Of a stretch of DNA of 64,000 bases, positions 1-64,000 are shown piece after piece (position 1 is the first letter of the stretch; every line of letters begins with the position of its first letter). The stretch comes from a virus (Duplodnaviria > Heunggongvirae > Uroviricota > Caudoviricetes). Where the stretch lies: the IMG/VR virus record IMGVR_UViG_3300021255_000139. The stretch is one strand, 5' to 3'. The position numbers and the translations under genes were made by a program. Under the pieces are notes generated by a model. It ran no database searches. It saw nothing but the letters and a program-made list of their open reading frames with translations, and was not told where the DNA came from.

Positions 1-59
1 ATAGAGATAGGTTTTTAGAACTTGTAAAAACTATTGAACGTCCTGGATTTGATAAACTT

Positions 60-611
60 ATGGAATTTGTGAACAAGTCAGATTTTTTCACAGCACCAGC
101 AAGTACAAGGTTTCATGGATCAGTGCCGGAAGGATTATTGATCCATAGCCTTAATGTATATGATCTGTTTGTCCAAAAGTGTGAATCACCAGTTTTTAAA
201 GAATTACTTGGAGATTTGCCGGATGATTCAAAGAAGATCATGGCTTTATTCCATGACATTTGTAAAACATATTTTTACACAACCGAATTTCGGAACAAAA
301 AAATATATTCAGAGACTGGTTCAAAGAGAGATGAACAAGGTCGGTTCGACTGGAAGTCAGTTCCGGCATATACCGTGAAAGATATGATTCCATACGGACA
401 CGGTGAAAAATCTGTAATGATGCTTGAACAGTATATCAATTTGACTCCTGTTGAAAGATACGCTATTCGATGGCACATGGGTTACACTGAACCGAAAGAA
501 AATTGGAATACATTAAGTGCAGCAATGGAAAAATATCCAGCCATTCTTGCATTACACGAAGCCGACCTCGAAGCGACACACATTCTCGAAAAAGACTTAG
601 TAGCAGAGTAG
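60..611 (+). CDS. HD-domain phosphohydrolase
   Basis: His/Asp motifs RFHGS...H and ALFHDICK typical of the HD superfamily. Confidence 0.5.
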   Translation: MEFVNKSDFFTAPASTRFHGSVPEGLLIHSLNVYDLFVQKCESPVFKELLGDLPDDSKKIMALFHDICKTYFYTTEFRNKKIYSETGSKRDEQGRFDWKSVPAYTVKDMIPYGHGEKSVMMLEQYINLTPVERYAIRWHMGYTEPKENWNTLSAAMEKYPAILALHEADLEATHILEKDLVAE

Positions 612-622
612 TACGGAATTTT

Positions 623-653
623 GAGGGAGTTTCAATGCTCCCTCTTATTTTTT
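623..653 (+). terminator. rho-independent terminator-like hairpin
   Basis: GAGGGAG-8 nt loop-CTCCCTC followed by TTATTTTTT. Confidence 0.5.
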
Positions 654-666
654 CAAAGGAAACAAT

Positions 667-1182
667 ATGGCAAAAGAAAAGTTTTTTAAATGCGCTTTCT
701 CACACTGCGAACATCCAGATAAAAAAATTCCAGAAGCAGAAGCAACTAAAATAAATATTAGATATTGGCACAAAGATTGTTATGAAATTTCACAGTTGAT
801 TCAAGAGATAGTAGATGATTGGCATGAAAATGTAAGTAATACTGTAGTTATGAGTTTGCTTAGAAAAACAATAAATACAATCATTTTTGATAAAATGAAC
901 AATCCGAAACTTCCAAAAAATGAATCAGATTTATATGCGGCAAGGTATTTAAACTTTGCTTTTCAATATGCATTAAATCATAACATTCCGTTGCGACATC
1001 CGCTTGGTTTACATTATCTAATTGATGATAGACAGATAAAAGAAGCGTGGAAAAAGAAAGAAGAAGCAAGATTGCAGAAAGAGGTATCAAAGGAAGTAGA
1101 TATGAGCGAATCAAAGCAGACTACGTTCACTGCAAAGAAAGCCCCAACAGATTTTGATGCTTTATTTGGAGGCGTAATTTAG
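667..1182 (+). CDS. hypothetical protein
   Basis: clean ORF directly upstream of helicase; no recognisable motifs. Confidence 0.4.
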   Translation: MAKEKFFKCAFSHCEHPDKKIPEAEATKINIRYWHKDCYEISQLIQEIVDDWHENVSNTVVMSLLRKTINTIIFDKMNNPKLPKNESDLYAARYLNFAFQYALNHNIPLRHPLGLHYLIDDRQIKEAWKKKEEARLQKEVSKEVDMSESKQTTFTAKKAPTDFDALFGGVI

Positions 1183-2525
1183 TGGCAGACGTTTACGAGA
1201 CGCTATCTGACACGCAGTCCGAAGCTGGCATTATTGCCACGTTGGTTTATCACCCGGAATTTATTCTTCATTCCGACTACCTAAAACCGGGCTATTTCTT
1301 TCATAAGGATAATGGTTGTATATATTGGGCGATAGATCAACTGTATAAAAATGGCGTTGAGAATATTGACGCATTCAATATCACAAATATGTTGCAGTCA
1401 AATAGTGCCGTAGCAAAGCAGATGACAAAGGTAAATATGCCACCAATGGAAGAGTATATTGATCTTTGTAAAGACGCAGCACGACATACATTAGCAGAAT
1501 ATCAGTTGTTGGTTGTTAATGTTGTCAGTCTTTCTTACAAGCGTGATTTATATAAAGAGTTAGGTAATTTGCAACAAGTAGCAATTACTCCTGACTTAAA
1601 TCTAAATCAAGTAAATAAAAAAGTTTTTGATGATCTCGAACAACTGACTAATAAATATATTTTTGATAATGAAACGCTGTTATTTGGTGAAAAGGTAAAT
1701 GGATTGTGGAAAGAGGTGTGCGACCGCCGTGTTGGTAATGGGTTATATGGGATTCCCTCAAAGTTTCCGATTATTGCAAAATACTTCACTTATGAAACCG
1801 GGGAACTGGTAATGGTTTGTGGTAAAAAGAAACGAGGAAAATCTGCATTCATGCTAAACGAAGCGGTACATAAGATTCAGAATGGTATTCCAACAATTTA
1901 CTTTGATACCGAAATGAATGATCGTCTTTTCTATGTAAGAATGTTGGCGAATATCACGGGGATTGAGCAGACAAAGATTAAGTCTGGAAATCTCGCACCA
2001 GAGGAACAGAAAATCATAGATGATGCGAATGAATGGTTGAAGAAACAGCCGTTTGTTCATAAGTTTATTCCTTCAATTACGATAGAAGAAATTTATCAAA
2101 CTTGCAAAATTCTTAAATATAAGATGGGATTGCAGTATGTAATATATGATTACTTCAAATCAGATGAAAGAAGTAGTAGCGACCAATATAATGATTTAGG
2201 AGCAAAGTGCGACTTTCTGAAGAATAGGATCGCTGGGGAATTAGACTTAGCTGTTCTTGCCGGAGCGCAGTTAAACAGACAAGGCGAAATAGCTGATTCT
2301 GACAAACTCGAACGATATGCCAGTGTAAGTGTTACATGGAGAAATAAGACTTCAGACGAAATCAGAGATGATGGAAAAGAATGCGGTAACTATGCTATGA
2401 CTGTAACACTCAATCGTAATGGTGAACAAATGTTTGATGATGACTACATTGACTTCAAGTTTGCCGGGGCGATTATGAGGATTGAAGAAGCAAAGCAACA
2501 TAATAGTGAAGAAAAGCCAATTTAG
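1182..2525 (+). CDS. dnaB: DnaB-like replicative DNA helicase
   Basis: DnaB N-terminal domain signature (GIIATLVYHPEF...FFHKDNGCIYWAI) and Walker A GKKKRGKS in a RecA-like C-domain. Confidence 0.8.
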   Translation: MADVYETLSDTQSEAGIIATLVYHPEFILHSDYLKPGYFFHKDNGCIYWAIDQLYKNGVENIDAFNITNMLQSNSAVAKQMTKVNMPPMEEYIDLCKDAARHTLAEYQLLVVNVVSLSYKRDLYKELGNLQQVAITPDLNLNQVNKKVFDDLEQLTNKYIFDNETLLFGEKVNGLWKEVCDRRVGNGLYGIPSKFPIIAKYFTYETGELVMVCGKKKRGKSAFMLNEAVHKIQNGIPTIYFDTEMNDRLFYVRMLANITGIEQTKIKSGNLAPEEQKIIDDANEWLKKQPFVHKFIPSITIEEIYQTCKILKYKMGLQYVIYDYFKSDERSSSDQYNDLGAKCDFLKNRIAGELDLAVLAGAQLNRQGEIADSDKLERYASVSVTWRNKTSDEIRDDGKECGNYAMTVTLNRNGEQMFDDDYIDFKFAGAIMRIEEAKQHNSEEKPI

Positions 2526-2536
2526 GCGGTGTGTAG

Positions 2537-3559
2537 ATGGAAGAATATAGCGAGGAACTAATTCAGGAGATAAAAAATCAGATTGATATTGCAGAATTTA
2601 TATCCGAATACGTGCCACTAAATAGAAAAGGTAGAGACTGGTTCGGTAGATGCCCGTTTCACAATGAGCGCACTGCATCTTTTAGTGTTACACCATCGAA
2701 GAGAACATATTATTGTTTTGGCTGTGGTTGTGGTGGGGATATCATCAGTTTTTGCACGAGTTATTTAGGAATGCCGTATAATGAAGCGATCAAGTATCTT
2801 GCTGGACTTGCTGGACTTGATGCTGAAAAGACAACAGTTTCCTCGTCTGTAAAGTATTTTAAAAAAATGAAACGTGCGAACCGATTGTCTAAACCTACCC
2901 CACATAAGATAATTGGTTCTCACATTTTGACAACATTTGAGTATAAAGACATTGTTGAATGGATCAATGAAGGTATTCCACAACAAGTCATGCAGCAGTA
3001 TGGAGTAGCATATGATAGGCAACTTGACAGTAGATATGACCGCATAGTTTACCCGGTTTACGATATAGACGGAAATCTAATCAATGTAAAAGGTCGGACA
3101 TTATGCAAGACATACAAAGAAGAGAAGCCAATGATCCCGAAATATATGAACTACTATCCGATAGGTGATCTGGATTATTTTCAGGGGTTGAATTTCAAAA
3201 AGGAGATAATTCAGAGAAAAGGTGAAGCAATAATTTTTGAATCGTTCAAGAGCGTGATGAAAGCTGATAGTTTTGGTTGGTATAACTCTATATCATCAGA
3301 GACAAGCAAAATTAACCCATATCAGCTTCAAATACTCATTAGACTGCACGTAGACGTTACAATCGCTTTTGACGCAGATGTGGGCTTAAAATGGCTTAAA
3401 AACGATGATAAAATCGGCATTTTATCGAAGTTCACAAATGTATACATAGTCTATGATAAAGACGGTCTATTGGGTGATAAGAGCCTTAAAAATGCACCTG
3501 TGGATTGTGGAAAGGAAGTATGGGAAAAATTATATGCGCAGAGAATAAGGTTAAATTAA
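2537..3559 (+). CDS. dnaG: DNA primase (DnaG-like, CHC2 zinc finger + TOPRIM)
   Basis: CPFHNERTASFSV...YYCFGCGCGGDIISF zinc-finger signature of DnaG primases. Confidence 0.75.
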   Translation: MEEYSEELIQEIKNQIDIAEFISEYVPLNRKGRDWFGRCPFHNERTASFSVTPSKRTYYCFGCGCGGDIISFCTSYLGMPYNEAIKYLAGLAGLDAEKTTVSSSVKYFKKMKRANRLSKPTPHKIIGSHILTTFEYKDIVEWINEGIPQQVMQQYGVAYDRQLDSRYDRIVYPVYDIDGNLINVKGRTLCKTYKEEKPMIPKYMNYYPIGDLDYFQGLNFKKEIIQRKGEAIIFESFKSVMKADSFGWYNSISSETSKINPYQLQILIRLHVDVTIAFDADVGLKWLKNDDKIGILSKFTNVYIVYDKDGLLGDKSLKNAPVDCGKEVWEKLYAQRIRLN

Positions 3560-4336
3560 ATGTCACAATATAGTTTTATGATTGATAATATGGTGTGGAG
3601 TTTCAGCCGAATCAATTCTTTCAATGTGTGTCCTTATGAGTGGTATTTGCAGTACATTGAAGGGTTGCAAGGTGAAAATAACTTCTATGCAGAGTTTGGA
3701 ACTTATTGCCATAAGATTCTTGAAAAGTATGAAAAAGGTGAACTTGGCATATTTGATCTTGCTGATTATTTTGTAGACCATTTTGACGAAGAAATAAAGT
3801 CAAATGTAAGCAATCCAGAAAAATATATCGAATTAGGAAAATCCTATTTTGAAAATATTGATCTTGATTTAGGCAACTATGAAGTTCTTGGCATTGAGAA
3901 AAAATGCGATTTTGAATTAGAAGGTCGAAAGTTTACTGGTTTCATTGACTTACTTCTTAAAGATAAGGAGACTGGAGAGATTGTTTTAATTGATCATAAA
4001 TCTTCAAAATATCCGCTTGGAAAACGGGGTGGAGTTTTAAAGTCAGAAGCAGAAAAATTCGACCAATATAAAAAGCAATTATATATTTATTGCACACAAG
4101 TTTACAACGAATACGGAATATTCCCTACTAAAATAGGGTGGAATTATTTCAAAGAGCAGAAATGGCTTGTATTGGATTTCTTAAAAGAAGAATATGACGA
4201 AGCGATTAAATGGGCTTTGAAAACAATAGTTGAAATCAATGATACTGAATATTTTGCACCGAATCCATCGTTCTATTACTGTGCGAATTTGTGCAGATTC
4301 CGTAATTCCTATTGCGAGTTTAAGAATTATGGTTAA
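3560..4336 (+). CDS. PD-(D/E)XK nuclease, Cas4/RecB-like with Fe-S cysteines
   Basis: GFIDLLL...LIDHKS nuclease core, N-terminal Cys plus C-terminal YYCANLCRFRNSYC cluster. Confidence 0.65.
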   Translation: MSQYSFMIDNMVWSFSRINSFNVCPYEWYLQYIEGLQGENNFYAEFGTYCHKILEKYEKGELGIFDLADYFVDHFDEEIKSNVSNPEKYIELGKSYFENIDLDLGNYEVLGIEKKCDFELEGRKFTGFIDLLLKDKETGEIVLIDHKSSKYPLGKRGGVLKSEAEKFDQYKKQLYIYCTQVYNEYGIFPTKIGWNYFKEQKWLVLDFLKEEYDEAIKWALKTIVEINDTEYFAPNPSFYYCANLCRFRNSYCEFKNYG

Positions 4337-4347
4337 GGTGGTGGGAT

Positions 4348-7300
4348 ATGCAGAATTATCATAGACATACATCTTACTCAAATATATTTACGCCTGATTC
4401 TGCAGCAATGAATGAGCATTATGCTAAACGTGCTGTGGAATTAGGGCATAAAATAATCTGTTCTATGGAACATGGATGGCAAGGAAATTATTTTGAATGT
4501 TATGAATTGGCAAAAAAATATAACCTTAAATTCGTGTTTGGGGTAGAAGGATATTGGGTTAAAGATAGACAAAAAGAATATTTTAATGGTCTGAATAAAA
4601 AAGGTGAAGAAACATATGCAAAAGACAGAAGCAACCATCATATTGTTTTACTTGCCAAAAATGAAAATGGTAGACAGGCAATAAATGAAGCATTGTCTGA
4701 AGCTAATGAAACTGGATATTATTTTAGACCACGATTAGATTTAGAGTTACTGTTAAATCTGCCACCAGATGATGTATTTGTAACAACTGCTTGTATAGCG
4801 TTTGCCGGATATGAAGATATAGATGATATCATTTTGCAGCTTCATGATCATTTTAAATCAAACTTCATGCTTGAAATACAGAATCATGACACTGATAAAC
4901 AAAGAGAATGGAATAAACATTTAAAAGAAATTGGAGAAAAACACGGAATTGAACTGATTGTCGGGTTGGACAGTCATTATATTTATGAAGATGATGACTG
5001 GAAACGTGATGCAATCTTGCAAGCAAAAGGTGTTATCTATGAGGACGAAATCGGGTGGTTCATGTCTTATCCGAGCGATGAAGTTGTTATGGAACGCTTT
5101 CTCAAACAAGGAATTTTCACACGAGAAGAAGTTCAAAGAGCAATGGATAACACAGATATTACATTGACGTTCGATGATTATGATAATGTTCCGATATTCT
5201 CAAAGGACATCAAACTGCCGACTTTATATCCTGATTTGACTATTGAAGAAAAGAATAAATTGTATCGTAGGTTGATTGGGAAAAAGTTTGTAGAGTACAT
5301 GAAGAAAATACCAAAAGAAGATTACGATAGATACTATGAAGGTGTTGAATCAGAAATAAAGACTTATGAAGATACTGGAATGGTTGATTATCCTCTTTTG
5401 GATTATGAAATTGTAAAGGATGCAGTAGAACATGGTGGACTAATCACCGACACCGGGAGAGGTAGTGCAGTTGGATTTTTGACAAATACATTGTGCGGAT
5501 TCTCAAAAGTTGATAGATTCACTTCTGCAATCAAACTGTACCCAGAGCGATTCATTTCAACAACGAGAATTTTAGAGACTCACAGTTTACCCGATATTGA
5601 CTTGAACGTTGGAACACCAGAGATATTTGAAGAAGCACAAGTACGAGTATTAGGACAAGAACATACTTATCCTATGATCGCATTTGGAACATTGAAAAAG
5701 AAATCAGCTTTCAAATTATATGCAAAAGCAGAAGGAATTGATTTTTCACTTGCTAATGCAATTTCTGAACAGATTGGAAATTATGATGAAGCATATAAGA
5801 AAGCTGATGATGAAGAAAGAGAAAGTCTTGATATTTATGATTTTGTAGATCGTGAATATGAAGAGTACCTTGAAAAAAGCCAAGAATATTGGGGAATTAT
5901 TTCTGATAAAAAGAAAGCACCGTCTGCCTATTTATTATATCAAGGAAATATTAGACGAGAAATAGGATTGATTAAATGTAAAAGTGAATCAACCAAAAAA
6001 GAATATATTACTTGTGTAATAGATGGTGCTGTCGCAGAAAACTACAAGTTTTTGAAAAACGACATATTGAAGGTCGATGTTGTCCTACTGATCGACAAAG
6101 TGTTTAAAAGAATAGGTATAGAACATTTTGATGTAAATACATTGTTAAAACTATCAGAAAATGATAATAAAGTTTGGGATTTGTATGCTAATGGCTATAC
6201 GATGGGAATGAATCAAGTTGAGCAAGACGGTAGTCGGAAAAAATGTATGAGGTATAAACCACATAATATTTCAGAATTGTCAGCTTTCGTTGCAGCGATA
6301 CGACCCGGATTCAAATCCATGTATAATAAATTTGAAAAACGAGAAGAGTTCAGCTATGGACTTCCTGCACTTGATAATTTAATACAGACAGAGCAATTCC
6401 CATATTCATACATGATTTATCAGGAAAATATAATGTCGGTATTGCATTATGCCGGATTTCCGATGGATCAATGCTACGGTATCATTAAAGCTATTGCTAA
6501 GAAACATCCAGAGAAGGTTCTTCCATTGAAGTCTCAATTCATAGAAGGATTTAAACAAAAAATCATTGAAGATGAACATATTAGTGAAGAAAAAGCGGAT
6601 GATTACAGTGCGATGGTATGGCAGATTATCAACGATAATGTCTCATACTCGTTTAATTCAGCCCATGCCTATAGTGTGGCATTGGATAGTCTTTATCAAG
6701 GTTGGCAAAAAGCAAATTATCCGTATGAATTTTATGAGACTCTTTTGCAGCACTATTCCGACAAAGGGAAAAAAGAGAAAGTTGCGGCACTAAAAAAAGA
6801 AATGAAGAAAGCCTTTAATATCCTTGAAGGTGATTATAAATTCCGTAACGATAACCGGGCTTTTGCATCAGATAAAGAAAAAGGTGTGATTTATCCATCC
6901 CTTGCATCTGTCAAAAATGTGTCACAGAAAACCGCAAACTCTCTCTACAAGTTAGGGAAAAATACATACAACTCATATATTGATCTTTTGGTCGATATAA
7001 AGAAAGAAAAGATAAATATACGGCAGCTTGACATCTTAATAAAGTTGGATTATTTTAGTGAATTTGGTGAAATTAACAATATTCTTGCGCAGACTGCATT
7101 GTTCGAGAAATTCTATACACGCAGCCAGATTAAAAAAGCAGATATTCCAGCACTTGATTTGTCCGAAGAAGTGATACGATCTCACGCCGGAAAAGAAACA
7201 GAAAAGTTATACTCTAACATAGATATGATTGCTCTAATTAAAGAATTGGCGAAATCTGTTTCAAGTCGTAGAACAACGACCGCACAGAAAGCATATTACC

Positions 7301-7617
7301 AGTGGCGATATTTAGGATATGTCGATTTAATTGATCCAGACTATAAAGGATATTGTATTGTAAACTCTGTGAATGCAAATTATACACCACGATTGAATGT
7401 TTATCCGCTGGCAAATGGCAATGCTTTAAGTGTTAAAATTTCAAAACCGATATTTCGCAAGAATCCAGTTGAAGAAGGAGATGTCTTGAAAGTCGGCAAC
7501 CAAAGAAAAAAGAATAGAGTGCGATTAACGCCTGACGGAAAATTTGTACCCATAGATGATGAATTTGAATGGTGGATAACAGAATATGAAATAGTTGGAG
7601 TCACAAAAGACAAATGA
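4348..7617 (+). CDS. dnaE: DNA polymerase III alpha subunit (DnaE-type C-family polymerase)
   Basis: N-terminal PHP domain (HRHTSYS...), 1089 aa, polymerase core motifs. Confidence 0.85.
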   Translation: MQNYHRHTSYSNIFTPDSAAMNEHYAKRAVELGHKIICSMEHGWQGNYFECYELAKKYNLKFVFGVEGYWVKDRQKEYFNGLNKKGEETYAKDRSNHHIVLLAKNENGRQAINEALSEANETGYYFRPRLDLELLLNLPPDDVFVTTACIAFAGYEDIDDIILQLHDHFKSNFMLEIQNHDTDKQREWNKHLKEIGEKHGIELIVGLDSHYIYEDDDWKRDAILQAKGVIYEDEIGWFMSYPSDEVVMERFLKQGIFTREEVQRAMDNTDITLTFDDYDNVPIFSKDIKLPTLYPDLTIEEKNKLYRRLIGKKFVEYMKKIPKEDYDRYYEGVESEIKTYEDTGMVDYPLLDYEIVKDAVEHGGLITDTGRGSAVGFLTNTLCGFSKVDRFTSAIKLYPERFISTTRILETHSLPDIDLNVGTPEIFEEAQVRVLGQEHTYPMIAFGTLKKKSAFKLYAKAEGIDFSLANAISEQIGNYDEAYKKADDEERESLDIYDFVDREYEEYLEKSQEYWGIISDKKKAPSAYLLYQGNIRREIGLIKCKSESTKKEYITCVIDGAVAENYKFLKNDILKVDVVLLIDKVFKRIGIEHFDVNTLLKLSENDNKVWDLYANGYTMGMNQVEQDGSRKKCMRYKPHNISELSAFVAAIRPGFKSMYNKFEKREEFSYGLPALDNLIQTEQFPYSYMIYQENIMSVLHYAGFPMDQCYGIIKAIAKKHPEKVLPLKSQFIEGFKQKIIEDEHISEEKADDYSAMVWQIINDNVSYSFNSAHAYSVALDSLYQGWQKANYPYEFYETLLQHYSDKGKKEKVAALKKEMKKAFNILEGDYKFRNDNRAFASDKEKGVIYPSLASVKNVSQKTANSLYKLGKNTYNSYIDLLVDIKKEKINIRQLDILIKLDYFSEFGEINNILAQTALFEKFYTRSQIKKADIPALDLSEEVIRSHAGKETEKLYSNIDMIALIKELAKSVSSRRTTTAQKAYYQWRYLGYVDLIDPDYKGYCIVNSVNANYTPRLNVYPLANGNALSVKISKPIFRKNPVEEGDVLKVGNQRKKNRVRLTPDGKFVPIDDEFEWWITEYEIVGVTKDK

Positions 7618-8153
7618 TATTAGGAAAGTATAAGTATACGGAGTCCGAAGAAAAGGAACTCCTGTCATCTATTGTGATTTTGGTCGATACAAGGGAAAAG
7701 AAAAACGATCATATAATTGCATACTTTGACAAATACGATATTCCATATAAGAAAAAAGCATTGAAACAAGGTGATTACAGTTTCTTCATTCCGAAAAACG
7801 ATGCCTTGTCTATCGTGCGAGACACTTACTTTGACAGCGAGATAATCATTGAGCGTAAAGCTAACTTGAACGAATTATCGAACAATTTATCAAATGATCG
7901 TTCGAGATTTGAAGAAGAGTTTTCAATCGCAAAAGCGCACAAGAAGTATTTATTGATTGAGAATGCAAATTATTCAGATGTTGTACAAGGAAATTATGAC
8001 ACACAATATAATAAGAAGTCATTTCTTGCCAGTTTGCATAGCTTCAATCATAAGTATAATCTGGAGATAGTATTTATCCCGGATCACAATTATACGCCCA
8101 TTTTCATATATGGAACTATGCAGTATTATTTGAGAAATCAGTTAAAATCTTAA
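7614..8153 (+). CDS. ERCC4-type (XPF/Mus81/Hef-like) nuclease
   Basis: VDTREKK ... GDY ... IIERK(A)NL motif order characteristic of the ERCC4 nuclease domain. Confidence 0.5.
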   Translation: MILGKYKYTESEEKELLSSIVILVDTREKKNDHIIAYFDKYDIPYKKKALKQGDYSFFIPKNDALSIVRDTYFDSEIIIERKANLNELSNNLSNDRSRFEEEFSIAKAHKKYLLIENANYSDVVQGNYDTQYNKKSFLASLHSFNHKYNLEIVFIPDHNYTPIFIYGTMQYYLRNQLKS

Positions 8154-8180
8154 TATTGTGGGGGTGAAAATCCCCACAAT
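8154..8180 (+). terminator. perfect hairpin TTGTGGGGG-TGAAAA-TCCCCACAA
   Basis: 9-bp GC-rich stem directly after gene stop; no U-tract, so terminator or protein site. Confidence 0.4.
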
Positions 8181-8184
8181 ATAC

Positions 8185-8212
8185 TTGACATTTTCTCAAA
8201 AAGCGTTATAAT
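8185..8212 (+). promoter_or_regulatory. sigma70-like promoter (TTGACA-16 nt-TATAAT)
   Basis: consensus -35 at 8185-8190 and consensus -10 at 8207-8212, 37 nt upstream of ligA start. Confidence 0.55.
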
Positions 8213-8249
8213 ATATAACGAATAAATAAATACACGAAAGGAAATCAAC

Positions 8250-10205
8250 ATGACCGATATTGAGCGTGTAAAACAACTTACAGAAATTCTTAATCAATAC
8301 CGTGACGAATACTACAATCTTTCTCGTCCATCGGTATCAGACGAAGAGTATGATGCGCTGTTTGACGAACTGACAGAGTTGGAGAAGAAAACCGGGTTTA
8401 TCTGCAACAACAGTCCAACTCAAACAGTTGGTTATACTGTAAACACATCTCTTCTGAAAGTCAAGCACGATCATCCGCTATTGAGTCTTGCCAAAACAAA
8501 AGATTTTTACGAAGCTGCGAACTTCACTGGTTCAGAAGAAGCACTTCTTATGTTTAAGCTGGATGGTTTAACTGTATGTCTTACATATGAAAGCGGTGAA
8601 CTGATTGAAGCAAGCACCCGTGGGAATGGAGAAGAAGGAAGTCTCATTACGGATAATGCAAGAACTTTTATCAATGTTCCTAAGTCAATTCCTTTTCTTG
8701 GTCGCTTAAAAATTGTCGGAGAAGGTATTATTAGAAGAAACGACTTTGATGAAATTAACTCCACAATGCCGGAAGGTGAAAAATATAAAACACCGAGAAA
8801 CCTTGCAAGCGGAAGTATTCAGCAGCTTGACTCTGGAATTTGCGCACAGCGGAGAGTCAGATTTTATGCTTTCAATGTCCTTGAAGGAATTGACGAACCG
8901 TTTCTGAGTCGTAGACTTGAAGTCGCAAAATCTTATGGGTTTGACATTTGCCCGTTTGAAATTCTGAATAATGAGAAAAACTTTGCGGATAGAGTAGATG
9001 AAATGGTCAGAAACGCCGACTCAATGAGCATTCCGATTGATGGTCTGGTAATCATGTACAATAACATTGCATATGGGTATTCTCTTGGTCGGACAGGACA
9101 TCATTACAGAAATGGAATTGCGCTGAAATTCCAAGAAGAAGAGGAAGAAACAATCCTCCGGGATATTGAATGGCAAGTCGGACGAACTGGAAAAATCACA
9201 CCTGTTGCAATTTTTGATACTGTTATTCTTGACGGAACTAACGTATCTGCAGCATCGTTACACAACATCAGCACAATGCGGAAGTTAGGAATTAAGAAAG
9301 GTGCGACAGTAACAGTTGTCAAAAAGAACGAAATCATACCACAGATTGTAAAATCAGTTGGTGGATCAGAAGAGTTTGATTATCCGGCTGTTTGCCCTGT
9401 TTGTGGAAGTCCGTCAATTATCAAGAATGATGGTACAACAATTACCGCATGGTGTGAGGATGAAGATTGTGTTGCAAAAAACATCAGAAGTCTTACATAC
9501 TTTGCTTCTAAGGATTGTATGAATATTGATGGACTATCTGAAAAAACATTACAGAAGTTTGTTGATGAAGGGCTGATTAAGAATGTCTATGATATCTATA
9601 CTCTCAAAGATCATAAAGAAGAGATTATCTCTTTTGAAGGAATGGGAGAAAAGATGTATGAATCTTTAGTTTCTGCCATTGAAAAGAGTAGAAAAGTAAA
9701 GTTGGAAAATTTCATAGCAGCATTAGGGATTCCAAATGTCGCACTATCTAAGGCAAAAATAATCAGCAGACATTTTGATGGAAAATGGAGCGAGTTCAAA
9801 AAAGCGGTCGATGATAATTTTGATTTTACAACGCTTGATGGATTTGGAACAGAGATCAATAGATATATTCACACATTCTTCAGATACAAATTCGATGTAA
9901 AACCAGAATATAAGAAATTGCTTGATACAATCGGATTTATTATCGCAGAAAACTCGAACACCAATTTTTCTCTGGCTGGAAAAACATTTGTAATTACGGG
10001 GTCTTTAAATAATTTCTCTAGTAGAAAAGTCCTCCAAGATAAGATTGAAAGTATGGGTGGAAAAGTTGCTGGAAGTGTCAGTAAGAATACAGATTACTTG
10101 ATTAATAATGATTCAACAAGTTCTTCGACAAAAAATAAAAAAGCACAGATTTTGAATGTGCCGATTATTACAGAAGAGGAATTTTTGAATATGATAAATG
10201 AATAA
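8250..10205 (+). CDS. ligA: NAD-dependent DNA ligase
   Basis: adenylation motif KLDG, OB/zinc/HhH regions, C-terminal BRCT (AGKTFVITGSL). Confidence 0.9.
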   Translation: MTDIERVKQLTEILNQYRDEYYNLSRPSVSDEEYDALFDELTELEKKTGFICNNSPTQTVGYTVNTSLLKVKHDHPLLSLAKTKDFYEAANFTGSEEALLMFKLDGLTVCLTYESGELIEASTRGNGEEGSLITDNARTFINVPKSIPFLGRLKIVGEGIIRRNDFDEINSTMPEGEKYKTPRNLASGSIQQLDSGICAQRRVRFYAFNVLEGIDEPFLSRRLEVAKSYGFDICPFEILNNEKNFADRVDEMVRNADSMSIPIDGLVIMYNNIAYGYSLGRTGHHYRNGIALKFQEEEEETILRDIEWQVGRTGKITPVAIFDTVILDGTNVSAASLHNISTMRKLGIKKGATVTVVKKNEIIPQIVKSVGGSEEFDYPAVCPVCGSPSIIKNDGTTITAWCEDEDCVAKNIRSLTYFASKDCMNIDGLSEKTLQKFVDEGLIKNVYDIYTLKDHKEEIISFEGMGEKMYESLVSAIEKSRKVKLENFIAALGIPNVALSKAKIISRHFDGKWSEFKKAVDDNFDFTTLDGFGTEINRYIHTFFRYKFDVKPEYKKLLDTIGFIIAENSNTNFSLAGKTFVITGSLNNFSSRKVLQDKIESMGGKVAGSVSKNTDYLINNDSTSSSTKNKKAQILNVPIITEEEFLNMINE

Positions 10206-10221
10206 ATAGGAGTAATATTTA

Positions 10222-10521
10222 ATGAAGAAACTTTTTATCAGTCAGCCCATGAATGGGAAAACAGATGAAGAAATACTTGCAGAACGTAATAGAGCGATTG
10301 ATTATGCAAGTAAAATGATTAAAGATGAAGTAACTGTAATTGATTCATTTTTTGAAAAAGCACCAGTTGGAGCAAAGCCACTGTGGTTTCTTGGGAAGTC
10401 AATCGAACTTCTTTCAGACGCTGATGTAGTGTATTTTGCTGCTGGTTGGGAAGAAGCCAGAGGTTGCCGGATCGAACATGAATGTGCTGTTGAATATGGT
10501 ATTGATGTAATAGAATCATGA
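10222..10521 (+). CDS. nucleoside 2-deoxyribosyltransferase-like (DUF4406-like) small protein
   Basis: about 100 aa, DADVVYFAAGWEEARGCRIEHECA resembles DUF4406/NDT-like fold; weak. Confidence 0.3.
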   Translation: MKKLFISQPMNGKTDEEILAERNRAIDYASKMIKDEVTVIDSFFEKAPVGAKPLWFLGKSIELLSDADVVYFAAGWEEARGCRIEHECAVEYGIDVIES

Positions 10522-10739
10522 GAAAGTTTTTAAATATATTTGCAATCTTCTTATTCTTTTTGGGATTGATTGCGATGATGGCAAATATAGCTTGTCCGTT
10601 TGTGTATTGTCATTTTCATGGGATAACAGTTGCCACAATTTTTATAGGTATTGGATATTTCTTTTTATTCGATACTATATGGGGAGCGGTAGCTATAATT
10701 GGTTATCTATTGTGGGTAAGAGATGAAATAAGATATTAA
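10518..10739 (+). CDS. small membrane protein
   Basis: two hydrophobic helices. Confidence 0.4.
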   Translation: MRKFLNIFAIFLFFLGLIAMMANIACPFVYCHFHGITVATIFIGIGYFFLFDTIWGAVAIIGYLLWVRDEIRY

Positions 10740-10747
10740 GCAGTATA

Positions 10748-10898
10748 AAATTAGTCTTTTATTCACTGTTTTTAAAACCACCTATTTGTGTAACTTTTTG
10801 CTCTTTGAAAACCTATAAAATAACTTGAATTAGCTTTTATCTATCTTGGAAATAACGTAAAAAGGTTATTTGATCCCGGATAGATAAAAGACTAATTT
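10748..10898 (+). promoter_or_regulatory. structured leader element A (15-nt long-range inverted repeat AAATTAGTCTTTTAT / ATAAAAGACTAATTT enclosing hairpin with ATAACGTAAAAA loop)
   Basis: seen directly; paralogous to elements at 14576 and 16442 with compensatory arm changes. Confidence 0.55.
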
Positions 10899-10945
10899 AC
10901 AGTTCAATAGATGATTATCTTGCAGATTCTCCGCAAAACGAGATT

Positions 10946-11872
10946 GTGAGCAAGAGCATTATTAAAACGTATTCTGTGATTAACAATCCAAAATATAAAA
11001 ATCCAGTGTGCAGCATTTCTGGAGGTGCGGATTCCGATATTATATTAGATTTATGTATGAATTGTGATCCAAACAAGAAAGTGAAATATGTATGGTTTGA
11101 TACTGGATTAGAGTATAAAGCAACAAAGGATCATCTAAAATATTTGGAAGAAATATATGATATAGAAATTGAAAGATTCAAAGCATTAAAGTCTATTCCT
11201 CATAGTTGTAAAGAATACGGGCAACCGTTTCTTTCAAAACAAGTCAGTGACTTTATAAGTAGGTTGCAGAAACATGGATTTCAATGGGAAGATGAATCTT
11301 ATGAAATATTATCTCAAAGATACTCGAATTGCAAATCTGCCCTTGAATGGTGGTGTTGTAATAAAGGAGAAAAAAGCAGATTCAATATCACAAACAATAA
11401 GTATTTAAAAGAGTTTATGGTAGAGAATCCACCTTGGTTTAAAATTTCAAGCAAATGCTGCAAATATGCAAAGAAAGATGTGGCAAAGGCACTTATAAAA
11501 TCAGGGAAACATGATCTCGATATAGTTGGAATTAGAAAAGCAGAAGGAGGTATTAGGTCATCTTTATATAAGAGTTGTTTTGCAGAAAATCAATTTACTG
11601 ATGATTACAGACCAGTATTCTGGTATAAAGATTCCGATAAAAGAGATTACGAAAACGCCTTTTGTATTACGCACAGTAAGTGTTATGAAGAATATGGTTT
11701 AAAGAGAACAGGATGTGCCGGGTGTCCATATAATAGATATTTTGAAGATGAATTATCAGTTATTGAAAAATATGAACCAAATTTATATAAAGCTGTTTGT
11801 ACAATTTTTAAGGATTCATATAAATACACACGGATGTATAAAGACTATGTAGAACAACAAAAATATAAATAA
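10946..11872 (+). CDS. PAPS reductase family / PP-loop ATP pyrophosphatase
   Basis: SGGADSD PP-loop, GIRKAEGGIRSS, RPVFWYKDSD motif, C-terminal Cys cluster; GTG start. Confidence 0.7.
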   Translation: MSKSIIKTYSVINNPKYKNPVCSISGGADSDIILDLCMNCDPNKKVKYVWFDTGLEYKATKDHLKYLEEIYDIEIERFKALKSIPHSCKEYGQPFLSKQVSDFISRLQKHGFQWEDESYEILSQRYSNCKSALEWWCCNKGEKSRFNITNNKYLKEFMVENPPWFKISSKCCKYAKKDVAKALIKSGKHDLDIVGIRKAEGGIRSSLYKSCFAENQFTDDYRPVFWYKDSDKRDYENAFCITHSKCYEEYGLKRTGCAGCPYNRYFEDELSVIEKYEPNLYKAVCTIFKDSYKYTRMYKDYVEQQKYK

Positions 11873-11887
11873 CAACCAAAAGGAAAA

Positions 11888-12576
11888 ATGTTAGAGATTG
11901 ATACAATTATTCATGATGATTGTATGAAATTCCTCGATTCTCTGAGGGGGGGGGTGGGATTTTTGACCTAACCCTAACCGATATTCCATACGGTGAAGTC
12001 AATCGAAGTAGTAACGGGTTGCGGAATTTGAATAAAAAAGCTGCAGATGTTATGACTTTTGATCTTCCTACCTTCCTCGAAGAATTATACAGAGTGACGA
12101 AAAGTACGATCATTATATTTTGTGGCAAAGAACAGTTAAGCGAAATACATAGATTCTTTGCCGGGAAACAAATGAAAGGATTAGGAACTGTACGACAACT
12201 GATATGGAATAAAAGTAATCCGTCACCAATGAACGGACAACATATTTATCTTTCAGGTGTTGAAAATGCAGTATGGTTCAAGAAACGTGGTGGCACATTT
12301 AACGCAAAGTGCAAAAATACGGTTTTCAAATACCCGAATGGTCGGGCGAAACTCCATCCTACCGAGAAGAATCATGATCTTATCCGAGAACTGATTAGGG
12401 ATAACAGCAACGAAGGTGATTTGATTTTTGATCCTTGTTGTGGATCAGGCGCACATTGCTTAGTTGCAGCAGAAGAAAATCGCCACTACATAGGAATTGA
12501 ACTGAATGACGATTATTATAAAATCGCCAGCGAACGATTAGAAAACTACAAAGGAGAAACTGATGGGAAACGATAA
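11888..12576 (+). CDS. beta-class amino (N6A/N4C) DNA methyltransferase, frameshifted at poly-G9
   Basis: N-terminus IIHDDCMKFLDSL (ATG at 11888) runs out of frame at G9 tract 11946-11954; downstream frame has DIPY and FDPCCGSGA motifs. Confidence 0.65.
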
Positions 12577-12832
12577 GTTTGAACAGCTTGTAAAAAAGAC
12601 AGTTGTAGATTACGTCAATAAACATCTCGATAAAGCAGACGGTGTGATCATTGACGCATCGGACGTATTTATTGTTTGGTCGTGTAAGACATTACAGAAC
12701 AACAAGGCTCTGGTTTCTACTACTCTTTCAGATGGTATGTATTATGAATTAACATACAATGGAGATAAGAGAGAACTATACTTTGATGCATATAAGAAGT
12801 GGGAAAATATCTGTATTGAGATTAACGATTAA
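12563..12832 (+). CDS. hypothetical protein
   Basis: ORF only. Confidence 0.35.
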   Translation: MGNDKFEQLVKKTVVDYVNKHLDKADGVIIDASDVFIVWSCKTLQNNKALVSTTLSDGMYYELTYNGDKRELYFDAYKKWENICIEIND

Positions 12833-12854
12833 ATAAATATCGGAGGTTTATATC

Positions 12855-13091
12855 ATGGAAAGAACAAGAGATTATCGCAGAAAGAAGAATTACTCAAAAG
12901 CAATGAAAAGAAAGAAGTTTTGCGAAAATGCTTATGGATTCGATTGGTATGAGCATTTAGGACAGTATATAAAAGGAAAAATACATTGTTCGTGTCCGTT
13001 ATGTTCAGCGAAGTCAAAGCGTAACGGATATAAACCTTCAGATTTGCGAAAAATCGAATCTTCAAAGAATCAGATATCGGAGTATGCATAA
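12855..13091 (+). CDS. small basic Cys-containing protein
   Basis: ORF, K/R rich. Confidence 0.35.
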   Translation: MERTRDYRRKKNYSKAMKRKKFCENAYGFDWYEHLGQYIKGKIHCSCPLCSAKSKRNGYKPSDLRKIESSKNQISEYA

Positions 13092-13264
13092 TGGGGAAAG
13101 TAGCAGAAACTCAAATCATGGGAAAATACTGTGAGGATTGCAAATATTGCACTATAGATGAATCCAATAAGGCATGGATTAAAGTGCATTGTGGTGCGAG
13201 AAATAAGACATATCACTACGGGCAGTGTATTCCATGCGAGGATAAAGAAAAGAAGGGCAAATAA
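13091..13264 (+). CDS. small Cys-rich protein (57 aa), not in ORF track
   Basis: ATG 13091 overlapping previous stop (ATAATGG); CEDCKYC...C...CIPCE pattern. Confidence 0.35.
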   Translation: MGKVAETQIMGKYCEDCKYCTIDESNKAWIKVHCGARNKTYHYGQCIPCEDKEKKGK

Positions 13265-13266
13265 GT

Positions 13267-13467
13267 ATGACGTTTGGAAATGTATATCCCACAATGCTTT
13301 ACGGGAGAAAAATCAAACGTAAGGACTGGAAAGGCTATTGGGCTTGGGAAAATGACACAATAATGATGCACTGCGAAGATGGAACAGTATTAGATATAAG
13401 GCAGACAGATAATCCGAGATTTACATTTGACAATATTGCTGCAAATGATTGGATTGTCGCTGAATAA
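13267..13467 (+). CDS. hypothetical protein
   Basis: ORF. Confidence 0.35.
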   Translation: MTFGNVYPTMLYGRKIKRKDWKGYWAWENDTIMMHCEDGTVLDIRQTDNPRFTFDNIAANDWIVAE

Positions 13468-13481
13468 AAGAAAGGAGCATT

Positions 13482-13880
13482 TTGAAAATGCCAGAAAAGA
13501 AACAGTTTAAGTATGGTGCTGTTGTTGAAATGAATCAGGATTTTAGCGTTGAATCAACAGAAGGTATGACATTCGACATTAAGAATGGTGAACTTGCTGT
13601 TGTGGGATTCGATAACTACATTCACTATATGGATCACAATCTCGTTGAAGAAATTAACCCGAAAACAGTTGAACTTAAAGGAATTTCGCCACGAGGTCTG
13701 TCGAACTACATTACTACATATTTGGACGCAAATATGAATCTTGAAGCTATGCTGAAAGAACATGACATGGATGGTCAGATGTTCGCAGATTATATTGCAG
13801 CAGCATTTGAAAATATCGGACTGCCGGACGATATGGAAGAACTCATGCCGACAGAAGAAACGGAGGAAGAAAATGAGTGA
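13482..13880 (+). CDS. acidic hypothetical protein
   Basis: ORF with RBS; acidic C-tail. Confidence 0.4.
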   Translation: MKMPEKKQFKYGAVVEMNQDFSVESTEGMTFDIKNGELAVVGFDNYIHYMDHNLVEEINPKTVELKGISPRGLSNYITTYLDANMNLEAMLKEHDMDGQMFADYIAAAFENIGLPDDMEELMPTEETEEENE

Positions 13881-14565
13881 CGGTATTTTTTGCAAAAACT
13901 GTAATAAGTATGTCAATGTTTTCTGTGATACATTTGACGGTCACACAAGATGTGAAGAATGTAAATCAGACAATCTTTACACGACTGAACAGATAATTGA
14001 AGATATGAATAAAAGAATTAAAAAGATGGAAGATAACAGCCGGATTATTCATGTTGATTTGAACCATGAGTCAGAAAAGGAATTGAAAAAGCTGAAAGAA
14101 ACTATGGGTAATCTTCCAGTAAGTATCATTGATAAGAACGAGTATGACGCTGTTTCTGCAAGTGGTGCGACTTATATTACTGTTTCTCCGTCTAACTACG
14201 AGAAGCTGAAGAAGGTTGCGCCGGGAGAACAAATCAGGGTATTTTGCACCGATAATCGCATTGAAGGACTTGTTTTTTCTTTGGTTGGAATTACCCACGA
14301 TACGGTTACATATGAACCGCCTAAGAATGAAACAAAACAGAAGTCGAAGAAGTCTAAGAAGAGACGTGCAAAAAAGTCAAAAAGAAAGAATGTTACTAAA
14401 ACTACACAGAAGAAGTTGACACAGCGAGAAGAGATGATCCGCAATGGTTCGATTGTTCCAGATAACGGAAGTCCGAAGAAAAGATATCCTTCTCACACAG
14501 CTTCAATTCCGTATAACAGAGACAGGTATCATTCAAGAAAAGATTATATAAGAAGTTATGAATAA
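13873..14565 (+). CDS. zinc-ribbon protein with lysine-rich C-terminus
   Basis: ATG 13873 after GGAGGAAG RBS; CKNCNK...CEECK. Confidence 0.45.
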   Translation: MSDGIFCKNCNKYVNVFCDTFDGHTRCEECKSDNLYTTEQIIEDMNKRIKKMEDNSRIIHVDLNHESEKELKKLKETMGNLPVSIIDKNEYDAVSASGATYITVSPSNYEKLKKVAPGEQIRVFCTDNRIEGLVFSLVGITHDTVTYEPPKNETKQKSKKSKKRRAKKSKRKNVTKTTQKKLTQREEMIRNGSIVPDNGSPKKRYPSHTASIPYNRDRYHSRKDYIRSYE

Positions 14566-14575
14566 TCGTGCATAA

Positions 14576-14734
14576 AATTAAGTTTTTATTCACTTCATTA
14601 TAAATAGCCATTTTACAGTGTTTGTGTGTCTCCTAACTTGATTATCTTGTGCATCAGTTAAATTCTGTTGGCTAAAAATAACGTAAAAACGTGCTTTTAG
14701 CCATTAGAATAAAAACTTAAGTTCATCAATAAAT
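14576..14734 (+). promoter_or_regulatory. structured leader element B (arms AAATTAAGTTTTTAT / ATAAAAACTTAAGTT; internal hairpin GGCTAAAA-ATAACGTAAAAACGTGC-TTTTAGCC)
   Basis: seen directly; same architecture as element A. Confidence 0.55.
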
Positions 14735-14743
14735 GTACTCTCA

Positions 14744-15610
14744 TTGTTTGATGGAATAAGTTGTGGATATTTGGCACTGCAACGAGCCGGATTGAATATA
14801 GATACATATTATGCAAGTGAAATTGAGCCTCATGCAGAAGGGATTTCAAAATATCATTTCCCGGACATTGTGAGATTAGGAGATGTAAATTTTTATGATA
14901 ATTGGAATCTTCCACACATTCATTTGTTGATTGGAGGAAGTCCATGTCAAGATTTATCTATTGCAAAGGCTAATAGAGAAGGACTAAACGGAGAGAAAAG
15001 CGGTCTATTTTGGAAATACGTTGAATGCTTAGAGAAGTTTAAACCAGATTATTTCTTGTTAGAGAACAATTACAGTATGCCAAAAGCTGCACGAGATGTA
15101 ATATCAGAAGTGCTTGGAGCAGAACCAATTATGATAAATTCTGATCTTGTTTCAGCACAAAACAGAAAAAGATTGTACTGGACAAATATATCGGGCATTG
15201 AACAGCCAAAAGATAAAGGAATAGAGTTGCAGAATATACTTGAAAGTGGAACAGTAGACCGTAAAAAATCATTATGTGTGACAAGACGATATGCTGGATT
15301 TCACGGATCACAAGCATTGTTATGTAGACGGTACTTTGGAAAGTCTTTTGGTCAGGCAGTTTTTGAGAAAGATATAAATACAATCAAACAACAATGGAAG
15401 GAAAACCCGTTCTTTGAATCTGATGATAACAACATTAGACAATTAACAATTACGGAGTGCGAAAGACTGCAGACTCTGCCAGATGGCTATACAAAGTATG
15501 AAGTATGGAAAAATGAAGTGAGAGAAACACCAAAAATCGCACGATATGAAGCAGTTGGTAATGGTTGGACAGTAGATGTGATAAGTCACATTTTAGGGTA
15601 TTTAAAATGA
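14744..15610 (+). CDS. DNA (cytosine-5)-methyltransferase
   Basis: motifs I (LFDGISCGYLAL), IV (GSPCQDLS), VIII (QNRKRLY), X (GNGW); TTG start. Confidence 0.8.
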   Translation: MFDGISCGYLALQRAGLNIDTYYASEIEPHAEGISKYHFPDIVRLGDVNFYDNWNLPHIHLLIGGSPCQDLSIAKANREGLNGEKSGLFWKYVECLEKFKPDYFLLENNYSMPKAARDVISEVLGAEPIMINSDLVSAQNRKRLYWTNISGIEQPKDKGIELQNILESGTVDRKKSLCVTRRYAGFHGSQALLCRRYFGKSFGQAVFEKDINTIKQQWKENPFFESDDNNIRQLTITECERLQTLPDGYTKYEVWKNEVRETPKIARYEAVGNGWTVDVISHILGYLK

Positions 15611-15957
15611 ATATAGATGAAGCTATTGCTCATGCCAAAGAAGTAGCAGAAAGTCAGGCTGATTTATATGATTGCTATTTGCAGCATGGAGAACAAGGCG
15701 ATCATGTGCAAGAATGCTTAAAATGTTCCGCACAGCATAGTCAGCTTGCCGAGTGGTTGGAGCAACTGAAACGTGCAGATACTCTTTTGACAGCAACTCA
15801 TGATTTATTGCAAAAACAATATAAGAATATCTATGTTCTGAATTTGCTTGCGGAAACAATTAACTATGACGAAGCTGAATGTGATGGAAATTGCTTAATG
15901 GAAGATATTGAAGCATGGATGATTGAACGTGGTATAGATCATGACGATGACGAATAA
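15607..15957 (+). CDS. hypothetical protein
   Basis: ATGA overlap with Dcm stop; ORF track start 15565 probably too early. Confidence 0.4.
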   Translation: MNIDEAIAHAKEVAESQADLYDCYLQHGEQGDHVQECLKCSAQHSQLAEWLEQLKRADTLLTATHDLLQKQYKNIYVLNLLAETINYDEAECDGNCLMEDIEAWMIERGIDHDDDE

Positions 15958-16435
15958 AGAAGCTATAAAACGTATCAAAGATTTTGCATTATATCATGCA
16001 ATACGTGACTTGCCAAATTCGGCGTATACAGTTGAAGCATTTGAAATGGCAATCAGAGCGTTAGAAAATCAAGATCGTGGAGTAGTTAGTCTTGGTGTAT
16101 ATGAACAAGTTCGGTGGGAAAGAGATATAGCAATCTCTCAACTCGAAGAACTTGGTTATGGTCTTGGAGAAAAGATTAGGGAAGAAGATAAGAAAATGGG
16201 TAAACCAACATTAGCTGACATCGCAGCTAAATTAAGTGAGTTCGATTCCGAATGTTTAATGACGATTGATGAATATCTTGAGTCTGTAGAAGATGGTTCG
16301 ATTACAGATTATGATGGTTGCGGAGTCTATGTAGATGATAACGGAATACAAACTATGGCAACAGACTTTGATCCAGACAAGATTAAAGCAATGAAAAATC
16401 TTGGAATCAGATTTGTATGCTGGTATAACAAATAA
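15941..16435 (+). CDS. hypothetical protein
   Basis: ORF. Confidence 0.4.
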   Translation: MTMTNKEAIKRIKDFALYHAIRDLPNSAYTVEAFEMAIRALENQDRGVVSLGVYEQVRWERDIAISQLEELGYGLGEKIREEDKKMGKPTLADIAAKLSEFDSECLMTIDEYLESVEDGSITDYDGCGVYVDDNGIQTMATDFDPDKIKAMKNLGIRFVCWYNK

Positions 16436-16441
16436 CTCATA

Positions 16442-16599
16442 AAATAATTTTTTTATTAACATTTTCTTGCATTTTCACCTCAATATAACCGAAAAATACC
16501 AAACAAAACCGCCGAATTTAGCAAAATAGACCGTAATATTACGGCAAAAAATGAAAAAATTGCCGATATTCAGCGGTTTTCGTTGATAAAAAAATTATT
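16442..16599 (+). promoter_or_regulatory. structured leader element C (arms AAATAATTTTTTTAT / ATAAAAAAATTATT; internal palindrome CCGTAATATTACGG)
   Basis: seen directly; third copy of same architecture. Confidence 0.5.
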
Positions 16600-16608
16600 C
16601 AATGGCAT

Positions 16609-17820
16609 TTGGTGAACTTCTCTGAAATTGATAAGTTTGCTATTAAGTCATACTGTGCGATACATGATGTGGATGAACAGTTAAATTTAGGTGATATTTC
16701 AAAGATTGATCCAGATGTCATTGATGATTTTGATTTAATGACGTGGGGATTTCCTTGTACTGATTTGAGTCGTGCCGGGAAACAGCAAGGCTTTTTAGAC
16801 AATAACGGAAATCTCACACGAAGCGGATTATATTATGAAGGTATCAGAATCTTACGTGCAAAGAAGCCGAAGATATCTATAATTGAGAACGTCAAGAACC
16901 TTGTTAGTAAAAGATTTTACAAAGAATTTCATATGATTTTGAACGATCTTGAAGAAGCCGGGTATAACTCCTATTGGAAAGTATTGAATGCAAAAGATTA
17001 TGGTGTTCCTCAAAATCGTGAAAGAGTTTTTATTGTATCTATCAGAAAAGATATAGATAATGGAAAGTTTCAATTTCCGCAGCCAAGAGAAAATCGCACT
17101 GCATTACTTGATATTATAGAGGAAAATGTAGATGAAAAATACTATGTAGACACGAAAAGAGCAGATGATTTAATTTCAAATGTAATTCTTGGAGATAATC
17201 TGCCAAAAGAAAAACTTAATGATATTATTCAATTAGGGAATATCGCAGTAGAGAAGGGCTTTAAAAACCCACAAATCGGAAGAGTCTATGATTCTCATGG
17301 AATCGCCCCCTCAATTACAACGATGCAAGGCGGTGATAGGATGCCAAAAGTATTGATTAGAGTAAGAGAGGGAACTAAAAAAGGATATGCAGAAGCTACA
17401 ATAGGAGATTCAATTAACATTGCTTATCCGAAAAGCGAAAACCGCAGGGGGAGAGTAGGAAAGCAAATGGTTAATACATTAGAAACATCTCCACAACAAG
17501 TTGTTGTTTTGGCTGATAAGGATGAAGTCTACAAAATAAGGCGATTAACACCGAAAGATTGTTGGCGTTGTATGGACTTCTCTGATGAAAGTTTTTATAA
17601 GGCACAAGCTGCAGGAATAAGTAATAGTCAGTTATATAAACAAGCCGGGAACAGTATTGTAGTTTCATGCTTATACTATATTCTCGAAGAATTATACAAA
17701 GCACTTCCTGATCAATTTTCTGACTTGGCTGTTACAAGTTTCTTTTCTGGTATAGGAGCATATGAAGTCGCACTGGATAGATTGTGCGAAAAAATAAATA
17801 ATGGCTTGACAAATGAATAA
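16609..17820 (+). CDS. DNA (cytosine-5)-methyltransferase, apparently circularly permuted (motif I at C-terminus)
   Basis: begins at post-motif-I segment NFSEIDKFAIKSY, then IV (GFPCTDLS), VI (ENV), VIII (QNRERVF), TRD, X (GNS), and ends with motif I FFSGIGAYEVALDRL; TTG start. Confidence 0.7.
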   Translation: MVNFSEIDKFAIKSYCAIHDVDEQLNLGDISKIDPDVIDDFDLMTWGFPCTDLSRAGKQQGFLDNNGNLTRSGLYYEGIRILRAKKPKISIIENVKNLVSKRFYKEFHMILNDLEEAGYNSYWKVLNAKDYGVPQNRERVFIVSIRKDIDNGKFQFPQPRENRTALLDIIEENVDEKYYVDTKRADDLISNVILGDNLPKEKLNDIIQLGNIAVEKGFKNPQIGRVYDSHGIAPSITTMQGGDRMPKVLIRVREGTKKGYAEATIGDSINIAYPKSENRRGRVGKQMVNTLETSPQQVVVLADKDEVYKIRRLTPKDCWRCMDFSDESFYKAQAAGISNSQLYKQAGNSIVVSCLYYILEELYKALPDQFSDLAVTSFFSGIGAYEVALDRLCEKINNGLTNE

Positions 17821-17849
17821 ATAATATCTATAATACAAATAAATACGAG

Positions 17850-18155
17850 GTGATATTGATGCAAAGAAATGATTCGAGAAACACGAAAAGAAACAGAGAC
17901 AGGAAATATAAAGAAAAACTCAAACGTCTTTATAAAGTCAATAGCTGGATGGTTTCAAAACGTGATCCCGAAGATGATTTCTGTCGCAGAGATATCACCA
18001 AGGTTTATTATAAACGATTTTATTGGACAAATGGCGTGAAGAAATGGTTGCGCAGACAATCCAATAAAGCTATAAGAAACGCAACTTTTGATGAAATCCC
18101 CATGAAAGGTTGCGGTTACAAAAAGAAATATGACTTATGGTGGGAATTATATTAA
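17850..18155 (+). CDS. basic hypothetical protein
   Basis: ORF. Confidence 0.35.
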   Translation: MILMQRNDSRNTKRNRDRKYKEKLKRLYKVNSWMVSKRDPEDDFCRRDITKVYYKRFYWTNGVKKWLRRQSNKAIRNATFDEIPMKGCGYKKKYDLWWELY

Positions 18156-19123
18156 GGAGGAAAAGAATGGATATCATTAAAACACACACCGGGAAAATCT
18201 ATGTAGATAAGGAGAAGCAGCTTGAATTTCTTACTGTAGGAGATTATGGGAAAGAGAATAATATCAAAGCTGATTTTCTTGGACTCACAAAAGAGATTAA
18301 CGGAGTAGCAAATACTGCTGTTGATCTCACAAAGAAGTGGGTTGCAACAATTAGTACGCAGAAAGGTTGTCCGATGAAGTGTCAATTCTGCGATTGCCCT
18401 AAGTATGGATTTCACGGAAATGCGAGTGTTTCAGATTTGGTATATGAAATTGAAACAATCCTTATGAACGAACATATAAAGAATACAGAAAGATTTAATG
18501 TTCATTTTGCGAGGATGGGAGAGCCTACGTTCAATGAGAACGTATTGACTTTTGCCCGATACTATTTGAAGAACATTGTTGATAATTATGTTGCTGCGGA
18601 CACTATCCACCCGGTAGTCTCAACTATGCTGCCAGCCAAGAATAGAAAGTTAAAGGATTTTCTTCTCAACTGGTGCGAAATTAAAAATAGTGATTATAAA
18701 GGTGAAGCCGGACTGCAGTTCAGTATTAATAGTACGAATAATGAACAGAGAAACATACAATTCAACAATATGAGTCTGAATCTCGAACTGATTTCTTATC
18801 TGGCTGATCTTCTGCCTATGCCGATTGGTCGCAAATATACTCTGAATTTTGCGGTAACAAAAGATACGATTCTTGATGCAGATAGACTGTCGAACTTGTT
18901 TGATAAGGAAAAGTTCATTGTAAAAATCACACCGATTCACGAAACTAATTCTGCTATTAAAAATGGGTTTGACGTAACTACAACTTACACGGACTATGAT
19001 GTGTACAGACAGTTTGAACAGCCACTTGTTGAAAAAGGATGGGATGTTATCGTGTTTGTTCCATCAAAAGAAGAGGATAGCGACAGAATCACTTGCGGAA
19101 ATGCACTTATTTCTATGATGTGA
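18137..19123 (+). CDS. radical SAM domain protein
   Basis: CPMKCQFC (CxxxCxxC) and MGEPT motif. Confidence 0.65.
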   Translation: MVGIILRRKRMDIIKTHTGKIYVDKEKQLEFLTVGDYGKENNIKADFLGLTKEINGVANTAVDLTKKWVATISTQKGCPMKCQFCDCPKYGFHGNASVSDLVYEIETILMNEHIKNTERFNVHFARMGEPTFNENVLTFARYYLKNIVDNYVAADTIHPVVSTMLPAKNRKLKDFLLNWCEIKNSDYKGEAGLQFSINSTNNEQRNIQFNNMSLNLELISYLADLLPMPIGRKYTLNFAVTKDTILDADRLSNLFDKEKFIVKITPIHETNSAIKNGFDVTTTYTDYDVYRQFEQPLVEKGWDVIVFVPSKEEDSDRITCGNALISMM

Positions 19124-19124
19124 G

Positions 19125-20261
19125 GTGGCAGAAATGGCAGAAACATATGAACTGACATTAACTGAAAACTATGTATCAGATTGGGATTTTTATGATGCCA
19201 TAAGAGAACTTATTCAGAATGGTACAGATCAAGAGATTCTTGATAAGAGCAACCACTTTGACATGATTTATGATCCCGGCGAAAAGGTTCTTCGATTTAT
19301 CAACGCTACGTCCAAACTGAAAATCAATACTTTATTGTTAGGTAGAAGTAGCAAGACGAATAACTCAGATACGGTCGGGCAATTTGGTGAAGGTTACAAA
19401 ATTGCAGCACTCGTTCTGAACCGTATCGGCAAAACATTTACTATTTACAATAATAATAAAAACGAGGTCTGGGAAAGCAAGTTTGTTAATTCTAAGAAGT
19501 GGTTGGAAAAAATTCTTCAGTTTACAGTAACAAAAAATGAAACAGATAAAAAAGGACTTGTTATTGAAATCGGAAATGTTACCTATTGGGAATATGAAGG
19601 TATTTCTGATATTTGGCTTCAGAGATATGAAGAAAAGAATGACGTTGAAAAAATCCACACCATGTACGGAGAAATCCTTCTGAATGATGAATTGAGTGGA
19701 AGAATCTTTGTTAATGGTCTTTCTGTAAACTCCAAAAATGAAATGCACTATGGATATAATTTCAAGCCTAAATACATCAAGTTAGAGCGAGATCGTAGAA
19801 CGTGTGATGATTGGGAAATGGGATATGTAACTACAAGAATGATTTGTGAAGCTGTTCTTGCTGGAAGTCTTTCCATTTATGAAGTAACTAAACTTGCAGA
19901 TATGGATGCAAAAGACATTTATCATATGTCATTCGCTTATTATGAAGAGAACGTAGCGAAAGTAAAAGAATTGCTACTTCAGCAGTTTGATGCACAATAT
20001 CTCGACAGCATTCCAGTTGAAACACAAGAAGAATATAATCGGGTAAAAACCTATGGTGGCAAACCCGTTATTGTTCCGCAGCCGATTGCACGAATGTTGA
20101 AAGATACTATGAGGGCAAGGATCAAGAAACTCTCAATGGAAAATCTGGACGATATTCCGACTGTAAAAGAGCAACTTGAAAGATGGCTTAATGCATGGTT
20201 CGGTGAATTACCCGGAGATGCTATTGATGAATTTAGAAACATTCTCAAGAAGATGGATTAA
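19125..20261 (+). CDS. GHKL-family ATPase domain protein
   Basis: N-box ELIQNGTDQ and G2-box GQFGEGYKIAAL of the Bergerat fold. Confidence 0.5.
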   Translation: MAEMAETYELTLTENYVSDWDFYDAIRELIQNGTDQEILDKSNHFDMIYDPGEKVLRFINATSKLKINTLLLGRSSKTNNSDTVGQFGEGYKIAALVLNRIGKTFTIYNNNKNEVWESKFVNSKKWLEKILQFTVTKNETDKKGLVIEIGNVTYWEYEGISDIWLQRYEEKNDVEKIHTMYGEILLNDELSGRIFVNGLSVNSKNEMHYGYNFKPKYIKLERDRRTCDDWEMGYVTTRMICEAVLAGSLSIYEVTKLADMDAKDIYHMSFAYYEENVAKVKELLLQQFDAQYLDSIPVETQEEYNRVKTYGGKPVIVPQPIARMLKDTMRARIKKLSMENLDDIPTVKEQLERWLNAWFGELPGDAIDEFRNILKKMD

Positions 20262-20555
20262 ATATGAGTGGGAATATAAAACAAATTGCTTTTAACACAT
20301 TTATGTCTGTGTGTAGATATAGTGGTATTGGAACAGATTATCATGGGAGTTCAGAATTTTATCTGACTTGTCGTAAGCCAGATTGTATTCCAAGAGGAAG
20401 TTCTTGGGGGTATATGTGATATTCGTCATTGTCCATTTTACGGTTGCAATGGAAAAGATGCAAGAATATATATTGGTGATCAACTTGTCGCAACTGCCGA
20501 AAATGTAAATTTTCATTTAGTTGGGTAAAATCCTCTATGAAAATAATAAGAAGCA

Positions 20556-20939
20556 ATGAATAAATTTTATCTTTTGGTTGCTGGAACTCGAACATTTAAT
20601 GACTATGAACTTTTATCAAAGAAAATCAAGCAGCTAACAATCAAATACGGGAATGACATTTGTATCGTATCTGGTGGAGCAAAAGGAGCAGACACGTTAG
20701 CTGAACGATATGCAAAAGAACATGGTTTAGAATTTATAAAGTTTCCAGCGAAATGGGATGAATACGGAAAGAAAGCCGGATTTATCAGAAATGAAAAAAT
20801 GCATAATTATATCTCACAACACGAACATCGGGGTTGCGTTCTCTTTTGGGATGGGAGATCGAAAGGAACAAAACATAGTATAGCATTGTCAAAGAAGTAT
20901 GAAAATCAATTAAGAATTATTATGTATGAGGATCAATAA
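20556..20939 (+). CDS. SLOG/DUF2493-like nucleotide-binding protein
   Basis: LLVAGTRTFND ... IVSGGAKGADTLAERYA matches DUF2493/DprA-like Rossmann pattern. Confidence 0.5.
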   Translation: MNKFYLLVAGTRTFNDYELLSKKIKQLTIKYGNDICIVSGGAKGADTLAERYAKEHGLEFIKFPAKWDEYGKKAGFIRNEKMHNYISQHEHRGCVLFWDGRSKGTKHSIALSKKYENQLRIIMYEDQ

Positions 20940-20963
20940 ACTAAGTGTACCAAGGATTTAATA

Positions 20964-21458
20964 ATGGACGAAGTAGAGTTAAAGAATAAAATTAAGTTGT
21001 TGGACAAAGAACAAATTTGGGAAGTCGTGGAAGAATGCATTGACCAATCTGTTAAGAGTAATACTTATTTAATGGAGCAAGTATATGAAAATGCTAAAAA
21101 AGAAACACTCTCAACTGATTATGTTTATGGTAGTGCTTTAAAGGTAGTAGCGAAAAGAATTAAATCAATGCTTGAAGAATATCCATGTATTAAACACATA
21201 ATATGCGACAATGGACTTATATATCAAACAGACATAGATGCAATCACAGGACAAAGATATATAAAAGAAATATATAATTTTGAAAGTAAGGACGAAAAAA
21301 CACTACAGTATCTTGATGCTATGTCAAGTAATGCAAGTAGTTGTCAGCGTGATATTAAAACATTAAAAAAGATGATCAAGCATTGTAAAAATCCTATGGA
21401 GAAAAAATCTTTGGAAAAAGAACTAAATGAAGCATATAAAAGAAGAAAAATAAAATGA
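20964..21458 (+). CDS. hypothetical protein
   Basis: ORF. Confidence 0.4.
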   Translation: MDEVELKNKIKLLDKEQIWEVVEECIDQSVKSNTYLMEQVYENAKKETLSTDYVYGSALKVVAKRIKSMLEEYPCIKHIICDNGLIYQTDIDAITGQRYIKEIYNFESKDEKTLQYLDAMSSNASSCQRDIKTLKKMIKHCKNPMEKKSLEKELNEAYKRRKIK

Positions 21459-21468
21459 GGATTTCATC

Positions 21469-21669
21469 ATGATTATAAAAGACATCGCAGAACTTCAAAA
21501 TAATTACAAAAAAATGATCGAATCAAATACTTTTTCAAAGAAAAGGTTAATTGAAATTTGTGTTCCATTTAGAGACAAATATCATCTTACTGATGGTCAA
21601 ACAGTAGCAATCGCAAGAGAAGAAATGTCTATATCTCAAATATATGAATTAGTGGGAGATGTTGAGTAA
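21469..21669 (+). CDS. hypothetical protein
   Basis: ORF with RBS. Confidence 0.35.
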   Translation: MIIKDIAELQNNYKKMIESNTFSKKRLIEICVPFRDKYHLTDGQTVAIAREEMSISQIYELVGDVE

Positions 21670-22286
21670 TGAATAAATACTATAAAACTTTTATCAGTGC
21701 AATCATTGCAGGAATATGTATCTCAATAGGTGGTACTTGTTTTCTTTCACTTGATAATAAAGTGATAGGAGCATTTATGTTTTCTTTAGGATTACTGACT
21801 ATTTGTTCTAATGAGTTTCATCTTTTCACCGGGAAAGTTTGTTTTGCAAGAAAGTGGGATGATTATCTTAACCTACTTTTAATATGGATCGGAAACTTTG
21901 TAGGTTGTGGGATTGTAGGGTTTTCTGTTAAATACACACGTCCGCAACTTATTCAGAAAGCGGTAGAAATTTGCAATATAAAAATGACAGAGAAGTGGTG
22001 GATGATTATCATTCTTGGGATTTTCTGCAATGTACTAATTTTCTTTGCTGTGAATAATTTCAAAGAGACAGCCAAAAAAGAAAAGGTAGTTCTCTTAATT
22101 ATGTGCGTGATGGCTTTCATACTATGCGGATTTGAACACTGTGTTGCAAATATGTTCTATTTCATTGTTGCCGGAACACCTGATTCTACAAGATATATAC
22201 TTCTCAATACGGTTGGAAATGCAGCCGGAGGTTTGGCAATCGGCTTAGTCTGTGAAAGGTTAAAGGTAAGACATGAGCATCTTTGA
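21669..22286 (+). CDS. formate/nitrite transporter (FNT) family channel-like membrane protein, short
   Basis: multi-TM; FEHCVANMFYF resembles FNT signature FEHSIANMF. Confidence 0.45.
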   Translation: MNKYYKTFISAIIAGICISIGGTCFLSLDNKVIGAFMFSLGLLTICSNEFHLFTGKVCFARKWDDYLNLLLIWIGNFVGCGIVGFSVKYTRPQLIQKAVEICNIKMTEKWWMIIILGIFCNVLIFFAVNNFKETAKKEKVVLLIMCVMAFILCGFEHCVANMFYFIVAGTPDSTRYILLNTVGNAAGGLAIGLVCERLKVRHEHL

Positions 22287-22542
22287 TTTATGGGTAAAAG
22301 GTTGCGAAATTAACAAGACGTTGCTTTATCGACTTGAAGGTAATGGAAACACCGCACTTTATAAAACAATATCAAAGCATCTTGTCAATCATAATTACTT
22401 TTATGATTCGCCTGTTTATCATGTTTGGGTAAATGGTAAAAGACTAATAGCAACAACAAGTTACCTTGAAGCATATCACAAGTGGGAGAGTGCTGCAAAA
22501 AATGGACACTACGGAAAAACGAATGTATTGTTTGAAAATTGA
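22273..22542 (+). CDS. hypothetical protein
   Basis: ORF. Confidence 0.35.
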   Translation: MSIFDLWVKGCEINKTLLYRLEGNGNTALYKTISKHLVNHNYFYDSPVYHVWVNGKRLIATTSYLEAYHKWESAAKNGHYGKTNVLFEN

Positions 22543-22661
22543 TAAGATGAAATATTTTCCGAACAGCAATGTTTTAAAACAACTAACGATAAGAAAACTA
22601 TTATCGTATGGCTTTTCAGAAGAGTTAATTAAGGTTTTGACGAAATAGAAAGGAACTGAAA

Positions 22662-23633
22662 ATGATAGAACAAAATTTTTCGGAAAGGTTGCTGCAACGG
22701 TTTTGCAAAGATTGCAATTTACCTATCAACATTTATTCATATCCGTATTTTTACAGTCGGCTGAAACTATATGATCCGATTTATCACACAGTAGAAAAAT
22801 ATGATCTGTTTATTAAGAGCATGGAAAATTATGCGAACGAACAAGATTATTTTGAAGATTACAACAGAATTAAGGATGAAGCAATTACTGCAATTAAAAC
22901 ATCACAAGGCTACAAAGATTTCAATGAAGTTGATTTAGGAAAATTCATCGTTCATGATGATTATGCGCATTTGCCCGGCAGAGACATTTATCATCCTTCT
23001 AATGCAGATAAATCATTTTTGAGTATCGACATGAAACACGCCAACTTTAGTGTGTTAAAGTATTATACTTATGATATTTTTAATTCTGACACTTGGGAAG
23101 ATTTTATACGGAGATTTACTAATAATGAACATATTATCAAGAGTAAATATATTCGTCAGGTGATCTTAGGAAACTGCAATCCCGGCAGACATATAACATA
23201 CGAGAAATTTGTAATGTCGCACCTGATGCATAAGTTATATCTTTATTGTTTGAATCACGGTGTCAATCTTCCGTTTGATAAGATTGTAGCTTTCCACAAC
23301 GATGAATTGATTTATGATATTGGAGATTTTACTATCCCAGAAGCACTCGATGCAAAGGTTACGATTGATTCGTTTAAGAGTGAGATTCCGATTTCTTGCA
23401 CCATGTTTACTCTTTTTGATTTGGCTGGCTATGGCTATGCGAAGTTAATGCATGATGGACAGATAAAGTTGAAGTGTGTTGAAAATGAGTTTATGCCAAT
23501 GCTGCTTAGAAAAATATACCATGAAGAGATTCAGCCGGACGATATGGTATTTATGTTCAAGGGAGAAATCGCACGATTTGATAAAGTACCAGAAAAACTT
23601 AAAAATGGAAAATATCCAACATTCAGGAGGTAA
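22662..23633 (+). CDS. hypothetical protein
   Basis: ORF with RBS. Confidence 0.4.
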   Translation: MIEQNFSERLLQRFCKDCNLPINIYSYPYFYSRLKLYDPIYHTVEKYDLFIKSMENYANEQDYFEDYNRIKDEAITAIKTSQGYKDFNEVDLGKFIVHDDYAHLPGRDIYHPSNADKSFLSIDMKHANFSVLKYYTYDIFNSDTWEDFIRRFTNNEHIIKSKYIRQVILGNCNPGRHITYEKFVMSHLMHKLYLYCLNHGVNLPFDKIVAFHNDELIYDIGDFTIPEALDAKVTIDSFKSEIPISCTMFTLFDLAGYGYAKLMHDGQIKLKCVENEFMPMLLRKIYHEEIQPDDMVFMFKGEIARFDKVPEKLKNGKYPTFRR

Positions 23634-23640
23634 TGTCATC

Positions 23641-23940
23641 ATGGAACAAATGAAAAGCCACAAGTTTGATGCAGAAGAAAGAAAGGTTTTTGATTCTATT
23701 AAAACTGTGAAGCAGATGAATGTTTTATATTCTTCTTATGGAGATGAAAGAACAAAAGCCTTGCAGACAAGTTTGCAGTGTATGAGGAAATTCATTCCTG
23801 AAGTTGCCAGATTTGACAACAAAAGAAATAGATTCATTTGCCCTACTTGTGGAAATCGCATTAAATTAAGAAAGAACGATTTAATGAAATTCTGTGGTGA
23901 CTGTGGTCAAAAATTACTTTATGAAGGTATTGATGAATGA
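23641..23940 (+). CDS. zinc-ribbon protein
   Basis: CPTCGN...CGDCGQ; ATG 23641 after GGAGG; ORF-track start 23476 overlaps previous gene. Confidence 0.4.
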   Translation: MEQMKSHKFDAEERKVFDSIKTVKQMNVLYSSYGDERTKALQTSLQCMRKFIPEVARFDNKRNRFICPTCGNRIKLRKNDLMKFCGDCGQKLLYEGIDE

Positions 23941-24416
23941 GTTATAAAGAGATTCAGGCTGATTTATTTTCTATGCCAGAAGAGTATTTTCTCGCACATT
24001 GTATTAGTGCTGACTTAGGCATGGGAAAGGGAATCGTAGTTGAGTTTAATAAACGGTTTGATATGAAGAATAAGTTGGTGCGAAAATATGGCAATCGTTT
24101 AGACGAGTGGGATAAAAACGACTATGGAGAATGTATTCTTGAAGATCGTGTGTTTAATCTTATTACGAAACGAAATTACTGGAATAAACCAACTTATGAT
24201 ACGTTGATTTCCGCACTAAAAGATATGAGATATCAAGCCATTAACAATAATATTAAACATATAGCAATGCCTATGATTGGCTGTGGATTGGATAGACTCA
24301 ACTGGATTCGAGTATCATATATCATTCAGAAGATTTTTTCTGAAACAGATATAGAAATTGTTGTTTGTATGAATGCGAAAAATTATAAAATGTTCGCACA
24401 CAGGGAGAAAGAATGA
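23937..24416 (+). CDS. macrodomain protein (TARG1/OARD1-like ADP-ribosyl hydrolase)
   Basis: LAHCISADLGMGKGIVVEFNKRF closely resembles OARD1 core HCISEDCRMGAGIA. Confidence 0.55.
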   Translation: MSYKEIQADLFSMPEEYFLAHCISADLGMGKGIVVEFNKRFDMKNKLVRKYGNRLDEWDKNDYGECILEDRVFNLITKRNYWNKPTYDTLISALKDMRYQAINNNIKHIAMPMIGCGLDRLNWIRVSYIIQKIFSETDIEIVVCMNAKNYKMFAHREKE

Positions 24417-24895
24417 AACAGGTAATTGTAGCAAATAAGTCATTGAATATGAGTCCGGGAAAGTTAGCAGCTATGGTCGCACATGGATCAATCGCCTTTC
24501 TGATTGCATGGTTTAAAGAGTATACTGATATTTCCTTTGAAATCCAAACGCCAGACAAAAGATATGATTATGGATATGGAATGTTCGAGGATGCCAATAT
24601 TGACAGAACAACATTTTCCGAATGGATTAACGGATCATTTACAAAGATTGTTCTTGAAGCAGATCAAGATGAAATGGAAAATATTATAAGAGCAGCACAA
24701 GAGAATCATATGTATAATGGAGAAGATTTCTTCAACATTGTAGATGAATCAACAGAGTTTGAAAATATCCCACGATGGGCTGTTATTGCGTTTAGACCGA
24801 TGGAGTCTGAAGAAATTGATCCTATAACCGGGCATTTAAACCTTTATGGGAAAGAAGATAGTTCTTTAGATAATCAGGTGGAAACATGGACGTAA
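24413..24895 (+). CDS. peptidyl-tRNA hydrolase PTH2-like
   Basis: SPGKLAAMVAHGS resembles PTH2 GKGKIAAQCAHA. Confidence 0.45.
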   Translation: MKQVIVANKSLNMSPGKLAAMVAHGSIAFLIAWFKEYTDISFEIQTPDKRYDYGYGMFEDANIDRTTFSEWINGSFTKIVLEADQDEMENIIRAAQENHMYNGEDFFNIVDESTEFENIPRWAVIAFRPMESEEIDPITGHLNLYGKEDSSLDNQVETWT

Positions 24896-25449
24896 AAGAA
24901 GTAACTTGCTATAAATGCGGAAAATGTGGGCTTGTATATCACGTTCGTGAATGGGCTGAACGATGTTGCAAACCTAAGAAGTGTGAGAGATGCGGTGTAG
25001 AAATTCCGCACAATGCTTTTTACACTTTATGCAATAAATGCAGAGCAGAAAAAGAAAGAGAAGAAGAACTACATAGATTTGAAAAGGCAAGAAAATATAC
25101 ATTGAAGAGCGCACCACCTGAACGGTGTGAAATGATGTATTCTGATTCTTATGGTTACAATGAAGGATATTTTTCCGAAATCGAAGAATTAAAAGAATAT
25201 TGCGAAGATAATGATATCGTAATGCCGGATTATGTTTGGTGTACTTCATCGCACCAACTGAATATAGATATTGATTCTGTAGTCGAAAGCGAGTGTGAAG
25301 ATTTACATGAGGATGCGTATGAATGGATCGCACAAAAAGACATTGATGAATTAAGAACTTTTGTTAATAGATGGTGTGAGAAACAAACTACAACACGGAC
25401 ATTTTATGTAGATTATTCTGCCGCTATAATATTGAAAGAGTTATCATGA
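24886..25449 (+). CDS. multi-zinc-finger protein
   Basis: CYKCGKCG...CCKPKKCERCG...CNKC. Confidence 0.4.
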   Translation: MDVKEVTCYKCGKCGLVYHVREWAERCCKPKKCERCGVEIPHNAFYTLCNKCRAEKEREEELHRFEKARKYTLKSAPPERCEMMYSDSYGYNEGYFSEIEELKEYCEDNDIVMPDYVWCTSSHQLNIDIDSVVESECEDLHEDAYEWIAQKDIDELRTFVNRWCEKQTTTRTFYVDYSAAIILKELS

Positions 25450-25778
25450 ATAATAATTTTCAAAAAATACTGTCTTACCTAAATAGAACAAGAATATGGA
25501 ATATATCATATGATGATGATAATAATGAATATCGTTTCAGTTTTGTGGCAAAAAATCAGTATGAAGAAAAAAATTTTACTATTTATTATGCAGACAGTAA
25601 TCATGAAATAAAAATATCTGATCCAAGACCATTTTATCATTATTATTATCTAATGTTTGAACAACCATATGTAGGTATGAGAACTGGAGATTTGGGAACA
25701 GTATATGAATGGAAATGGTATCAAGATGAAGAAGATGTTTTATATCGTATCAAACAACTGATGAACAGAAGGTACTAA
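25446..25778 (+). CDS. hypothetical protein
   Basis: ORF. Confidence 0.35.
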   Translation: MNNNFQKILSYLNRTRIWNISYDDDNNEYRFSFVAKNQYEEKNFTIYYADSNHEIKISDPRPFYHYYYLMFEQPYVGMRTGDLGTVYEWKWYQDEEDVLYRIKQLMNRRY

Positions 25779-26232
25779 TGAAAATGAGAGTAAGAACAAG
25801 AGAAGAGAAGAAAATTAGTGACTTATTGAACACTATGTCATTAGTTGATATTAGAATAATTTCAGAAATAGAAGAAATACAACGAGGAAATGAACATTCT
25901 TCAAAAGATATATTGGAAGGAATTGAGTATATCCTTGAAGAAAGATTTGCATTTATGATTAGAGATGAAAATAAACCAGAATAAAAAGCTGGTTTTATTC
26001 TCATAGCTGTTTCAAGCCATGACTCTGGCTGGAAATCACGTTTTTGTGGATACTTTTTGTATGAGATAGATAAATCGTCATTCACCGTAATTCTATATAA
26101 TTTATGGAGTGTTCCGCTATGATCGAATGCTTTGATAATCTGTTTGTCCAACCAGTAATATCCCTCAAATAACGGTAATACGGCATTTTTTGCACTCCAC
26201 ATATCAATCAATTCTTTATATATTGGTTGCAT
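25750..26232 (-). CDS. hypothetical protein (3' extent uncertain)
   Basis: ATG 26232 preceded by AAGGAGA RBS; 26232-25990 part looks protein-like, remainder is probably antisense read-through. Confidence 0.3.
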   Translation of the reverse strand: MQPIYKELIDMWSAKNAVLPLFEGYYWLDKQIIKAFDHSGTLHKLYRITVNDDLSISYKKYPQKRDFQPESWLETAMRIKPAFYSGLFSSLIINANLSSRIYSIPSNISFEECSFPRCISSISEIILISTNDIVFNKSLIFFSSLVLTLIFISTFCSSVV

Positions 26233-27275
26233 ATTTCTCCTTTGCAATAAAACCAGCTTTTGAAATCAAAGAAAAGAAAAGCATCCAACTTATACAAGAT
26301 ACTGTTGACACTCACCCAGAGTATAGTTCTTTCGTGCTACATTCGACAGGAAAAGATAGTGTTGTCGTTCAGCATTTATGTGATATGGCAAATAGAAATA
26401 TAAAGACTGTTTTCAATAATACAACATTGGATTGTGCAGATACATACCGAATAGTCAATCTAAACAAAGACAAATGGATCATTACAACGCCGGACATAGG
26501 ATTCTATCAATATATTAAAAAAGAGAACTTTATTCCAACAAGATTTTCGAGAGCCTGTTGTTCAATATTTAAAGAAGGAAATCACATCAATCATTTTGAT
26601 AATGTCGATAAGGCAATATGGATAATGGGTGTTCGGAATGATGAAAGTGCAAAAAGATCGAACAGACAAGATATAGAACATAACCCAAAGTGGGGAAATC
26701 GAGAATGGATTGGGTTATTGCCTATTAGAAAATGGACAGAATTGGAAGTTTGGCTTTATATTATATTGAACAATTTGCCATTAAATCCGAAATATAGAAA
26801 AGGATATAAAAGATGTGGCTGCCATGTGGCGTGTCCATATCAGAGCAAATCTGATTGGATTCTTGATCAGTATTTCTATCCTAAAATGTATAATAGGTGG
26901 CATAATATTCTTGAAGATGATTTTATAAAAAATGGGAAATGGTGTACGCTTAATTGCACGATTGAAGAATATCATAAGTATTGGAACGGTGGTGTAGTTC
27001 GAGAAATTCCAACACGAGAAGTGATTGAAGAATTTATGAAATACAAAGGTATTGATGATTTTTCTTTGGCTGAGAAGTATTTCAACAAGAAGTGTAAGAA
27101 ATGTGGCAGACTGATACGATCTAAAGATGTAATAGCTATGAACTTGAAAATGAGAAGTCGGACTTGCTCTGATTTTTACTGTAAAAAATGCTTTATAAAA
27201 GAAGCTGAAATAACAAAAGAAGAATGGGATAGTTATATTAGTGGCTTCAAAAATGAAGGTTGTGTTTTGTTCTAA
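26190..27275 (+). CDS. PAPS reductase family / PP-loop ATP pyrophosphatase with C-terminal zinc ribbon (DndC/SspD-like)
   Basis: STGKDS PP-loop, GVRNDES, PIRKWTELEVWLYI, CGCHVACP, C-terminal CKKCGR...CKKC; TTG start. Confidence 0.7.
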   Translation: MHSTYQSILYILVAYFSFAIKPAFEIKEKKSIQLIQDTVDTHPEYSSFVLHSTGKDSVVVQHLCDMANRNIKTVFNNTTLDCADTYRIVNLNKDKWIITTPDIGFYQYIKKENFIPTRFSRACCSIFKEGNHINHFDNVDKAIWIMGVRNDESAKRSNRQDIEHNPKWGNREWIGLLPIRKWTELEVWLYIILNNLPLNPKYRKGYKRCGCHVACPYQSKSDWILDQYFYPKMYNRWHNILEDDFIKNGKWCTLNCTIEEYHKYWNGGVVREIPTREVIEEFMKYKGIDDFSLAEKYFNKKCKKCGRLIRSKDVIAMNLKMRSRTCSDFYCKKCFIKEAEITKEEWDSYISGFKNEGCVLF

Positions 27276-27349
27276 AATATCTGTTGACAAAACATTTACT
27301 TTATGATATTATAACGAATAGATAAATACAGAAAGGAAGTGAGACAAGA

Positions 27350-27919
27350 TTGAGTGTGAATATTACTAATCACGCTGCAATGAGGTATGCTGAAAGAATT
27401 GCCGATAAAGAATCATTAGCAGACATAAATACCTATGTTGCCAGAAACCGGGATAAGATAGAAAATGATATAAATACAATGCTTGATCATTCAGATTTTC
27501 TTTATCACGGAAGAGTAGGAACAAAAGATAACGGTGTTGTTGATGTATATCTCTCTGGAACATGGATTCTTTTATTGGATTCAGCCAAAAGCAAAGTGAT
27601 TACACTATACAAAGTTGATTTCAATGTGGGCGAAGATTTCAACAAGCAGTTCATTCAAAAGATTCTCGAACGAATGGAGATTCACAAGAAAGAACTGGAT
27701 GAAGTGAAAAAAGAAGTTGCAGAACAGCGTGAGAATTATCTGCAAATCATTAAAGATAACAAAAGTCAGATTGCAGAATATAAGAACGCTATAAGGCAGT
27801 TAGAAAATCTCAATACCGATTATCAAGATATTGTTGACACTATGGATGCAAAATGTATAGCTTCTGAAATTGCAATCCGGCATGATGTTGAAGATTTAGT
27901 TATGAAGAGGGAGTTCTAA
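27350..27919 (+). CDS. coiled-coil protein
   Basis: ORF; heptad-like charged C-half. Confidence 0.4.
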   Translation: MSVNITNHAAMRYAERIADKESLADINTYVARNRDKIENDINTMLDHSDFLYHGRVGTKDNGVVDVYLSGTWILLLDSAKSKVITLYKVDFNVGEDFNKQFIQKILERMEIHKKELDEVKKEVAEQRENYLQIIKDNKSQIAEYKNAIRQLENLNTDYQDIVDTMDAKCIASEIAIRHDVEDLVMKREF

Positions 27920-29097
27920 TGCTTTATTACGATAATGCAGCAACAACAAGGGTTGACAAAAGTTTAGAGCCAATTTTGCAGAGTATGTTCTTTGACAATT
28001 ACGGCAACCCATCAAGCGTACATACAGTCGGACAATATGCAAAAGAAGTAATTGAGAGAGCGAGGGAGTTGGTTGCGATTTCCATAAATTGCGCACCAGA
28101 TGAAATCATTTTCACATCAGGAGGATCAGAGTCAAATAACCTTGCCCTTAAAGGATTTTCATTTGCGAATGACTGTGAGATTATCACAAGTCCTATTGAA
28201 CACAAGTCAATTTTAGAGACTTGTAAATTCTTACAGAATCAACAAATAAATAAATACTACACTGTCGATGTGGATTCAGACGGTGTGGTTGAAATGTTTA
28301 GTCTGCAAGAAAGAATAGCAGAGGTTAAAAGTTATAATCTGATTCCGCTGGTAAGTATTCAGTTGGCAAATAGTGAAATCGGAACGATTCAACCAATTAA
28401 GGAAATAGCAAAAGTTGTTCATTCTTTTGGTGGTGTTCTTCACGTTGACGCAGTTCAGGCGTACTTCACAATCCAAATTGATGTTCAAGATATGGGAATT
28501 GATATGCTGTCCGTATCTGGTCATAAGATTGGAGTTCCGAAAGGGATAGGCTTTTTATATAAGAAGAAAAGCATACATATCGAACCTTTAATTCATGGTG
28601 GTGGTCAAGAACATGGATTGAGAGCCGGAACAGAGAACACTCCGTATATTGCAGCTTTAAACGATAAACTTTGTCGAGATTTCAGCGAAGAAGATATAGG
28701 GCAAAAAGCGGAACAGCTTTATCAAATGAGGACGTATCTCGAAAAGAAACTGTTAAAAATTCCAGATTCAAGAATCAATGGAGCAGAAAACAAACTACCG
28801 GGGAATATAAATATCAGTTTCAAAGACATTGACGGAGAAACACTTATGATGCTTCTCGACACAAATGATTTAGAGGTATCAAATGGTTCAGCTTGTAATG
28901 CTGGAAATCCAGAACCTTCATATGTACTGAAAGCTATCAAAGTTCCAGATGACTATATTAACGGAACAATTCGGATCACGATTGCCCCGAAAAAGAAATC
29001 AAATTCATATCGGTTAGAATCGAAAGATTTTGCAGAACTTGATATGGTTGCAGATAAGATAAGTAAATATGTAAGTGTTTTAAGAAAAGTTAGGTAG
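27919..29097 (+). CDS. cysteine desulfurase (class V aminotransferase, IscS/NifS/DndA-like)
   Basis: YYDNAATT N-terminus, SGGSESN, PLP lysine motif SVSGHKIGVPKG, active-site Cys region NGSACNAG. Confidence 0.8.
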   Translation: MLYYDNAATTRVDKSLEPILQSMFFDNYGNPSSVHTVGQYAKEVIERARELVAISINCAPDEIIFTSGGSESNNLALKGFSFANDCEIITSPIEHKSILETCKFLQNQQINKYYTVDVDSDGVVEMFSLQERIAEVKSYNLIPLVSIQLANSEIGTIQPIKEIAKVVHSFGGVLHVDAVQAYFTIQIDVQDMGIDMLSVSGHKIGVPKGIGFLYKKKSIHIEPLIHGGGQEHGLRAGTENTPYIAALNDKLCRDFSEEDIGQKAEQLYQMRTYLEKKLLKIPDSRINGAENKLPGNINISFKDIDGETLMMLLDTNDLEVSNGSACNAGNPEPSYVLKAIKVPDDYINGTIRITIAPKKKSNSYRLESKDFAELDMVADKISKYVSVLRKVR

Positions 29098-29106
29098 GAG
29101 GACAAG

Positions 29107-29727
29107 ATGAATATCGAGAAAATCAAAGATGCATTGAAAGTTTTTAGCTGTGAAGTTATCAGCCAGAATGAAAATGAAGCAGTTATCAAAGTATCGAAGA
29201 AAACCGTGAAACTGGCAGATATCCCGAATGGATCAACTTTTAAAGTCGGGAAATTCGAGTTTATTAAACTTGGAGATGCTGCAGACGGAGAAACAACAGC
29301 GGTTATTCTGAAAGAATTTGTAAAGAGGATGGAATTTGGCAAGCATAACAACTACGCCAAAAGTGATGTGCGTAAATATCTCAACAGTGATTTCCTGAAG
29401 GAACTTGAAAAAGAAGTTGGTGCAAACAATATATATGAACATAAGGTTGATTTGATTGCAAATGACGGTCTGAAGGATTATGGAAGTGTAAGAGATAAGG
29501 TTAGTCTGATCACAGCAGAAAATTACAGAAGATATCGTGAGTTTCTTCCGAATTATGGTGATTGGTGGTGGACTGCAACACCATATTCATGTGAATCCAA
29601 CGGTTATGCGTCCAACGTTTGTTACGTGTACTGCAGCGGTTCTTTGGGCGGGATCGACTGTGGCGATTCGGAGGGTGTGCGCCCGTTTTGCATCTTTTCA
29701 TCTTCAATCTTTGTATCTTGTGAATAA
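29107..29727 (+). CDS. DGR1 variable target protein (C-type-lectin-like VR at C-terminus)
   Basis: C-terminal codons 29602-29690 match TR1 except at TR adenines. Confidence 0.7.
   Translation: MNIEKIKDALKVFSCEVISQNENEAVIKVSKKTVKLADIPNGSTFKVGKFEFIKLGDAADGETTAVILKEFVKRMEFGKHNNYAKSDVRKYLNSDFLKELEKEVGANNIYEHKVDLIANDGLKDYGSVRDKVSLITAENYRRYREFLPNYGDWWWTATPYSCESNGYASNVCYVYCSGSLGGIDCGDSEGVRPFCIFSSSIFVSCE
29602..29690 (+). repeat. DGR1 variable repeat (VR1)
   Basis: about 80-90 nt copy of TR1; differences almost exclusively at TR A positions. Confidence 0.75.
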
Positions 29728-29748
29728 ATTAGAGAGTAGCCGAAGTCT

Positions 29749-30123
29749 ATGGACGATAATGAAAAACTAAAAATTGTCAATAAAGCTAAAGAGTTGTTCG
29801 ATTGCACTTTGACAAATACATCAAATAGAAAAAAGTTTCCAGCAAAATACAGAGTTCTTGTTGAAAGAATGCAAAATAAAAGTATAGACATTTATGACTG
29901 TATAATGGATGCGAATCGAAAAAGGCTATACATTCCAAAGGAGAAGATAGATAGAAATTCATTACAAACACAAGCTATTGCTGATTGTGACAAACTTAAT
30001 ATGTTTATTGAAACTGCAATGAATCACAATCTAATTTCTGCCGGATTGTGCGATGAATGGTCAAAGAAAGTAAAAGATGTTAAATACATGACGATTGCAT
30101 GGAGAACAAACGATAATAGCTAA
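29749..30123 (+). CDS. avd: Avd (accessory variability determinant)
   Basis: 124 aa helical basic protein between VR and TR; KFPAKYRVLVERMQNKSIDIYDCIMDANR resembles Avd family. Confidence 0.55.
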   Translation: MDDNEKLKIVNKAKELFDCTLTNTSNRKKFPAKYRVLVERMQNKSIDIYDCIMDANRKRLYIPKEKIDRNSLQTQAIADCDKLNMFIETAMNHNLISAGLCDEWSKKVKDVKYMTIAWRTNDNS

Positions 30124-30125
30124 CT

Positions 30126-30224
30126 CAGGTTATGTGTTGTAGCGTCCAACGTTTGTTACGTGTACAACAACGGTACTTTGAACAGGAACGACTGTGACTA
30201 TTCAAAGGGTGTGCGCCCGTTCTG
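30126..30224 (+). repeat. DGR1 template repeat (TR1)
   Basis: seen directly; AAC-rich; shared GC-rich 3' end GGGTGTGCGCCCGT (IMH-like). Confidence 0.75.
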
Positions 30225-31365
30225 GTGGATAGCGAGGGCGAGTAAGCAATATGCTGAAAGGAGAACAACATCATCAAAAGAACACATAACCTTTCCAAAT
30301 AAAAAGGATAAATACAAAGGTTTAAATAAAATATTGACAGACTTTCAAAAAGTCGTAGACTTCGGAAACTTATATAGAGCATATAAGAAAGCCAAAAAAG
30401 GTAAAAGAAATAAACGAAGTGTAGTAAAATTCGCCATTGTAGCACTTGAAGGTATTCATTTACTAAGAGAACTACTGACAAAGAGAACATATACAATTTC
30501 TTCATATGGCGAATTTACTATATTTGAACCAAAAGAAAGATTAGTAAAGTCTGGAGCATTTAAAGATAAAGTAGTTCAGCATTCATTGTGTGATAATGTC
30601 TTATTACCAACAATGGCAGAGTTATTTATAGAGAATAATTTCGCCGGACAAATAGGGAAAGGAACATTATTCGGACTGGATCATTTGAAGAACGATATGC
30701 TGCAATTCCATAAAGAACATGGAATGGACGGCTATATTCTAAAATGCGATATTACTAAATTCTTTTATACCATAGACCATGATGTATTGAAAAGTGTTGT
30801 CCGAAAATACTTTTCGGATGAAGGTATTATTTGGTTATGTGATCTATTTATAGATAGTACAGATGGAGTAGGAATACCACTTGGAAATCAAGTAAGTCAA
30901 GTATTCGCACTAATGTACTTAAATGAATTGGATCACATTATAACAGAAGAATTACATATAAAGTATTATGGAAGATATATGGATGACTTTTATTTAATAC
31001 ATGAAGATAAAGAATACTTGAAATATTGTCTGAATGTAATTCAAGAGCATATTCATAGTTTGAAATTAACATTGAATGGTAAAACACAGATTATGCCGTT
31101 CAAAAATGGCATCAAATTTCTTGGCTTTCATACATATGTGACACCAGAAGGAAAAGCAATACGGAAACTCAAAAATGAAAATAAGCGCATGATTAAAAAG
31201 CGTTTATTAAAACACAGCAAACTTGTTAAGGCTGGAAAGATGACAAAAGAGAAGTTCTTTGAATCATATGAATCGTGGAAAAATCACGCATCACATGGAA
31301 ACTGTATTAAGCTGATTTATCAAATGGATAAATATGTTGAAGAACTATTCAAGGAAACAAAATAA
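30160..31365 (+). CDS. DGR reverse transcriptase (RT1)
   Basis: RT motifs ILKCDITKFFYTIDH, IPLGNQVSQVFAL (DGR-type GxxxSQ), YGRYMDDFYLI; ORF-track N-terminus is translated TR, true start probably about 30250-30340. Confidence 0.8.
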   Translation: MYNNGTLNRNDCDYSKGVRPFWWIARASKQYAERRTTSSKEHITFPNKKDKYKGLNKILTDFQKVVDFGNLYRAYKKAKKGKRNKRSVVKFAIVALEGIHLLRELLTKRTYTISSYGEFTIFEPKERLVKSGAFKDKVVQHSLCDNVLLPTMAELFIENNFAGQIGKGTLFGLDHLKNDMLQFHKEHGMDGYILKCDITKFFYTIDHDVLKSVVRKYFSDEGIIWLCDLFIDSTDGVGIPLGNQVSQVFALMYLNELDHIITEELHIKYYGRYMDDFYLIHEDKEYLKYCLNVIQEHIHSLKLTLNGKTQIMPFKNGIKFLGFHTYVTPEGKAIRKLKNENKRMIKKRLLKHSKLVKAGKMTKEKFFESYESWKNHASHGNCIKLIYQMDKYVEELFKETK

Positions 31366-31401
31366 GTATTTTATCAACCAAAAGAAAGGAAGTGTTGTTA
31401 A

Positions 31402-31560
31402 TTGAACCCGGCATTTATCATACTTGTGATTATCATTTGTATCGCAGTGTGGTTTTTGGCATCGGCTCTTTACAAACCTATTGGAAAATTCGTAGGTAAA
31501 GTTGGAGAAGATGCTATCAAAGAATTAACAGATGAAGAAAAGGAGAACGAAGAAACATGA
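31402..31560 (+). CDS. small membrane protein (52 aa), not in ORF track
   Basis: TTG start, one TM helix, stop overlaps ATG of SPFH gene (ATGA). Confidence 0.3.
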   Translation: MNPAFIILVIIICIAVWFLASALYKPIGKFVGKVGEDAIKELTDEEKENEET

Positions 31561-32468
31561 AAAGAAGAGGTTTTGTAGGTGGTATCACACTTGCAATCAT
31601 TATTATTATAACTATTATTTTAATGATCTTTTGCACAACGAGAGTGCCAGCCGGATATGTTGCGGTTCAGTATAACATGAATGGCGGTGTCAAAGAAGAA
31701 GTTCTTTCACAGGGATTTCATGTTGTTCCACCGACAGTAAAGACAACACTCTACACAGTAGGGCTTGAACAGAGTTATCTTACATCGGATTCTCGTGGAG
31801 ATTCAGAAGATGACGAAAGTTTTTCTGCCAGTTCTTCCGAAGGTAAAGCAATTCAGATTGATCTTACATTTACATACCAGTATCAGCCAGAAAATGTAGT
31901 CGGAGTTTTTAACAGATTTAAAGGGCAGAGTGGAAAAGAAGTAAGAGATAGCTTTATTAAACCTAACATTATTTCATGGACAAAGGAAATTGTAGCAAAA
32001 TATAAGGTGTCGGATATTCTTGGAGCGGAAAGAGCAAATATCAATATTACTATGACAGATTATCTTTCTAAGAAATTTGAACCATATGGAATTACAATCA
32101 GCAATGTTTCTCTTATCAATGTTGAAGTAGATGAAGAAACCAGAGAAGCAATTAACGCAAAAATTACCGCACAGCAGAATGCAGAAACACAGAATATCAA
32201 TAATCAGACAGCTATTGACAAAGCTGCAGCAGATGCAGAAGTTGCACGTACAAACGCACAGGCAAAAGCAGATGCGAAAATGATTGAAGCTGAAGCAGAA
32301 GCAAATGCGAACAAACTTCTTGAACAGTCACTTACAGATAAGATTCTTAGACAGAGATATATTGAAAAATGGAATGGAGAACTGCCGAAGGTGTCTGGTG
32401 ACAACGCTATGATTCTTGACATGAATGATTTTGAAACTACTGAAACTACTGAAAATACGGACAAATAA
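31557..32468 (+). CDS. SPFH/band-7 (stomatin/prohibitin-like) membrane protein
   Basis: N-terminal TM then PAGYVAVQYNMNGG SPFH core and Ala/Glu-rich coiled coil. Confidence 0.65.
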   Translation: MKRRGFVGGITLAIIIIITIILMIFCTTRVPAGYVAVQYNMNGGVKEEVLSQGFHVVPPTVKTTLYTVGLEQSYLTSDSRGDSEDDESFSASSSEGKAIQIDLTFTYQYQPENVVGVFNRFKGQSGKEVRDSFIKPNIISWTKEIVAKYKVSDILGAERANINITMTDYLSKKFEPYGITISNVSLINVEVDEETREAINAKITAQQNAETQNINNQTAIDKAAADAEVARTNAQAKADAKMIEAEAEANANKLLEQSLTDKILRQRYIEKWNGELPKVSGDNAMILDMNDFETTETTENTDK

Positions 32469-32490
32469 TAAATGAATAAATATCAGATAA

Positions 32491-32518
32491 CTTGTTTATA
32501 ACATATGTTATAGACAAG
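32491..32518 (+). promoter_or_regulatory. 28-bp near-perfect palindrome CTTGTTTATAACATATGTTATAGACAAG
   Basis: seen directly; 20 nt upstream of MTase start. Confidence 0.35.
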
Positions 32519-32539
32519 TTGTCTGTATGAGGACAGAAA

Positions 32540-33298
32540 TTGGAATTAAACAAAATATACAGAGGCGATTGCTTAGAAGTAATGAAGCAGTTGCCAGACG
32601 ATTCAGTTGATATGATCCTGACTGATTTGCCGTATTCTCGCACCAAAAATCATTGGGATGTGATCATACCTCTTGAACCTATGTGGGAACAATATCTTAG
32701 GATTGCAAAAGAAAATGCTTGCATTGCTTTATTTGCAGATGGAATGTTCATGGCTGATCTGATGAAAAGTCAAGAATCAATTTGGAAATATAATCTTGTA
32801 TGGGATAAGGTTTTGACTTCTGGATTCTTGAATGCCAACAGAATGCCACTTAAAGCGCATGAAGAAATCTGTATCTTTTACAGAAAGCCACCTGTTTATA
32901 ATCCGCAGAAAGTGCCGGGAAACCGCAACCACAGCAAAGGTAGTAAGAAGGTTAATAAGAATCATAACTACGGAGACTATGGTTTTGTGGATAATCATGA
33001 AACGCTTGGAGAGATGAAACATCCGACAAGTATTTTAAGATTTCAAAAGCCACACCCGTCTAAATCCTTGCATCCAACAGAAAAATCAGTTGAATTATGT
33101 GAATGGTTAATCAAAACTTACACAAATCCGAGGGGGATTGTCCTCGATAGCTGCATTGGATCAGGAACTACTTGTTTGGCTGCAATTAAGAACGACAGAT
33201 ACTATATTGGAATCGACTTAGAAGAACAATATTGCAGAGTTGCGGAAAACAGAATCAGAGAATATCTGGCTGAAAAAGAATCTATAGAGGTGGAATAA
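32540..33298 (+). CDS. beta-class amino (N6A/N4C) DNA methyltransferase
   Basis: YRGDCLEVMKQLPDDSVDMILTDLPY (DPPY-type) then VLDSCIGSGTT (motif I); TTG start with GAGGA RBS. Confidence 0.8.
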   Translation: MELNKIYRGDCLEVMKQLPDDSVDMILTDLPYSRTKNHWDVIIPLEPMWEQYLRIAKENACIALFADGMFMADLMKSQESIWKYNLVWDKVLTSGFLNANRMPLKAHEEICIFYRKPPVYNPQKVPGNRNHSKGSKKVNKNHNYGDYGFVDNHETLGEMKHPTSILRFQKPHPSKSLHPTEKSVELCEWLIKTYTNPRGIVLDSCIGSGTTCLAAIKNDRYYIGIDLEEQYCRVAENRIREYLAEKESIEVE

Positions 33299-33601
33299 AT
33301 GGAGAGAAGAAATCCGGGAGAGTACACAACATACGAAACAAGAGCGTTAGCTAATGAGTCGGTTGATCGTAGAATGAGATATGAACAAGTTCTTGAATGT
33401 TTAAGAGATAAGCCTATGACTGCAAAAGAAGTTGCAGTTGAGATGATGAACAAAGGTTATATCCCAACATCAGAACGAAATTTTACCGCACCACGATTGA
33501 CTGAACTTTCGCAGAGAGGATTAGTCGAACCGATTGGAAAAACGCAGTGTCAGTATACCGGGAAAACAGTCGCAGTTTACGCACTAAGGAGCGCATCATG
33601 A
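33299..33601 (+). CDS. winged-helix DNA-binding protein
   Basis: MTAKEVAVEM...LTELSQRGLVEPIG wHTH-like. Confidence 0.35.
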   Translation: MERRNPGEYTTYETRALANESVDRRMRYEQVLECLRDKPMTAKEVAVEMMNKGYIPTSERNFTAPRLTELSQRGLVEPIGKTQCQYTGKTVAVYALRSAS

Positions 33602-34194
33602 GCAACTTTTACATAGCAGATTTACACCTATTCCATGAAAACGTTTTGAAGGATGGACGATTTCACGAACGACCATTTGAAACACTTGAAGAAATGCACA
33701 AAGTTATTGTGAATAATTGGAATGAAGTTATAACAAATGGAGATATGGTTTATCTTTTGGGTGACGTTGCGCATAAAGGTAATCCATTAGAAGTAGCCAG
33801 TTTATTGGCTCATTTAAAGGGTCAAATTGTTCTGATAAAGGGTAATCATGATAAAGTTCAGGATCAGAGATTGAGAAAGCAGTTTGTCGAAGTTTTAGAT
33901 TATAAGGAAATTGTTGATAACATTGATGGGAAAGCTGTTCCTGTCGTATTGTCGCACTATCCTATATTCTCATGGAAAGGACAGTTCAGAGGTGCGGTAC
34001 ATCTTTACGGTCACGTTCACGATAATGATGATGATATACTTTATCAAAATGCAATAAAGACAGCAGATGACTACTTTAAGAAAAGGGACGGAGAAAGACA
34101 TAAACCATTCATGGCTTTTAATGTTGGATGTATGAAAGATTATATGAATTATAAACCGAGAACATTGAAAGAAATAATTGCTGCAAACGCTTGA
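33598..34194 (+). CDS. calcineurin-like metallophosphoesterase
   Basis: DLHLFH, GDVAHKG, GNHD, GHVH metal-ligand motifs; ATG 33598 after AAGGAG. Confidence 0.65.
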   Translation: MSNFYIADLHLFHENVLKDGRFHERPFETLEEMHKVIVNNWNEVITNGDMVYLLGDVAHKGNPLEVASLLAHLKGQIVLIKGNHDKVQDQRLRKQFVEVLDYKEIVDNIDGKAVPVVLSHYPIFSWKGQFRGAVHLYGHVHDNDDDILYQNAIKTADDYFKKRDGERHKPFMAFNVGCMKDYMNYKPRTLKEIIAANA

Positions 34195-34238
34195 CAAATA
34201 GATAAAATGTGGTACAATAAGAACGAATAAATAAATAC

Positions 34239-35573
34239 ATGGGAGATGATATGTATACACTAATGAATTGGAATCCAGTATATAATTTTGTGTTTATGAT
34301 TAAACATGAATATCAGAAGAAAATAGGACAGCCAGAATACAAAAAGTATGAAGTTGACGGAAAAGAGATTACTTGTCTGGAGTATTGGATTCTCGCACTC
34401 AATAACAAAGATTATACAGATAGGATCAAGTATCTGGAAATCAACCAAAATAAAGAATTGTTGTTGGTGCGATATGCTAAGTATTCAGATGTTCTTAGCG
34501 GTGAAGAAGAGATTATACTTGATGATATTTGGGATATGTACGATGGTTTCTATCTCGAATGCCGGAGTGTGGTTTTTGATTTGAAGTCAGAAGAAATTGT
34601 GATTGCTCCGTTTAAAAAATTCCGCAACCTAAACGAATGTCCTGAAAATTCACTCGAAAACGTGACAAAAGAAATCAATAGTGCGAAGAATGTTGAAGTG
34701 TCAAATAAACTTGATGGCTCTATGCAGTGCGCACGTTGGTACAGAAATCACGTTGTTATGTCTGGAAGTCAGGCGATTGATCCGGCTATGTCGTGGAGAT
34801 TGCAAGACGGTCTAAGAATGCTGAACGAAAATCCAAGCTACACAGAAATGCTCCGATTCTTCCCGAATACAACATTCATTTTTGAATACATTTCATTAGC
34901 CGATGCTCATGTAGTTAAATATTCAAAAGAAGAAGAAGGTTTATATCTGGTTGGAATGAGAGATGTTTGTACTGGATTTCAACATTCATACAAAGCTGTG
35001 CTTGCAGTTGCTAAAAGATATGGAATTAAATGTACGAGTGTTTTCGACAAAACACTTGACGAAGTTCTTGAAGATGTCAAACAAATAAAGTCGGAAGATC
35101 AAGAAGGATTTGTTCTCAATATTATTTATGAAGATGGTTCTTCCCGGCTTATCAAAATCAAGGGCGATGATTATGTTCATATTCATAAGATTCTCTCAAA
35201 ATTATCCTCGATCAATCTTATTATAAAAGCGATTGCGGACGGAAATGTTGACGATTTGAAAGCAAAAATTCCAGCAGCTTATAAGAACAGAGTAACGGTG
35301 TTGGAGAAAATCGCACGAGATTTCGTCAAAAAACAGGAACATACAGTAAACGAATATTATTTCTATTCACCAAAATCAGACAAGAAAACCTTTATGATTT
35401 GGGTGGAAAAGAATGTTCCAAAGGAATATAAATCTTACGTGAGAAACTGTTATCTTGGAATTAAGAATAATTATTTGAAGTCTCACGCTGAAACCAAGAA
35501 TCCCAGATACATTAAATTGGTAGAAATGGGAGTAAAACGAGAAGATTATACAACAATCTTTTCAGAGGAGTAG
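34239..35573 (+). CDS. RNA ligase-like nucleotidyltransferase
   Basis: covalent nucleotidyltransferase motif I SNKLDGSMQ (KxDG). Confidence 0.5.
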   Translation: MGDDMYTLMNWNPVYNFVFMIKHEYQKKIGQPEYKKYEVDGKEITCLEYWILALNNKDYTDRIKYLEINQNKELLLVRYAKYSDVLSGEEEIILDDIWDMYDGFYLECRSVVFDLKSEEIVIAPFKKFRNLNECPENSLENVTKEINSAKNVEVSNKLDGSMQCARWYRNHVVMSGSQAIDPAMSWRLQDGLRMLNENPSYTEMLRFFPNTTFIFEYISLADAHVVKYSKEEEGLYLVGMRDVCTGFQHSYKAVLAVAKRYGIKCTSVFDKTLDEVLEDVKQIKSEDQEGFVLNIIYEDGSSRLIKIKGDDYVHIHKILSKLSSINLIIKAIADGNVDDLKAKIPAAYKNRVTVLEKIARDFVKKQEHTVNEYYFYSPKSDKKTFMIWVEKNVPKEYKSYVRNCYLGIKNNYLKSHAETKNPRYIKLVEMGVKREDYTTIFSEE

Positions 35574-36521
35574 TTGTTAATGCAAAAGTTTATTATGATG
35601 TGTGGACTTCCCGGTAGTGGAAAATCTACATACGCAAAGAAACATTTTGTCGGAGAAAATGTAGCATATCTTTCGTCTGACGAATTAAGAGAGGAACTTC
35701 TTGGTGATGAAAATAATCAGGAAGAGAACGGAAAAGTATTTGAAGAAATGGAAAGACGCACTATTTCAGCTTTAAAAGCCGGGAAAAGTGTTGTATACGA
35801 TGCTTGTAATACAAGCTATAAGAAACGGTCACACCTTATCAAACAGATAAATAGATACGGAATACAAAAGATTTGTGTTGTGGTTTATGCTGATTTAGCC
35901 GACTGTATTTCGAGAAATCTCAATAGAGAAAGAAAAGTTCCAAAAGAAGCAATCGAAAAAATGCTCAAAGGCTTTTATTTTCCGCAGTATTTTGAAGGTT
36001 GGGATGAAATCAAGATTGCCGGAACAATCCATACTGGTGAAGCCACCGAGATGCTTAACGAGTTGTTCTTTGGTAAAGATGGTTTGATTTATCAGGATCA
36101 TGATAATCCGCACCACAAACTTTCGATTGGTTATCACTGTTTGATGTGCTATGCTAGTGCTTTATTCTTGGGCGGTGATGAAAATCTGCAGTTAGCTGCA
36201 TTATTCCATGATATTGGAAAGCCGTTCACGAAGGGATTTAAAGATAGTAAAGGAAACGAAAGCGAAGAAGCCCACTATTACCAGCACCATTTAGTTTCTG
36301 GATATTTTGCAGTTCCTTATCTATATAGTGCAGATGCCGTTCAGAAAGACGATTTAAAAGATATTCTTGAAATTCTCGCACTGATTGATTACCATATGCA
36401 TCCTTATTTTTGGGAGAAAGATGATAATAATAAGATGAAAGAAAAGTATCATAATTTATGGGGTGATGATCTGTACAACAAAATTCTTTTACTTCATGAA
36501 TGTGATGAAAGGGCGCACTAA
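35574..36521 (+). CDS. polynucleotide kinase (P-loop) fused to HD phosphohydrolase (Pnkp-like)
   Basis: CGLPGSGKST Walker A at N-terminus; LAALFHDIGKPF HD motif in C-half. Confidence 0.65.
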   Translation: MLMQKFIMMCGLPGSGKSTYAKKHFVGENVAYLSSDELREELLGDENNQEENGKVFEEMERRTISALKAGKSVVYDACNTSYKKRSHLIKQINRYGIQKICVVVYADLADCISRNLNRERKVPKEAIEKMLKGFYFPQYFEGWDEIKIAGTIHTGEATEMLNELFFGKDGLIYQDHDNPHHKLSIGYHCLMCYASALFLGGDENLQLAALFHDIGKPFTKGFKDSKGNESEEAHYYQHHLVSGYFAVPYLYSADAVQKDDLKDILEILALIDYHMHPYFWEKDDNNKMKEKYHNLWGDDLYNKILLLHECDERAH

Positions 36522-37105
36522 TGTTTACAATGACAGAAGATTTTGCCAAAGAATTGCTCAAACAAGATGATGGAAACCATTCTCTTTTGTTCCATTATTT
36601 TAAAAAGTGGATAGACTCACATCATATGGACGAATATGAAAGATTCGGTTTGGAAGAAATGATGTTCTTTGAACGTGATTATCTTCTATATTATCTTGAC
36701 ATTATGAAGCGAAAAATCTCACGAAGAAAAATTGTAGACATTGGATGTCAGCATGGTTTCCAGCAAGTCATTTTCTCGGACTTTGAATACATTGGAATTG
36801 ATATTTCAAAATGCCGGACAATGTGGGATTATGGCACATATATTCTTGGCAAAGACTTTACTGAGTTAGATATTGATTTATCTGATTCAATACTAATATC
36901 AAATATGTCTCTTGGATATTTCAATAACTGGATCAACAAAACAGATAAAGAAATAGCGAAAAAATTGAGTAAATGTGATTATCTCTATATTGCAACTACG
37001 GATGATTTGCTTGAAGAACTGAAACCATATTACACAGAAACAACACTAATTGAAGATCATTTTATATTAGGTGAACATTTTAGGAGAGTATTTTTTGGAA
37101 GATAA
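36521..37105 (+). CDS. hypothetical protein
   Basis: ORF. Confidence 0.35.
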   Translation: MFTMTEDFAKELLKQDDGNHSLLFHYFKKWIDSHHMDEYERFGLEEMMFFERDYLLYYLDIMKRKISRRKIVDIGCQHGFQQVIFSDFEYIGIDISKCRTMWDYGTYILGKDFTELDIDLSDSILISNMSLGYFNNWINKTDKEIAKKLSKCDYLYIATTDDLLEELKPYYTETTLIEDHFILGEHFRRVFFGR

Positions 37106-37337
37106 AATTGAAGTTCTGGTTGCGGATTTGCAGCCAAAAGAAAATGAATGGATTGTTGTTAAATATAATCCGTATGAAATATCGGTATCGACAATTAAAA
37201 ACTATATGGATTATTTAGGCAAGAAATTCGGAGAACACGTAATAGCAGTTCCCAATGATTTAGAAATCATGAAGGGAGACAAAGACAAGTATATTAAAGC
37301 CTTTGAAAATATTTTGGAATGGTTAAAGAATGAGTGA
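37071..37337 (+). CDS. hypothetical protein
   Basis: ORF. Confidence 0.3.
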   Translation: MNILGEYFLEDKIEVLVADLQPKENEWIVVKYNPYEISVSTIKNYMDYLGKKFGEHVIAVPNDLEIMKGDKDKYIKAFENILEWLKNE

Positions 37338-37935
37338 TTGGATCGGCAACAGAAAAAGTGTTTATACCACTCTTGGAGCAAGCAGTCATTCTGAAAAAGA
37401 AAGAGAAATGAACGATTACTATGCTACTGATCCGTATGCGATAGACGTTTTAATCAATGACGGGGGGGCAAATCTTGCACCTAACATTTGGGAAGTAAGC
37501 TGCGGAGAAGGTCATTTATCAAAACGACTTGAAGAATATGGATATAATGTTAAATCGACTGATTTGATTTATCGTGGATATGGGGTCGGAGGAATTGATT
37601 TTCTCACTTGTAACGATAAGTTTGATGGCGATATTTTAACAAATCCACCTTATAAATTTGCACAAGAATTTGTAGAACATTCACTTGAGTTAATCCCAGA
37701 CGGAAGAAAAGTATTTATGTTTCTCAAACTTACTTTCTTAGAAGGGAAAAAGAGAAGAAAACTTTTTGATCTTAGATGTTTTAAAACTCTGTACGTTTCT
37801 ACAAAACGGATTCTTTGTGCAAAAAATGGAGATTTTGAAGGAATGAAAGCCGGAGGTGGCAGTGCTGTAGCTTATGGGTGGTATGAATTTGAAAAAGGAT
37901 ATTGTGGGAATCCGATGATTAAATGGATAAATTGA
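37330..37935 (+). CDS. gamma-class N6-adenine DNA methyltransferase
   Basis: motif I-like IWEVSCGEGHL upstream of NPPY (ILTNPPYKF). Confidence 0.65.
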   Translation: MSDWIGNRKSVYTTLGASSHSEKEREMNDYYATDPYAIDVLINDGGANLAPNIWEVSCGEGHLSKRLEEYGYNVKSTDLIYRGYGVGGIDFLTCNDKFDGDILTNPPYKFAQEFVEHSLELIPDGRKVFMFLKLTFLEGKKRRKLFDLRCFKTLYVSTKRILCAKNGDFEGMKAGGGSAVAYGWYEFEKGYCGNPMIKWIN

Positions 37936-37936
37936 A

Positions 37937-38167
37937 ATGAGTTTAGTACCTATTGGAAAAGATACATATGTAGATACGGATGATTTAGATAACCAAGAAT
38001 ACCACTATTATTGTAAAGCAGAGAATTTAGAAGAGTCACTACCTTACAATGATGAAAATTATCAAACTGTCAACAAGTATCGTTTGTTAAAATATTCAAT
38101 ACTTTGCGGTCGATTATCTGCATATGAAATAGAAACAAACCCAAAATATGAGTGGTTCAGAGACTAA
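37937..38167 (+). CDS. hypothetical protein
   Basis: ORF. Confidence 0.3.
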   Translation: MSLVPIGKDTYVDTDDLDNQEYHYYCKAENLEESLPYNDENYQTVNKYRLLKYSILCGRLSAYEIETNPKYEWFRD

Positions 38168-38211
38168 TTATGTGAATAAAATTCAGGTTTTATTCACAAA
38201 TAAATAAAGAT

Positions 38212-38418
38212 ATGAATAGAACAATAACAGAAATGCACATCTTTCTTGATGAATTATTTGAAGCGTGGAAACGGAAACCAATGTTGAGATTTGGTCAATT
38301 AGTTGTTGATGTTCTTGGCGTTGATCCTTTCTATATCGAAGATAATGAAGCAAGAAAGAAATTCAGAGAATTTGGAGTAGACAATGTTAGCAGCCATAAA
38401 CCTAAAACAGATGTTTAA
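38212..38418 (+). CDS. hypothetical protein
   Basis: ORF. Confidence 0.3.
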   Translation: MNRTITEMHIFLDELFEAWKRKPMLRFGQLVVDVLGVDPFYIEDNEARKKFREFGVDNVSSHKPKTDV

Positions 38419-38632
38419 GCCATTCAATAAAGCAGAACCAGATTCTTTTGCAATGAATGAGTTTATACATATGGAGTGTACAAAAGTGACGGTTCTTGGA
38501 GAAAAGAAAATCGCACTCTGCAATGCTCCCAGCTTTGTATTAACAGATGATGTAAAAAGGGTTACTTGTCCGAAATGTAAAAGCATTATCAAAGTAACGA
38601 CCAAAAAGAAAAGGTTAGGTTATAAAGTATGA
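38384..38632 (+). CDS. zinc-ribbon small protein
   Basis: C...C...CPKCKS. Confidence 0.3.
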   Translation: MLAAINLKQMFKPFNKAEPDSFAMNEFIHMECTKVTVLGEKKIALCNAPSFVLTDDVKRVTCPKCKSIIKVTTKKKRLGYKV

Positions 38633-39501
38633 AAGTATTTCATCACAATGATATTGACGGTTTAAGTGCGGCTGCTGTTGTCGCAAGATTTACACAGAAC
38701 TATAACCCGGATAGCTACTATATGTACGATTATTCAATACCGTTACCTACTGAAGTAGTCGAAGAAGGAGAAACCGTTTATATCGTTGATTTGTCATTTT
38801 CTATAAATACAGTAGATAAACTGAAAGAGTTGATTGATGAAAAACACTGTGATTTAATCTGGTGTGATCATCATACTTCTACAATGGAAGTTCTGGCGCA
38901 GTTCCCGGAATATAACAGCATCAAGGGATTACGTAGTGAAAAATGCAGTGGTGCAGCATTAACATGGATGTACTTCAAAAACTGTGAATTTGAAGAGTGT
39001 CCAATGTTTATCAAAATGATTAGTGATTTCGATTGCTGGAAATATGAAATTGAACACACTCTGCATTTTAAGTATGCACTCGAAGCAAAGGATATTAACC
39101 CGTTTAGCAATATCTGGAATCATCTTGTAAGAGATCAGAACACAAAGGGAATGCCTTTACTTAACGAAATGATTGACAAAGGTATTGTTATTGAAAAGTA
39201 TATGGAGCAGTGGTTCGAGAATTACTGCACATCATACGCCTATGAATCAGAGATTAACGGTGTTAAATGTCTGGTATGTAATATCCGGGCTAACAGCTTA
39301 GTATTCGGAGACAGAATAAAAGATTATCCGCTTGTCGCTATTTGGGTATTTGATGGAGAGAAATATAAGTATTCCATTTACTCTGACAAGGATAATATAG
39401 ATTGTTCAAAGATTGCAGAAAATTTTGGTGGCGGTGGTCACAAAGGTGCTGCAGGATTTTCAACAAAACAACAGATTTTATATAAGAAGGAGAACAGTTG
39501 A
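38629..39501 (+). CDS. DHH/DHHA1 phosphoesterase (NrnA-like)
   Basis: HHNDIDG, CDHHTS (DHH) and GGGGHKGAAGF (GGGH) motifs. Confidence 0.7.
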   Translation: MKVFHHNDIDGLSAAAVVARFTQNYNPDSYYMYDYSIPLPTEVVEEGETVYIVDLSFSINTVDKLKELIDEKHCDLIWCDHHTSTMEVLAQFPEYNSIKGLRSEKCSGAALTWMYFKNCEFEECPMFIKMISDFDCWKYEIEHTLHFKYALEAKDINPFSNIWNHLVRDQNTKGMPLLNEMIDKGIVIEKYMEQWFENYCTSYAYESEINGVKCLVCNIRANSLVFGDRIKDYPLVAIWVFDGEKYKYSIYSDKDNIDCSKIAENFGGGGHKGAAGFSTKQQILYKKENS

Positions 39502-39875
39502 TAATGAAGAGTTTTATTGACAAGAATGATGAATTGAACATTAAATTTGAGAACGAGAAAGAAGAAGAGCATTTTATTACGGCTGTCGGCTACATTCTCG
39601 AATCAATGGGAGAAGAGATTGAGGATTATATCGAGGCTTGTGTGGCAGAAGAAAGGCATTCTCTGAATCGTGCTATCGACCTTGAAAAAGAAATTGAAAA
39701 AGTAACTTTCAATGATCCGGCAACAGTTGTGTTCTGGAAGGACGGAGAAAAGACAGTTTCTAAAGCAAAGAACGGCGATAAGTTCAACAAGGAGACTGGT
39801 CTTGCTATGGCAATCGTTCGCAGACTGTGTGGAAACCGCAATTACAATAAAGTCTTTGAGAAGTATTGCTCTTGA
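39498..39875 (+). CDS. hypothetical protein
   Basis: ORF. Confidence 0.35.
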   Translation: MIMKSFIDKNDELNIKFENEKEEEHFITAVGYILESMGEEIEDYIEACVAEERHSLNRAIDLEKEIEKVTFNDPATVVFWKDGEKTVSKAKNGDKFNKETGLAMAIVRRLCGNRNYNKVFEKYCS

Positions 39876-40092
39876 CAAATAAATAAATAGAGGTAAAATA
39901 TTATTTGTGAGATATGCTTACAAACTCCTTGCCACCCACGTTGTCCGAACTATCAACCTAAAATAAAGTGTTGTTGTGATGAATGTGGTGAAGAAATATA
40001 CAAAGGTGAGGAATACTGGACTGATGATGGCGGTTTCATCTATTGTTCAGAAGAATGTGCCGAAAAGCACAATGGAATCGTGAGCAAGGAGG

Positions 40093-40347
40093 ATGATTAT
40101 TACGATGATGAATACTTTTAATATTTCGATTAACACGATTGATAAAGTTAAGCGGTTTGTGAATTTGACAAATCGGTGCGAAGTAGATGTCGATATAATC
40201 AGTGGCAGACTTCTTGTTGATGCAAAATCCATTATGGGTATTTTCAGTATGGATTTGACAAGACCTATGACACTCCGTGTTCACGAGTCCAATATTGAAA
40301 AATTGGAAGAATATAAGAAAATGTTTGAGGAATTTATTATTGAATAA
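40093..40347 (+). CDS. HPr-like (PTS phosphocarrier fold) small protein lacking catalytic His
   Basis: VDAKSIMGIFSMDLTRPMTL resembles HPr VNLKSIMGVMSLGI; no His15 equivalent. Confidence 0.35.
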   Translation: MIITMMNTFNISINTIDKVKRFVNLTNRCEVDVDIISGRLLVDAKSIMGIFSMDLTRPMTLRVHESNIEKLEEYKKMFEEFIIE

Positions 40348-40360
40348 AGCTGATTTATAT

Positions 40361-41194
40361 ATGGTCAGAGATATTAAGGAAATTTTCGACAATGGGTTTG
40401 TTGACGAAAATCCACGTCCGAAGTATTCCGATGGAACTCCGGCACACACATTATCAGTTAATCATGTTGTGCGAAAGTATGATCTAAATCGAGAATTTCC
40501 AATCTTATCTCTTAGGAAAATTGCTTGGAAAACTGGCATCAAAGAAATTTTTACAATCTATCAGAAACCAACAAACAACATTTGTAGCATGGAAAGCATG
40601 GGTGTCACATGGTGGAAACCGTGGGATATCGGAGATGGAACTATTGGACAGCGATATGGTGCAACAGTTGCACGATACGATCTTATCAATAATCTGATTA
40701 AAGATATCCAGAATGATCCATATGGTCGCAGAAAAATTGTCTCGTTGTGGCAAGAAGCTGATTTGAGAGAAACTGCCGGACTTGCACCTTGCGCATTCTT
40801 GACTATGTGGAATATAAGAAAAGATAAGAGCGAAAAAGAATTTCTTGATATGGCACTTATTCAGAGAAGTGGGGATATGCTTGCTGCATCGGGTGCTGGT
40901 GGAATTAACGAATGTCAGTATGCAGCATTGCAGATGATGATTGCACGACATACGGGATATGAACCGGGTATTTTCACACACTTTGTAGCAAATGAGCAGA
41001 TTTATGATCGTCATGTATCTGCAGCAAAACTTCTTCTCGAAAGATATGAAGATATACGGTCTGAAAATGAACGGAATCCAAGGTTAATTTTAAATCCAGA
41101 TAAAACAAACTTCTACGATTTTACGATTGATGATTTTACGATGGAAGAGTATAATCCTGTTCCCGGAAAGGTCGAACTTGATTTAGGTATTTAA
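40361..41194 (+). CDS. thyA: thymidylate synthase (ThyA-type)
   Basis: RRKIVSLWQ, catalytic LAPCAFLTMWN, IQRSGD, Asn retained in INECQYAAL; start trimmed to ATG 40361. Confidence 0.75.
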   Translation: MVRDIKEIFDNGFVDENPRPKYSDGTPAHTLSVNHVVRKYDLNREFPILSLRKIAWKTGIKEIFTIYQKPTNNICSMESMGVTWWKPWDIGDGTIGQRYGATVARYDLINNLIKDIQNDPYGRRKIVSLWQEADLRETAGLAPCAFLTMWNIRKDKSEKEFLDMALIQRSGDMLAASGAGGINECQYAALQMMIARHTGYEPGIFTHFVANEQIYDRHVSAAKLLLERYEDIRSENERNPRLILNPDKTNFYDFTIDDFTMEEYNPVPGKVELDLGI

Positions 41195-41195
41195 T

Positions 41196-41696
41196 ATGAT
41201 AAAAGCAATCGTTGCAGTGGACAACAAGTGGGGTATTGGTAAGAAGAATAAACTTCTTGCCAATATTCCTGAAGATATGAAGTTTTTCAAAGAAATGACA
41301 ACAGGTTCTGTAGTTATTATGGGTATGAATACATTTAAGTCCATGAATTACAAACCGTTACCAAATAGACAGAATATTGTGATTTGTCGAACTGACGAAA
41401 CAAATCCGTACAGTTATGACAATCTGACATTCATGAATATAACAGAAGTAAAGTTTTATTTATTGAAAAACTCTAACAAAAACATTTTCATTATTGGTGG
41501 AGGTGCGACTTATAATTGTTTCTTCGGTTTTTGCGACCTTATATATGTAACAAAAATCTTTAATGATTATGGCGCAGATACATTCTTCAGAAATCTTGAC
41601 GAAGAGGAAGGATGGAAAGAATCACATTCTGATCCAATAGTGACAAAGAATAATATAATAATACAGTTTTGCAAATACGAAAGGATCAATAAATGA
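41196..41696 (+). CDS. folA: dihydrofolate reductase
   Basis: AVDNKWGIGKKNKLLANIPEDMKFFKEMTTGSVVIMGMNTF classic DHFR N-terminus. Confidence 0.8.
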   Translation: MIKAIVAVDNKWGIGKKNKLLANIPEDMKFFKEMTTGSVVIMGMNTFKSMNYKPLPNRQNIVICRTDETNPYSYDNLTFMNITEVKFYLLKNSNKNIFIIGGGATYNCFFGFCDLIYVTKIFNDYGADTFFRNLDEEEGWKESHSDPIVTKNNIIIQFCKYERINK

Positions 41697-42787
41697 TTGT
41701 ATTAGTTGGCTGTAGCGGTTCTGGCAAATCTACAATAGCATATCATTTGTTCATGAACCACAACTATAAACGAATCGTTTCATATACTACTCGACCTCCC
41801 CGGTGTGGGGAAAAAGATGGTTATGATTATCACTTTGTAAGCAAAGAAGAATTTCTTCAGAAGAAAAAGCAAGGATTTTTTGCTGAAAGTGCTGAATATC
41901 GTGGGTGGTATTATGGAACAGCAGCAGAGGATTGTACAGATGATAAACTTGCAATTCTCACACCTCATGGATTACGGCAGATTAAACAACTGCCGAATTT
42001 AAACATAGTCAGCTTTTATATTGATGTGCCACGCAGAGACAGGTTAATCAAAATTCTTGAACGTGGAGACGATATAGAAGAAGCAAAAAGACGAGATGCT
42101 TCTGATGTTGGTCAGTTTGATGGTTTATCAGATGAAGTTGATTTCGTAATCAGTAACCCAAATTATGAAACTGGTGCAGAGTTTATCGCAAAAAGTATTG
42201 ATTTCAAATATAAGGCTCTTACCAATAATCCAGTTGAGCAGCCAAAAAAGAAATTGAGGATATTGTGCGATATTGACGGGGTTGTAGATGATCTTGTCGA
42301 ACAAATAACAAATAAATACAATGAAGCATATAACGACAACCTGACAATCGAACAGATAACAGAATACAATATGAATCTGTTCACAAAGCCGGAGTGCGAA
42401 GATGTGTTTGAAGAATTTTGTACTCCAGAACTTATTCTAAATATGAATCCAATCGAAGGTGCGGTAGAGGCGGTTACAAAACTTATGGAAGAACATGAGT
42501 TCTATTTTGTAACATCTACAATACCAGAGAATGTAGGATATAAAAATGCATGGTTGAAAGAGTTTTTCCCACTTTATACAGAAAAAATGCTTGTAGTAGC
42601 TTACGATAAGTCGATTGTTCACGGCGATATTTTAATTGATGATTATGGTGAAAACCTGAACAATAATATTGGTCTAAATCTGTTATACAACCGTCCTTGG
42701 AACACAGGTATTCAAGAAAAGCCAAATTATAAGCGAGTTTATAATTGGGAAGATATCATTGAACAAATAAATAATTATGGAGGCTGA
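41693..42787 (+). CDS. guanylate kinase fused to HAD-type 5'(3')-deoxyribonucleotidase
   Basis: GCSGSGKST P-loop and YTTRPPRCGEKDGYDYHFVS GMPK signature; C-half LCDIDGVVDD HAD motif I. Confidence 0.6.
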   Translation: MIVLVGCSGSGKSTIAYHLFMNHNYKRIVSYTTRPPRCGEKDGYDYHFVSKEEFLQKKKQGFFAESAEYRGWYYGTAAEDCTDDKLAILTPHGLRQIKQLPNLNIVSFYIDVPRRDRLIKILERGDDIEEAKRRDASDVGQFDGLSDEVDFVISNPNYETGAEFIAKSIDFKYKALTNNPVEQPKKKLRILCDIDGVVDDLVEQITNKYNEAYNDNLTIEQITEYNMNLFTKPECEDVFEEFCTPELILNMNPIEGAVEAVTKLMEEHEFYFVTSTIPENVGYKNAWLKEFFPLYTEKMLVVAYDKSIVHGDILIDDYGENLNNNIGLNLLYNRPWNTGIQEKPNYKRVYNWEDIIEQINNYGG

Positions 42788-45002
42788 TATATTGGTCGAA
42801 TATGTAATTAAGAGAGATGGCAGAAAGGTAGTGTTTGATAAATCAAAAATCGTCACAGCTATCGAAAAAGCCATGAAAGAATGTGGTGAAGTAGATAATA
42901 CGCTTGCTTCTCGAATTGCTTGTTATATCAAAAATCTTGATATTGAAACAATGGGTATCGAAGAGATTCAGGATATCGTTGAATCTAAGCTGATGGCAAG
43001 TAATAAGAAAGACGTTGCAAAGAAATATATTATCTACCGCAACGAAAGAAGCAAGTACCGTGAAAACCGCACAAAACTTATGAAGATAGTTGGAGAAAAA
43101 ATCAACGCTTCTAATGTAGTTAATCAAAATGCAAATGTAGACGAAAGATCATTTGGCGGTCGAATGGGAGAAGCAAACGGTGCAGTTATGAGACAATACG
43201 CCCTCGACAATATTGTTTCTGAAATGGCAAAAAACAATCATCTGAATAATGAGATATATATTCACGATCTTGATTCATACGCCGTTGGGATGCATAACTG
43301 TCTGTCCGTACCGTTTGATAAACTCCTTGCTAACGGCTTTAATACACGGCAGACAGATGTTCGTCCGGCAAATTCAATCAACACAGCATTTCAGCTTGTT
43401 GCTGTCATTTTCCAAATTCAGAGTTTGCAGCAGTTTGGTGGTGTTAGTGCAACTCACTTAGATTGGACAATGATTCCATATGTTCGTAGAAGTTTTTGGA
43501 AACATTATAAAGATGGTTTGAAGTATATTGCGCATGAAAATCCAGATTCTGATTGGGTTGCAGATACTCATTCTATCGAAGATGAAAGGTATAAGAAAAT
43601 TCCAGAAGTGTACGAATATGCGCTCGATATGGTCACAAAAGAAACATATCAAGCAGTCGAAGGGATGTACCATAATCTGAATACCTTGCAGTCACGATCT
43701 GGAAATCAACTTCCGTTTACATCAATCAACTATGGAACTTGTACAGAGCCAGAAGGAAGAATGGTAATCAAAGCATTACTTGACGTTTCCATTAAAGGGA
43801 TTGGTAAACACCATAAAACACCAATATTCCCATGTGGCATTTTCCAGCTTAAAAAAGGAATAAATAGACATAAAGGCGATCCGAATTATGATTTGTTCAG
43901 ATTGGCTTTAAGGTCAACTTCACAAAGACTTTATCCGAATTACGCAAATGTTGATTGGTCTGGAAACGCTGGATATGACGAAAATGATCCTAAAACATAT
44001 TTCAGCACTATGGGATGCAGAACCGCAAATGGAATGGACATTAACGGTTTTGGTCAGTTAAAAGATGGACGTGGAAATATTTGCCCGGTAACAATCATTA
44101 TGCCAACGCTCGCTATGGAATGCAAAGAAAGTTGTGAAAGACTTTTTTATCCAGACGGATATTCCGAAAAGATTCTTATTGACGCATTTATGCAGAGATT
44201 AGATAAGAAAATACATGAAGCGAAAGATATGTTGATTGAAAGATTCAACTATATTTGCAGCCAATCGCAAGAATCTGCAAAATTCATGTATGAAAATGGC
44301 ACAATGGAAGGATATGACGGGAAAGATATTTCGTCAGCATTAAAACACGGAACACTCGCACTTGGACAGATTGGGCTTGCTGAAACACTACAGATTCTCA
44401 TTGGTTGTGATCATACAACTGAAAAAGGTATGGAGTTGGCAAAGAGAATTGAGACGTTGTTCAGAGACAGATGTGCAGAATTTAAACAGGAATATAAACT
44501 TAATCTTGGCGTGTATTATACCCCGGCAGAGAATCTTTGCTTTACGGCTATGAAGAAATTCCAAGAAAAATATGGGATTATTCCAAATGTTTCAGATAGA
44601 AAATTCTTTACTAATTCAATTCATGTTCCAGTATGGATTGACATTAATCCGATGGAAAAGATCGACATTGAATCACAACTGACAGGATTTAGTTCTGCTG
44701 GATGCATTACCTATGTTGAACTTCCATCAACTGCGAAGAATAACATTGACGCTCTTGAAACAATCGTAAACTATGCGATGGATAAAGATATTCCATACTT
44801 TGCCATCAATGTTCCAAACGATATGTGTATGGATTGCGGATATTGTGACGAGATCAATGATAAGTGTCCGATTTGTGGAGGAACAAACATTCAGCGGTTA
44901 CGTAGAGTAACAGGGTATCTCACCGGGAATTATACAACAGCATTTAATGAAGGAAAGATTCAGGAAGTAGAAATGCGAGTAAAACACGTAAAGGAATTTT
45001 AA
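42777..45002 (+). CDS. nrdD: anaerobic ribonucleoside-triphosphate reductase
   Basis: N-terminal ATP-cone (VIKRDGRKVVFDKSKI), C-terminal zinc ribbon CMDCGYC...CPICGG and glycyl-radical motif RVTGYLTG. Confidence 0.9.
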   Translation: MEADILVEYVIKRDGRKVVFDKSKIVTAIEKAMKECGEVDNTLASRIACYIKNLDIETMGIEEIQDIVESKLMASNKKDVAKKYIIYRNERSKYRENRTKLMKIVGEKINASNVVNQNANVDERSFGGRMGEANGAVMRQYALDNIVSEMAKNNHLNNEIYIHDLDSYAVGMHNCLSVPFDKLLANGFNTRQTDVRPANSINTAFQLVAVIFQIQSLQQFGGVSATHLDWTMIPYVRRSFWKHYKDGLKYIAHENPDSDWVADTHSIEDERYKKIPEVYEYALDMVTKETYQAVEGMYHNLNTLQSRSGNQLPFTSINYGTCTEPEGRMVIKALLDVSIKGIGKHHKTPIFPCGIFQLKKGINRHKGDPNYDLFRLALRSTSQRLYPNYANVDWSGNAGYDENDPKTYFSTMGCRTANGMDINGFGQLKDGRGNICPVTIIMPTLAMECKESCERLFYPDGYSEKILIDAFMQRLDKKIHEAKDMLIERFNYICSQSQESAKFMYENGTMEGYDGKDISSALKHGTLALGQIGLAETLQILIGCDHTTEKGMELAKRIETLFRDRCAEFKQEYKLNLGVYYTPAENLCFTAMKKFQEKYGIIPNVSDRKFFTNSIHVPVWIDINPMEKIDIESQLTGFSSAGCITYVELPSTAKNNIDALETIVNYAMDKDIPYFAINVPNDMCMDCGYCDEINDKCPICGGTNIQRLRRVTGYLTGNYTTAFNEGKIQEVEMRVKHVKEF

Positions 45003-45512
45003 ATGCGGTTTCTTGACATATCATATCCTGATATTAACAACGGAATAGGATTAAGGGCAACTCTTTGGTTATCTGGTTGCTCCCACCATTGCAAGGGTTG
45101 CCAAAATCCTCAAACGTGGAACAGTGAGGCTGGACGTAGATTTGACAAAAGACATAAAGAAAAAATACTGAATATACTTTCTAAGTCATACATCAACGGA
45201 CTTACTGTTTCTGGAGGCGATCCATTATATAAAGAAAACGTAGATGATTTAGCAAAATTGTTGAAAGCAATAAAAGAAATCCTTCCAGAAAAAACAATTT
45301 GGATTTATACGGGCTACACATGGGAAGAGATATTATCCGACCAAAAGAAAAAAGAAGTAATAAACTATTGCGATGTATTAGTTGACGGAGAATACGTGCA
45401 AGAATTAAGAGATATTACACTTGCTTTTCGTGGCAGTAAAAATCAAAGACTAATTGATGTTCAACAAACAATGCAAAAGGGAGAAATCATTCTATGGAAT
45501 AACAAACAATAA
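45003..45512 (+). CDS. nrdG: anaerobic RNR activating enzyme (radical SAM)
   Basis: GCSHHCKGCQNP CxxxCxxC, size 169 aa, immediately after nrdD. Confidence 0.85.
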   Translation: MRFLDISYPDINNGIGLRATLWLSGCSHHCKGCQNPQTWNSEAGRRFDKRHKEKILNILSKSYINGLTVSGGDPLYKENVDDLAKLLKAIKEILPEKTIWIYTGYTWEEILSDQKKKEVINYCDVLVDGEYVQELRDITLAFRGSKNQRLIDVQQTMQKGEIILWNNKQ

Positions 45513-45520
45513 ATAAAAAC

Positions 45521-45546
45521 AGGCGGTTGGCGAAAACCAATCGCCT
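45521..45546 (+). terminator. hairpin AGGCGGTTGG-CGAAAA-CCAATCGCCT
   Basis: 9/10-bp stem after nrdG stop; no U-tract. Confidence 0.3.
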
Positions 45547-45564
45547 TTACCACTGGAGAAAGAA

Positions 45565-45747
45565 TTGACAAAAGAAATAACACAAGATGAATATTTTGCT
45601 CTAAAACTATTAGAACAAATGACGCAAAATCAAATTATTCCGAGCAGAATGTTTCAATCAATAATAGAAGATTATCGTGGGAAGATTGACTTCAAAGAAT
45701 TTTCGTGTTATGATGATAGCAAAATACATCAAAGAGTGAATATCTAA
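45565..45747 (+). CDS. small hypothetical protein
   Basis: ORF, TTG start. Confidence 0.3.
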   Translation: MTKEITQDEYFALKLLEQMTQNQIIPSRMFQSIIEDYRGKIDFKEFSCYDDSKIHQRVNI

Positions 45748-45759
45748 AGGAGTCTATCT

Positions 45760-47631
45760 ATGAGTGATTTACGGAGAAACCCATTATATTATTTAAGGTC
45801 AAATAAAGATTTACAAGATTTACCGAGAAGAGTTGCGATATATGCACGAGTATCAACAGAACATGAAGCACAGCTATACGCATTGGAAAATCAAGTAGAT
45901 TGGTACAATGAAATTCTCGCACGACATTCAAACTGGACTTTGGTTGAACAATATATTGATCGTGGAATCACAGGAACATCAGCTAAAAAACGTCCGAGTT
46001 TCATGAAAATGATTGATGATGCAGCCAATGAAGAATTTGATATAGTTATCACAAGAGAAGTATCAAGATTCGCAAGAAACACAGTAGATACACTTCAGTA
46101 TACTAGAGAGTTAAAACGTAATGGTATCGAAGTGTATTTTGTTGAAGATAATATCTGGACTTTTGATCCAGATGGAGAACTAAGACTAACCATTATGGCA
46201 ACTCTCGCACAAGATGAAAGCAGAAAAACTTCGTTACGTGCGAAAGCTGGACAGAGAACAAGTATGGAGAAAGGTGTATTTTTCCAGAACGGTTCAATCT
46301 TAGGTTACGACTATAATAAATATGATAGAACACTCACAATCAATGAAGAACAAGCGGAAACAGTAAGAATGATTTTCGATTTGTATAACCAAGGATTAGG
46401 AGTGCGAAAAATTCAATGGGAATTAGAAAAAGCTGGAAGAAAAACAGCACGAGGAAGTGATTTGTGGAGTGCCTCTGTAATCAGCCGAGTTCTCAAAAAT
46501 AAAATATACTGCGGATATTTGGTATGGTACAAGCAGTTTGTGCCAGATTTTCTCGAACAAAAGAAGGTTAATAACCACGGAGAAAAAGAACAGTTTGAGG
46601 TTTTAGGATCGCACGAACCGATTATAACGCTTGAAGAATGGCAGAAAGCAAACGATAGGCTGAATGCAAGAAAATCAACTGATGGAAAACAAACAGCCAA
46701 AAGAAAACCTGTTGATGTTTGGACGAAAAAGCTACGTTGCATTTGTGGTCGTGGATTTAACCGCAGAGCGTGGCACAAAGACGCAAAAAACGGAAAAGAA
46801 TACTACGGGTATACCTGTTATAATGTAGTAAAGTCCGGGAGTGCGAAAACAAGAGCGAACAAAGGTTTAACTATGGAAGGAGTTTGCACAACACCGTCTG
46901 TATCACGCTGGAAACTTGAAGCAATGGCACTCTATATTTTTAGAACTATGTCTATTAACAAAGATCATATCATCGAAGTAGCTACCCGTATGATAGATAG
47001 TCATATTAAAGACGGTGAAAGTGATCTTGAAAAAAATAAGAAAACCATCAAGTCTTTGAATTTAGAACTTGAAAAGTTGGAGAAAAAGATAGATAATATA
47101 ATTGATATGCGTACAGAAGGGGAGATATCAAAAGAAGTCTTTCTTAGCAAAAAGGAGCAGTTCGAGGATCGTGTAAAAGAAATAGAAGCGCAACTTGACG
47201 AATTGAATACTGACGAAGAAACACAAGATTATTCAAAACAGATTGCGCTATGGAAAGACTGCCTTGAACAAATGCTCAATTATCAAGACGCTGATAAAAT
47301 CCCGGAGTACGTCATTGATGCTATGGTTGATTATATTCTTGTAGACGGAACTACGTTTAAATGGAAGTTTCGCTTTATGCCTGATGAATACGATTTGACC
47401 GTTGAAGGTAATCGTGAAAGCAATGGAGTGTTGATAGATAATAAGAGTGGCGAAAAAGTCTCGTCTTTTGCTCAATGCTTCACAGGCAGCAATAAGCGAA
47501 GGACGAAAATAGAACGTTGGAAGGTAGCTGAATATCTTTTTACTAAGGATATTGCTATCAAATACATGAATAAGCGTCCACAAGATAGAATACACAAGTG
47601 GTATGATATTTTGATTGAGATTTATTTCTAA
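45760..47631 (+). CDS. large serine recombinase (integrase)
   Basis: N-terminal resolvase catalytic domain VAIYARVSTEHEAQ, recombinase domain, Cys zinc ribbon and coiled-coil C-terminus. Confidence 0.85.
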   Translation: MSDLRRNPLYYLRSNKDLQDLPRRVAIYARVSTEHEAQLYALENQVDWYNEILARHSNWTLVEQYIDRGITGTSAKKRPSFMKMIDDAANEEFDIVITREVSRFARNTVDTLQYTRELKRNGIEVYFVEDNIWTFDPDGELRLTIMATLAQDESRKTSLRAKAGQRTSMEKGVFFQNGSILGYDYNKYDRTLTINEEQAETVRMIFDLYNQGLGVRKIQWELEKAGRKTARGSDLWSASVISRVLKNKIYCGYLVWYKQFVPDFLEQKKVNNHGEKEQFEVLGSHEPIITLEEWQKANDRLNARKSTDGKQTAKRKPVDVWTKKLRCICGRGFNRRAWHKDAKNGKEYYGYTCYNVVKSGSAKTRANKGLTMEGVCTTPSVSRWKLEAMALYIFRTMSINKDHIIEVATRMIDSHIKDGESDLEKNKKTIKSLNLELEKLEKKIDNIIDMRTEGEISKEVFLSKKEQFEDRVKEIEAQLDELNTDEETQDYSKQIALWKDCLEQMLNYQDADKIPEYVIDAMVDYILVDGTTFKWKFRFMPDEYDLTVEGNRESNGVLIDNKSGEKVSSFAQCFTGSNKRRTKIERWKVAEYLFTKDIAIKYMNKRPQDRIHKWYDILIEIYF

Positions 47632-47639
47632 GAATATAG

Positions 47640-47672
47640 AGTGTCATCTAATATGGTGGCACTCTATTGTTT
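47640..47672 (+). promoter_or_regulatory. imperfect inverted repeat ATAGAGTGTCATC-TAATA-TGGTGGCACTCTAT (terminator or candidate attP arm)
   Basis: seen directly after recombinase stop, followed by TGTTTT. Confidence 0.35.
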
Positions 47673-47678
47673 TGCGCA

Positions 47679-47718
47679 AAAAAATAAGGGCAACAGATTT
47701 CTCCATTGCCCTCAAACA
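47679..47718 (-). terminator. rho-independent terminator for minus-strand block
   Basis: minus strand GAGGGCAATGGAGAAATCTGTTGCCCT then TTATTTTTTT. Confidence 0.55.
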
Positions 47719-47961
47719 TCAACCGTTGTTTATCTGATTTCTAATCAGACAAAGACTCTTGATTAAGTTGTTTAAAATTTCTTCGTCAAGCGTACCAGTC
47801 AATGAAACGCTATCCGTTTCCTTATCTGCAAGTGTAAGATTTACATTTGATTCCTCACGTTCAAGAATCAACTGTGTGTTAGGAAGTAACTCAAACATTA
47901 CAGATTTTATAGACTGATGATCTTTTGAAAAATTATCATAGTTTACATATACGTTCGCCAT
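47719..47961 (-). CDS. hypothetical protein
   Basis: ORF. Confidence 0.4.
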   Translation of the reverse strand: MANVYVNYDNFSKDHQSIKSVMFELLPNTQLILEREESNVNLTLADKETDSVSLTGTLDEEILNNLIKSLCLIRNQINNG

Positions 47962-47978
47962 TTGTTCGCCTCACATCT

Positions 47979-50411
47979 TTAAACTTTGGCAATATAAGCA
48001 GAATGAACAAATCCATATTTGCCATTATACTTAACATAATACCAAGTATCGCCGTTATTAGCTTTCACGGAGTCACAAACTGATACTTTTGTTCCTTCCG
48101 TAAGCGGAGAGAAACTACAAGTCTTATTTTCTGTTCCAGCCCACGTCCGAACATTTAGTGAATCCGCTGTGACTTTTCCTGTCCATTTTGCTACCGTATT
48201 CAAAGTTCCAGAAGTGGAAGTAGATTTCTTAGTGGTCGTAGGAGTTATTGTACCAGTAGTATCATACTTCGGAGTGATAAATCCACGAATATACCTACCG
48301 TTGATTGATAACTTTCTCTGTTTTACCGAATTAGAATAGTTCCCTTCAACAACGAGGAAGTAACCCTGATCTTTATGAACTTCTGTAACAGTTCCGATAT
48401 GATCCGGCGCACCAGTATTATCACCAGCACCACTATCTTCCCAATCATAGATGACTGCATCGCCCGGAGATGGAACATATGAATCTTGTTCAACCCAAAC
48501 ACCCATTTCTTTTGCTCGTTCGATAATATAGTAGCAACTTATTTCAATCGGCATTATCGCAGTATAACCAAGTTTGATTGCCAAAGCAGACCATGTACAA
48601 GCGCACCACGGCCATCCATATTCCATCTTAGTTCCACGAGGGAATTTGCCAGTATAGGAATTGTAAATATCAATAATAGATTTGTACGACCCGTCAGCTT
48701 CATTCTTGCCAATCCAACTATTTATGAGATTAACAACCGCACTTCTCGAATACTTTCCAGTTTTTTTCTTGGTCGTAGTTGTTATCTTTTTTGTTGTCGT
48801 AGTAGTTTTCTTCTTAGTAGTTGTTGCTTTCTTAGTTGTTGTAGCAATCTTTTTTGTAGTAGTTGAAGCAACCTTCTTAACCCAGCCAGAATGAACAAAT
48901 CCATATTTGCCATTATATTTGATGTAATACCATACGTCACCATTGTTTGCCTTTACAGAGTCACAGACTTCAATTTTCGTTCCTTCTTTAAGGGGAGAAA
49001 AACTACAAGTTTTATTTTCTGTTCCAGCCCATGTTCTTACGTTTAATTCATCGGCAGTAACTATACCAGTCCATTTAGGAATAGTATTTAATTGACCAGA
49101 AGTAGATGCTTTTTTGGTTGTCGTGGAAGTATTTGAAGAAGTTCCACCAGATTTAGAACCAATGCCAAGGTTAGTTGCAGTATGATGATTATCATTCAGA
49201 AGAATATCGCCCGGCAGAAGATAATCAGCACTTGTAAGATATTTGCTATCAGTTAAAACCTGAAATCCGGCATTCTTATATGCAGTACGCATATTTCCAG
49301 TATATGATGCTCCGATATTTTTTAATGCAGCAATACCAAGCAGATATCCGACAGCTTTAGTATTTGCGATTACTCCAGCAGAACAATCAGCTTCACAAGC
49401 AGTTGTAATTTTTGAAGGACGATAACCGACTTTCTGCAACTGCGTCCAATAAGTATCTCTCTGATATTGATCATATCCAATCTTATTATTGCTGGCTGCT
49501 TCGATTGCAAGTTCAGCAATCAATTCACGAACTTCTTGATTTGGATATCTTAATACACAACTCCAAGGACGGGAATACCAACTTCTGATACACCATTCAT
49601 TCCCTGTTTGATCTCCGGCAGCACCACCATGAATACCACCGTTTTCATCCCCACCACTGTTGGAGATTTTGCCATAATAGTTATTAAAATTCACACTCAC
49701 GATAGAAACCTCCTTTTTCGTAGTGGTTGTTGTCGAGTTACTTGCTGATGCTTTAGGAAGATATTCTTTAAGCCATTGATATACTTTCTGCTGACGTGTT
49801 TTATATGCTCCAACTTGATTACCAGTGTCGGTTTTACAAGCAGCATATAAATTATCAAGTGTATAAGGCTTTTTAGTTTTTTGCACTATCCTTTTTAAAG
49901 CGGAGTTGCCACCTTGGTGTACAAAATTTGCCGCTTCAAATAAAGCATCAATTTCAGTTATTCCAAGAGTTTCAGCATATGCAATATACTGATTGAGCAA
50001 TTTAACGATCCTCTGATCTTGAACTTTTTTACCCTCTGTAGAACTGATAATGTTCACAATAGCTTTTGCTTTCGCAGAAGTTTTTGAAGGGTTATAACCT
50101 GACCAAGAAGATTTCTTTAAATCAGAAGCTAATCCAGCATTATCATATTTGGCGAAAACATTTGGATATTGATCCTTAATATCTTGTAATAGTGCTTTTG
50201 CATAATTCTTAAACTCTTGAAATGCACCTATCGTTATCGAATCTTCTGCAGATGAGTTGGTGTAGGCATTTGTATAGTCGTTATAACGTCTTTGACCATA
50301 AATCTGCCCTCCGGTCTCCACTGCTCCGATGATATTGATAAGGACTTGCATTTGAGCATCTGTTATTTTTGCCATAAAACACCTCATATTGTTATAAAAA
50401 AGACGGTGCAA
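47979..50411 (-). CDS. multidomain cell-wall hydrolase (CHAP peptidase + Thr/Lys linker + 2 SH3b)
   Basis: CHAP-like WPWCACTWS...PDHIGTV; two SH3b repeats (WYY(I/V)KYNGKYGFVHS); TTTKK low-complexity linker. Confidence 0.6.
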   Translation of the reverse strand: MHRLFYNNMRCFMAKITDAQMQVLINIIGAVETGGQIYGQRRYNDYTNAYTNSSAEDSITIGAFQEFKNYAKALLQDIKDQYPNVFAKYDNAGLASDLKKSSWSGYNPSKTSAKAKAIVNIISSTEGKKVQDQRIVKLLNQYIAYAETLGITEIDALFEAANFVHQGGNSALKRIVQKTKKPYTLDNLYAACKTDTGNQVGAYKTRQQKVYQWLKEYLPKASASNSTTTTTKKEVSIVSVNFNNYYGKISNSGGDENGGIHGGAAGDQTGNEWCIRSWYSRPWSCVLRYPNQEVRELIAELAIEAASNNKIGYDQYQRDTYWTQLQKVGYRPSKITTACEADCSAGVIANTKAVGYLLGIAALKNIGASYTGNMRTAYKNAGFQVLTDSKYLTSADYLLPGDILLNDNHHTATNLGIGSKSGGTSSNTSTTTKKASTSGQLNTIPKWTGIVTADELNVRTWAGTENKTCSFSPLKEGTKIEVCDSVKANNGDVWYYIKYNGKYGFVHSGWVKKVASTTTKKIATTTKKATTTKKKTTTTTKKITTTTKKKTGKYSRSAVVNLINSWIGKNEADGSYKSIIDIYNSYTGKFPRGTKMEYGWPWCACTWSALAIKLGYTAIMPIEISCYYIIERAKEMGVWVEQDSYVPSPGDAVIYDWEDSGAGDNTGAPDHIGTVTEVHKDQGYFLVVEGNYSNSVKQRKLSINGRYIRGFITPKYDTTGTITPTTTKKSTSTSGTLNTVAKWTGKVTADSLNVRTWAGTENKTCSFSPLTEGTKVSVCDSVKANNGDTWYYVKYNGKYGFVHSAYIAKV

Positions 50412-50436
50412 TAATTCGCACCGCCTTGATTAATAG

Positions 50437-51231
50437 TTATTTCCATCTAAGGATTTCTGAAATTTTTCTACTCTTATTTTTCTTTGAGTAGTCTGGTTTG
50501 ATTCCAGTATAAATATTATTCGTAATACTAGCATGACCACCGTCATAAACAATATAATCATAACCAGTATAAACAAACGTGTGGCTATAGTCTTTGAATG
50601 TTATAATATCTCCGACTTCAAGTAGCCGTTTATCAACAGCCTGTTTTACAGTTAAACCGATCGGTTTACCTGATGTAATTCTTTCAAAATAGGTTTTTAT
50701 TGCTCCCGTGTAGCAATGTTTGAAAGAACCATTTTTACCCCAAAAGTTACTGAAAGAAATGCTAAGATGTTTTAATCCCCAACGACAAGGAACAACACAA
50801 GTAATACTTGCTTTCTTTTTACCTTCTACGGTCTTTTTTGCCTTTTCAAAAGTTGAAAGTTCCGATTTATAACCATACTCAAAATATTTGCCATTAGCTT
50901 TTACAAATGTATGTATCTGTTCGAGATAGTCAACAAATTCTATTGCTTTGTCTGAAATACCAACCACATAAGAAGAATTTACAAATCCATATTTTCCATT
51001 ATATTTGATATAATACCAAGTCTCTTTTTTGGTTGACAATATTGCATCACAAACAATCACAATTCCACCCATTTTAATAGGGCTGAAAGAACAATCTTTT
51101 GAACTTCCAGCCCAATCTTTAACAGGGGTACTTTTGTTTAATTTACCTTTGAACTTCTCTGATTTATTTGGTGCAGTTTTCTTAGAAACGTAAAACACCT
51201 TATCGCTGTTTGCAGTAATCTTTCTTATCAT
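50437..51231 (-). CDS. SH3b + papain-like (NlpC/P60-CHAP-like) peptidoglycan hydrolase
   Basis: SH3b WYYIKYNGKYGFV; C-terminal Cys/His pattern FKHCYTGAI...SHTFVY...GGH. Confidence 0.45.
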   Translation of the reverse strand: MIRKITANSDKVFYVSKKTAPNKSEKFKGKLNKSTPVKDWAGSSKDCSFSPIKMGGIVIVCDAILSTKKETWYYIKYNGKYGFVNSSYVVGISDKAIEFVDYLEQIHTFVKANGKYFEYGYKSELSTFEKAKKTVEGKKKASITCVVPCRWGLKHLSISFSNFWGKNGSFKHCYTGAIKTYFERITSGKPIGLTVKQAVDKRLLEVGDIITFKDYSHTFVYTGYDYIVYDGGHASITNNIYTGIKPDYSKKNKSRKISEILRWK

Positions 51232-51319
51232 GTAATCACCTCATTAAAATATTGTTGTAACCCCTCTATTTCTCACGCCATCTTAATGAGATTGGTTAGC
51301 ATTCCCAATACGATTTATG

Positions 51320-51478
51320 TTATTTTTGTCTTTCTTTCATTTCCGCAATAGCACGATCACAAGCAATCATGCATATACGGTAAATATCGTCTCTGTCTTG
51401 TTTCTTAATAACATTGATTTTCGCAAGTTCGGTAACACGTCCGATAAGATCACGTTTCTCGAATGCGGTCAAATCCAT
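51320..51478 (-). CDS. small protein (52 aa), not in ORF track
   Basis: ATG preceded by GGAGG RBS on minus strand; MDLTAFEKRDLIGRV... Confidence 0.4.
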   Translation of the reverse strand: MDLTAFEKRDLIGRVTELAKINVIKKQDRDDIYRICMIACDRAIAEMKERQK

Positions 51479-51524
51479 ATTAATCCTCCAAAAATTATCA
51501 AAAATTGATGATAAAATGTATCTT

Positions 51525-51926
51525 TTATTTTACATCAATCTTACTTTCTCGAACGACTGTTTCGATATAATTATCAAGGTAAGCATCGAAGTTTGTGTAA
51601 ACTGATTCAATAGCAGACTTCATTTCACGAGAAATAAGTTCTTTTGCTTTATCTATCGCCATCTGTTTTGCAATCGCTTGTGCTTCTGCGTCAAATTTGC
51701 CCTGATGCTTCATAGTATCGACATACGTCTGCGAAACAGTCATAACAGCCACACTAATAGCTTCTCCTGCGTAATCAATAAGATTTTGTACTTGCTCACT
51801 TTCAATATTATCCTTATTCTTCTGAATAATAGATTTTACAAAATTCGCAAAGTAAACAGTCACAAATGGAAGAATACCAGTTATGACCAAATACATAAGC
51901 TGTTGAATAAATTCCTTAAAAGTCAT
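51525..51926 (-). CDS. holin-like membrane protein
   Basis: N-terminal TM helix LMYLVITGILPFVTVYFANFV then charged domain; sits immediately upstream of endolysin. Confidence 0.4.
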   Translation of the reverse strand: MTFKEFIQQLMYLVITGILPFVTVYFANFVKSIIQKNKDNIESEQVQNLIDYAGEAISVAVMTVSQTYVDTMKHQGKFDAEAQAIAKQMAIDKAKELISREMKSAIESVYTNFDAYLDNYIETVVRESKIDVK

Positions 51927-51940
51927 TTACATTACCTCTT

Positions 51941-52888
51941 TCATTTTAAAAGTTCATTGACCTTCGTTTGAACTTCTTTATAATCTGAACCAAAAAATCT
52001 TTTCCTTACATCACCGCTCCCAGCATATCCACTAATAACATACCTTGCAGAAGCAGCAATATAATCAGAACGTCCTTCATTAGATAAATAATAATTAACT
52101 AATCTTTGGACATCGCTATAATGTTTACCGAGAGATTTCTTTCTTGTGTCTCCATTTCCGTATTTCCCACGTATAGTTTCAACAGCCAAAAAAGAAAGTT
52201 CTTTAGATATGTTGAGATTTGTGTTAGGTTTTTGTTCCTTAATTTCAGATTGTTTATTACATTTTGAATAACTATTCCATTGATCCTTAGTAAGATATCC
52301 GATATCCATATCAAGATTTCCAGAATAATTATTTAATCGACCGCTTGATGAATACTGAAAAATCGTGGGGGATTTCCATGCGCCATATCCATAAGAGTCA
52401 GTCCAAGGATTTGTTTGATATCCAGTCCTTTCATAATTCTTGTATTGTGCTACCCAAAGTGGATTGTTTTTAGCAATAATACTCCAATTATGTTGTCGGC
52501 ATACTGACTTACTCATATAAATAAAAATCCTTATACCCGTTTTTTCAAATATTCTATCAGCAAACTTCTTACACCATGATACAGACTTATTACTACCAAA
52601 TAGAGGATTGTTTTTTCCTTCCCAATCTAAACATAATAATCCTGTGCCGATTTTTGATCCAATATTTTTTAAGAAGTAATCTGCTTCATTATTTGCATCT
52701 TTTCCGTTTGCATAATGATAAAAGCCAATCAGTTTTTTTGACTGACTGGCTTGTTTATAATGTTTCTCAAAAGATGGATTTATGTAATGAGTTCCTTCGG
52801 TAACTTTAATAATTACAAAATCGGCAGCTATTTTTGTTATGTCTAAGGTTTTTTGATAATTTGCAATATCTATACCTTTTAAACTCAT
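51941..52888 (-). CDS. endolysin: GH25 muramidase + 2 CW_7-like cell-wall-binding repeats
   Basis: GIDIANYQ...FVIIKVTEG...GFYHY GH25 pattern; C-terminal repeats RGKYGNGDTRKKSLG..Y..VQ..VN. Confidence 0.8.
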   Translation of the reverse strand: MSLKGIDIANYQKTLDITKIAADFVIIKVTEGTHYINPSFEKHYKQASQSKKLIGFYHYANGKDANNEADYFLKNIGSKIGTGLLCLDWEGKNNPLFGSNKSVSWCKKFADRIFEKTGIRIFIYMSKSVCRQHNWSIIAKNNPLWVAQYKNYERTGYQTNPWTDSYGYGAWKSPTIFQYSSSGRLNNYSGNLDMDIGYLTKDQWNSYSKCNKQSEIKEQKPNTNLNISKELSFLAVETIRGKYGNGDTRKKSLGKHYSDVQRLVNYYLSNEGRSDYIAASARYVISGYAGSGDVRKRFFGSDYKEVQTKVNELLK

Positions 52889-52897
52889 GTTGCCACC

Positions 52898-54091
52898 TCA
52901 TTTCTTTAACATACGATTTACTTGATTTTGAACTACGGTATATTCATCTCCAAGTAATTGTTTTCGAGTTTCATTAACTCCATATTTATTATTTATTACT
53001 TCCTTCGCTGTTTTAATAACCCAGTTCACCTTGTCTTGGACTTCATTATAAATATTTCCAAAATATGCTTTACGAGTTTCGCCACTCCCAGCATATCCAG
53101 AAAGTACAAAATCAGCACAAGCACGAATATAATCATTGTGTCCATTGGAAGAAAGATAGTGATTTACAAGTTTTTGAACAACACTATATCTGTTACCAAG
53201 CAGATTTTTTCTATCGTTCCCAGAACCGTATTCCGCATGAATAACACCTACAGCAAGAGCAGAATCTGAACGATTTTTAATACTATCGTTTTTTGCTCCA
53301 ACGAGAGTAAAATCACGAATTGCAACCCACCCTTTATACGTGTCATAATCGCCAATAGGTTTATTGTTTTTGTCTACTTTGAACTCATGTTTATAATTTC
53401 CAGTAGTGATAAATCTTCCACCAGAATCAAAGAGAATTATATTTCCATTTACAATATCTCCAACAATAGCAACGTGACCCCAATCAGACCAATCGTCACA
53501 ATTATTAGTAGTTACGGGATTACGGAAAAATTGAATAAGATCACCAATTTGCAAATCCTTCTGATTTCTAAAGAAAGGACACTTCCTTGATTTTATATGA
53601 CTTTTGTAAGCACAGGAATTTGTTGGTTGATTATTTCCACCATAAAGACCAGCCTTATAAAGCAAAGAATCCATTCCATAGTTGCAATTTGTTGTTTTAT
53701 CTTTGCTTTCTTTGCCACAAAGATCATCAATTCGACCCCAATTACATCTTCCTTTTTGATTGTTGATATAGAAGGGAGAGCCACCAGCCCATTTTCTATA
53801 CCACGTTCCATTATTGTAATCAAATCCAAAAATAGACATAAGTCCAAAAACATATTCCGCTATTTCGTGCAACTCTTCAACTGTCTTTACACTCGCAGTT
53901 TTCCCATTCCATTTTTTAAAAACTCCACCAAGACTATTGAGATATGCACTATATCCACCATATGCTTTCAACTTAGAGATATAGTTTGTACAATTAAAAT
54001 CTGATTTATGTGCATCTATTATTTTCTGTGTAGCATTGCTAAATTGTTTCACTTGTGATACCTTTTCTTTCACTATAAGTTGACGCAACAA
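52898..54091 (-). CDS. peptidoglycan hydrolase (papain-like peptidase) + 3 CW_7-like repeats
   Basis: Cys/His CNYGMDSLLY...WGHVAIVGD; three repeats YGSGNDRKNLLG.RY..VQ..VN. Confidence 0.55.
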   Translation of the reverse strand: MLRQLIVKEKVSQVKQFSNATQKIIDAHKSDFNCTNYISKLKAYGGYSAYLNSLGGVFKKWNGKTASVKTVEELHEIAEYVFGLMSIFGFDYNNGTWYRKWAGGSPFYINNQKGRCNWGRIDDLCGKESKDKTTNCNYGMDSLLYKAGLYGGNNQPTNSCAYKSHIKSRKCPFFRNQKDLQIGDLIQFFRNPVTTNNCDDWSDWGHVAIVGDIVNGNIILFDSGGRFITTGNYKHEFKVDKNNKPIGDYDTYKGWVAIRDFTLVGAKNDSIKNRSDSALAVGVIHAEYGSGNDRKNLLGNRYSVVQKLVNHYLSSNGHNDYIRACADFVLSGYAGSGETRKAYFGNIYNEVQDKVNWVIKTAKEVINNKYGVNETRKQLLGDEYTVVQNQVNRMLKK

Positions 54092-54119
54092 AATAGGGGA
54101 GTTTTGCTCCCCTATATTT

Positions 54120-54884
54120 TTATAGTTTGATTGAACTGCTTATACAATATCCATCAATCTTATTATTGGTGCAAAAATTCTTAATTCTTTTTATCAAAAA
54201 ATTACTTTTCGTGTATTCAAGAAGAAATACAAGCAACTTGTATTTTTTACACCTCTTACAATAGGATTTAAAGTAACTATGGTCTGAAGAACATTGCTCT
54301 CCAAAAGTACCATTTCCACTATAGCTTTTTATTCTACTATAAACAGTTTCTTGATTTACTCCATCAATTATGGATTGTTTCTTTTGATCAATCAACTTGG
54401 AAACAAACGTATCTGCACCGTTAAGTATTAAAATCATATTTTGCGATTTGATCCATTTGCATATTTCAACCATTGCATTATAAATATTATTTGCAAGGCT
54501 TTTATTTTTCTTCTCTTCAAGGATATACCAATAAATATCTCCGTTATCTAACCAAACGCCATCAAATCCTTTTACTTTTGCATTTAATACTAAACTCTTA
54601 ATACGTTGTTTCCAAATAGAAGATGTAACATTAACCCAATATTCGTGACTCCAGTCCTCATTTTTTGCGATACAAATAGACTTATATTTTTTAAAGTCAG
54701 ACCAATCAGTTTCTGCCATTCCATAGTTTAAATAGCACAGAACGGTTTTACATCCGTTTTTGTGTATCTTCTCTATATCTGTTTTATTATAAACAGAATC
54801 AACAACGAGAACGTCATAGTTTTTTGAATCACGAATTATTGCGGACTTATGAGATTCTTCTAAACAAACTTTATACCGTTTCAA
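54120..54884 (-). CDS. putative TIM-barrel glycoside hydrolase-like protein
   Basis: GFDGVWLDNGD resembles GH114-like hydrolases; weak. Confidence 0.3.
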   Translation of the reverse strand: MKRYKVCLEESHKSAIIRDSKNYDVLVVDSVYNKTDIEKIHKNGCKTVLCYLNYGMAETDWSDFKKYKSICIAKNEDWSHEYWVNVTSSIWKQRIKSLVLNAKVKGFDGVWLDNGDIYWYILEEKKNKSLANNIYNAMVEICKWIKSQNMILILNGADTFVSKLIDQKKQSIIDGVNQETVYSRIKSYSGNGTFGEQCSSDHSYFKSYCKRCKKYKLLVFLLEYTKSNFLIKRIKNFCTNNKIDGYCISSSIKL

Positions 54885-54886
54885 AC

Positions 54887-55270
54887 TTACCCAACTACCT
54901 CGTTATAATCCTCTTCGGGTACATCTGTTTGATGTTCAAGCATTGCCATTTCGTATGTAATTCCACCAGCAGTATTTTCAGCTTTTGATTTGCTATAATA
55001 AGCTACTAATGTAGGAATAATAGCAACTGGAACACCAATCAGAGCATAAAGAGCGGACGAATCTTGAAATTGCCACATAAAACATTCAGCAAAAATCAAA
55101 ACCTCAAAACAAATTAAAAAAACAGCCAAAAGAGCAAGTTTACTCGTAGTCGGCTTTTTGATCTTTGTTCGATATTTGTTTTTCAATTCTTTCAGTTTTT
55201 GCTTCTGGCGTAAATCACGGTTTTCAAGTTCGATCCGCTTTTTACGTGCTTCATATTCCTTATTCGTCAT
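54887..55270 (-). CDS. membrane protein with charged N-terminus
   Basis: ORF; 2 TM. Confidence 0.35.
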   Translation of the reverse strand: MTNKEYEARKKRIELENRDLRQKQKLKELKNKYRTKIKKPTTSKLALLAVFLICFEVLIFAECFMWQFQDSSALYALIGVPVAIIPTLVAYYSKSKAENTAGGITYEMAMLEHQTDVPEEDYNEVVG

Positions 55271-55778
55271 TTGTCATTTCTCCGTCTTTGTTATGAACAG
55301 GTAGTGCCATTATATCCGGGTATAACTTATCATGGTAGATATCATCCCCTCCGGCACTTTCATAGACCTTACCGCACTCCATAAAAGTTTTAAGACCTTC
55401 CTTAGTTATGTAGTTTCGTTCCGTTGATTCGGAATGAATCCTCCACAGTGTAGAACGCATCGAAGCAACCGTCAAAGATTTAAGCAAAGTGTTTATATCA
55501 GATATCTGTCGTTCCATTTTTTCATCAGCAGCATTACTTTTTTCGGACAAACTCTGTAATTTTTCATGTTGCTTATTTAATTGTTCATTAATCTTCTCGA
55601 TTTCTTCTTTGCGCTCTCTCTCTTTCTTCATACTGGACGTTTCTATGTTGAATAATTTGATGAACTTATTATAAAACTCTTTGATAACAACAAGTGCAAC
55701 AACCAGTATTACTAAGCTGATTATGATCATTTTCCAATCAGCATTGAGCAGTTCATTAGCAGATTCAACTACGCCCAT
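55260..55778 (-). CDS. N-terminal TM + coiled-coil protein
   Basis: ORF. Confidence 0.35.
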   Translation of the reverse strand: MGVVESANELLNADWKMIIISLVILVVALVVIKEFYNKFIKLFNIETSSMKKERERKEEIEKINEQLNKQHEKLQSLSEKSNAADEKMERQISDINTLLKSLTVASMRSTLWRIHSESTERNYITKEGLKTFMECGKVYESAGGDDIYHDKLYPDIMALPVHNKDGEMTNDE

Positions 55779-55788
55779 TTATAATACC

Positions 55789-56283
55789 TCACTTATCAGT
55801 ATGTTTAGGATTCGTTTGGCATTTCTTAATCTTGAAAATAAGAATAATGCGACCAAACAAAACATAGTGTGGAATTTCAGTATCTTCAAAAACATAGTAG
55901 TTTATCGCATCTGCAATAAATATTCCTATAATGCTCATTCCGATCCAAAGTATGCTAAATGGCACACAAATAACACCGTCAAAATTGAGTGGAAGATTAC
56001 TATAATCCCACATTTGTGTTAATCCCAATAATTTAATAGTTTCTCCGACAACCAGTTCCATAGTGGTTATGATTGCAGAGCCTATACATCCGTATAGAAG
56101 TATGTCGATATCCCAGCGGATTCTATCATTTATAGGATCAATAATCAGAAGAAATAGTCCTCCTAATATCCCCATAAGTGGATAGGAATATCCTCGGAAA
56201 CAAGTTTCTATCGTAATGTATAGGCAAAATCCGACTACAAAGAGAACTGACTTTCGGAACAATTTCTCTTTAAATGTAATCAT
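55789..56283 (-). CDS. polytopic membrane protein
   Basis: 4+ hydrophobic helices. Confidence 0.4.
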   Translation of the reverse strand: MITFKEKLFRKSVLFVVGFCLYITIETCFRGYSYPLMGILGGLFLLIIDPINDRIRWDIDILLYGCIGSAIITTMELVVGETIKLLGLTQMWDYSNLPLNFDGVICVPFSILWIGMSIIGIFIADAINYYVFEDTEIPHYVLFGRIILIFKIKKCQTNPKHTDK

Positions 56284-56285
56284 TA

Positions 56286-56846
56286 TTAATCACTCGTTTC
56301 TGGATTCATTTGCTGATAAAGAATCTTCAATACTTCTGACTGATATTCGACTGGAATTTCTACACCATATTCAATAGCCATGACATCTTCAATATCAGTA
56401 AGAGATTTAATATAATCTCTCAAAGAATTAAAATATGTGGTATGGAATGTAATGTAATTTTCCATCTGTGTATTGATAGCAATTATGTCCTCCGCAGAAA
56501 AGATATGACAACTTCCATTATCCCAATGCCACGGCAAGAACTCATTACCAGCAACCGCACGTTCATTCAGTTTCATAATCATAGTTTGATCCGTAATATC
56601 CAAACTGAAATGATATGTATTGCCATCTGCAAGCTGAACATCAATGCCGTTTAGGATCATAAGATTACAAGCCATGCTCATTTCGGCAACTTTCGCACTG
56701 ATTACATCAGCAAGGTTTTCTTGTGCGATAAATCCGACCTTATTCAGTTCGGCAATCACAGCACTCTTAATTTTGGCTGGAATATCATCAATATCTTTTT
56801 GAAAAGTAGTGATAAGTTCCACCCACACTTTTATAAGTTTCTCCAT
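56286..56846 (-). CDS. hypothetical protein
   Basis: ORF. Confidence 0.4.
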   Translation of the reverse strand: MEKLIKVWVELITTFQKDIDDIPAKIKSAVIAELNKVGFIAQENLADVISAKVAEMSMACNLMILNGIDVQLADGNTYHFSLDITDQTMIMKLNERAVAGNEFLPWHWDNGSCHIFSAEDIIAINTQMENYITFHTTYFNSLRDYIKSLTDIEDVMAIEYGVEIPVEYQSEVLKILYQQMNPETSD

Positions 56847-56859
56847 TACTCGAACCTCC

Positions 56860-57210
56860 TTAAATCAAAGAACTCAATTCTACAATGCATTCTTTCAATT
56901 CATTGTTTTCGGTTCTAAGTTTTGCGATAATTTCAGCATCAGTCATGTCTCTTTCATCAGTCCATGCAATACCATAAGCCCAAAACTTATCAAAATTATC
57001 AATAATGTTTTGTTCGCTTGTAGCTGCACTGTCAATCTGGAAGAACACTTCGTCTGCAGTTTGCACTTCATATTCTTCGCCGTTCTCATTACGAGTTTCA
57101 GTCTTTATATTTTTTCTAAGCCATACATCGGCAATCCCATTGTGGGGCATATAAAGAACAGGAACGAGTTCAATATCAAGCGGCATTAACGTTTTGCAAA
57201 TATTGCTCAT
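56860..57210 (-). CDS. acidic hypothetical protein
   Basis: ORF. Confidence 0.35.
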   Translation of the reverse strand: MSNICKTLMPLDIELVPVLYMPHNGIADVWLRKNIKTETRNENGEEYEVQTADEVFFQIDSAATSEQNIIDNFDKFWAYGIAWTDERDMTDAEIIAKLRTENNELKECIVELSSLI

Positions 57211-58507
57211 AAAATGCTCCCTTCCTTCTTTCCAACTTATAAATACGTACCATCTTTCTGTAATTTATAAGTTTTATATCACGAGAAATTATGTTACGTG
57301 AAATTCTCATACATCTATCTACCTGATACTTGTCTTTCAAGTGTTTAGAGTTTGTATGAACAATATAGCCATAATAACTACACATTGTACGAGCATCTTT
57401 TAGAGAAACAGGAATATGATTATCTATCTTTTTATTTATTCGTCTTAACTTACGTGCAATTTTAATAAATACACTCTTACGAATAGTAATACGGTCACGA
57501 TAGATTTTATATCCCATCATGTCGATGAAACATCCTCGCTCTTTATTTCTTTTCTTATCAAAATAAACAAATCTTTGAATACCCCAATTAGGTTTAATTT
57601 CAAGACCAAGTTCATTTTTAAAGAAATTAATAGTCATTTCAACAGCCATTTTCAAGTGCCGTTTATTTTGACCACAAAGTAGAATATCATCCATATAGAA
57701 CAGTTGGTGTGAGATCAACCGTTTTTTCACTTTTGTTTTTGTTGTGAAAAGATTCTGTTCCATATAATGATAAGCGTATGATAAATAGTAGTTACACAGC
57801 CATTGTGATAAATGAGAACCAATAGATAGTCCACCTTCAGAAAATGAATCAATCATCAAGTCAATCAAATAGATAAGATCAAGATTCTTTATATCCCGAT
57901 GAATATACTTTTTAATTTTGTCATGTTCAATACTTGGATAACATTTTTTAACATCAAGTTTTACAAAGTATTTTACTGAACCCGGATTACGATCAATCCA
58001 TCGTTGGATTGTACGAACACCGTAAAGTTGTCCTCGTCCGGGAATACTTGCACATTGATACCTTCCAATTTTCCTATTAAACATTTTCTGACAAGCATTT
58101 ACAATTACATACTCGTAACATTGTTGAAGCATATGTTCAATTCCAATTTGTCTTACTTTGCCAGAATTGCCATCATATCTTTCACTAAATCTTATTGGTG
58201 GAAATGTCACATCATGGTTCTTTATGTGTTGACTCATATCTTTTGATATATGATCTATAATGAACATAAGTCCGTCAACACCATGTAGATCATATAAATC
58301 TTTTACAATGGATTTTGGCACATTTTCATAATGTGCCAAAAATCCAATCGTTTTTGTCTTGTTGTATTTTCTATTTAAACAATCAAGAACACAACCTTTG
58401 ATATAACTAACATCGGTTATATCTATATCTTTACAATATGTAATCATATTGATTATCCGCTCTCTTTCTGGGTCAAATAGCGTTCGATATAAAAATTTAC
58501 TTGCCAA
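57176..58507 (-). CDS. DGR reverse transcriptase (RT2)
   Basis: VKLDVKKCYPSIEH, LSIGSHLSQWLCNYYL (GxxxSQ), LFYMDDILLCG. Confidence 0.8.
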   Translation of the reverse strand: MASKFLYRTLFDPERERIINMITYCKDIDITDVSYIKGCVLDCLNRKYNKTKTIGFLAHYENVPKSIVKDLYDLHGVDGLMFIIDHISKDMSQHIKNHDVTFPPIRFSERYDGNSGKVRQIGIEHMLQQCYEYVIVNACQKMFNRKIGRYQCASIPGRGQLYGVRTIQRWIDRNPGSVKYFVKLDVKKCYPSIEHDKIKKYIHRDIKNLDLIYLIDLMIDSFSEGGLSIGSHLSQWLCNYYLSYAYHYMEQNLFTTKTKVKKRLISHQLFYMDDILLCGQNKRHLKMAVEMTINFFKNELGLEIKPNWGIQRFVYFDKKRNKERGCFIDMMGYKIYRDRITIRKSVFIKIARKLRRINKKIDNHIPVSLKDARTMCSYYGYIVHTNSKHLKDKYQVDRCMRISRNIISRDIKLINYRKMVRIYKLERRKGAFYEQYLQNVNAA

Positions 58508-58618
58508 GAATCACCCTAATATATTTTAATCAAGAGATTAGGTAATCTAATCACGTAGTTGTATTATGATTAGACGGTTTATGTGTTTCCCAAGGGTGTA
58601 GAAACCACACCCCCTCAC

Positions 58619-58733
58619 CAGAGAGTGCCGGGCAGAAATGTTCCAGTTCGTATTCGAAAGACCATTGTTCAAATTCCGATTGAACAGACCAGCATTCGCA
58701 CCATTGTTCAGATTGCCGAACGCCAGCACAAAT
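58619..58733 (-). repeat. DGR2 template repeat (TR2)
   Basis: about 115 nt; AAC-rich on minus strand; matches VR2 except at A positions. Confidence 0.8.
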
Positions 58734-58765
58734 TTTCTTTTACACATAAACCCCATATAGATAAA

Positions 58766-58791
58766 TTGCCGACTGCTTTCGCAGTCAGCAA
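58766..58791 (-). promoter_or_regulatory. hairpin between VR2 and TR2 (GCCGACTGC-TTTC-GCAGTCAGC)
   Basis: seen directly. Confidence 0.35.
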
Positions 58792-58902
58792 AAAAGTTAC
58801 TTCATTTTTACATTTTTTATCCGTCAGAAATTGGCTTCATGTACTTTCAAAAGAAACCTACGGTTTCTCTTGACTTTTCCCTCTGGCTTATCACTACCTG
58901 AA

Positions 58903-60486
58903 TTATGCAGCTACTACGCCACATCTTCCAGTAGCAGAGAGCCGGGCAGAAATGTTCCAGGACGTAGCCGAAAGACCATAGTACAAAAACCGATAGAACA
59001 GACCAGCAAGCGCACCATTGTTCAGAGCGCCGAACGCCAGCACTTCATATGTTCCGTCAGTGTTGTTCATATAATTTCCGTCACAATAACCAGTTGTAGA
59101 AGAAGCAGCTAAAGCAGAAGCACCTCTCACACAAGGATTATTTGAATCAAATCCCATCTCAGAAGGATATTTCCACGCATTCGCTCCACCGGGCATATCA
59201 TATCCATCAACTGTTACATAATTAGAATTAGTTGCAGCATTAGACAGATTTGTGCAATCATAACAAACATCATAATGACCTATCATCGGATCACCAGACT
59301 GTCTATATTTAGCATTTCCAAGCACTTCATACTGACCAATGAACATTTCTACGCCGAAAAATCTACATGGATTTTGACCATTGGTATTGTTATTCGGTGA
59401 TCCACAAGTGCCAAGAACATCATCAGTCGCACCAGTTCTCCAAGGCATATTTGAAATAATACAAGTTGTATCAGTATCAAATGCGTTTCCGTCCAAATAA
59501 ACAGCAGTATACGTTGTGCCATCAACAGTAACTTCTTCAACTTTTGTAACAGTACGTCTGTCTGCTACGTTGTGCATAGAAGCATTATTTCTATCATTAG
59601 ATGTACCACTCAAATGACCAATAGAAGCAACACTCCCTACAAGATATTTCGCAGACTGACCAGATGCTATTAAAGCACGATTAACGCCAGTTTCAGCTTT
59701 TGTAATTGCTACCTGATTGTTATAACTTGTACATCCAGCCATAATAGATTGCGAATCTCTTGTTGCAAAAACCACTTGGAAAAGCGTTTCAAGTAAAAAT
59801 GTATCTTGAATAGTAGTCGCACAATACTGACTTCCTTTTGTATGGAATGTAGTTAATGCAACATTATGACTCATGTGATGATATGCTGCAGCACCACTAA
59901 CGCTCATAGGAGTTCCAGAAGTGCCTTCAGAAGCATAGTATTTTGCAATCGGAATAAATGGACGAATTGTCTTATCTGAACGAACAGCACCCCCCATCGG
60001 GAAGTAACCATCTCTTTTTGTATCAGAAACAGAAATGGTTTCACCAGTTGCATCAATATCAATCTTCACATAAGAAGTGCCAAAAAGCACATAAACATCC
60101 TGTGTGAATTTATCAAATCCATCTTCACCTTCAAAATAGTCAACTACAAATTCGCCATCAGCATCAACATGACCATTGACAGTGAGTCCATTAAAAATAG
60201 CATAATCGTCAAAGTCATTTCTTGCAGCCACCTTATCAGTGGAAGGACGTGCGATCATTCCAACAGCATCGTCCCTTCTGATTCCAGCAGGAGACGGAGA
60301 TGTGCTAAACTTGTTGAAGAAAACACTGAAAACTTTTCCATTTTTCTTTGTGTTAAAATAGTTAGCCGCAACCTGTGTTTTTAGTGTTGCGTTATTATTC
60401 ATCGTCATCATATTGGCGATAATAAAATCTGTATTATCTCGAACTTTATCAAGAGTTGATTTGTCAGCTATATAAATCTTACTCAT
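58903..60486 (-). CDS. DGR2 target: putative receptor-binding/tail protein with C-terminal C-type-lectin-like VR
   Basis: C-terminus LAFGALNNGALAGLFYRFLYYGLSATSWNISAR is the mutagenised copy of TR2-encoded LAFGNLNNGANAGLFNRNLNNGLSNTNWNISAR. Confidence 0.7.
   Translation of the reverse strand: MSKIYIADKSTLDKVRDNTDFIIANMMTMNNNATLKTQVAANYFNTKKNGKVFSVFFNKFSTSPSPAGIRRDDAVGMIARPSTDKVAARNDFDDYAIFNGLTVNGHVDADGEFVVDYFEGEDGFDKFTQDVYVLFGTSYVKIDIDATGETISVSDTKRDGYFPMGGAVRSDKTIRPFIPIAKYYASEGTSGTPMSVSGAAAYHHMSHNVALTTFHTKGSQYCATTIQDTFLLETLFQVVFATRDSQSIMAGCTSYNNQVAITKAETGVNRALIASGQSAKYLVGSVASIGHLSGTSNDRNNASMHNVADRRTVTKVEEVTVDGTTYTAVYLDGNAFDTDTTCIISNMPWRTGATDDVLGTCGSPNNNTNGQNPCRFFGVEMFIGQYEVLGNAKYRQSGDPMIGHYDVCYDCTNLSNAATNSNYVTVDGYDMPGGANAWKYPSEMGFDSNNPCVRGASALAASSTTGYCDGNYMNNTDGTYEVLAFGALNNGALAGLFYRFLYYGLSATSWNISARLSATGRCGVVAA
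58934..59047 (-). repeat. DGR2 variable repeat (VR2)
   Basis: 3' end of 527-aa ORF; every difference from TR2 is at a TR adenine. Confidence 0.8.
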
Positions 60487-60503
60487 TCTTTTTACTCCTT
60501 TTC

Positions 60504-60950
60504 TTATGCACCATCGTCAAGACATAATAATCCGTTTTCTACAGAAAGAGTGTAAACGGTTGCAGTTTCGGTATCAGTCAATTTATTTATCTTTCCATCC
60601 ACTTCACTTATTTTTCCATCCAATTCTTTACCTTGTTTGGCAGAAAGTGGAGTATTAGTAGACGCAGATGTAAGGTTATTTACCACATCTGATTTTTTCA
60701 ATACGTTACCTTCAAACGTAGTAACACGACCAGAAACAGAAGAAATGTCTTGTGCATTTTTATTTATTTGTTGATTCATAGAAGATGCAGAATCAGAGTG
60801 CGAAGAAATCCATGTAGCAATTTCTTTTAGTGTGTCAAATGATTCAGGTGCATCGGCTATAATCTTTGCAATCTCCGTTGAGATTTTTGCTAATATCTTT
60901 TGGTTATATCTTTGAAGTCCATTTTCGTCCAAAAAAGCAGACATAATCAC
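60504..60950 (-). CDS. tail-fibre-like structural protein
   Basis: coiled-coil; C-terminus YTLSVENGLLCLDDGA paralogous to 61258 ORF. Confidence 0.4.
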   Translation of the reverse strand: MIMSAFLDENGLQRYNQKILAKISTEIAKIIADAPESFDTLKEIATWISSHSDSASSMNQQINKNAQDISSVSGRVTTFEGNVLKKSDVVNNLTSASTNTPLSAKQGKELDGKISEVDGKINKLTDTETATVYTLSVENGLLCLDDGA

Positions 60951-60955
60951 ACCTC

Positions 60956-61237
60956 CTATTCAAATAGATTATCTATAAAGGAGTTTGAAATTGCTTCTAC
61001 TTCAGAACCGCTCGAACTTCCTCCTGACGATTCAGCATAAGAAACCCATGTATCATCGCCCTTTAAAAAATATTTCGTTCCATCAGAACAACGTGCGATA
61101 GAACCTTGACTGCAAGTATTTAATCCAGCAGAACCTTTCTTTTTTGTGGTTGGGAGTGCGGACAAATCACTTGCACTATCAATAGCGAATATACAATAAT
61201 TTGTTTCGCTATTGCGTCCAATTAAACAAAGAGACAT
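60956..61237 (-). CDS. hypothetical structural protein
   Basis: ORF. Confidence 0.3.
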   Translation of the reverse strand: MSLCLIGRNSETNYCIFAIDSASDLSALPTTKKKGSAGLNTCSQGSIARCSDGTKYFLKGDDTWVSYAESSGGSSSGSEVEAISNSFIDNLFE

Positions 61238-61257
61238 AATTTATCCTCACTTTCTTA

Positions 61258-61788
61258 TTAAGATTGTTCATTGCCATCAGTTTCAATAACGCCATCATCT
61301 AAGTACATAACGCCACCTTCTACACCAAGCGTATAAACTTGACCGTCTAAATCATCTGTCATTGAATTTAATCCGGCAGTCAGATTATCTACATTTTGTG
61401 CAGCACTGTTCGCAGCAGCAGCAGCTTGTGTGGCAGCTTCGGCAGCTTGATTAGCAAGAGCAGCAGAAGCAGTCATACTCGAACTGAATTGTCGCACTTC
61501 ATCATAATATGAAGCCATAACTGTATTCAGTTTTTCCATTCGTTCGTTATTGACAATAATAGGAAGATCAAAGAAAGTGTGGACACCATCGCCTTGTCTT
61601 ATATTAAAATACTTAATCGTAGGATTATCTTCATCGGTAGTGATTTCAACTGCGATTTCTCGTTCGTCCAAAATCAGAACATTTTCTACCGCTTGATAAT
61701 CTGCCGTAGTACCAGTAAGCAGTTTAATAACAGCCATAGAATCCTCCTTATTCTCCGAGTAATCTAATCGCCGGAGTTCCACCATCAA
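61258..61788 (-). CDS. tail-fibre-like structural protein
   Basis: N-terminus paralogous to 61748 ORF; C-terminus YTLGVEGGVMYLDDGV. Confidence 0.4.
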   Translation of the reverse strand: MMVELRRLDYSENKEDSMAVIKLLTGTTADYQAVENVLILDEREIAVEITTDEDNPTIKYFNIRQGDGVHTFFDLPIIVNNERMEKLNTVMASYYDEVRQFSSSMTASAALANQAAEAATQAAAAANSAAQNVDNLTAGLNSMTDDLDGQVYTLGVEGGVMYLDDGVIETDGNEQS

Positions 61789-62449
61789 AATCTATACCAG
61801 TGTATTCAGTCAGTCTCCTTGCGATAGTAAAGCAATCTATATCAATGATTGTCCTAACTCGTTTGTGGGGCTTTTCACCATCACACACGATTGTACATGA
61901 GCGATAAAGTGCTTCTGCCCGTCTAAAATAATCTTCTACGCTGTCCAGAATTTGTTCCGAATTTGCGAGAAGTGAATTTTCAATGATGTCTTGGATTTCG
62001 TCTTTGAGATCAGATACATCCTCTTTGTAGCCTTGTGCATCACTTGCATATTGTGCAGCATTTGAAGCAGCAGCTATCGCATTTGTATAATACTGACCAG
62101 CGGAATCCTTTGATTGTCTTGCTTGGGTCGCATAGTCATTTGCAGACCTTTCGCTTTGCTTTGCTTGATTAGAATAATACTGTGCATTGTCGTATTCCTC
62201 ATTCTCTCGTGAGTTCGTGTCTCCACGAGCATAACTTCGAGTTTCGACAAGGAGACTATGAACAGCATCATAATCAAAACTGTATGGCAAGTCATTCCAC
62301 GGGGTTTGACCATCGCCAATTTTCATTTTCCAAGGTGTACTTGATCGTGGCACTACTTCAACCGCCAACTCTCTTTCTTCGAGAATTGGGTTTCTTGCAG
62401 ACCAGTTTGCAGCAGTATCACCACGGATTCTTATTTTTATATAAGCCAT
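61748..62449 (-). CDS. tail-fibre-like structural protein
   Basis: ELAVEVVP...KIGDGQTPWNDLPY N-terminal module shared with 61258 ORF. Confidence 0.4.
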   Translation of the reverse strand: MAYIKIRIRGDTAANWSARNPILEERELAVEVVPRSSTPWKMKIGDGQTPWNDLPYSFDYDAVHSLLVETRSYARGDTNSRENEEYDNAQYYSNQAKQSERSANDYATQARQSKDSAGQYYTNAIAAASNAAQYASDAQGYKEDVSDLKDEIQDIIENSLLANSEQILDSVEDYFRRAEALYRSCTIVCDGEKPHKRVRTIIDIDCFTIARRLTEYTGIDFDGGTPAIRLLGE

Positions 62450-62501
62450 ATGTCACCTCTATATTAAATAAGAGTGGGAGAGTAATTCCCCCACTCATAT
62501 A

Positions 62502-63842
62502 TTATCTACGCCAAATATTAAGAGAAGTCGTATAGTTAGCATCTAATGCATTGATAGAATTATAGTTACTCAAACCAGTACAACTATGTATTGCACCAAA
62601 GTAACCATTCTGACTACCTTCAATCTTACTGAATATATTACCGTCATAGAATGCCGGAAGATTACCAGTCAAATTTGCACATTCGTAGAACAAAGCACCA
62701 ACATATTTCAGTTTAGTGTTTTTTGCACTACCATGTAAGAAAGTAGCAACGACTTGCGTAATATTTGTGAAAGCAAACAAAGCATATACACTTTCCAGAG
62801 TAGCAATGCAGTTCGCCATAAATGTAGCATTTATAGTTCCAGTCAAATGATCAATTCCATAGAATGCCCTTTCTGCCGTTACAAGTTGAACCTGTCTTGC
62901 AAAAAGAGTTTCAGGAACATTACAAGCTGGAATATTATAACATTCTCTAAATACATCATTGACACTTGTCAACGCAACGCATTTCGTAAAGAAGTTTGGT
63001 GCGACCAAATAATTCAATCCAGTATTCTCGTCATAATACGCTTGATCCAAACCACGACATTTATAGAACATAGAAGCAACCGTTGTCAGCGCAGTATATC
63101 TATCTGTAATGCTTGAAGTATAGAACATATCTTCCGGGAATCCACCTGTCAGATATTCACAATCATAGAAACAGTAAGAAGCATTCTGCAAATTCAAACA
63201 GTCAGCCAAAAATCCTTTTTGTGTAATATTACCGTTTTCATCTTTTGTTCCAGTTGGCAGTTCGCCAGTCAGACCAAGACAACCATAGAACATATAAGAA
63301 ACATTCTGTAATGTCTGTCTGCAACTATTGAACATATTAACAGGAATAGAACCTTGCAACAGTGCGCAGTTATAGAACAAATATGACGTATTCACAAGAG
63401 AAGTACATCCTGCAAACATATTACTTGGAATAGAGAATGTGTGATTCGTGTTATTATGGAAAAATCCAGCCACATTTTGTAAGTTCGGACAATTAGTAAA
63501 TAAACTGTCAGCAACTCCGACCATAGCTGAATTATCAATGTCATTACCTGTCAGCATAGAACATCCAGCAAACATATACGATGCATTAACAATGTTATTT
63601 TTACATGATTCAAAGATTGAAACCACATTTCCATTTACAGTTTTATATGGAATACAACCTGTTAATCCAGCACAGTTCTGGAATGCGTATGATGTATTTT
63701 GTAACAACGTATTATTCTCAAACAATGCAATCGAAAGAGAATTACCATATTCATCGTCTACACCATTATTATCATAATAGCAGTATTTCAATGCCCTATT
63801 TTCTGAAGCATGATAGAATAGATAACTGACATCTGTAAGCAT
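62502..63842 (-). CDS. BspA-type leucine-rich-repeat protein (possible tail/adhesion protein)
   Basis: about 20 repeats of about 22 aa of the form ...YMF.GC..LTG.... Confidence 0.55.
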   Translation of the reverse strand: MLTDVSYLFYHASENRALKYCYYDNNGVDDEYGNSLSIALFENNTLLQNTSYAFQNCAGLTGCIPYKTVNGNVVSIFESCKNNIVNASYMFAGCSMLTGNDIDNSAMVGVADSLFTNCPNLQNVAGFFHNNTNHTFSIPSNMFAGCTSLVNTSYLFYNCALLQGSIPVNMFNSCRQTLQNVSYMFYGCLGLTGELPTGTKDENGNITQKGFLADCLNLQNASYCFYDCEYLTGGFPEDMFYTSSITDRYTALTTVASMFYKCRGLDQAYYDENTGLNYLVAPNFFTKCVALTSVNDVFRECYNIPACNVPETLFARQVQLVTAERAFYGIDHLTGTINATFMANCIATLESVYALFAFTNITQVVATFLHGSAKNTKLKYVGALFYECANLTGNLPAFYDGNIFSKIEGSQNGYFGAIHSCTGLSNYNSINALDANYTTSLNIWRR

Positions 63843-64000
63843 CGGTAATTTTGATAAGAAATCCTCAAAATAACCTTCAACTTTTGTATTTCCAAAGAAA
63901 CCATATAAAGTATATCTGCTACTACTATTAGGAATAAAATCAGTATTTGCAATACCTATGGTTCGGATATTTGGTGCGCCAGCAAAGAAATCTGATGTAA

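Follow-up and report, generated by a model that had tools for sequence, protein, structure and literature searches.

A poly-G tract as a probable phase-variation switch in an orphan DNA methyltransferase of uncultured gut phages

Introduction

A run of nine G in the 5' part of a DNA methyltransferase gene of an uncultured gut phage is very probably a genuine hypermutable slipped-strand contingency locus, i.e., an SSR phase-variation switch in an orphan beta-class DNA methyltransferase, as judged from the sequences of the gene and of its relatives. The gene, here called methyltransferase 1, lies in a stretch of 64,000 nucleotides taken from an IMG/VR virus record (the window), where the tract has a length that breaks the reading frame (OFF), while other lengths found in relatives keep it (ON). 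By analogy with known systems, such slipped-strand loci probably toggle phage DNA methylation as a form of bet-hedging against restriction and methylation-dependent defences.

The window, which encodes a DNA polymerase, NrdD, an endolysin-domain protein, a tail protein and an NAD-ligase, is phage DNA; its sequence recurs unchanged in a 73,359-nt Logan contig of SRR873598. Related contigs of 146-186 kb are found in human-gut-type and bovine metagenomes and in IMG/VR. A megablast of the locus against 50,697 GenBank phage records returned no match, and the best GenBank phage protein match, which is 54% identical, belongs to phage ENP2309 (Herelleviridae) and has no tract at the site.

Anatomy of methyltransferase 1 and its tract

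The features of the locus are as follows.

10946..11872, + strand: PAPS-reductase-like gene directly upstream of methyltransferase 1 (context, not part of the switch)
11888..11971, + strand: 5' fragment of methyltransferase 1, with the true start codon, the ribosome-binding site, the N-terminal strand and helix (IIHDDCMKFL), a frameshifted tail and a stop
11920..12576, + strand: 3' ORF of methyltransferase 1, read in the -1 frame and containing both DIPY (motif IV) and FDPCCGSGA (motif I)
11946..11954, + strand: poly-G tract, G9, OFF length, within the coding sequence of methyltransferase 1 (read from the sequence)

Translation from the ATG at 11888 yields a 5' ORF of 27 aa (11888-11971), whose product is MLEIDTIIHDDCMKFLDSLRGGVGFLT followed by the stop. 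The start codon is preceded by the ribosome-binding motif AAGGA at 11880-11884, with AAGGAAAA immediately 5' of the ATG, and the N-terminus MLEIDTIIHDDCMKFL of the 5' ORF is shared by the full-length relatives P0001, P0121, P0122, P0131 and P0137. A preliminary description of this DNA had read nine G at 11946-11954, with the frame lost after the tract and the DIPY and FDPCCGSGA motifs continuing in the -1 frame from an internal TTG. The sequence agrees on each point: the 218-aa ORF at 11920-12576 is offset by +2 (= -1) and begins at a TTG that was assigned mechanically and has no Shine-Dalgarno sequence. Indeed, the true coding part of this 3' ORF starts at the G tract, not at the TTG. The same description had held that one G more or two fewer would restore a single ORF, as was found when the tract was rebuilt in silico: G10 gives one ORF of 229 aa and G7 one of 228 aa, and no single ORF results with G8, G9 or G11.

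The tract, which is composed as AGG GGG GGG GG, covers as G9 codons 20-23 and thus lies 5' of every catalytic motif; in the in-frame alleles it codes for a Gly loop, RGGG(G). The paralog at 32540, whose N-terminus had been put forward as comparable, does begin with a similar sequence, KIYRGDCLEVMKQLPDDSVDMILTDLPY (GDCLEVMK-type), the overall identity between the paralog (32540-33298) and the repaired methyltransferase 1 being 24%. A promoter and terminator scan placed 11 promoter-like sites around the gene, against 13.3 expected.

Protein family and fold

The repaired protein matches the Pfam family N6_N4_Mtase (PF01555) with 90.5 bits over residues 27-215, the cut-off being 26.7, and also matches PHROG 67, 'DNA methyltransferase'. 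It carries DIPY at residues 32-35 and FDPCCGSG at residues 181-188, so that motif IV is N-terminal to motif I. On these sequence features methyltransferase 1 is classed as a beta-class N6-adenine/N4-cytosine DNA methyltransferase. The best matches among solved structures are the DpnA-like adenine methyltransferases PDB 5hek and 5hfj (HMMER E = 7e-15), and the alignment with 5hek is collinear from residue 8 to residue 219; as it begins at residue 8, the N-terminal element belongs to the fold. The phage enzyme shares with M1.HpyAVI and DpnA-like enzymes (5hek, 5hfj) the N-terminal strand and helix, a (D/S)PPY-like motif IV and an FxGxG motif I near the C-terminus. The likeness rests on the HMMER E-value, and the phage protein differs from M1.HpyAVI in having DIPY instead of DPPY as motif IV and in carrying a Gly-run loop, which the H. 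pylori enzyme lacks.

In the AlphaFold2 model of the G10 protein (mean pLDDT 78; about 90 over residues 1-30), a strand at residues 6-8 and a helix at 12-18 are followed by a loop at 19-25 and by a strand at 26-32 that runs into DIPY. The glycines encoded by the tract are residues 21-23 of a Gly run spanning 21-24, inside this loop, and this position accounts for the tolerance of 2, 3 or 4 glycines. OFF alleles lose the N-terminal strand and helix. In particular, the first usable start of G8 alleles comes after motif IV, and the resulting product of 174 aa is devoid of DIPY.

A tract far from chance expectation

The G9 tract is far from a chance feature. The G+C content of the window is 35%, and G9 is the longest homopolymer in its 64 kb; under a first-order Markov model the expected number of G runs per window is 0.008 for lengths of at least 9 and 0.27 for lengths of at least 7. 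The window has only two G runs of at least 7, each in the 5' part of a DNA methyltransferase gene. Since the four recognisable DNA methyltransferase genes make up 4.6% of the window, the chance that both long tracts fall inside such genes is about 0.002. Within the long ORFs of the window, glycine is encoded least often by GGG (9.5% of its codons), and AGG, at 11%, is rare among Arg codons.

Tract length varies within the same phage

The preliminary description had proposed counting tract lengths in related genomes, and assemblies of the same uncultured gut phage (about 166 kb; 93-100% amino acid identity) do differ, with G7 (ON), G8 (OFF), G9 (OFF) and G10 (ON) all found. By locus, L001 has G10, L002 has G7, L072 has G9 and L073-L087 have G8. 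The full-length relatives of the repaired protein include proteins that are 99% identical and have RGGGG (G10 in the DNA) and proteins that are 93% identical and have RGGG (G7 in the DNA). The clusters at 90% identity also contain many truncated calls, either of 218 aa with the TTG start or of 174 and 172 aa with the start MTFDLPT; when these were traced to the DNA, the contigs of the 218-aa calls were found to carry G9 and those of the 174- and 172-aa calls G8. A frame-blind sample of 10 genomes, anchored on the neighbouring DUF6275 gene and not selected by the reading frame of the methyltransferase, comprised six with G8, two with G9, one with G7 and one with G10 (2 ON, 8 OFF).

The closest comparison is provided by three contigs from different samples, L112 (ERZ28612948), L116 (SRR1267595) and L119 (ERZ12302817), which carry G8, G7 and G10, respectively, and show 0 differences across 882 + 2,378 = 3,260 flanking bases. 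Not all contigs are independent, as an ENA record and an identical Logan contig may stem from the same sequencing runs. Base-for-base identity over more than 3 kb is seen among L112, L116 and L119 and also between L114 and L117 (ERZ12302814 and SRR873598), and these contigs may have been assembled from one set of runs or from related ones. Should L116 and L119 share their reads, G7 against G10 would amount to heterogeneity within a sample. The repeat-length polymorphism that marks an SSR contingency locus is present, with both ON and OFF lengths.

Different tract lengths could also arise if the true tract were in frame and the G9 of this contig had been miscalled in sequencing or assembly. Several platforms are prone to error at G runs of 9-10, and the only other contig with G9 (ERZ12302814 NODE_73) has identical flanks and could share its reads with the window. 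Such an error is nonetheless highly improbable. Indeed, G8 is reproduced on at least 10 SNP haplotypes and in contigs whose names point to differing assemblers (k87, k119, k127, NODE_, scaffold_ and Logan), and short tracts, for which the indel error of Illumina is negligible, are equally polymorphic (G6/G7 in lineages B and E; G6/G7/G8 in methyltransferase 2, both described below). Nine A6/T6 runs served as controls and were constant in length in 10 + 10 genomes at two loci, although several of the runs carry base substitutions; this length control in relatives replaced a check by +/-1 changes at every homopolymer of the window, which was noisy since intergenic runs fuse neighbouring genes. 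The conservation of the tract across lineages, despite its use of the rarest Gly codon, also speaks against a miscall.

The tract recurs at the same loop in diverged lineages

The exact DNA pattern of the window's lineage has 0 matches in IMG/VR, and loci were gathered there through conserved peptides, regardless of frame state. A run of at least six G is present at the homologous loop in 27 IMG/VR loci from at least six lineages, 7 of them ON and 20 OFF. All 20 OFF alleles are repaired by adding or removing 1-2 G, and they retain 192-221 intact codons downstream. Five lineage flanks of the tract are itemised here; other flanks exist too.

...CTGA-Gn-TGGGATTTT
...GTAGAT-Gn-CAATTTGAC
...GACGA-Gn-TAAATCTA
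...AAC/AAT-Gn-CAGAGTA
...AAACA-Gn-TGTTTGAT

Among the IMG/VR loci that have no tract, no frame break is found at the loop site, and sister lineages code for Gly-Gly there as GGTGGA. Lineages B and E show ON/OFF polymorphism with the short tracts G6 and G7; in lineage B, G6 is ON and G7 OFF, and a third, in-frame length codes for VDGGGQ. The sequences suggest that, while synonymous sites became saturated, this protein loop either retained its tract or gained it anew in many lineages.

A peculiarity of lineages B and E (L005-L012, L015, L022-L024, L037-L041, L054 and L068) is that a GAT codon precedes the tract, some 20 nt 5' of the codons for LTLTDIPY. In their G7 OFF alleles, GA-TG-G makes an ATG in frame with the body of the enzyme (ATG GGG GGG CAA...), and the upstream ORF ends at a TGA 11 nt further on. 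Owing to the in-frame ATG of the G7 OFF alleles, a protein of 201 aa starting with MGGQFDL is called, with hundreds of members in databases. Termination-reinitiation may yield a protein shortened at its N-terminus in these alleles.

Selection on the gene and the fraction of OFF alleles

Apart from its tract, methyltransferase 1 is intact and, as its substitution pattern indicates, under strong purifying selection, which is not the condition of a pseudogene. For the codons 3' of the tract, the comparison of two OFF alleles gives a dN/dS of 0.03 and that of sub-lineages 0.07, the value for tract-free relatives being 0.05; between deeper lineages the synonymous sites have reached saturation. The downstream ORF is intact, with 205-207 codons, in 31 of 31 loci of the same phage, a set that includes several duplicate views of one contig.

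These data bear on the proposal that methyltransferase 1 is a decaying pseudogene in the process of being lost, in which the frameshift is one lesion in a fragile homopolymer. Most sampled alleles are OFF (8/10 in this phage, 20/27 among the IMG/VR relatives), as such decay would lead one to expect, and the other methyltransferases of the phage might make this one dispensable. Decay is, however, extremely improbable given that a second lesion is found in 0 OFF alleles of any lineage and that dN/dS (0.03-0.07) is the same as in tract-free relatives. Moreover, contigs with an identical background differ in being ON or OFF, and the tract has outlasted the saturation of synonymous sites between lineages. 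When all loci not selected by frame are considered, 28 of 37 (about three quarters) are OFF. This fraction is indistinguishable from the neutral expectation of 2/3 (P = 0.16), and thus these snapshots give no sign of net selection for ON.

Recoding as an alternative to switching

Out-of-frame alleles might also be expressed by programmed recoding, either through a ribosomal frameshift or through slippage of the RNA polymerase, in which case tract length would tune the level of the enzyme. If tRNA-Gly slipped by -1 on the G GGG GGG of G9, the product would be precisely that of G10, and a slip of +1 on G8 would yield that of G7; transcriptional slippage is known to occur at long homopolymers. 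Yet the alleles would need opposite shifts (+1 for G8, -1 for G9, and +1 for G7 in lineages B and E) and coexist with in-frame alleles, so that the relatives share no one programmed shift. The RNA 3' of the tract forms no stable structure (z = +0.71), a heptamer with GGG in both sites does not count among the classical, efficient slippery sequences, and the rG:dC hybrid is the least prone to slippage. Programmed recoding is thus very unlikely, and with offsets that differ, in-frame alleles that exist and a 3' structure that is absent, the tract was not assigned to the programmed ribosomal frameshift sites. Low-level synthesis of the full-length product from G8 and G9 by transcriptional or ribosomal slippage is possible.

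A probable second poly-G switch in an unrelated methyltransferase

The other long G tract of the window lies 132 nt into a gene unrelated to methyltransferase 1, here called methyltransferase 2.

37330..37935, + strand: methyltransferase 2, 201 aa, an NPPY-type DNA methyltransferase of PHROG 799 (E = 8.8e-55)
37462..37468, + strand: second poly-G tract, G7, in frame (ON), coding for ...NDGGAN...

Among 10 genomes anchored on the downstream 76-aa gene, this tract is G7 in six (ON), G6 in two (OFF) and G8 in two (OFF), and the OFF lengths split the gene calls into 55 + 123 or 51 + 159 aa. Distant IMG/VR homologs of methyltransferase 2 (50-71% identity) have neither the tract nor the two extra glycines. 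The states of the two genes combine as follows.

Methyltransferase 1 ON, 2 ON: ERZ28654170 scaffold_160 (same contig)
Methyltransferase 1 OFF, 2 ON: the window and ERZ12302814 NODE_73 (same contig)
Methyltransferase 1 ON, 2 OFF: ERZ12302817 and SRR1267595 (two contigs of one sample)
Methyltransferase 1 OFF, 2 OFF: ERZ28612941 scaffold_82 (deduced from contigs of equal length, 167,181 nt)

The window holds further methyltransferases and a methyltransferase-like ORF, none of which has a long homopolymer.

14744-15610: C5 DNA methylase (PHROG 116 here; PF00145 recorded for the homologous gene in relatives)
32540-33298: second beta-class N6/N4 enzyme
36521-37105: 194-aa ORF with a SAM-binding-like VDIGCQHG motif

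For one relative (L084), Hint/intein domains are recorded in the gene of the C5 methylase.

Gene neighbourhood and host leads

Methyltransferase 1 sits in a module of phage replication and nucleotide metabolism, and no Res, HsdR or HsdS neighbour is found. Genomes of the same phage differ in whether they carry the PAPS-reductase-like gene immediately 5' of it (L001 and L072-L087 compared), with no obvious link to the state of the tract, and some contigs call shorter versions of 271, 288 and 298 aa. In lineage B (L005-L014), a PARP-domain protein (404 aa), an ADP-ribosylglycohydrolase and 'Sequestin' (PF21825) are encoded within a few kb of the methyltransferase, which suggests, from the annotated domains, an ADP-ribosylation or NAD-related counter-defence module.

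As regards the host, a scan of genome contigs returned only MAG bins with mixed labels (Treponema, Lachnospiraceae, Clostridia and Pseudoflavonifractor). A 140-aa fragment of the lineage-B methyltransferase (P0140, WP_270246371.1) is annotated in Coprococcus sp. AM11-30B, on a contig of 175,827 nt. A cultured Lachnospiraceae isolate may carry a phage of this group, or the two may have been co-assembled; this is the best host lead and falls short of a demonstration.

Proposed mechanism

The preliminary description had left the choice between phase variation and a homopolymer error, and the former is supported by the occurrence of G7-G10 on identical flanks, the stability of the A6/T6 controls, the recurrence of the tract and purifying selection. 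In the proposed switch, the homopolymer would gain or lose single G during replication of phage DNA, presumably by slippage, at a rate far above that of point mutation. At G7 or G10, the ATG at 11888 is in frame with the catalytic body, leading to an enzyme of 228 or 229 aa with a loop of 3 or 4 Gly, respectively. At G8 or G9, translation would end after about 27 codons and the body with DIPY and FDPCCGSGA would not be made natively, so that OFF alleles are expected to be inactive. Methyltransferase 2 would be toggled likewise by its own tract, which is G7 and ON here, giving rise to populations with several methylation states. The payoff would be that of bet-hedging: methylated progeny may resist the restriction enzymes of a cognate host, and unmethylated progeny may evade methylation-dependent (Type IV-like) defences. 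The reversibility of ON/OFF switching is inferred from population data.

Relation to known systems

The arrangement resembles that of bacterial phasevarions (Type III mod, Type I hsd and Type IIG genes in Haemophilus, Neisseria, Helicobacter and Campylobacter), in which an SSR inside the ORF of a methyltransferase turns it ON or OFF by the gain or loss of one unit and several independently switching methyltransferases are possible per genome, as here. The phage enzymes differ in being orphan, Type II-like beta-class and NPPY-type enzymes on a virus of about 166 kb, with no adjacent restriction or specificity partner. Besides, the DNA that is methylated is presumably the phage's own, and the expected payoff is escape from defence instead of control of a bacterial regulon. 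A phasevarion proper consists of Mod or HsdM of a chromosomal restriction-modification system; the phage module, which has no Res, HsdR or HsdS, is not a member of that class and works likewise.

A homopolymer switch in a phage gene that modifies phage DNA has been described in T2. Indeed, the A9 tract of the alpha-glucosyltransferase gene agt undergoes reversible +/-1 frameshifts that toggle DNA glucosylation, which was shown experimentally to trade off TgvAB against McrA/BC, with mutant frequencies near 7e-4 in stocks (Gomez, Barrick and Waters, bioRxiv 10.1101/2025.10.21.683753). The T2 case shares with the present one the location of a homopolymer in such a gene. It concerns a poly-A tract in a glucosyltransferase of a cultured coliphage and is experimental, whereas the poly-G tracts reported here are in methyltransferases of uncultured gut phages known from their sequence, most assemblies have an OFF consensus, and many lineages share the conserved tract at one and the same loop.

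Hypermutable polyG tracts are reported in the receptor-binding proteins of Campylobacter Fletchervirus, where they change host range (Sorensen et al. 2021, Cell Rep 35:109214), and a polyG in a methylase gene of the Bordetella phage BPP-1 was noted only (Liu et al. 2004, as given by a citing preprint). Going by the preprint that cites both, the likeness lies in G7-G11 tracts within phage ORFs that create subpopulations, BPP-1 being an earlier case of a phage methylase gene with a G tract; the Fletchervirus tracts are in receptor-binding proteins, in contrast to the methyltransferases of the present phages. No account of poly-G switching in orphan methyltransferases of gut phages turned up in a full-text literature search. 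The kind of mechanism is thus known already, and what stands out here is the presence of two switches per genome, a tract that is conserved or recurrent at one loop, and OFF as the commonest consensus.

Implications

Contingency loci of phages have only just been reported, for Fletchervirus receptor-binding proteins and for agt of T2, and the present tracts extend them to orphan DNA methyltransferases and to abundant uncultured phages of the gut and rumen. There are also consequences for annotation. Gene callers fragment these genes into products of 27 + 218 aa, 174 aa or 201 aa, and since they split or shorten the genes, hundreds of database entries are OFF-phase fragments and not distinct proteins. 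'Frameshifted' phage methyltransferases should not, therefore, be automatically corrected or discarded as errors.

A broader proposal, which we advance tentatively and a little short of even confidence, is that uncultured gut phages of about 150-180 kb possess a viral 'phasevarion', in which at least two unrelated orphan methyltransferases switch independently. One burst could then comprise up to four methylation states and be pre-adapted to hosts with different restriction and methylation-dependent defences, with the tract acting as a selected device for evolvability. If bet-hedging of this kind is true, methylation state would help to set the host range of phages in a heritable and rapidly reversible way, with a bearing on virome ecology and on the assignment of hosts by methylation motif.

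Follow-up and report, generated by a model that had tools for sequence, protein, structure and literature searches.

Phage C5-cytosine methyltransferases circularly permuted between motifs I and II, with probable control by an invertible start segment and a variable poly-G tract

We analysed a 64,000-nucleotide stretch of Caudoviricetes DNA (IMG/VR record IMGVR_UViG_3300021255_000139; hereafter the window) and found that it encodes a protein which, judged by profile and homologue comparisons, is a true circular permutant of a C5-cytosine DNA methyltransferase, with motif I placed after motif X. By the same comparisons, the break point of the permutation is between motifs I and II. The protein belongs to a large, conserved, monophyletic-looking family of phage and prophage enzymes in which the permuted order is a family trait under selection. 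We consider it highly probable that this family arose through circular permutation of Bacillus-phage enzymes of the SPR/rho11s type, and that its expression is governed by DNA inversion together with the length of a poly-G tract.

The ORF predicted to encode the permuted enzyme lies on the plus strand at 16609-17820 and specifies 403 aa from a TTG codon, as confirmed from the ORF list and by direct translation; its assignment draws on PF00145, TIGR00675, an AlphaFold2 model and a Foldseek match to M.HhaI. Methyltransferase motifs follow one another in the order II, IV, VI, VIII, variable region, IX, X and I, and translation located all of the catalytic and cofactor motifs (I, FxGxG; IV, PC; VI, ENV; VIII, QxRxR; X, GN). 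The first conserved block is motif II (FSEIDK, 16618-16635), which aligns with rho11s residues 32-37 (GFSEIDK), followed by motif IV with the catalytic cysteine (GFPCT, 16747-16761), motif VI (ENV, 16885-16893) and motif VIII (QNRER, 17011-17025). The variable, target-recognition region, which aligns with gaps to the multi-TRD region of rho11s, spans about aa 160-309 (17086-17535), after which translation and sequence alignment place motif IX (IRRLTPKDCWRCMDF, 17536-17580) and then motif X (GNSIVV, 17647-17664). The motif X helix and a linker (SCLYYILEELYKALPDQFSDLAVTS, 17665-17739; family form ELYKAMPYLFDDLKLSS) connect the old C-terminus to the old N-terminus, and the relocated motif I (FFSGIGAYEVALDRLCEKINNGLTNE, 17740-17817), comprising strand beta1, the FxGxG AdoMet loop and helix alphaA, ends the protein. 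The core of this last block, FFSGIGA, is encoded at 17740-17760, and the block aligns to rho11s and to M.HhaI residues 8-29. Across 70 family members, the catalytic and AdoMet residues do not vary: G47, F48, P49 and C50 in motif IV, E93, N94 and V95 in motif VI, Q135, N136, R137 and R139 in motif VIII, G347, N348, S349 and I350 in motif X, and, at the C-terminus, F379, S380, G381, G383, A384, E386 and L389 in motif I.

Profile and pairwise comparisons both place motif I at the wrong end of the chain. PF00145 aligns protein residues 2-363 with profile positions 25-323 of 324 (E 3e-66; 224.4 bits against a cut-off of 22), and because this match begins at position 25, the motif I part of the profile has no N-terminal counterpart in the protein; NCBIfam TIGR00675 (dcm) likewise aligns residues 2-362 with positions 24-329 (234 bits against a cut-off of 100.65). 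When the C-terminal block was put first in silico, PF00145 covered positions 3-323 and its score rose by 8 bits, from 224.4 to 232.3. A BLASTP comparison with the canonical enzyme of Bacillus phage rho11s returned two head-to-tail segments overlapping at query residues 370-372: residues 1-372 match rho11s 29-503 (32% identity over 487 columns, E 5e-68), and residues 370-389 (FSDLAVTSFFSGIGAYEVAL) match rho11s 1-20 (MSKLRVMSLFSGIGAFEAAL; 65% identity, E 2e-4). Residues 332-398 also match plant DRM structures at their X-to-I junction (4onj, E 2e-6; 7l4c, E 2e-4). The canonical linear order I to X was absent from the window protein in the profile, homologue and BLASTP comparisons. The initial annotation had described a TTG-started, 403-aa permuted ORF with motif I at its C-terminus, and had stated that joining the two termini regenerates a canonical N-terminus. 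The ORF is present as described, the permuted order is borne out by both profiles and by rho11s, and the rejoining claim agrees with the re-permuted PF00145 score and the rho11s alignment; the C-terminal block does align to motif I, with the re-permuted profile match starting at position 3.

The closest characterised sequences are the Bacillus phage enzymes of SPR, phi3T, rho11s, H2 and SPbeta, all of canonical I-X order. The window family and these SPR-type enzymes share near-identical stretches (FSEIDKYAIKSYCAIHN.DEQLN.GD, SNSQLYKQAGNSI and LFSGIGAFE.AL) and, apparently, a long variable region composed of TRD-like modules in repeated form; in both cases the enzymes are orphans encoded by phages. 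In contrast to the N-terminal motif I of the SPR type, that of the window family is C-terminal; motif IV reads PCT in the window, as in Bastille-like Bacillus phages, rather than PCQ; and no switch has been described for SPR-type enzymes. The window variable region contains about two TRD-like modules, one of them poorly modelled. The enzyme would methylate cytosine at C5, at sites set by this region; similarity among TRDs assigned no target specificity to the window protein.

Expression of the gene would be controlled at its 5' end, where a 129-bp segment (16457-16585) is flanked by a left inverted repeat (16438-16460; perfect 14-bp core AATAATTTTTTTAT at 16443-16456) and a right inverted repeat (16582-16604; core at 16586-16599) that falls within the conserved N-terminal codons (V)[D/N]KKIIQ. 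An inverted-repeat search gave arms of 23 nt, 87% complementary and 121 nt apart, and the repeat 18-mer occurs only in the left arm, in the right arm and once more with 2 mismatches (expected 0.15). On the minus strand, the segment carries a start codon (CAT at 16470-16472, that is, ATG) and a Shine-Dalgarno sequence (CACCTC at 16476-16481, that is, GAGGTG), identified by translation and from relatives in the other orientation, and both point away from the gene. The segment is present as its exact reverse complement in 7 of 13 related contigs (L004, L005 and L007-L011; three of eight haplotypes), and the remaining six contigs, of five haplotypes and including L002, L006, L012, L013 and L094, share the window orientation. 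At the sequence level, GAGGTG is followed, after AAA, by an ATG in the reading frame of the gene in one orientation only (the sequence GAGGTGAAAATGCAAGAAAATGTTAATAAAAAAATTATTCAATGGCAT in L004 and others), and inversion in the window would supply an in-frame ATG and ribosome-binding site for a product beginning MQENVNKKIIQWH. The contig records name assembly k-mers (k115, k141) that exceed the repeats in length, so reads must span both orientations.

We propose that the 129-bp segment, held between 18-23-bp inverted repeats, serves as a switch by virtue of the Shine-Dalgarno sequence, ATG and first six codons that it contains. In the ON orientation, the full-length protein MQENVNKKIIQWHLVNF... 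could be made; in the OFF orientation, that of the window, these signals would face away, leaving TTG or GTG codons that lack a ribosome-binding site. The window copy would be OFF by orientation while in frame at its poly-G tract (5 G), and the enzyme is probably switched off in this copy because the start signal on the segment points the wrong way. The TTG is also probably not a natural start, because relatives P0123-P0125 use an ATG from the oppositely oriented segment and read MQENVNKKIIQWHLVNFSEIDK across the N-terminal codons (family consensus W.LVNF). Upstream of the TTG, the window retains the in-frame codons KKIIQWH (16588-16608, plus strand), a conserved N-terminal coding sequence with no start codon in this orientation, and the OFF allele of L006 contains neither TTG nor GTG. 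A sigma-70 promoter scan of the segment in both orientations found no consensus promoter, and two weak terminator-like hairpins run in the same direction as the Shine-Dalgarno sequence and ATG; the ON and OFF labels therefore refer to translation signals alone. An Rfam scan of the ON-orientation locus matched no family. The leader forms a long predicted hairpin (z = -2.7).

The segment resembles invertons (the fimS type, gut-bacterial invertible promoters and gene-altering programmed inversions) in being short, repeat-flanked, found in both orientations and furnished with expression signals for a neighbouring gene. Unlike these, it comprises a ribosome-binding site, a start codon and six codons with no recognisable promoter, one of its repeats lies inside coding sequence, its host element is a phage and its target is a C5-methyltransferase. 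Inversion targets listed in the publications found are Type I hsdS, PglX, N6-methylases and tail fibres, with no C5-methyltransferase among them (PMC9881135, PMC7672463), and our literature search found no phage C5-methyltransferase under inverton or homopolymer control, which is absence of evidence only.

A second level of variation lies within the gene, in a poly-G tract (17447-17451, plus strand) that has 5 G and is in frame in the window and is hypervariable among near-identical phages. The DNA of the 13 contigs carries 5, 6, 8 or 10 G, and protein variants in the 90% cluster imply 5, 6, 7, 8 or 10 G, the 7-G form coming from P0128/P0132. Tracts of 6, 7 or 10 G shift the methyltransferase frame, and both segment orientations occur with 5, 6 and 10 G. 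Immediately after the tract, at 17452-17472 on the plus strand, an SD-like AGAGTAGGAAAG precedes an in-frame ATG (the M of KQMVNTLE), which in frameshifted alleles opens a 117-aa ORF with motifs IX, X and I; a tract of 6, 7 or 10 G would divide the gene into a 282-301-aa ORF and this 117-aa ORF, and genes of 287-301 aa plus 117 aa are called in L004, L005 and L010-L013. This arrangement is similar to that of the phase-variable methyltransferases controlled by simple sequence repeats (phasevarions, Mod/Type III), in which a change in the length of an intragenic homopolymer shifts the frame. Phasevarions are bacterial N6-adenine Mod proteins, whereas the window gene specifies a phage C5 enzyme, has a short tract (5-10 G) and possesses a downstream part that may re-initiate. 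At five G, the tract is short for one prone to slippage.

It is conceivable, if rather doubtful, that frameshifted alleles are not OFF at all and instead yield a two-chain enzyme of the same or altered specificity, one chain with motifs II-VIII and part of the variable region and the other being the 117-aa piece with IX, X and I. The SD-like AGGAAAG and in-frame ATG after the tract, together with the overlap of the two ORFs (1501-2406 and 2399-2752 in L010), are compatible with translational coupling, and C5-methyltransferases split in the variable region, naturally or artificially, complement efficiently (PMC5944983). Against such an enzyme, the break falls inside the module SKTRRGRVQ..G.I.PTITATETG, the family consensus in the variable region.

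Phase variation must also be weighed against a reading that we regard as distinctly improbable, in which the inversion and G-tract differences are rare ordinary mutations (recombination between short repeats, and polymerase slippage) fixed by lineage, making the window copy a damaged allele. Identical haplotypes always share one orientation and one G length, as this reading would have it, and polymorphism is seen among lineages 1-3% apart: the gene bodies of seven closely related haplotypes differ at 17-35 of 1235 nt (L006 at about 150-160; L094 was left out). Both orientations are nonetheless found with 5, 6 and 10 G among genomes less than 3% apart, which indicates repeated events. The inversions are precise, with the T/C mismatch adjoining the repeat core moving with the segment, and a second lineage (P0014/P0100; L096 versus L095) shows an equivalent inversion carrying a Shine-Dalgarno sequence and ATG in both orientations. 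Six distant members have a similar repeat architecture upstream, compared with 1 of 175 control windows; their segments, of about 120-135 bp with a Shine-Dalgarno sequence and ATG, are bounded by different repeat sequences in which both arms co-vary, and in two of the six inversion would create an in-frame ATG.

Two further points favour fixed mutation: the window tract has only 5 G, and recombinase searches of the window and other loci gave no invertase. Searching all window ORFs by phmmer, with Hin, gamma-delta resolvase, XerD and FimB as queries, recovered only a large serine recombinase (45760-47631, plus strand; Pfam Resolvase 4e-32, Recombinase 2e-23) that lies 28 kb from the switch. As an invertase it is a weak candidate, and a role as the integrase of the phage is likelier. 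The same queries plus the window recombinase, run against the ORFs of other loci, found no consistent recombinase within 3 kb.

The permuted gene could plausibly have originated by duplication in tandem and subsequent fusion. Same-clade canonical methyltransferases stand in tandem and in frame, with stop codons alone between them, in Bacillus phage Deep Blue and in the loci L079/L081/L082. The permuted gene would most likely have arisen by in-frame fusion of such tandem paralogues, after which the first copy would have lost motif I and the second everything after alphaA. The initial annotation had likewise invoked tandem duplication and decay, citing motif-I-like remnants upstream of the ORF as traces; the tandem genes lend its duplication some plausibility, but the remnants did not hold up. 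Of the two strings, both present upstream, MKKLPIFSGFR (ATG at 16553) sits inside the 129-bp segment that is inverted in related phages and has a non-conserved ATG, absent in L006, and KKLFNGIW is a wrong-frame reading of the conserved KKIIQWH codons. The permutation is old and family-wide, so no relic would be expected beside one copy.

An AlphaFold2 model of the window protein (pLDDT 80.7, pTM 0.81), whose best Foldseek match is M.HhaI (E 5e-24, TM 0.80 on target), points to a two-domain M.HhaI-like fold. Placement of the C-terminal motif I in the AdoMet pocket is proposed from confidence values and DSSP pairing: in the model, strand 375-378 is DSSP-paired and is followed by helix 384-402, with pLDDT 85-90, and helices 352-365 and 367-370 occupy the motif X and linker part. 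Within the variable region, pLDDT falls below 50 at residues 255-304, which also depart from the family consensus. In the arrangement that we propose, the first Rossmann element (motif I: beta1, FxGxG loop and alphaA) would have left the N-terminus for the opposite end of the chain, where a conserved linker of about 14 residues would tie it to the motif X helix, and the permuted chain would start at strand beta2 (motif II). The termini of canonical C5-methyltransferases adjoin, and the fold and the catalytic and AdoMet sites would therefore be expected to be preserved.

That the C-terminal motif I is instead a non-functional leftover of a downstream tandem copy, in a protein that is inactive or dependent on a partner, seems to us very unlikely. 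The tandem in-frame genes of related phages could be read this way, as could a second, canonical-order C5-methyltransferase in the window phage itself (14744-15610, 1 kb upstream of the permuted gene) and the fact that most sampled alleles of the permuted gene are off one way or another. A neutral relic would have decayed, yet the seven motif I residues listed above are invariant and the linker is conserved among aligned family members that are 52-62% identical to the window protein. The block is also modelled as a paired strand and helix with the confidence given above, and engineered permutants opened at the equivalent site are active (PMC5944983).

The permuted order is common to 119 of the 120 best homologues, the exception (P0005) being truncated, and is kept down to 37-60% identity in assemblies from ENA, Logan, JGI and NCBI; it also occurs in the genomes of cultured isolates (Dorea, Faecalimonas umbilicata DSM 103426, Blautia and Coprococcus). 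A profile of the junction from motif X through the linker to motif I retrieved 317 protein clusters (50% identity) at E<=1e-10, the best 150 of which match the junction as one stretch, and 417 genomic stretches, mostly from gut Clostridia and Bacilli, were confirmed. Junctions of 19 diverse members are 61-78% identical to that of the window, and the length of the variable region varies strongly across the family, with proteins of 357-857 aa. An exact-pattern scan of IMG/VR for the gene start found no match, a scan of JGI metagenomes found one locus, and deposited phage DNA gave only short patches to methyltransferase genes of Bacillus and other phages, with no close window relative. An assembly or sequencing artefact, in which faulty joining would have put the 5' end of a conventional gene at its 3' end, and which the initial annotation had proposed to exclude by resequencing, is practically excluded by the 119 homologues, the many independent assemblies, the cultured isolates and the conservation of the X-to-I linker itself, whose junction alone retrieves the 317 clusters.

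Natural permutants of other kinds have been described. A 2018 survey of 20,677 REBASE entries found natural permuted C5-methyltransferases with breaks only in the variable region (PMC5944983). The statement in the initial annotation that permuted C5-methyltransferases are rare is true of published enzymes (PMC5944983) but not of nature, where this family is abundant in gut metagenomes. Our literature search found no report of a natural motif I/II permutant, which is again absence of evidence only. M.BssHII, M.Alw26I, M2.Eco31I, M.Esp3I and M2.BsaI are natural permutants of the same fold with X before I, and their new termini lie in the variable region, giving IX-X before I-VIII ('Type H/J'; PMC5944983). 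Unlike these, the window protein starts at motif II and has an internal variable region, and it does not fit the BssHII type. The plant de novo methyltransferases DRM2 and NtDRM resemble it in being permuted with a direct motif X to motif I junction. DRM enzymes are broken between motifs V and VI (order VI-X, I-V) and are eukaryotic, RNA-directed and dimeric. In the window protein, by contrast, motifs IV-VIII precede IX-X-I, and there is no close sequence relationship to DRM beyond the junction.

The nearest topological precedents are engineered. The permutants cp35M.MpeI and cp33M.SssI are active, protecting plasmid DNA after induction (PMC5944983), and from their residue numbers and the published A-to-J ordering, in which Class B lies between motifs II and III (PMC5944983), we infer that their new N-terminus falls between motifs I and II. 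Both are CG-specific laboratory constructs, and M.HaeIII permutants were made by directed evolution; the window family would be a natural counterpart of cp35M.MpeI and cp33M.SssI, with an evolved, conserved linker.

The switch would serve stochastic switching of cytosine methylation in phages and prophages, a form of bet-hedging between hosts whose restriction is methylation-sensitive and hosts whose restriction depends on methylation. We offer a broader synthesis tentatively, at somewhat less than even confidence: the family may constitute an undescribed natural I/II-permuted class, doubly phase-variable through an inverton of the ribosome-binding site and start codon and through an intragenic poly-G tract, that acts as a phage-borne epigenetic bet-hedging device. 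Within this synthesis, selection may have favoured the permutation itself because, once the N-terminus no longer holds the essential AdoMet loop, a recombination site can extend into the first codons.

C5-cytosine methyltransferases are a textbook case of fixed motif order, and the published natural exceptions break in the variable region or, in plant DRM, between V and VI. A large natural family broken between I and II shows that evolution has arrived at a topology hitherto known only from engineered proteins, and its many natural linkers and termini are a resource for building split or permuted methyltransferase tools; the tandem in-frame paralogues of related phages offer a concrete picture of a route through duplication, fusion and truncation. 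For annotation, genes in the OFF orientation will be called truncated or with odd starts. A start-codon inverton combined with a variable homopolymer suggests that phages, like bacteria, toggle DNA methylation, which would bear on the interpretation of phage host range, restriction evasion and prophage-driven epigenetics of the host in gut metagenomes.

A C5-cytosine methyltransferase ORF of 403 aa, opening with TTG and carrying motif I at its C-terminus, was described in the initial annotation and is present as claimed at 16609-17820 on the plus strand. Direct translation places motif II (FSEIDK) at 16618-16635, motif IV (GFPCT) at 16747-16761, motif VI (ENV) at 16885-16893, motif VIII (QNRER) at 17011-17025, motif IX at 17536-17580, motif X (GNSIVV) at 17647-17664 and motif I (FFSGIGA) at 17740-17760, all on the plus strand, with a helix-forming tail directly after motif I ending the protein. 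Pfam PF00145 aligns over profile positions 25-323 of 324 with residues 2-363 (E = 3e-66) and NCBIfam TIGR00675 over positions 24-329 with residues 2-362; because the alignments start at positions 25 and 24, the motif I part of either profile has no N-terminal counterpart in the protein. A profile search does match the C-terminal block to motif I, one of the points on which the annotation had made its claim depend: placed first in silico, it extended PF00145 coverage to 3-323 and raised the score from 224.4 to 232.3 bits. BLASTP against the characterised, canonical-order methyltransferase of Bacillus phage rho11s gave two alignments, subject residues 29-503 with residues 1-372 (E = 5e-68) and subject residues 1-20 (MSKLRVMSLFSGIGAFEAAL) with residues 370-389 (FSDLAVTSFFSGIGAYEVAL; 65% identity), whose overlap at 370-372 is a head-to-tail permutation signature. 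Profile coverage, the rearranged-sequence score, the rho11s alignments and family-wide motif order thus uphold the permutation, and the protein is a circular permutant broken between motifs I and II.

The permuted order recurs in all 119 full-length proteins among the best 120 homologues. In these 119, the N-terminus conforms to W.LVNFCEFDKYA.KSYCAIH with no N-terminal motif I, and SSFFSGIGAFE.ALDRLY lies ~31 residues past motif X and ~25 residues before the end. The C-terminal residues F379, S380, G381, G383, A384, E386 and L389 are invariant in a 70-member alignment, as are the catalytic and cofactor residues P49, C50, E93-V95, Q135-R139 and G347-I350, and the linker from motif X to motif I is also conserved (family consensus ELYKAMPYLFDDLKLSS). 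A junction profile of 70 positions, run against 1.84 billion cluster representatives, matched 2609 proteins at E <= 1e-3, of which 317 reached E <= 1e-10 and 73 reached E <= 1e-30; the junction was matched in one stretch, mostly C-terminal, by 150 of the 150 matches listed. A one-genome-per-species scan confirmed 417 stretches, most from gut Clostridia and Bacilli, among them cultured isolates of Dorea, Blautia, Coprococcus, Faecalimonas, Enterocloster, Dysosmobacter and Ruminococcus, and a Coprobacillaceae bacterium. An artefactual gene order is rejected by the 119 homologues, the 317 junction proteins and the 417 genomic stretches. The permutation is almost certainly a real family trait, and the gene is a member of a large, conserved and previously undescribed natural class of C5-methyltransferases permuted between motifs I and II.

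Family proteins span 357-857 aa, with variable regions of greatly differing length; motif IV reads PCQ rather than PCT in some members, and some carry inteins there, as their sequences suggest for the homologues P0146 and P0203. Extra material follows the C-terminal motif I in loci L019, L042, L044, L046, L049, L050, L062, L065 and L069 and in proteins P0031, P0036 and P0229, taking the form of a TRD-like module (such as GYINDYNGDANRVYDG..RTLKA.AGGGGAKTGWY), a zinc-ribbon-like tail rich in cysteines or some other domain.

Plant DRM enzymes are broken between motifs V and VI, whereas in the window family the break falls between motifs I and II; the two are alike in that the chain passes from motif X into motif I, and residues 332-398 match plant DRM structures (4onj, E = 2e-6). 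A scan of 20,677 REBASE C5-methyltransferases for motif X ahead of motif I found 27 natural permutants, including M.BssHII, M.Alw26I, M2.Eco31I, M.Esp3I and M2.BsaI, all permuted in the variable region (PMC5944983) and thus unlike the present family. We came across no natural enzyme with a motif I/II break in the literature searched. By sequence, the canonical enzymes nearest to the window protein are the multispecific ones from Bacillus phages SPR, phi3T, rho11s, H2 and SPbeta. Bacillus phage Deep Blue (L003, KU577463.1, 1355-3637) encodes two tandem canonical methyltransferases of the window clade, with motif IV PCT as in the window protein, in one frame with a single stop codon between them (GNAIVVDVMVDIFRELFKDRIKEGTH, stop, MEELRVVELFAGYGSQS); loci L079, L081 and L082 have a similar tandem layout with two in-frame stop codons. 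These tandems are a natural model of the pre-permutation precursor, and because they exist, an origin of the permuted family by duplication, fusion and truncation is plausible. Fusing the rho11s tail straight to the rho11s head would give a linker of similar length to that observed. The tandem-duplication origin proposed in the initial annotation is therefore plausible, but its supposed decayed relics upstream of the ORF are not such: MKKLPIFSGFR sits in an invertible segment, and KKLFNGIW is KKIIQWH read in the wrong frame.

An AlphaFold2 model built from the family alignment (mean pLDDT 80.7, pTM 0.81) begins with a strand (3-5) and helix (9-19) and ends with a DSSP-paired strand (375-378) and helix (384-402), both at pLDDT 85-90; only residues 255-304, in the variable region, are poorly modelled. 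In a structural comparison, Foldseek ranks M.HhaI first (E = 5e-24, TM 0.80 on target). The model's confidence values and strand pairing, together with the invariant residues and published protein engineering, suggest that the relocated FxGxG loop would occupy the AdoMet pocket. The termini of M.MpeI and M.SssI are adjacent, and the induced permutants cp35M.MpeI and cp33M.SssI gave plasmid DNA protection (PMC5944983); judging by residue numbering and the order of classes in that paper, both appear to start between motifs I and II. The permuted methyltransferase is likely to be enzymatically active.

The window phage (about 35% G+C; contigs related to it span 108-168 kb) has genes for DNA polymerase III alpha subunit, NAD-dependent ligase, anaerobic ribonucleotide reductase, thymidylate synthase and endolysin, as well as for a large serine recombinase. 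It also encodes an N6/N4-type DNA methyltransferase (11920-12576) and a canonical 288-aa C5-type methyltransferase (14744-15610). Related contigs carry intein-interrupted versions of both, the former with a faint LAGLIDADG match (L002 1203-2726, 507 aa) and the latter with Hint_2 and Intein_splicing domains (L004 1-1541, 639 aa). Between the C5-methyltransferase genes, the window (15565-16435) and most relatives have two short ORFs, of 130 and 164 aa, that L002 (5792-6001) lacks. Gene order 3' of the permuted gene (17850-20261) is kept in all relatives, with genes for an ~100-aa protein, a radical-SAM-like one (18137-19123; E = 5e-5 to PF04055 and 1e-105 to phrog_24834) and one of 378 aa (phrog_6077); speculatively, these genes form a DNA-modification cluster working with the methyltransferase. 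Two PAPS-reductase-domain proteins and a class-V, cysteine-desulfurase-like aminotransferase (E = 6e-65) at 10946-11872, 26190-27275 and 27919-29097 recall DndC/DndA-type sulfur DNA-modification genes. A diversity-generating retroelement (29608-29690, 30142-30224 and 30160-31365) has an 83-nt variable repeat at the 3' end of ORF 29107-29727 and a template repeat overlapping the start of the reverse transcriptase ORF (RVT_1, E = 6e-15), with 11 of 13 repeat mismatches at template adenines.

Immediately upstream of the permuted ORF, 23-nt inverted-repeat arms (16438-16460 and 16582-16604; 87% complementary) share a perfect 14-bp core, AATAATTTTTTTAT. Some near-identical contigs carry the sequence just 5' of the ORF as its exact reverse complement, and comparison with them delimits a 129-bp invertible segment (16457-16585). 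A lone T/C mismatch beside the core switches sides together with the segment, placing the crossover inside the core. In the ON orientation (related contigs L004, site about 2374-2540, L005 and L007-L011), the junction consists of GAGGTGAAAATGCAAGAAAATG followed by TTAATAAAAAAATTATTCAATGGCAT, a Shine-Dalgarno sequence and gene-frame ATG yielding MQENVNKKIIQWHLVNFSEIDK (proteins P0123-P0125). In the OFF orientation (window, L002, L006, L012, L013 and L094), the gene frame reads a stop codon and then KNCRYSAVFVDKKIIQWHLVNF, without ATG; in the window, direct reading finds the start signals on the minus strand (CAT, 16470-16472; CACCTC, 16476-16481). The annotated TTG is probably not the natural start codon, since the TTG/GTG at 16609/16612 lack a ribosome-binding site and the ATG of ON relatives comes from the segment; L006 has TTA/GTA at these positions, which leaves its allele with no start codon there. 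At 14-23 bp, the repeats fall well below the assembly k-mers (k115 and k141 in the contig records), so spanning reads should support each orientation.

No sigma-70 consensus promoter was found in the segment, which has two weak terminator-like hairpins facing the same way as its Shine-Dalgarno/ATG start signals; the segment folds as a long hairpin when ON, and in that orientation it matches no Rfam family. The segment contains a 21-nt inverted repeat (16497-16517/16568-16588) and a central palindrome, GCCGTAATATTACGGT (16530-16545), replaced in other lineages by GTGTGTACACAC; the palindrome could be a protein-binding site or RNA hairpin. A third near-copy of the 18-bp switch repeat, AATAAGTATTTTATCAAC, lies with two mismatches at 31361-31378, the extreme end of the reverse transcriptase ORF; chance expectation for such matches is only 0.15 in the whole window.

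Within the gene, a poly-G tract (17447-17451; same site in L002, L004-L013 and L094) varies in length: in DNA, the window, L002 and L007-L009 have 5 G, L010-L013 and L094 have 6 G, L006 has 8 G, and L004 and L005 have 10 G; protein variants of the window's 90% cluster add 7 G. This variable tract is a trait of the window's own lineage. Tracts of 6, 7 or 10 G shift the frame, giving one ORF of 282-301 aa and another of 117 aa, and 5, 6 and 10 G each occur with both segment orientations; among 15 listed 90%-cluster variants and P0002, only P0125 is both ON and in frame. The 117-aa ORF holds motifs IX, X and I and retains an SD-like AGGAAAG and ATG; since C5-methyltransferases split within the variable region can complement (PMC5944983), frameshifted alleles may be non-null. 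The homologue P0005 (241 aa, 98-kb contig) ends in HGIAPLNYNDARR and a stop, the outcome expected from a 6-C tract where the window has 5 C (17306-17310; GCCCCCTCA), and its protein sequence points to another frameshift allele, the second one due to a homopolymer. Across the seven closely related haplotypes, gene bodies differ at 17-35 of 1235 nt, and that of L006 by about 150-160. Identical haplotypes share the same state in every such contig set, so the data show change repeated among close lineages rather than rapid within-population switching.

The switch recurs in a second lineage, in which L096 (P0014 group) is ON, reading TATAGAGGTAGATGGTAGAAAATAAGGAT followed by AAAAAATATAATTC and giving MVENKDKKYNSDKQWELVNF; in L095 (P0100, called from an internal MNLGDITK), the inner ~130 bp are reverse-complemented relative to L096, creating an out-of-frame ATG; in both contigs the site lies upstream of position 1201. 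When 420 nt around motif II of family loci were scanned for repeats, six distant members (L014, L021, L029, L030, L033 and L038) had repeat pairs flanking 115-137 bp, with the right arm ending 25-33 nt ahead of motif II in all six; an equal repeat score occurred in only 1 of 175 control windows. L033 is ON-like (MEDSNDKKIV...), and by hand, inversion would create in-frame ATGs in L030 and L038. Among the window's ORFs, which include one large serine recombinase (45760-47631), no invertase was identified, and no recombinase was found consistently near other family switches. An invertible start-codon segment probably controls the gene in a sub-group that includes the window phage, whose switch is in the OFF orientation, and the inversion is very likely a genuine programmed switch. 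Its rationale may be bet-hedging against methylation-sensitive and methylation-dependent restriction.

What the first reader, a model, noticed from the sequence alone, without database searches (positions are those of the whole stretch)
21669..22286. Short FNT-family (formate/nitrite channel-like) membrane protein on an element that encodes formate-dependent NrdD
FEHCVANMFYF closely resembles the FNT signature FEHSIANMF and the protein is polytopic. However, 205 aa is shorter than FocA or NirC, so the fold may be incomplete. Class III RNR (42777-45002) uses formate as reductant, so a phage-borne formate channel could feed nucleotide synthesis.
Basis: inference. Interest (0 to 1): 0.5.

Follow-up and report, generated by a model that had tools for sequence, protein, structure and literature searches.

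The report
Phage formate channel linked to anaerobic RNR
A large gut phage carries a complete, unusually compact formate-channel gene, and in many other phages the equivalent gene sits right beside the oxygen-sensitive enzyme that consumes formate to make DNA building blocks, so the phage probably brings its own formate supply line.

Summary
The ORF at 21669-22286 (+) is real and is a clear FNT (formate/nitrite transporter) family member: Pfam PF01226 scores 106 bits against a cutoff of 34.6. About 3,000 homologs are all roughly 200 aa. The AlphaFold model (pLDDT 90) has the full six-helix FNT topology and matches only FNT channels in the PDB. The uptake-critical Thr54 and His157 and most other FocA pore residues are conserved. 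What is missing is FocA's N-terminal gating helix and long loops.

Cellular relatives sit in formate dehydrogenase and formate-tetrahydrofolate ligase operons, which points to formate as the substrate. The window's NrdD is the formate-type enzyme.

In 12 of 22 de-replicated viral loci (17 of 30 raw), plus two metagenomic phage contigs, the FNT gene lies directly beside nrdD/nrdG. This was seen in 0 of 80 cellular loci (p≈5e-10). FNT and NrdD lineages are mixed between phages, so the pairing arose or was kept repeatedly.

In this window the two are 20 kb apart, and one phage lineage pairs the FNT with a non-formate-type NrdD. I found no prior description.

The parts
21669..22286 (+). Gene for a 205-aa compact FNT-family channel (the finding)
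   Evidence: ORF; PF01226 at 106 bits; AlphaFold pLDDT 90.3 and pTM 0.86 with full FNT topology; Foldseek top hits are HSC, FocA, NirC and PfFNT.
21828..21830 (+). Codon ACC for Thr54 in the 'LFTG' Omega-loop, equivalent to E. coli FocA T91
   Evidence: Read and aligned to V. cholerae FocA T90; invariant in 33 viral and 84 cellular sequences. T91 is required for formate uptake in FocA (PMC11841067).
22131..22151 (+). S-loop motif F-E-H-C-V-A-N (Glu156, His157, Asn161), equivalent to FocA E208, H209 and N213
   Evidence: H157 and E156 are invariant. H209 is required for formate uptake, and H209N/Q variants only export (PMC8914244).
42777..45002 (+). nrdD, a class III (anaerobic) ribonucleotide reductase of the formate type with an ATP-cone
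   Evidence: PF13597 at 492 bits plus ATP-cone. Matches P. copri NrdD 8p23 at E=2e-125 and T4 NrdD at 7e-79, against T. maritima NrdD at 3e-9. Cys175, the Met412-Gly-Cys414 finger loop, Asn434 in place of the third Cys, and Gly713 are present. The criterion comes from PMC11226230.
45003..45512 (+). nrdG, the radical-SAM activase of NrdD
   Evidence: PF13353 Fer4_12 at 169 bits and Radical_SAM.
40277..41696 (+). thyA (40277-41194) and DHFR (41196-41696), folate-dependent dTMP synthesis; a possible second sink for formate-derived one-carbon units
   Evidence: PF00303 at 196 bits and PF00186 at 140 bits. A cellular FNT homolog sits inside an FTHFS-FchA-FolD operon. The link to the FNT is inferred only.

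Best explanation
The gene encodes a functional, minimal FNT-family anion channel whose most likely substrate is formate/formic acid. Made in the infected cell's membrane, it lets external formate, or formate the host has excreted, flow back in. This sustains the phage's formate-consuming class III ribonucleotide reductase (NrdD/NrdG), which oxidises one formate to CO2 for each dNTP made. It may also feed the folate one-carbon pool used by the phage ThyA/DHFR. Because the channel lacks the N-terminal helix through which PflB gates E. coli FocA, it probably works without that host control.

Shown: family membership, a complete fold, conserved pore and uptake residues, formate-metabolism context of cellular relatives, a formate-type NrdD, and recurrent FNT-nrdDG adjacency in phages.

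Inferred: that formate is the substrate, that the direction is import, and that NrdD is the beneficiary.
For: (1) Family and fold: PF01226 at 106 bits against 34.6; model pLDDT 90.3 with TM1, TM2a/break/TM2b, TM3, a short helix, TM4, TM5a/break/TM5b and TM6; only FNT channels among the top 50 PDB hits.

(2) Pore residues: F38, L42, L52, T54, K105, N121, F150, E156, H157, N161 and N184 match V. cholerae/E. coli FocA constriction and pore residues. His and Thr are the residues required for uptake in FocA.

(3) Substrate: cellular homologs at 45-50% identity lie in NuoE/NuoF/FdhA/FdhD formate dehydrogenase operons and in an FTHFS-FchA-FolD-FNT-5-FTHF-cycloligase operon. About 15 of 80 genome loci show FTHFS/FolD/FchA or FdhA within 10 kb, mostly within 1.5 kb. 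Formate-type models and structures score highest (TIGR04060 at 64 bits against NirC at 34; V. cholerae FocA at 8.8e-12).

(4) Linkage: the FNT is directly beside nrdD/nrdG in L012 and L013 (61-62% identical FNT) and in 17 of 30 IMG/VR loci, which is 12 of 22 clusters at 90% identity. The figure is 0 of 80 for cellular loci, Fisher p=4.8e-10. NrdD is the single largest neighbour cluster.

(5) Lineage mixing: window against L046 is NrdD 73% and FNT 35%; window against L012 is NrdD 36% and FNT 62%. The pairing is therefore not one inherited block.

(6) In 11 of the 12 linked lineages, NrdD or the adjacent NrdG is of the window's formate-type family. Where the site could be read, Asn replaces the third Cys.

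(7) Arithmetic (inference): a genome of about 110-166 kb (contig lengths) needs 2-3e5 dNTPs per copy. A burst of 50-100 made de novo would consume about 1-3e7 formate molecules, equivalent to tens of mM in a 1 fL cell.
Against: In this window the FNT gene is 20 kb from nrdDG and sits among unrelated small ORFs (a YspA-SLOG protein, PTH2, a macro domain), so there is no local operon evidence here. One phage lineage (L019/20/21) pairs the FNT with a T. maritima-type NrdD with a 'NCCRL' finger loop; that enzyme type was inactive with formate and needed a protein reductant. Ten of 22 viral lineages have no nrdD within 10 kb. FNT channels are poorly selective in vitro, and pore residues do not discriminate formate from nitrite, hydrosulfide or lactate. 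The acidic residue equivalent to FocA D88 is His51 here and varies across the clade. In E. coli FocA, removing the N-terminal helix severely disrupts translocation, so FocA cannot be used to assume that a channel lacking the helix works. No transport, expression or pentamer data exist.
Confidence: 0.55

Rival explanations
1. The channel imports formate mainly for the folate one-carbon pool (host FTHFS to 10-formyl-THF to methylene-THF), supporting phage thymidylate synthesis (ThyA/DHFR here, ThyX elsewhere) and purine synthesis, rather than serving NrdD. This is not exclusive of the main explanation.
For: A cellular homolog is embedded in an FTHFS-FchA-FolD-FNT-5-FTHF-cycloligase operon, and 7-8 of 80 genome loci show FTHFS/FolD nearby. 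The window encodes ThyA and DHFR next to nrdDG. L012 has ThyX 1.4 kb upstream of nrdD-nrdG-FNT, and L042 has a ThyX-domain protein about 1 kb from its FNT. It would also explain the L019-21 pairing with a non-formate NrdD.
Against: No phage locus examined carries FTHFS or FolD (0 of 30 viral loci), so the route depends entirely on host enzymes. ThyA and DHFR were not found within 10 kb of the FNT in any viral locus by tblastn, whereas nrdD/nrdG was the dominant neighbour.
Confidence: 0.15
2. The channel works mainly as an exporter or pH valve. It releases formate/formic acid made by host pyruvate formate-lyase to keep fermentation and cytoplasmic pH stable during infection. Alternatively it is a lysogenic-conversion gene that benefits the host's formate metabolism.
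For: Export is the primary role of FocA in fermenting E. coli. The window encodes a serine recombinase (45760-47631), and L012/L013 encode integrases, so these phages may be temperate and could carry host-benefit genes.
Against: Export does not explain the specific, repeated adjacency to a formate-consuming enzyme. The uptake-essential His and Thr are invariant in all 33 viral copies, although efflux-only N/Q variants exist in nature. The gene lies within the replication and nucleotide-metabolism array, not next to the recombinase.
Confidence: 0.12
3. The channel carries a different small anion, such as hydrosulfide, nitrite, lactate or acetate. In this phage hydrosulfide would fit a possible connection with the nearby sulfur-handling genes (PAPS-reductase-like and cysteine-desulfurase-like, 26190-29097).
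For: C. difficile HSC structures are among the best fold matches and score 1e-7 by sequence. PAPS_reduct and Aminotran_5 genes lie 4-7 kb downstream. FNTs conduct several anions. One cellular homolog (P0027) sits near two acetate kinase genes.
Against: The PAPS-reductase and desulfurase genes are not near the FNT in the other phage lineages, where nrdDG is. Among the cellular neighbour clusters that were identified, the recurrent metabolic ones were formate enzymes. The NirC equivalog scores 34 bits against a 293 cutoff.
Confidence: 0.1
4. The membrane protein is used for something other than metabolite transport, for example holin-like membrane permeabilisation or superinfection exclusion.
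For: It is a small polytopic phage membrane protein. PHROGs gives only a weak match to a family of unknown function.
Against: It is not in the lysis region (endolysins lie at 47979-54091 on the - strand). The full set of FNT pore residues is conserved down to about 30% identity in viral copies, as expected for a working selective pore.
Confidence: 0.03

Closest known systems
FocA (formate channel of E. coli, Salmonella and V. cholerae; PDB 3kcu, 3kly, 3q7k, 9g49)
   Same: Same Pfam family and same six-helix fold with broken TM2 and TM5. It shares the constriction residues (F38, L42, L52, F150), the central Thr/His pair, and the equivalents of K156, N172, E208, N213 and N262. A likely formate substrate is suggested by the context of cellular relatives.
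   Different: It is 205 aa against 280-285 aa and about 22-26% identical. About 2 residues precede TM1, instead of the 25-32-aa N-terminal helix that binds PflB and gates FocA. Loops are shortened. The acidic D88 position is His. There is no Y-L-R motif after TM6 (the sequence is C-E-R-L-K). It falls far below the FocA equivalog cutoffs (64 against 290 bits). It is not next to pflB.
The short (~200 aa) FNT clade of gut and rumen Bacillota and other anaerobes, annotated only as 'formate/nitrite transporter family protein'
   Same: Same length and architecture, and 45-50% identity. The invariant residues are shared. This clade is the probable source of the phage genes.
   Different: Cellular copies lie by formate dehydrogenase, FTHFS/FolD or generic transport and regulatory genes, and never by nrdDG (0 of 80). 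Phage copies form several long-branch lineages. I found no experimental study of this clade in the searched library.
HSC/FNT3 hydrosulfide channel of C. difficile (PDB 3tdo) and NirC nitrite channel (PDB 4fc4)
   Same: Equally good structural matches (TM-score 0.76-0.85) and the same Thr/His/Lys pore chemistry.
   Different: Weaker sequence scores than V. cholerae FocA (1e-7 and 7e-5 against 9e-12). No sulfite- or nitrite-reductase genes were noticed in the contexts examined.
Phage nucleotide-metabolism auxiliary genes (T4-like nrdD/nrdG, td, frd)
   Same: The window carries nrdD, nrdG, thyA, DHFR and a GMP-kinase/NT5C fusion as one block. The NrdD is homologous to T4 NrdD.
   Different: Adding a membrane channel for the reductant itself is not part of the classical set. 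Searches of the paper library for phage or viral FNT or formate transporters linked to NrdD returned nothing relevant.

Membership tests
FNT family (Pfam PF01226, Form_Nir_trans) | Profile match above the curated gathering score over most of the domain | tested here: met
   106.3 bits against 34.6; residues 4-191 cover profile positions 18-233 of 240.
FNT family (Pfam PF01226, Form_Nir_trans) | Aquaporin-like protomer with six TM helices, TM2 and TM5 each broken by a loop (Omega-loop and S-loop) | tested here: met
   AlphaFold pLDDT 90.3; helices 31-48|53-59 and 137-152|158-168 are the broken pairs. The top 50 Foldseek PDB hits are all FNT channels, with TMq mostly 0.76-0.85.
FNT family (Pfam PF01226, Form_Nir_trans) | Central His in the S-loop and Thr in the Omega-loop (FocA H209 and T91) | tested here: met
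   His157 and Thr54, aligned to V. cholerae FocA H208 and T90; invariant in 117 sequences.
FNT family (Pfam PF01226, Form_Nir_trans) | The other seven conserved pore residues of FocA (D88, K156, N172, E208, S210, N213, N262; PMC9380403) | tested here: met
   K105, N121, E156, C158 (Cys also in V. cholerae FocA), N161 and N184 are present. The D88 position is His51, so it is not acidic. That makes six of seven.
FNT family (Pfam PF01226, Form_Nir_trans) | Homopentamer | not tested
   Only a monomer was modelled. A multimer prediction or native PAGE is needed.
FocA proper (TIGR04060 / NF008069 equivalogs) | Score above the equivalog cutoff | tested here: not met
   64.3 bits against 290.1, and 28.7 against 440.
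FocA proper (TIGR04060 / NF008069 equivalogs) | Cytoplasmic N-terminal helix (about 25-32 aa) that binds PflB and gates the channel | tested here: not met
   TM1 starts at residue 3. The described subfamilies have 25-55 aa before TM1; the role of the helix is given.
FocA proper (TIGR04060 / NF008069 equivalogs) | Y-L-R/K motif immediately after TM6 | tested here: not met
   The C-terminus reads ...GLVCERLKVRHEHL, with no Y-L-R. Relatives have R-R-L or R-K-L-like basic stretches. The motif is described.
NirC (NF008595 equivalog) | Score above the equivalog cutoff | tested here: not met
   34.1 bits against 293.
Formate-transporting FNT (functional class) | Formate or hypophosphite translocation | not testable with these tools
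   Only indirect support is available: FDH and FTHFS operon context of cellular homologs and nrdDG adjacency in phages.
Formate-type class III RNR (NrdD1 sensu Wei et al.) for the window's NrdD | Beta-1 Cys and finger-loop Cys present, no third Cys on beta-strand 6 (Asn instead), C-terminal glycyl radical site, NrdG activase | tested here: met
   C175, M412-G-C414, N434 and G713, aligned to P. copri NrdD C171, C416, N435 and G711. nrdG is adjacent. The match to the experimentally formate-requiring PcNrdD is E=2e-125. Formate dependence of this particular enzyme is not assayed.

The most novel reading that the evidence does not exclude
nrdD-nrdG-FNT is a recurrent phage module, assembled repeatedly, in which a stripped-down and probably ungated formate channel makes anaerobic phage dNTP synthesis independent of the host's own formate production and export control. 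This would be a transporter-type auxiliary gene dedicated to supplying the reductant of a viral ribonucleotide reductase. It would tie the replication of gut and rumen phages to the formate cross-feeding pool of the community. An extension that cannot be excluded is physical coupling between the channel and the glycyl-radical enzyme NrdD, by analogy with FocA-PflB but through a different interface.
Probability: 0.45. Interest if true: 0.65.

Novelty: new member of a known kind. Interest (0 to 1): 0.5.

Why it matters
Class III RNR is one of the commonest nucleotide-metabolism genes in phages of anaerobes, but where its reductant comes from during infection has not been considered. A phage-borne formate channel repeatedly placed beside nrdDG suggests that formate supply can limit phage DNA synthesis in the gut and rumen. 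It would also link phage productivity to community formate cross-feeding. The approximately 200-aa helix-less FNT is in addition a natural minimal version of a channel family whose gating and transport mechanism are still debated, and which is a drug target in parasites. The prediction is directly testable with existing FocA assays.

Tried and rejected
(1) Truncated or incomplete FNT: rejected, because the profile coverage, the roughly 3,000 homologs of similar length, the confident full-topology model and the fold matches all argue against it.

(2) Megablast of 15 kb around the gene against INPHARED phages gave no match. tblastn of the FNT found only six weak records; Phass-1 has its copy annotated 'hypothetical protein' and no annotated nrdD within 6 kb.

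(3) PHROGs gave only a weak match to a family of unknown function for the FNT.

(4) The promoter and terminator scan of 18-26 kb gave counts at or below shuffle expectation and no + strand terminator near the gene, so it says nothing about co-transcription with nrdDG.

(5) tblastn with the window NrdD initially missed the L024 and L019-21 nrdD genes. Neighbour clustering plus Pfam recovered them.

(6) Large ORFs abutting the FNT in the loci scored as lacking nrdD were tested as possible divergent NrdD/NrdG. They are not: they are unknowns, ThyX, HNH, intein-bearing helicase, terminase-like or HAD proteins.

(7) The 'FocA' hit in the phage G megaphage paper was the word 'focal'.

(8) A hydrosulfide-channel link to the nearby PAPS-reductase and desulfurase genes was considered and down-weighted, because that neighbourhood is not conserved in other phage lineages.

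(9) The NJ tree is crude. I use it only to show several deep viral lineages, not to infer the direction of transfer.

Full report
**Observation.** The ORF at 21669-22286 (+) exists. It starts with ATG and encodes 205 aa containing FEHCVANMFYF. Its start overlaps the stop of the upstream 66-aa ORF (TAATG), and its end overlaps the next ORF by 14 nt. It therefore lies in a dense same-strand array that runs from the start of the window to about 47.6 kb. The window is a phage. It has DNA polymerase, DnaB-like helicase, NAD-dependent ligase, a tail protein and several endolysins. Near-identical FNT copies (99%) lie on syntenic metagenomic contigs of up to 166 kb. There are no tRNAs and no megablast match to deposited phages.

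**What the protein is.** Pfam Form_Nir_trans matches at 106.3 bits (cutoff 34.6) over profile positions 18-233 of 240. NCBIfam subfamily and equivalog models for FNT, FocA and NirC match but fall far below their cutoffs, so it is an FNT but not FocA or NirC proper. The best solved relatives are V. cholerae FocA (8.8e-12), C. difficile HSC (1e-7) and NirC (7e-5).

The length is not a defect. About 2,964 database proteins match, and almost all of those listed are 190-230 aa. Several are named as coming from Bacillota MAGs. A genome scan found the same short form in Oscillospiraceae, Lachnospiraceae, Ruminococcus, Prevotella, Coriobacteriia and others.

An AlphaFold model built on 31 homologs is confident (pLDDT 90.3, pTM 0.86). 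It shows TM1 (3-27), TM2a (31-48), a break, TM2b (53-59), TM3 (63-90), a short helix (93-106), TM4 (110-131), TM5a (137-152), a break, TM5b (158-168) and TM6 (173-204). The top 50 Foldseek PDB hits are all FNT channels, with TM-scores of mostly 0.76-0.85 normalised to the query.

Relative to FocA, what is missing is the N-terminal cytoplasmic helix and loop length, not any transmembrane element. The eight described FNT subfamilies have 25-55 residues before TM1 (PMC5525234). This protein has two.

**Pore residues.** I mapped the residues by hand onto the V. cholerae FocA alignment and checked them in the family alignments.
- The constriction residues F38, L42, L52 and F150 are present and invariant.
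- Thr54 and His157 (FocA T91 and H209) are present and invariant in 33 viral and 84 cellular sequences.
- K105, E156 and N184 (FocA K156, E208 and N262) are present and conserved.
- N121 and N161 (FocA N172 and N213) are canonical in the window protein. A covarying 'CG…FEHCIAD' variant replaces them in many other copies.
- The acidic D88 position is His51 and varies across the clade.

In FocA, H209 and T91 are both required for uptake, and H209N/Q variants become efflux-only (PMC8914244, PMC11841067). Strict retention of both residues fits a channel selected for import, though it does not prove it.

**Substrate.** Pore chemistry does not discriminate among FNT substrates, so I used genomic context.
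- Cellular homologs P0042 and P0050 (49-50% identical) follow NuoE-like, NuoF-like, FdhA and FdhD genes.
- P0116 sits between FolD and 5-formyl-THF cycloligase in an FTHFS-FchA-FolD operon.
- Among 80 genome loci, about 15 have FTHFS/FolD/FchA or FdhA-like genes within 10 kb, mostly within 1.5 kb.
- The other recurrent neighbours that I identified are generic: ABC transporters, two-component systems and a sigma factor.

Formate is therefore the best-supported substrate for the clade, by inference.

**The NrdD premise.** The window NrdD (PF13597 at 492 bits, with an ATP-cone) matches P. copri NrdD at 2e-125 and T4 NrdD at 7e-79. It matches T. maritima NrdD only at 3e-9, over the glycyl-radical region. 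P. copri NrdD was shown to require formate, and its hallmark is Asn435 in place of a third active-site Cys (PMC11226230). The window enzyme aligns Cys175, the TMGCRT finger loop (Met412, Cys414), Asn434 and Gly713 to the corresponding positions. It is formate-type by every sequence criterion available.

**The link.** In this window the FNT gene and nrdDG are 20 kb apart. In other phages they are adjacent.
- In metagenomic phage contigs L012 and L013 (with integrase, holin and many small ORFs), the FNT is 61-62% identical and the order is nrdD-nrdG-(small ORF)-FNT.
- A scan of IMG/VR returned 30 loci. tblastn, neighbour clustering and Pfam together show nrdD and/or nrdG within about 3.5 kb of the FNT in 17 of them.
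- The orders seen are nrdD-nrdG-FNT, nrdD-FNT-nrdG and FNT-nrdD.
- After clustering FNTs at 90% identity, the count is 12 of 22 lineages.
- None of 80 cellular loci with comparable flanks has nrdD or nrdG. Fisher p=4.8e-10, and p is still 5e-8 when clustering at 50% identity.
- NrdD was the largest neighbour cluster of all.

The pairing is not a single inherited block. Window against L046 is NrdD 73% and FNT 35%, while window against L012 is NrdD 36% and FNT 62%. Linked FNTs also fall in at least eight deep lineages in a rough NJ tree. Repeated or maintained association across shuffled lineages is the signature expected of functional coupling. In 11 of the 12 linked lineages, NrdD or the adjacent NrdG is of the window's formate-type family. 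Where the site could be read, it has Asn at the third-Cys position.

**Evidence against.**
- One lineage (L019/20/21) has DNA ligase, FNT, a 138-aa ORF, NrdD and NrdG, and its NrdD is a close relative of T. maritima NrdD (2e-150, with an 'NCCRL' finger loop). That enzyme type was inactive with formate and needed a protein factor (PMC4493059).
- Ten viral lineages have no nrdD within 10 kb. Their neighbours are ordinary phage genes with no alternative recurrent partner. As in this window, nrdD could lie further away, but I could not see beyond the flanks.
- In E. coli FocA, deleting the N-terminal helix severely disrupts transport. The helix-less clade must therefore work differently from FocA in this respect.
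- Nothing here measures transport, oligomeric state or expression timing. The promoter and terminator scan was uninformative.

**Mechanism proposed.** The channel inserts into the host membrane during the replication phase. It allows proton-coupled entry of formate from the medium, or re-entry of formate the host has excreted. NrdD, activated by NrdG, oxidises one formate to CO2 for each ribonucleotide reduced (established biochemistry for this NrdD type; Mulliez et al. 1995, as cited).

As a rough calculation, a genome of about 110-166 kb replicated 50-100 times entirely de novo needs about 1-3e7 formate molecules, which is tens of mM in a 1 fL cell. Supply could plausibly be limiting. A second, non-exclusive sink is the folate pool through host FTHFS, feeding the phage ThyA/DHFR. 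Export or pH relief, a different anion, and non-transport roles are less well supported; they are covered under the rival explanations.

**Comparison and novelty.** The protein is a new member of a known family, in a short clade that is abundant in databases. I found no characterisation of that clade. Full-text searches for phage or viral formate transporters, FNTs as auxiliary metabolic genes, or FocA together with phage RNR returned nothing relevant. The one named phage carrying a homolog annotates it as hypothetical. The library does not cover most subscription journals, so the absence of prior work is not proven.

**Verdict.** Confidence that this is a working FNT channel is high (about 0.9). 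Confidence that it carries formate is about 0.7. Confidence that its selected role is to supply NrdD is about 0.55.

Noticed in passing
L022 6689-9784, L023 5681-8776, L044 6913-10008; also L026 6445-7764 + 8501-9493, L017 6106-7047 + 8075-8353, and L024, L029, L030: Many FNT-adjacent phage nrdD genes are interrupted. In L022/23/44, NrdD is 1031 aa with a roughly 290-aa insertion exactly between 'FSTMG' and 'CRTA' of the thiyl-radical finger loop. The insert ends ...HN before the catalytic Cys, which is intein-like. In other loci nrdD is split into two ORFs 0.3-1 kb apart, which looks intron- or homing-endonuclease-like; L026 is split at the same TMG|CRT site. The window's nrdD is intact.
   Followed up: partly
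L019 11486-13462 (also L020, L021): A phage T. maritima-type (NrdD2-like, 'NCCRL') class III RNR with its own NrdG lies about 1 kb from an FNT gene. It is the one lineage where the FNT is paired with a putatively non-formate NrdD.
   Followed up: partly
FNT alignment across L017-L126 (for example L031 and L046 against the window): There are two FNT sub-types. One is the canonical 'CN…FEHC[VI]AN', as in the window and FocA. The other is a variant 'CG…FEHCIAD', in which the equivalents of FocA N172 and N213 are Gly and Asp. The Asp form is far more frequent in viral copies (about 14-17 of 33) than in cellular copies (6-8 of 84).
   Followed up: partly
window 26190-27275 and 27919-29097: A PAPS-reductase-like gene (phrog_424) and an Aminotran_5 (cysteine-desulfurase-like) gene lie close together, which suggests a sulfur-transfer or nucleic-acid thiolation module.
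   Followed up: no
window 30160-31365 (+) and 57176-58507 (-): There are two reverse-transcriptase genes. The first is RVT_1, by synteny with L002. The second matches phrog_1423 and lies among tail and structural genes, so it is a possible diversity-generating retroelement.
   Followed up: no
window 34239-36521, 23937-24895: An RNA-repair-like set: an Rnl1-type RNA ligase (34239-35573), a kinase/HD-phosphatase protein (35574-36521), a weak macro-domain protein (23937-24416) and a PTH2 peptidyl-tRNA hydrolase (24413-24895). It may be a counter-defence against tRNA-targeting host systems.
   Followed up: no
window 41693-42787: A guanylate-kinase domain fused to an NT5C 5'-deoxynucleotidase domain sits directly upstream of nrdD, overlapping it by 11 nt, and directly downstream of thyA-DHFR.
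   Followed up: no
window 13762-17820, 18137-19123, 20556-20939: A run of DNA methyltransferase genes (by synteny with L001/L002), a weak radical-SAM protein and a YspA/SLOG-family protein lie upstream of the FNT gene.
   Followed up: no
window 47979-50411, 51941-52888, 52898-54091 (all -): Three separate lysin-type genes: an 810-aa ELLD + SH3 + CHAP protein and two endolysin/amidase proteins. This fits a Gram-positive host.
   Followed up: no
L127 5875-6555 (Phage Phass-1, OQ749652, 89049-89729): The only named phage record in the phage collection with an FNT-like gene over most of its length (28% identity) annotates it as 'hypothetical protein'. No ribonucleotide reductase is annotated within 6 kb.
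   Followed up: partly
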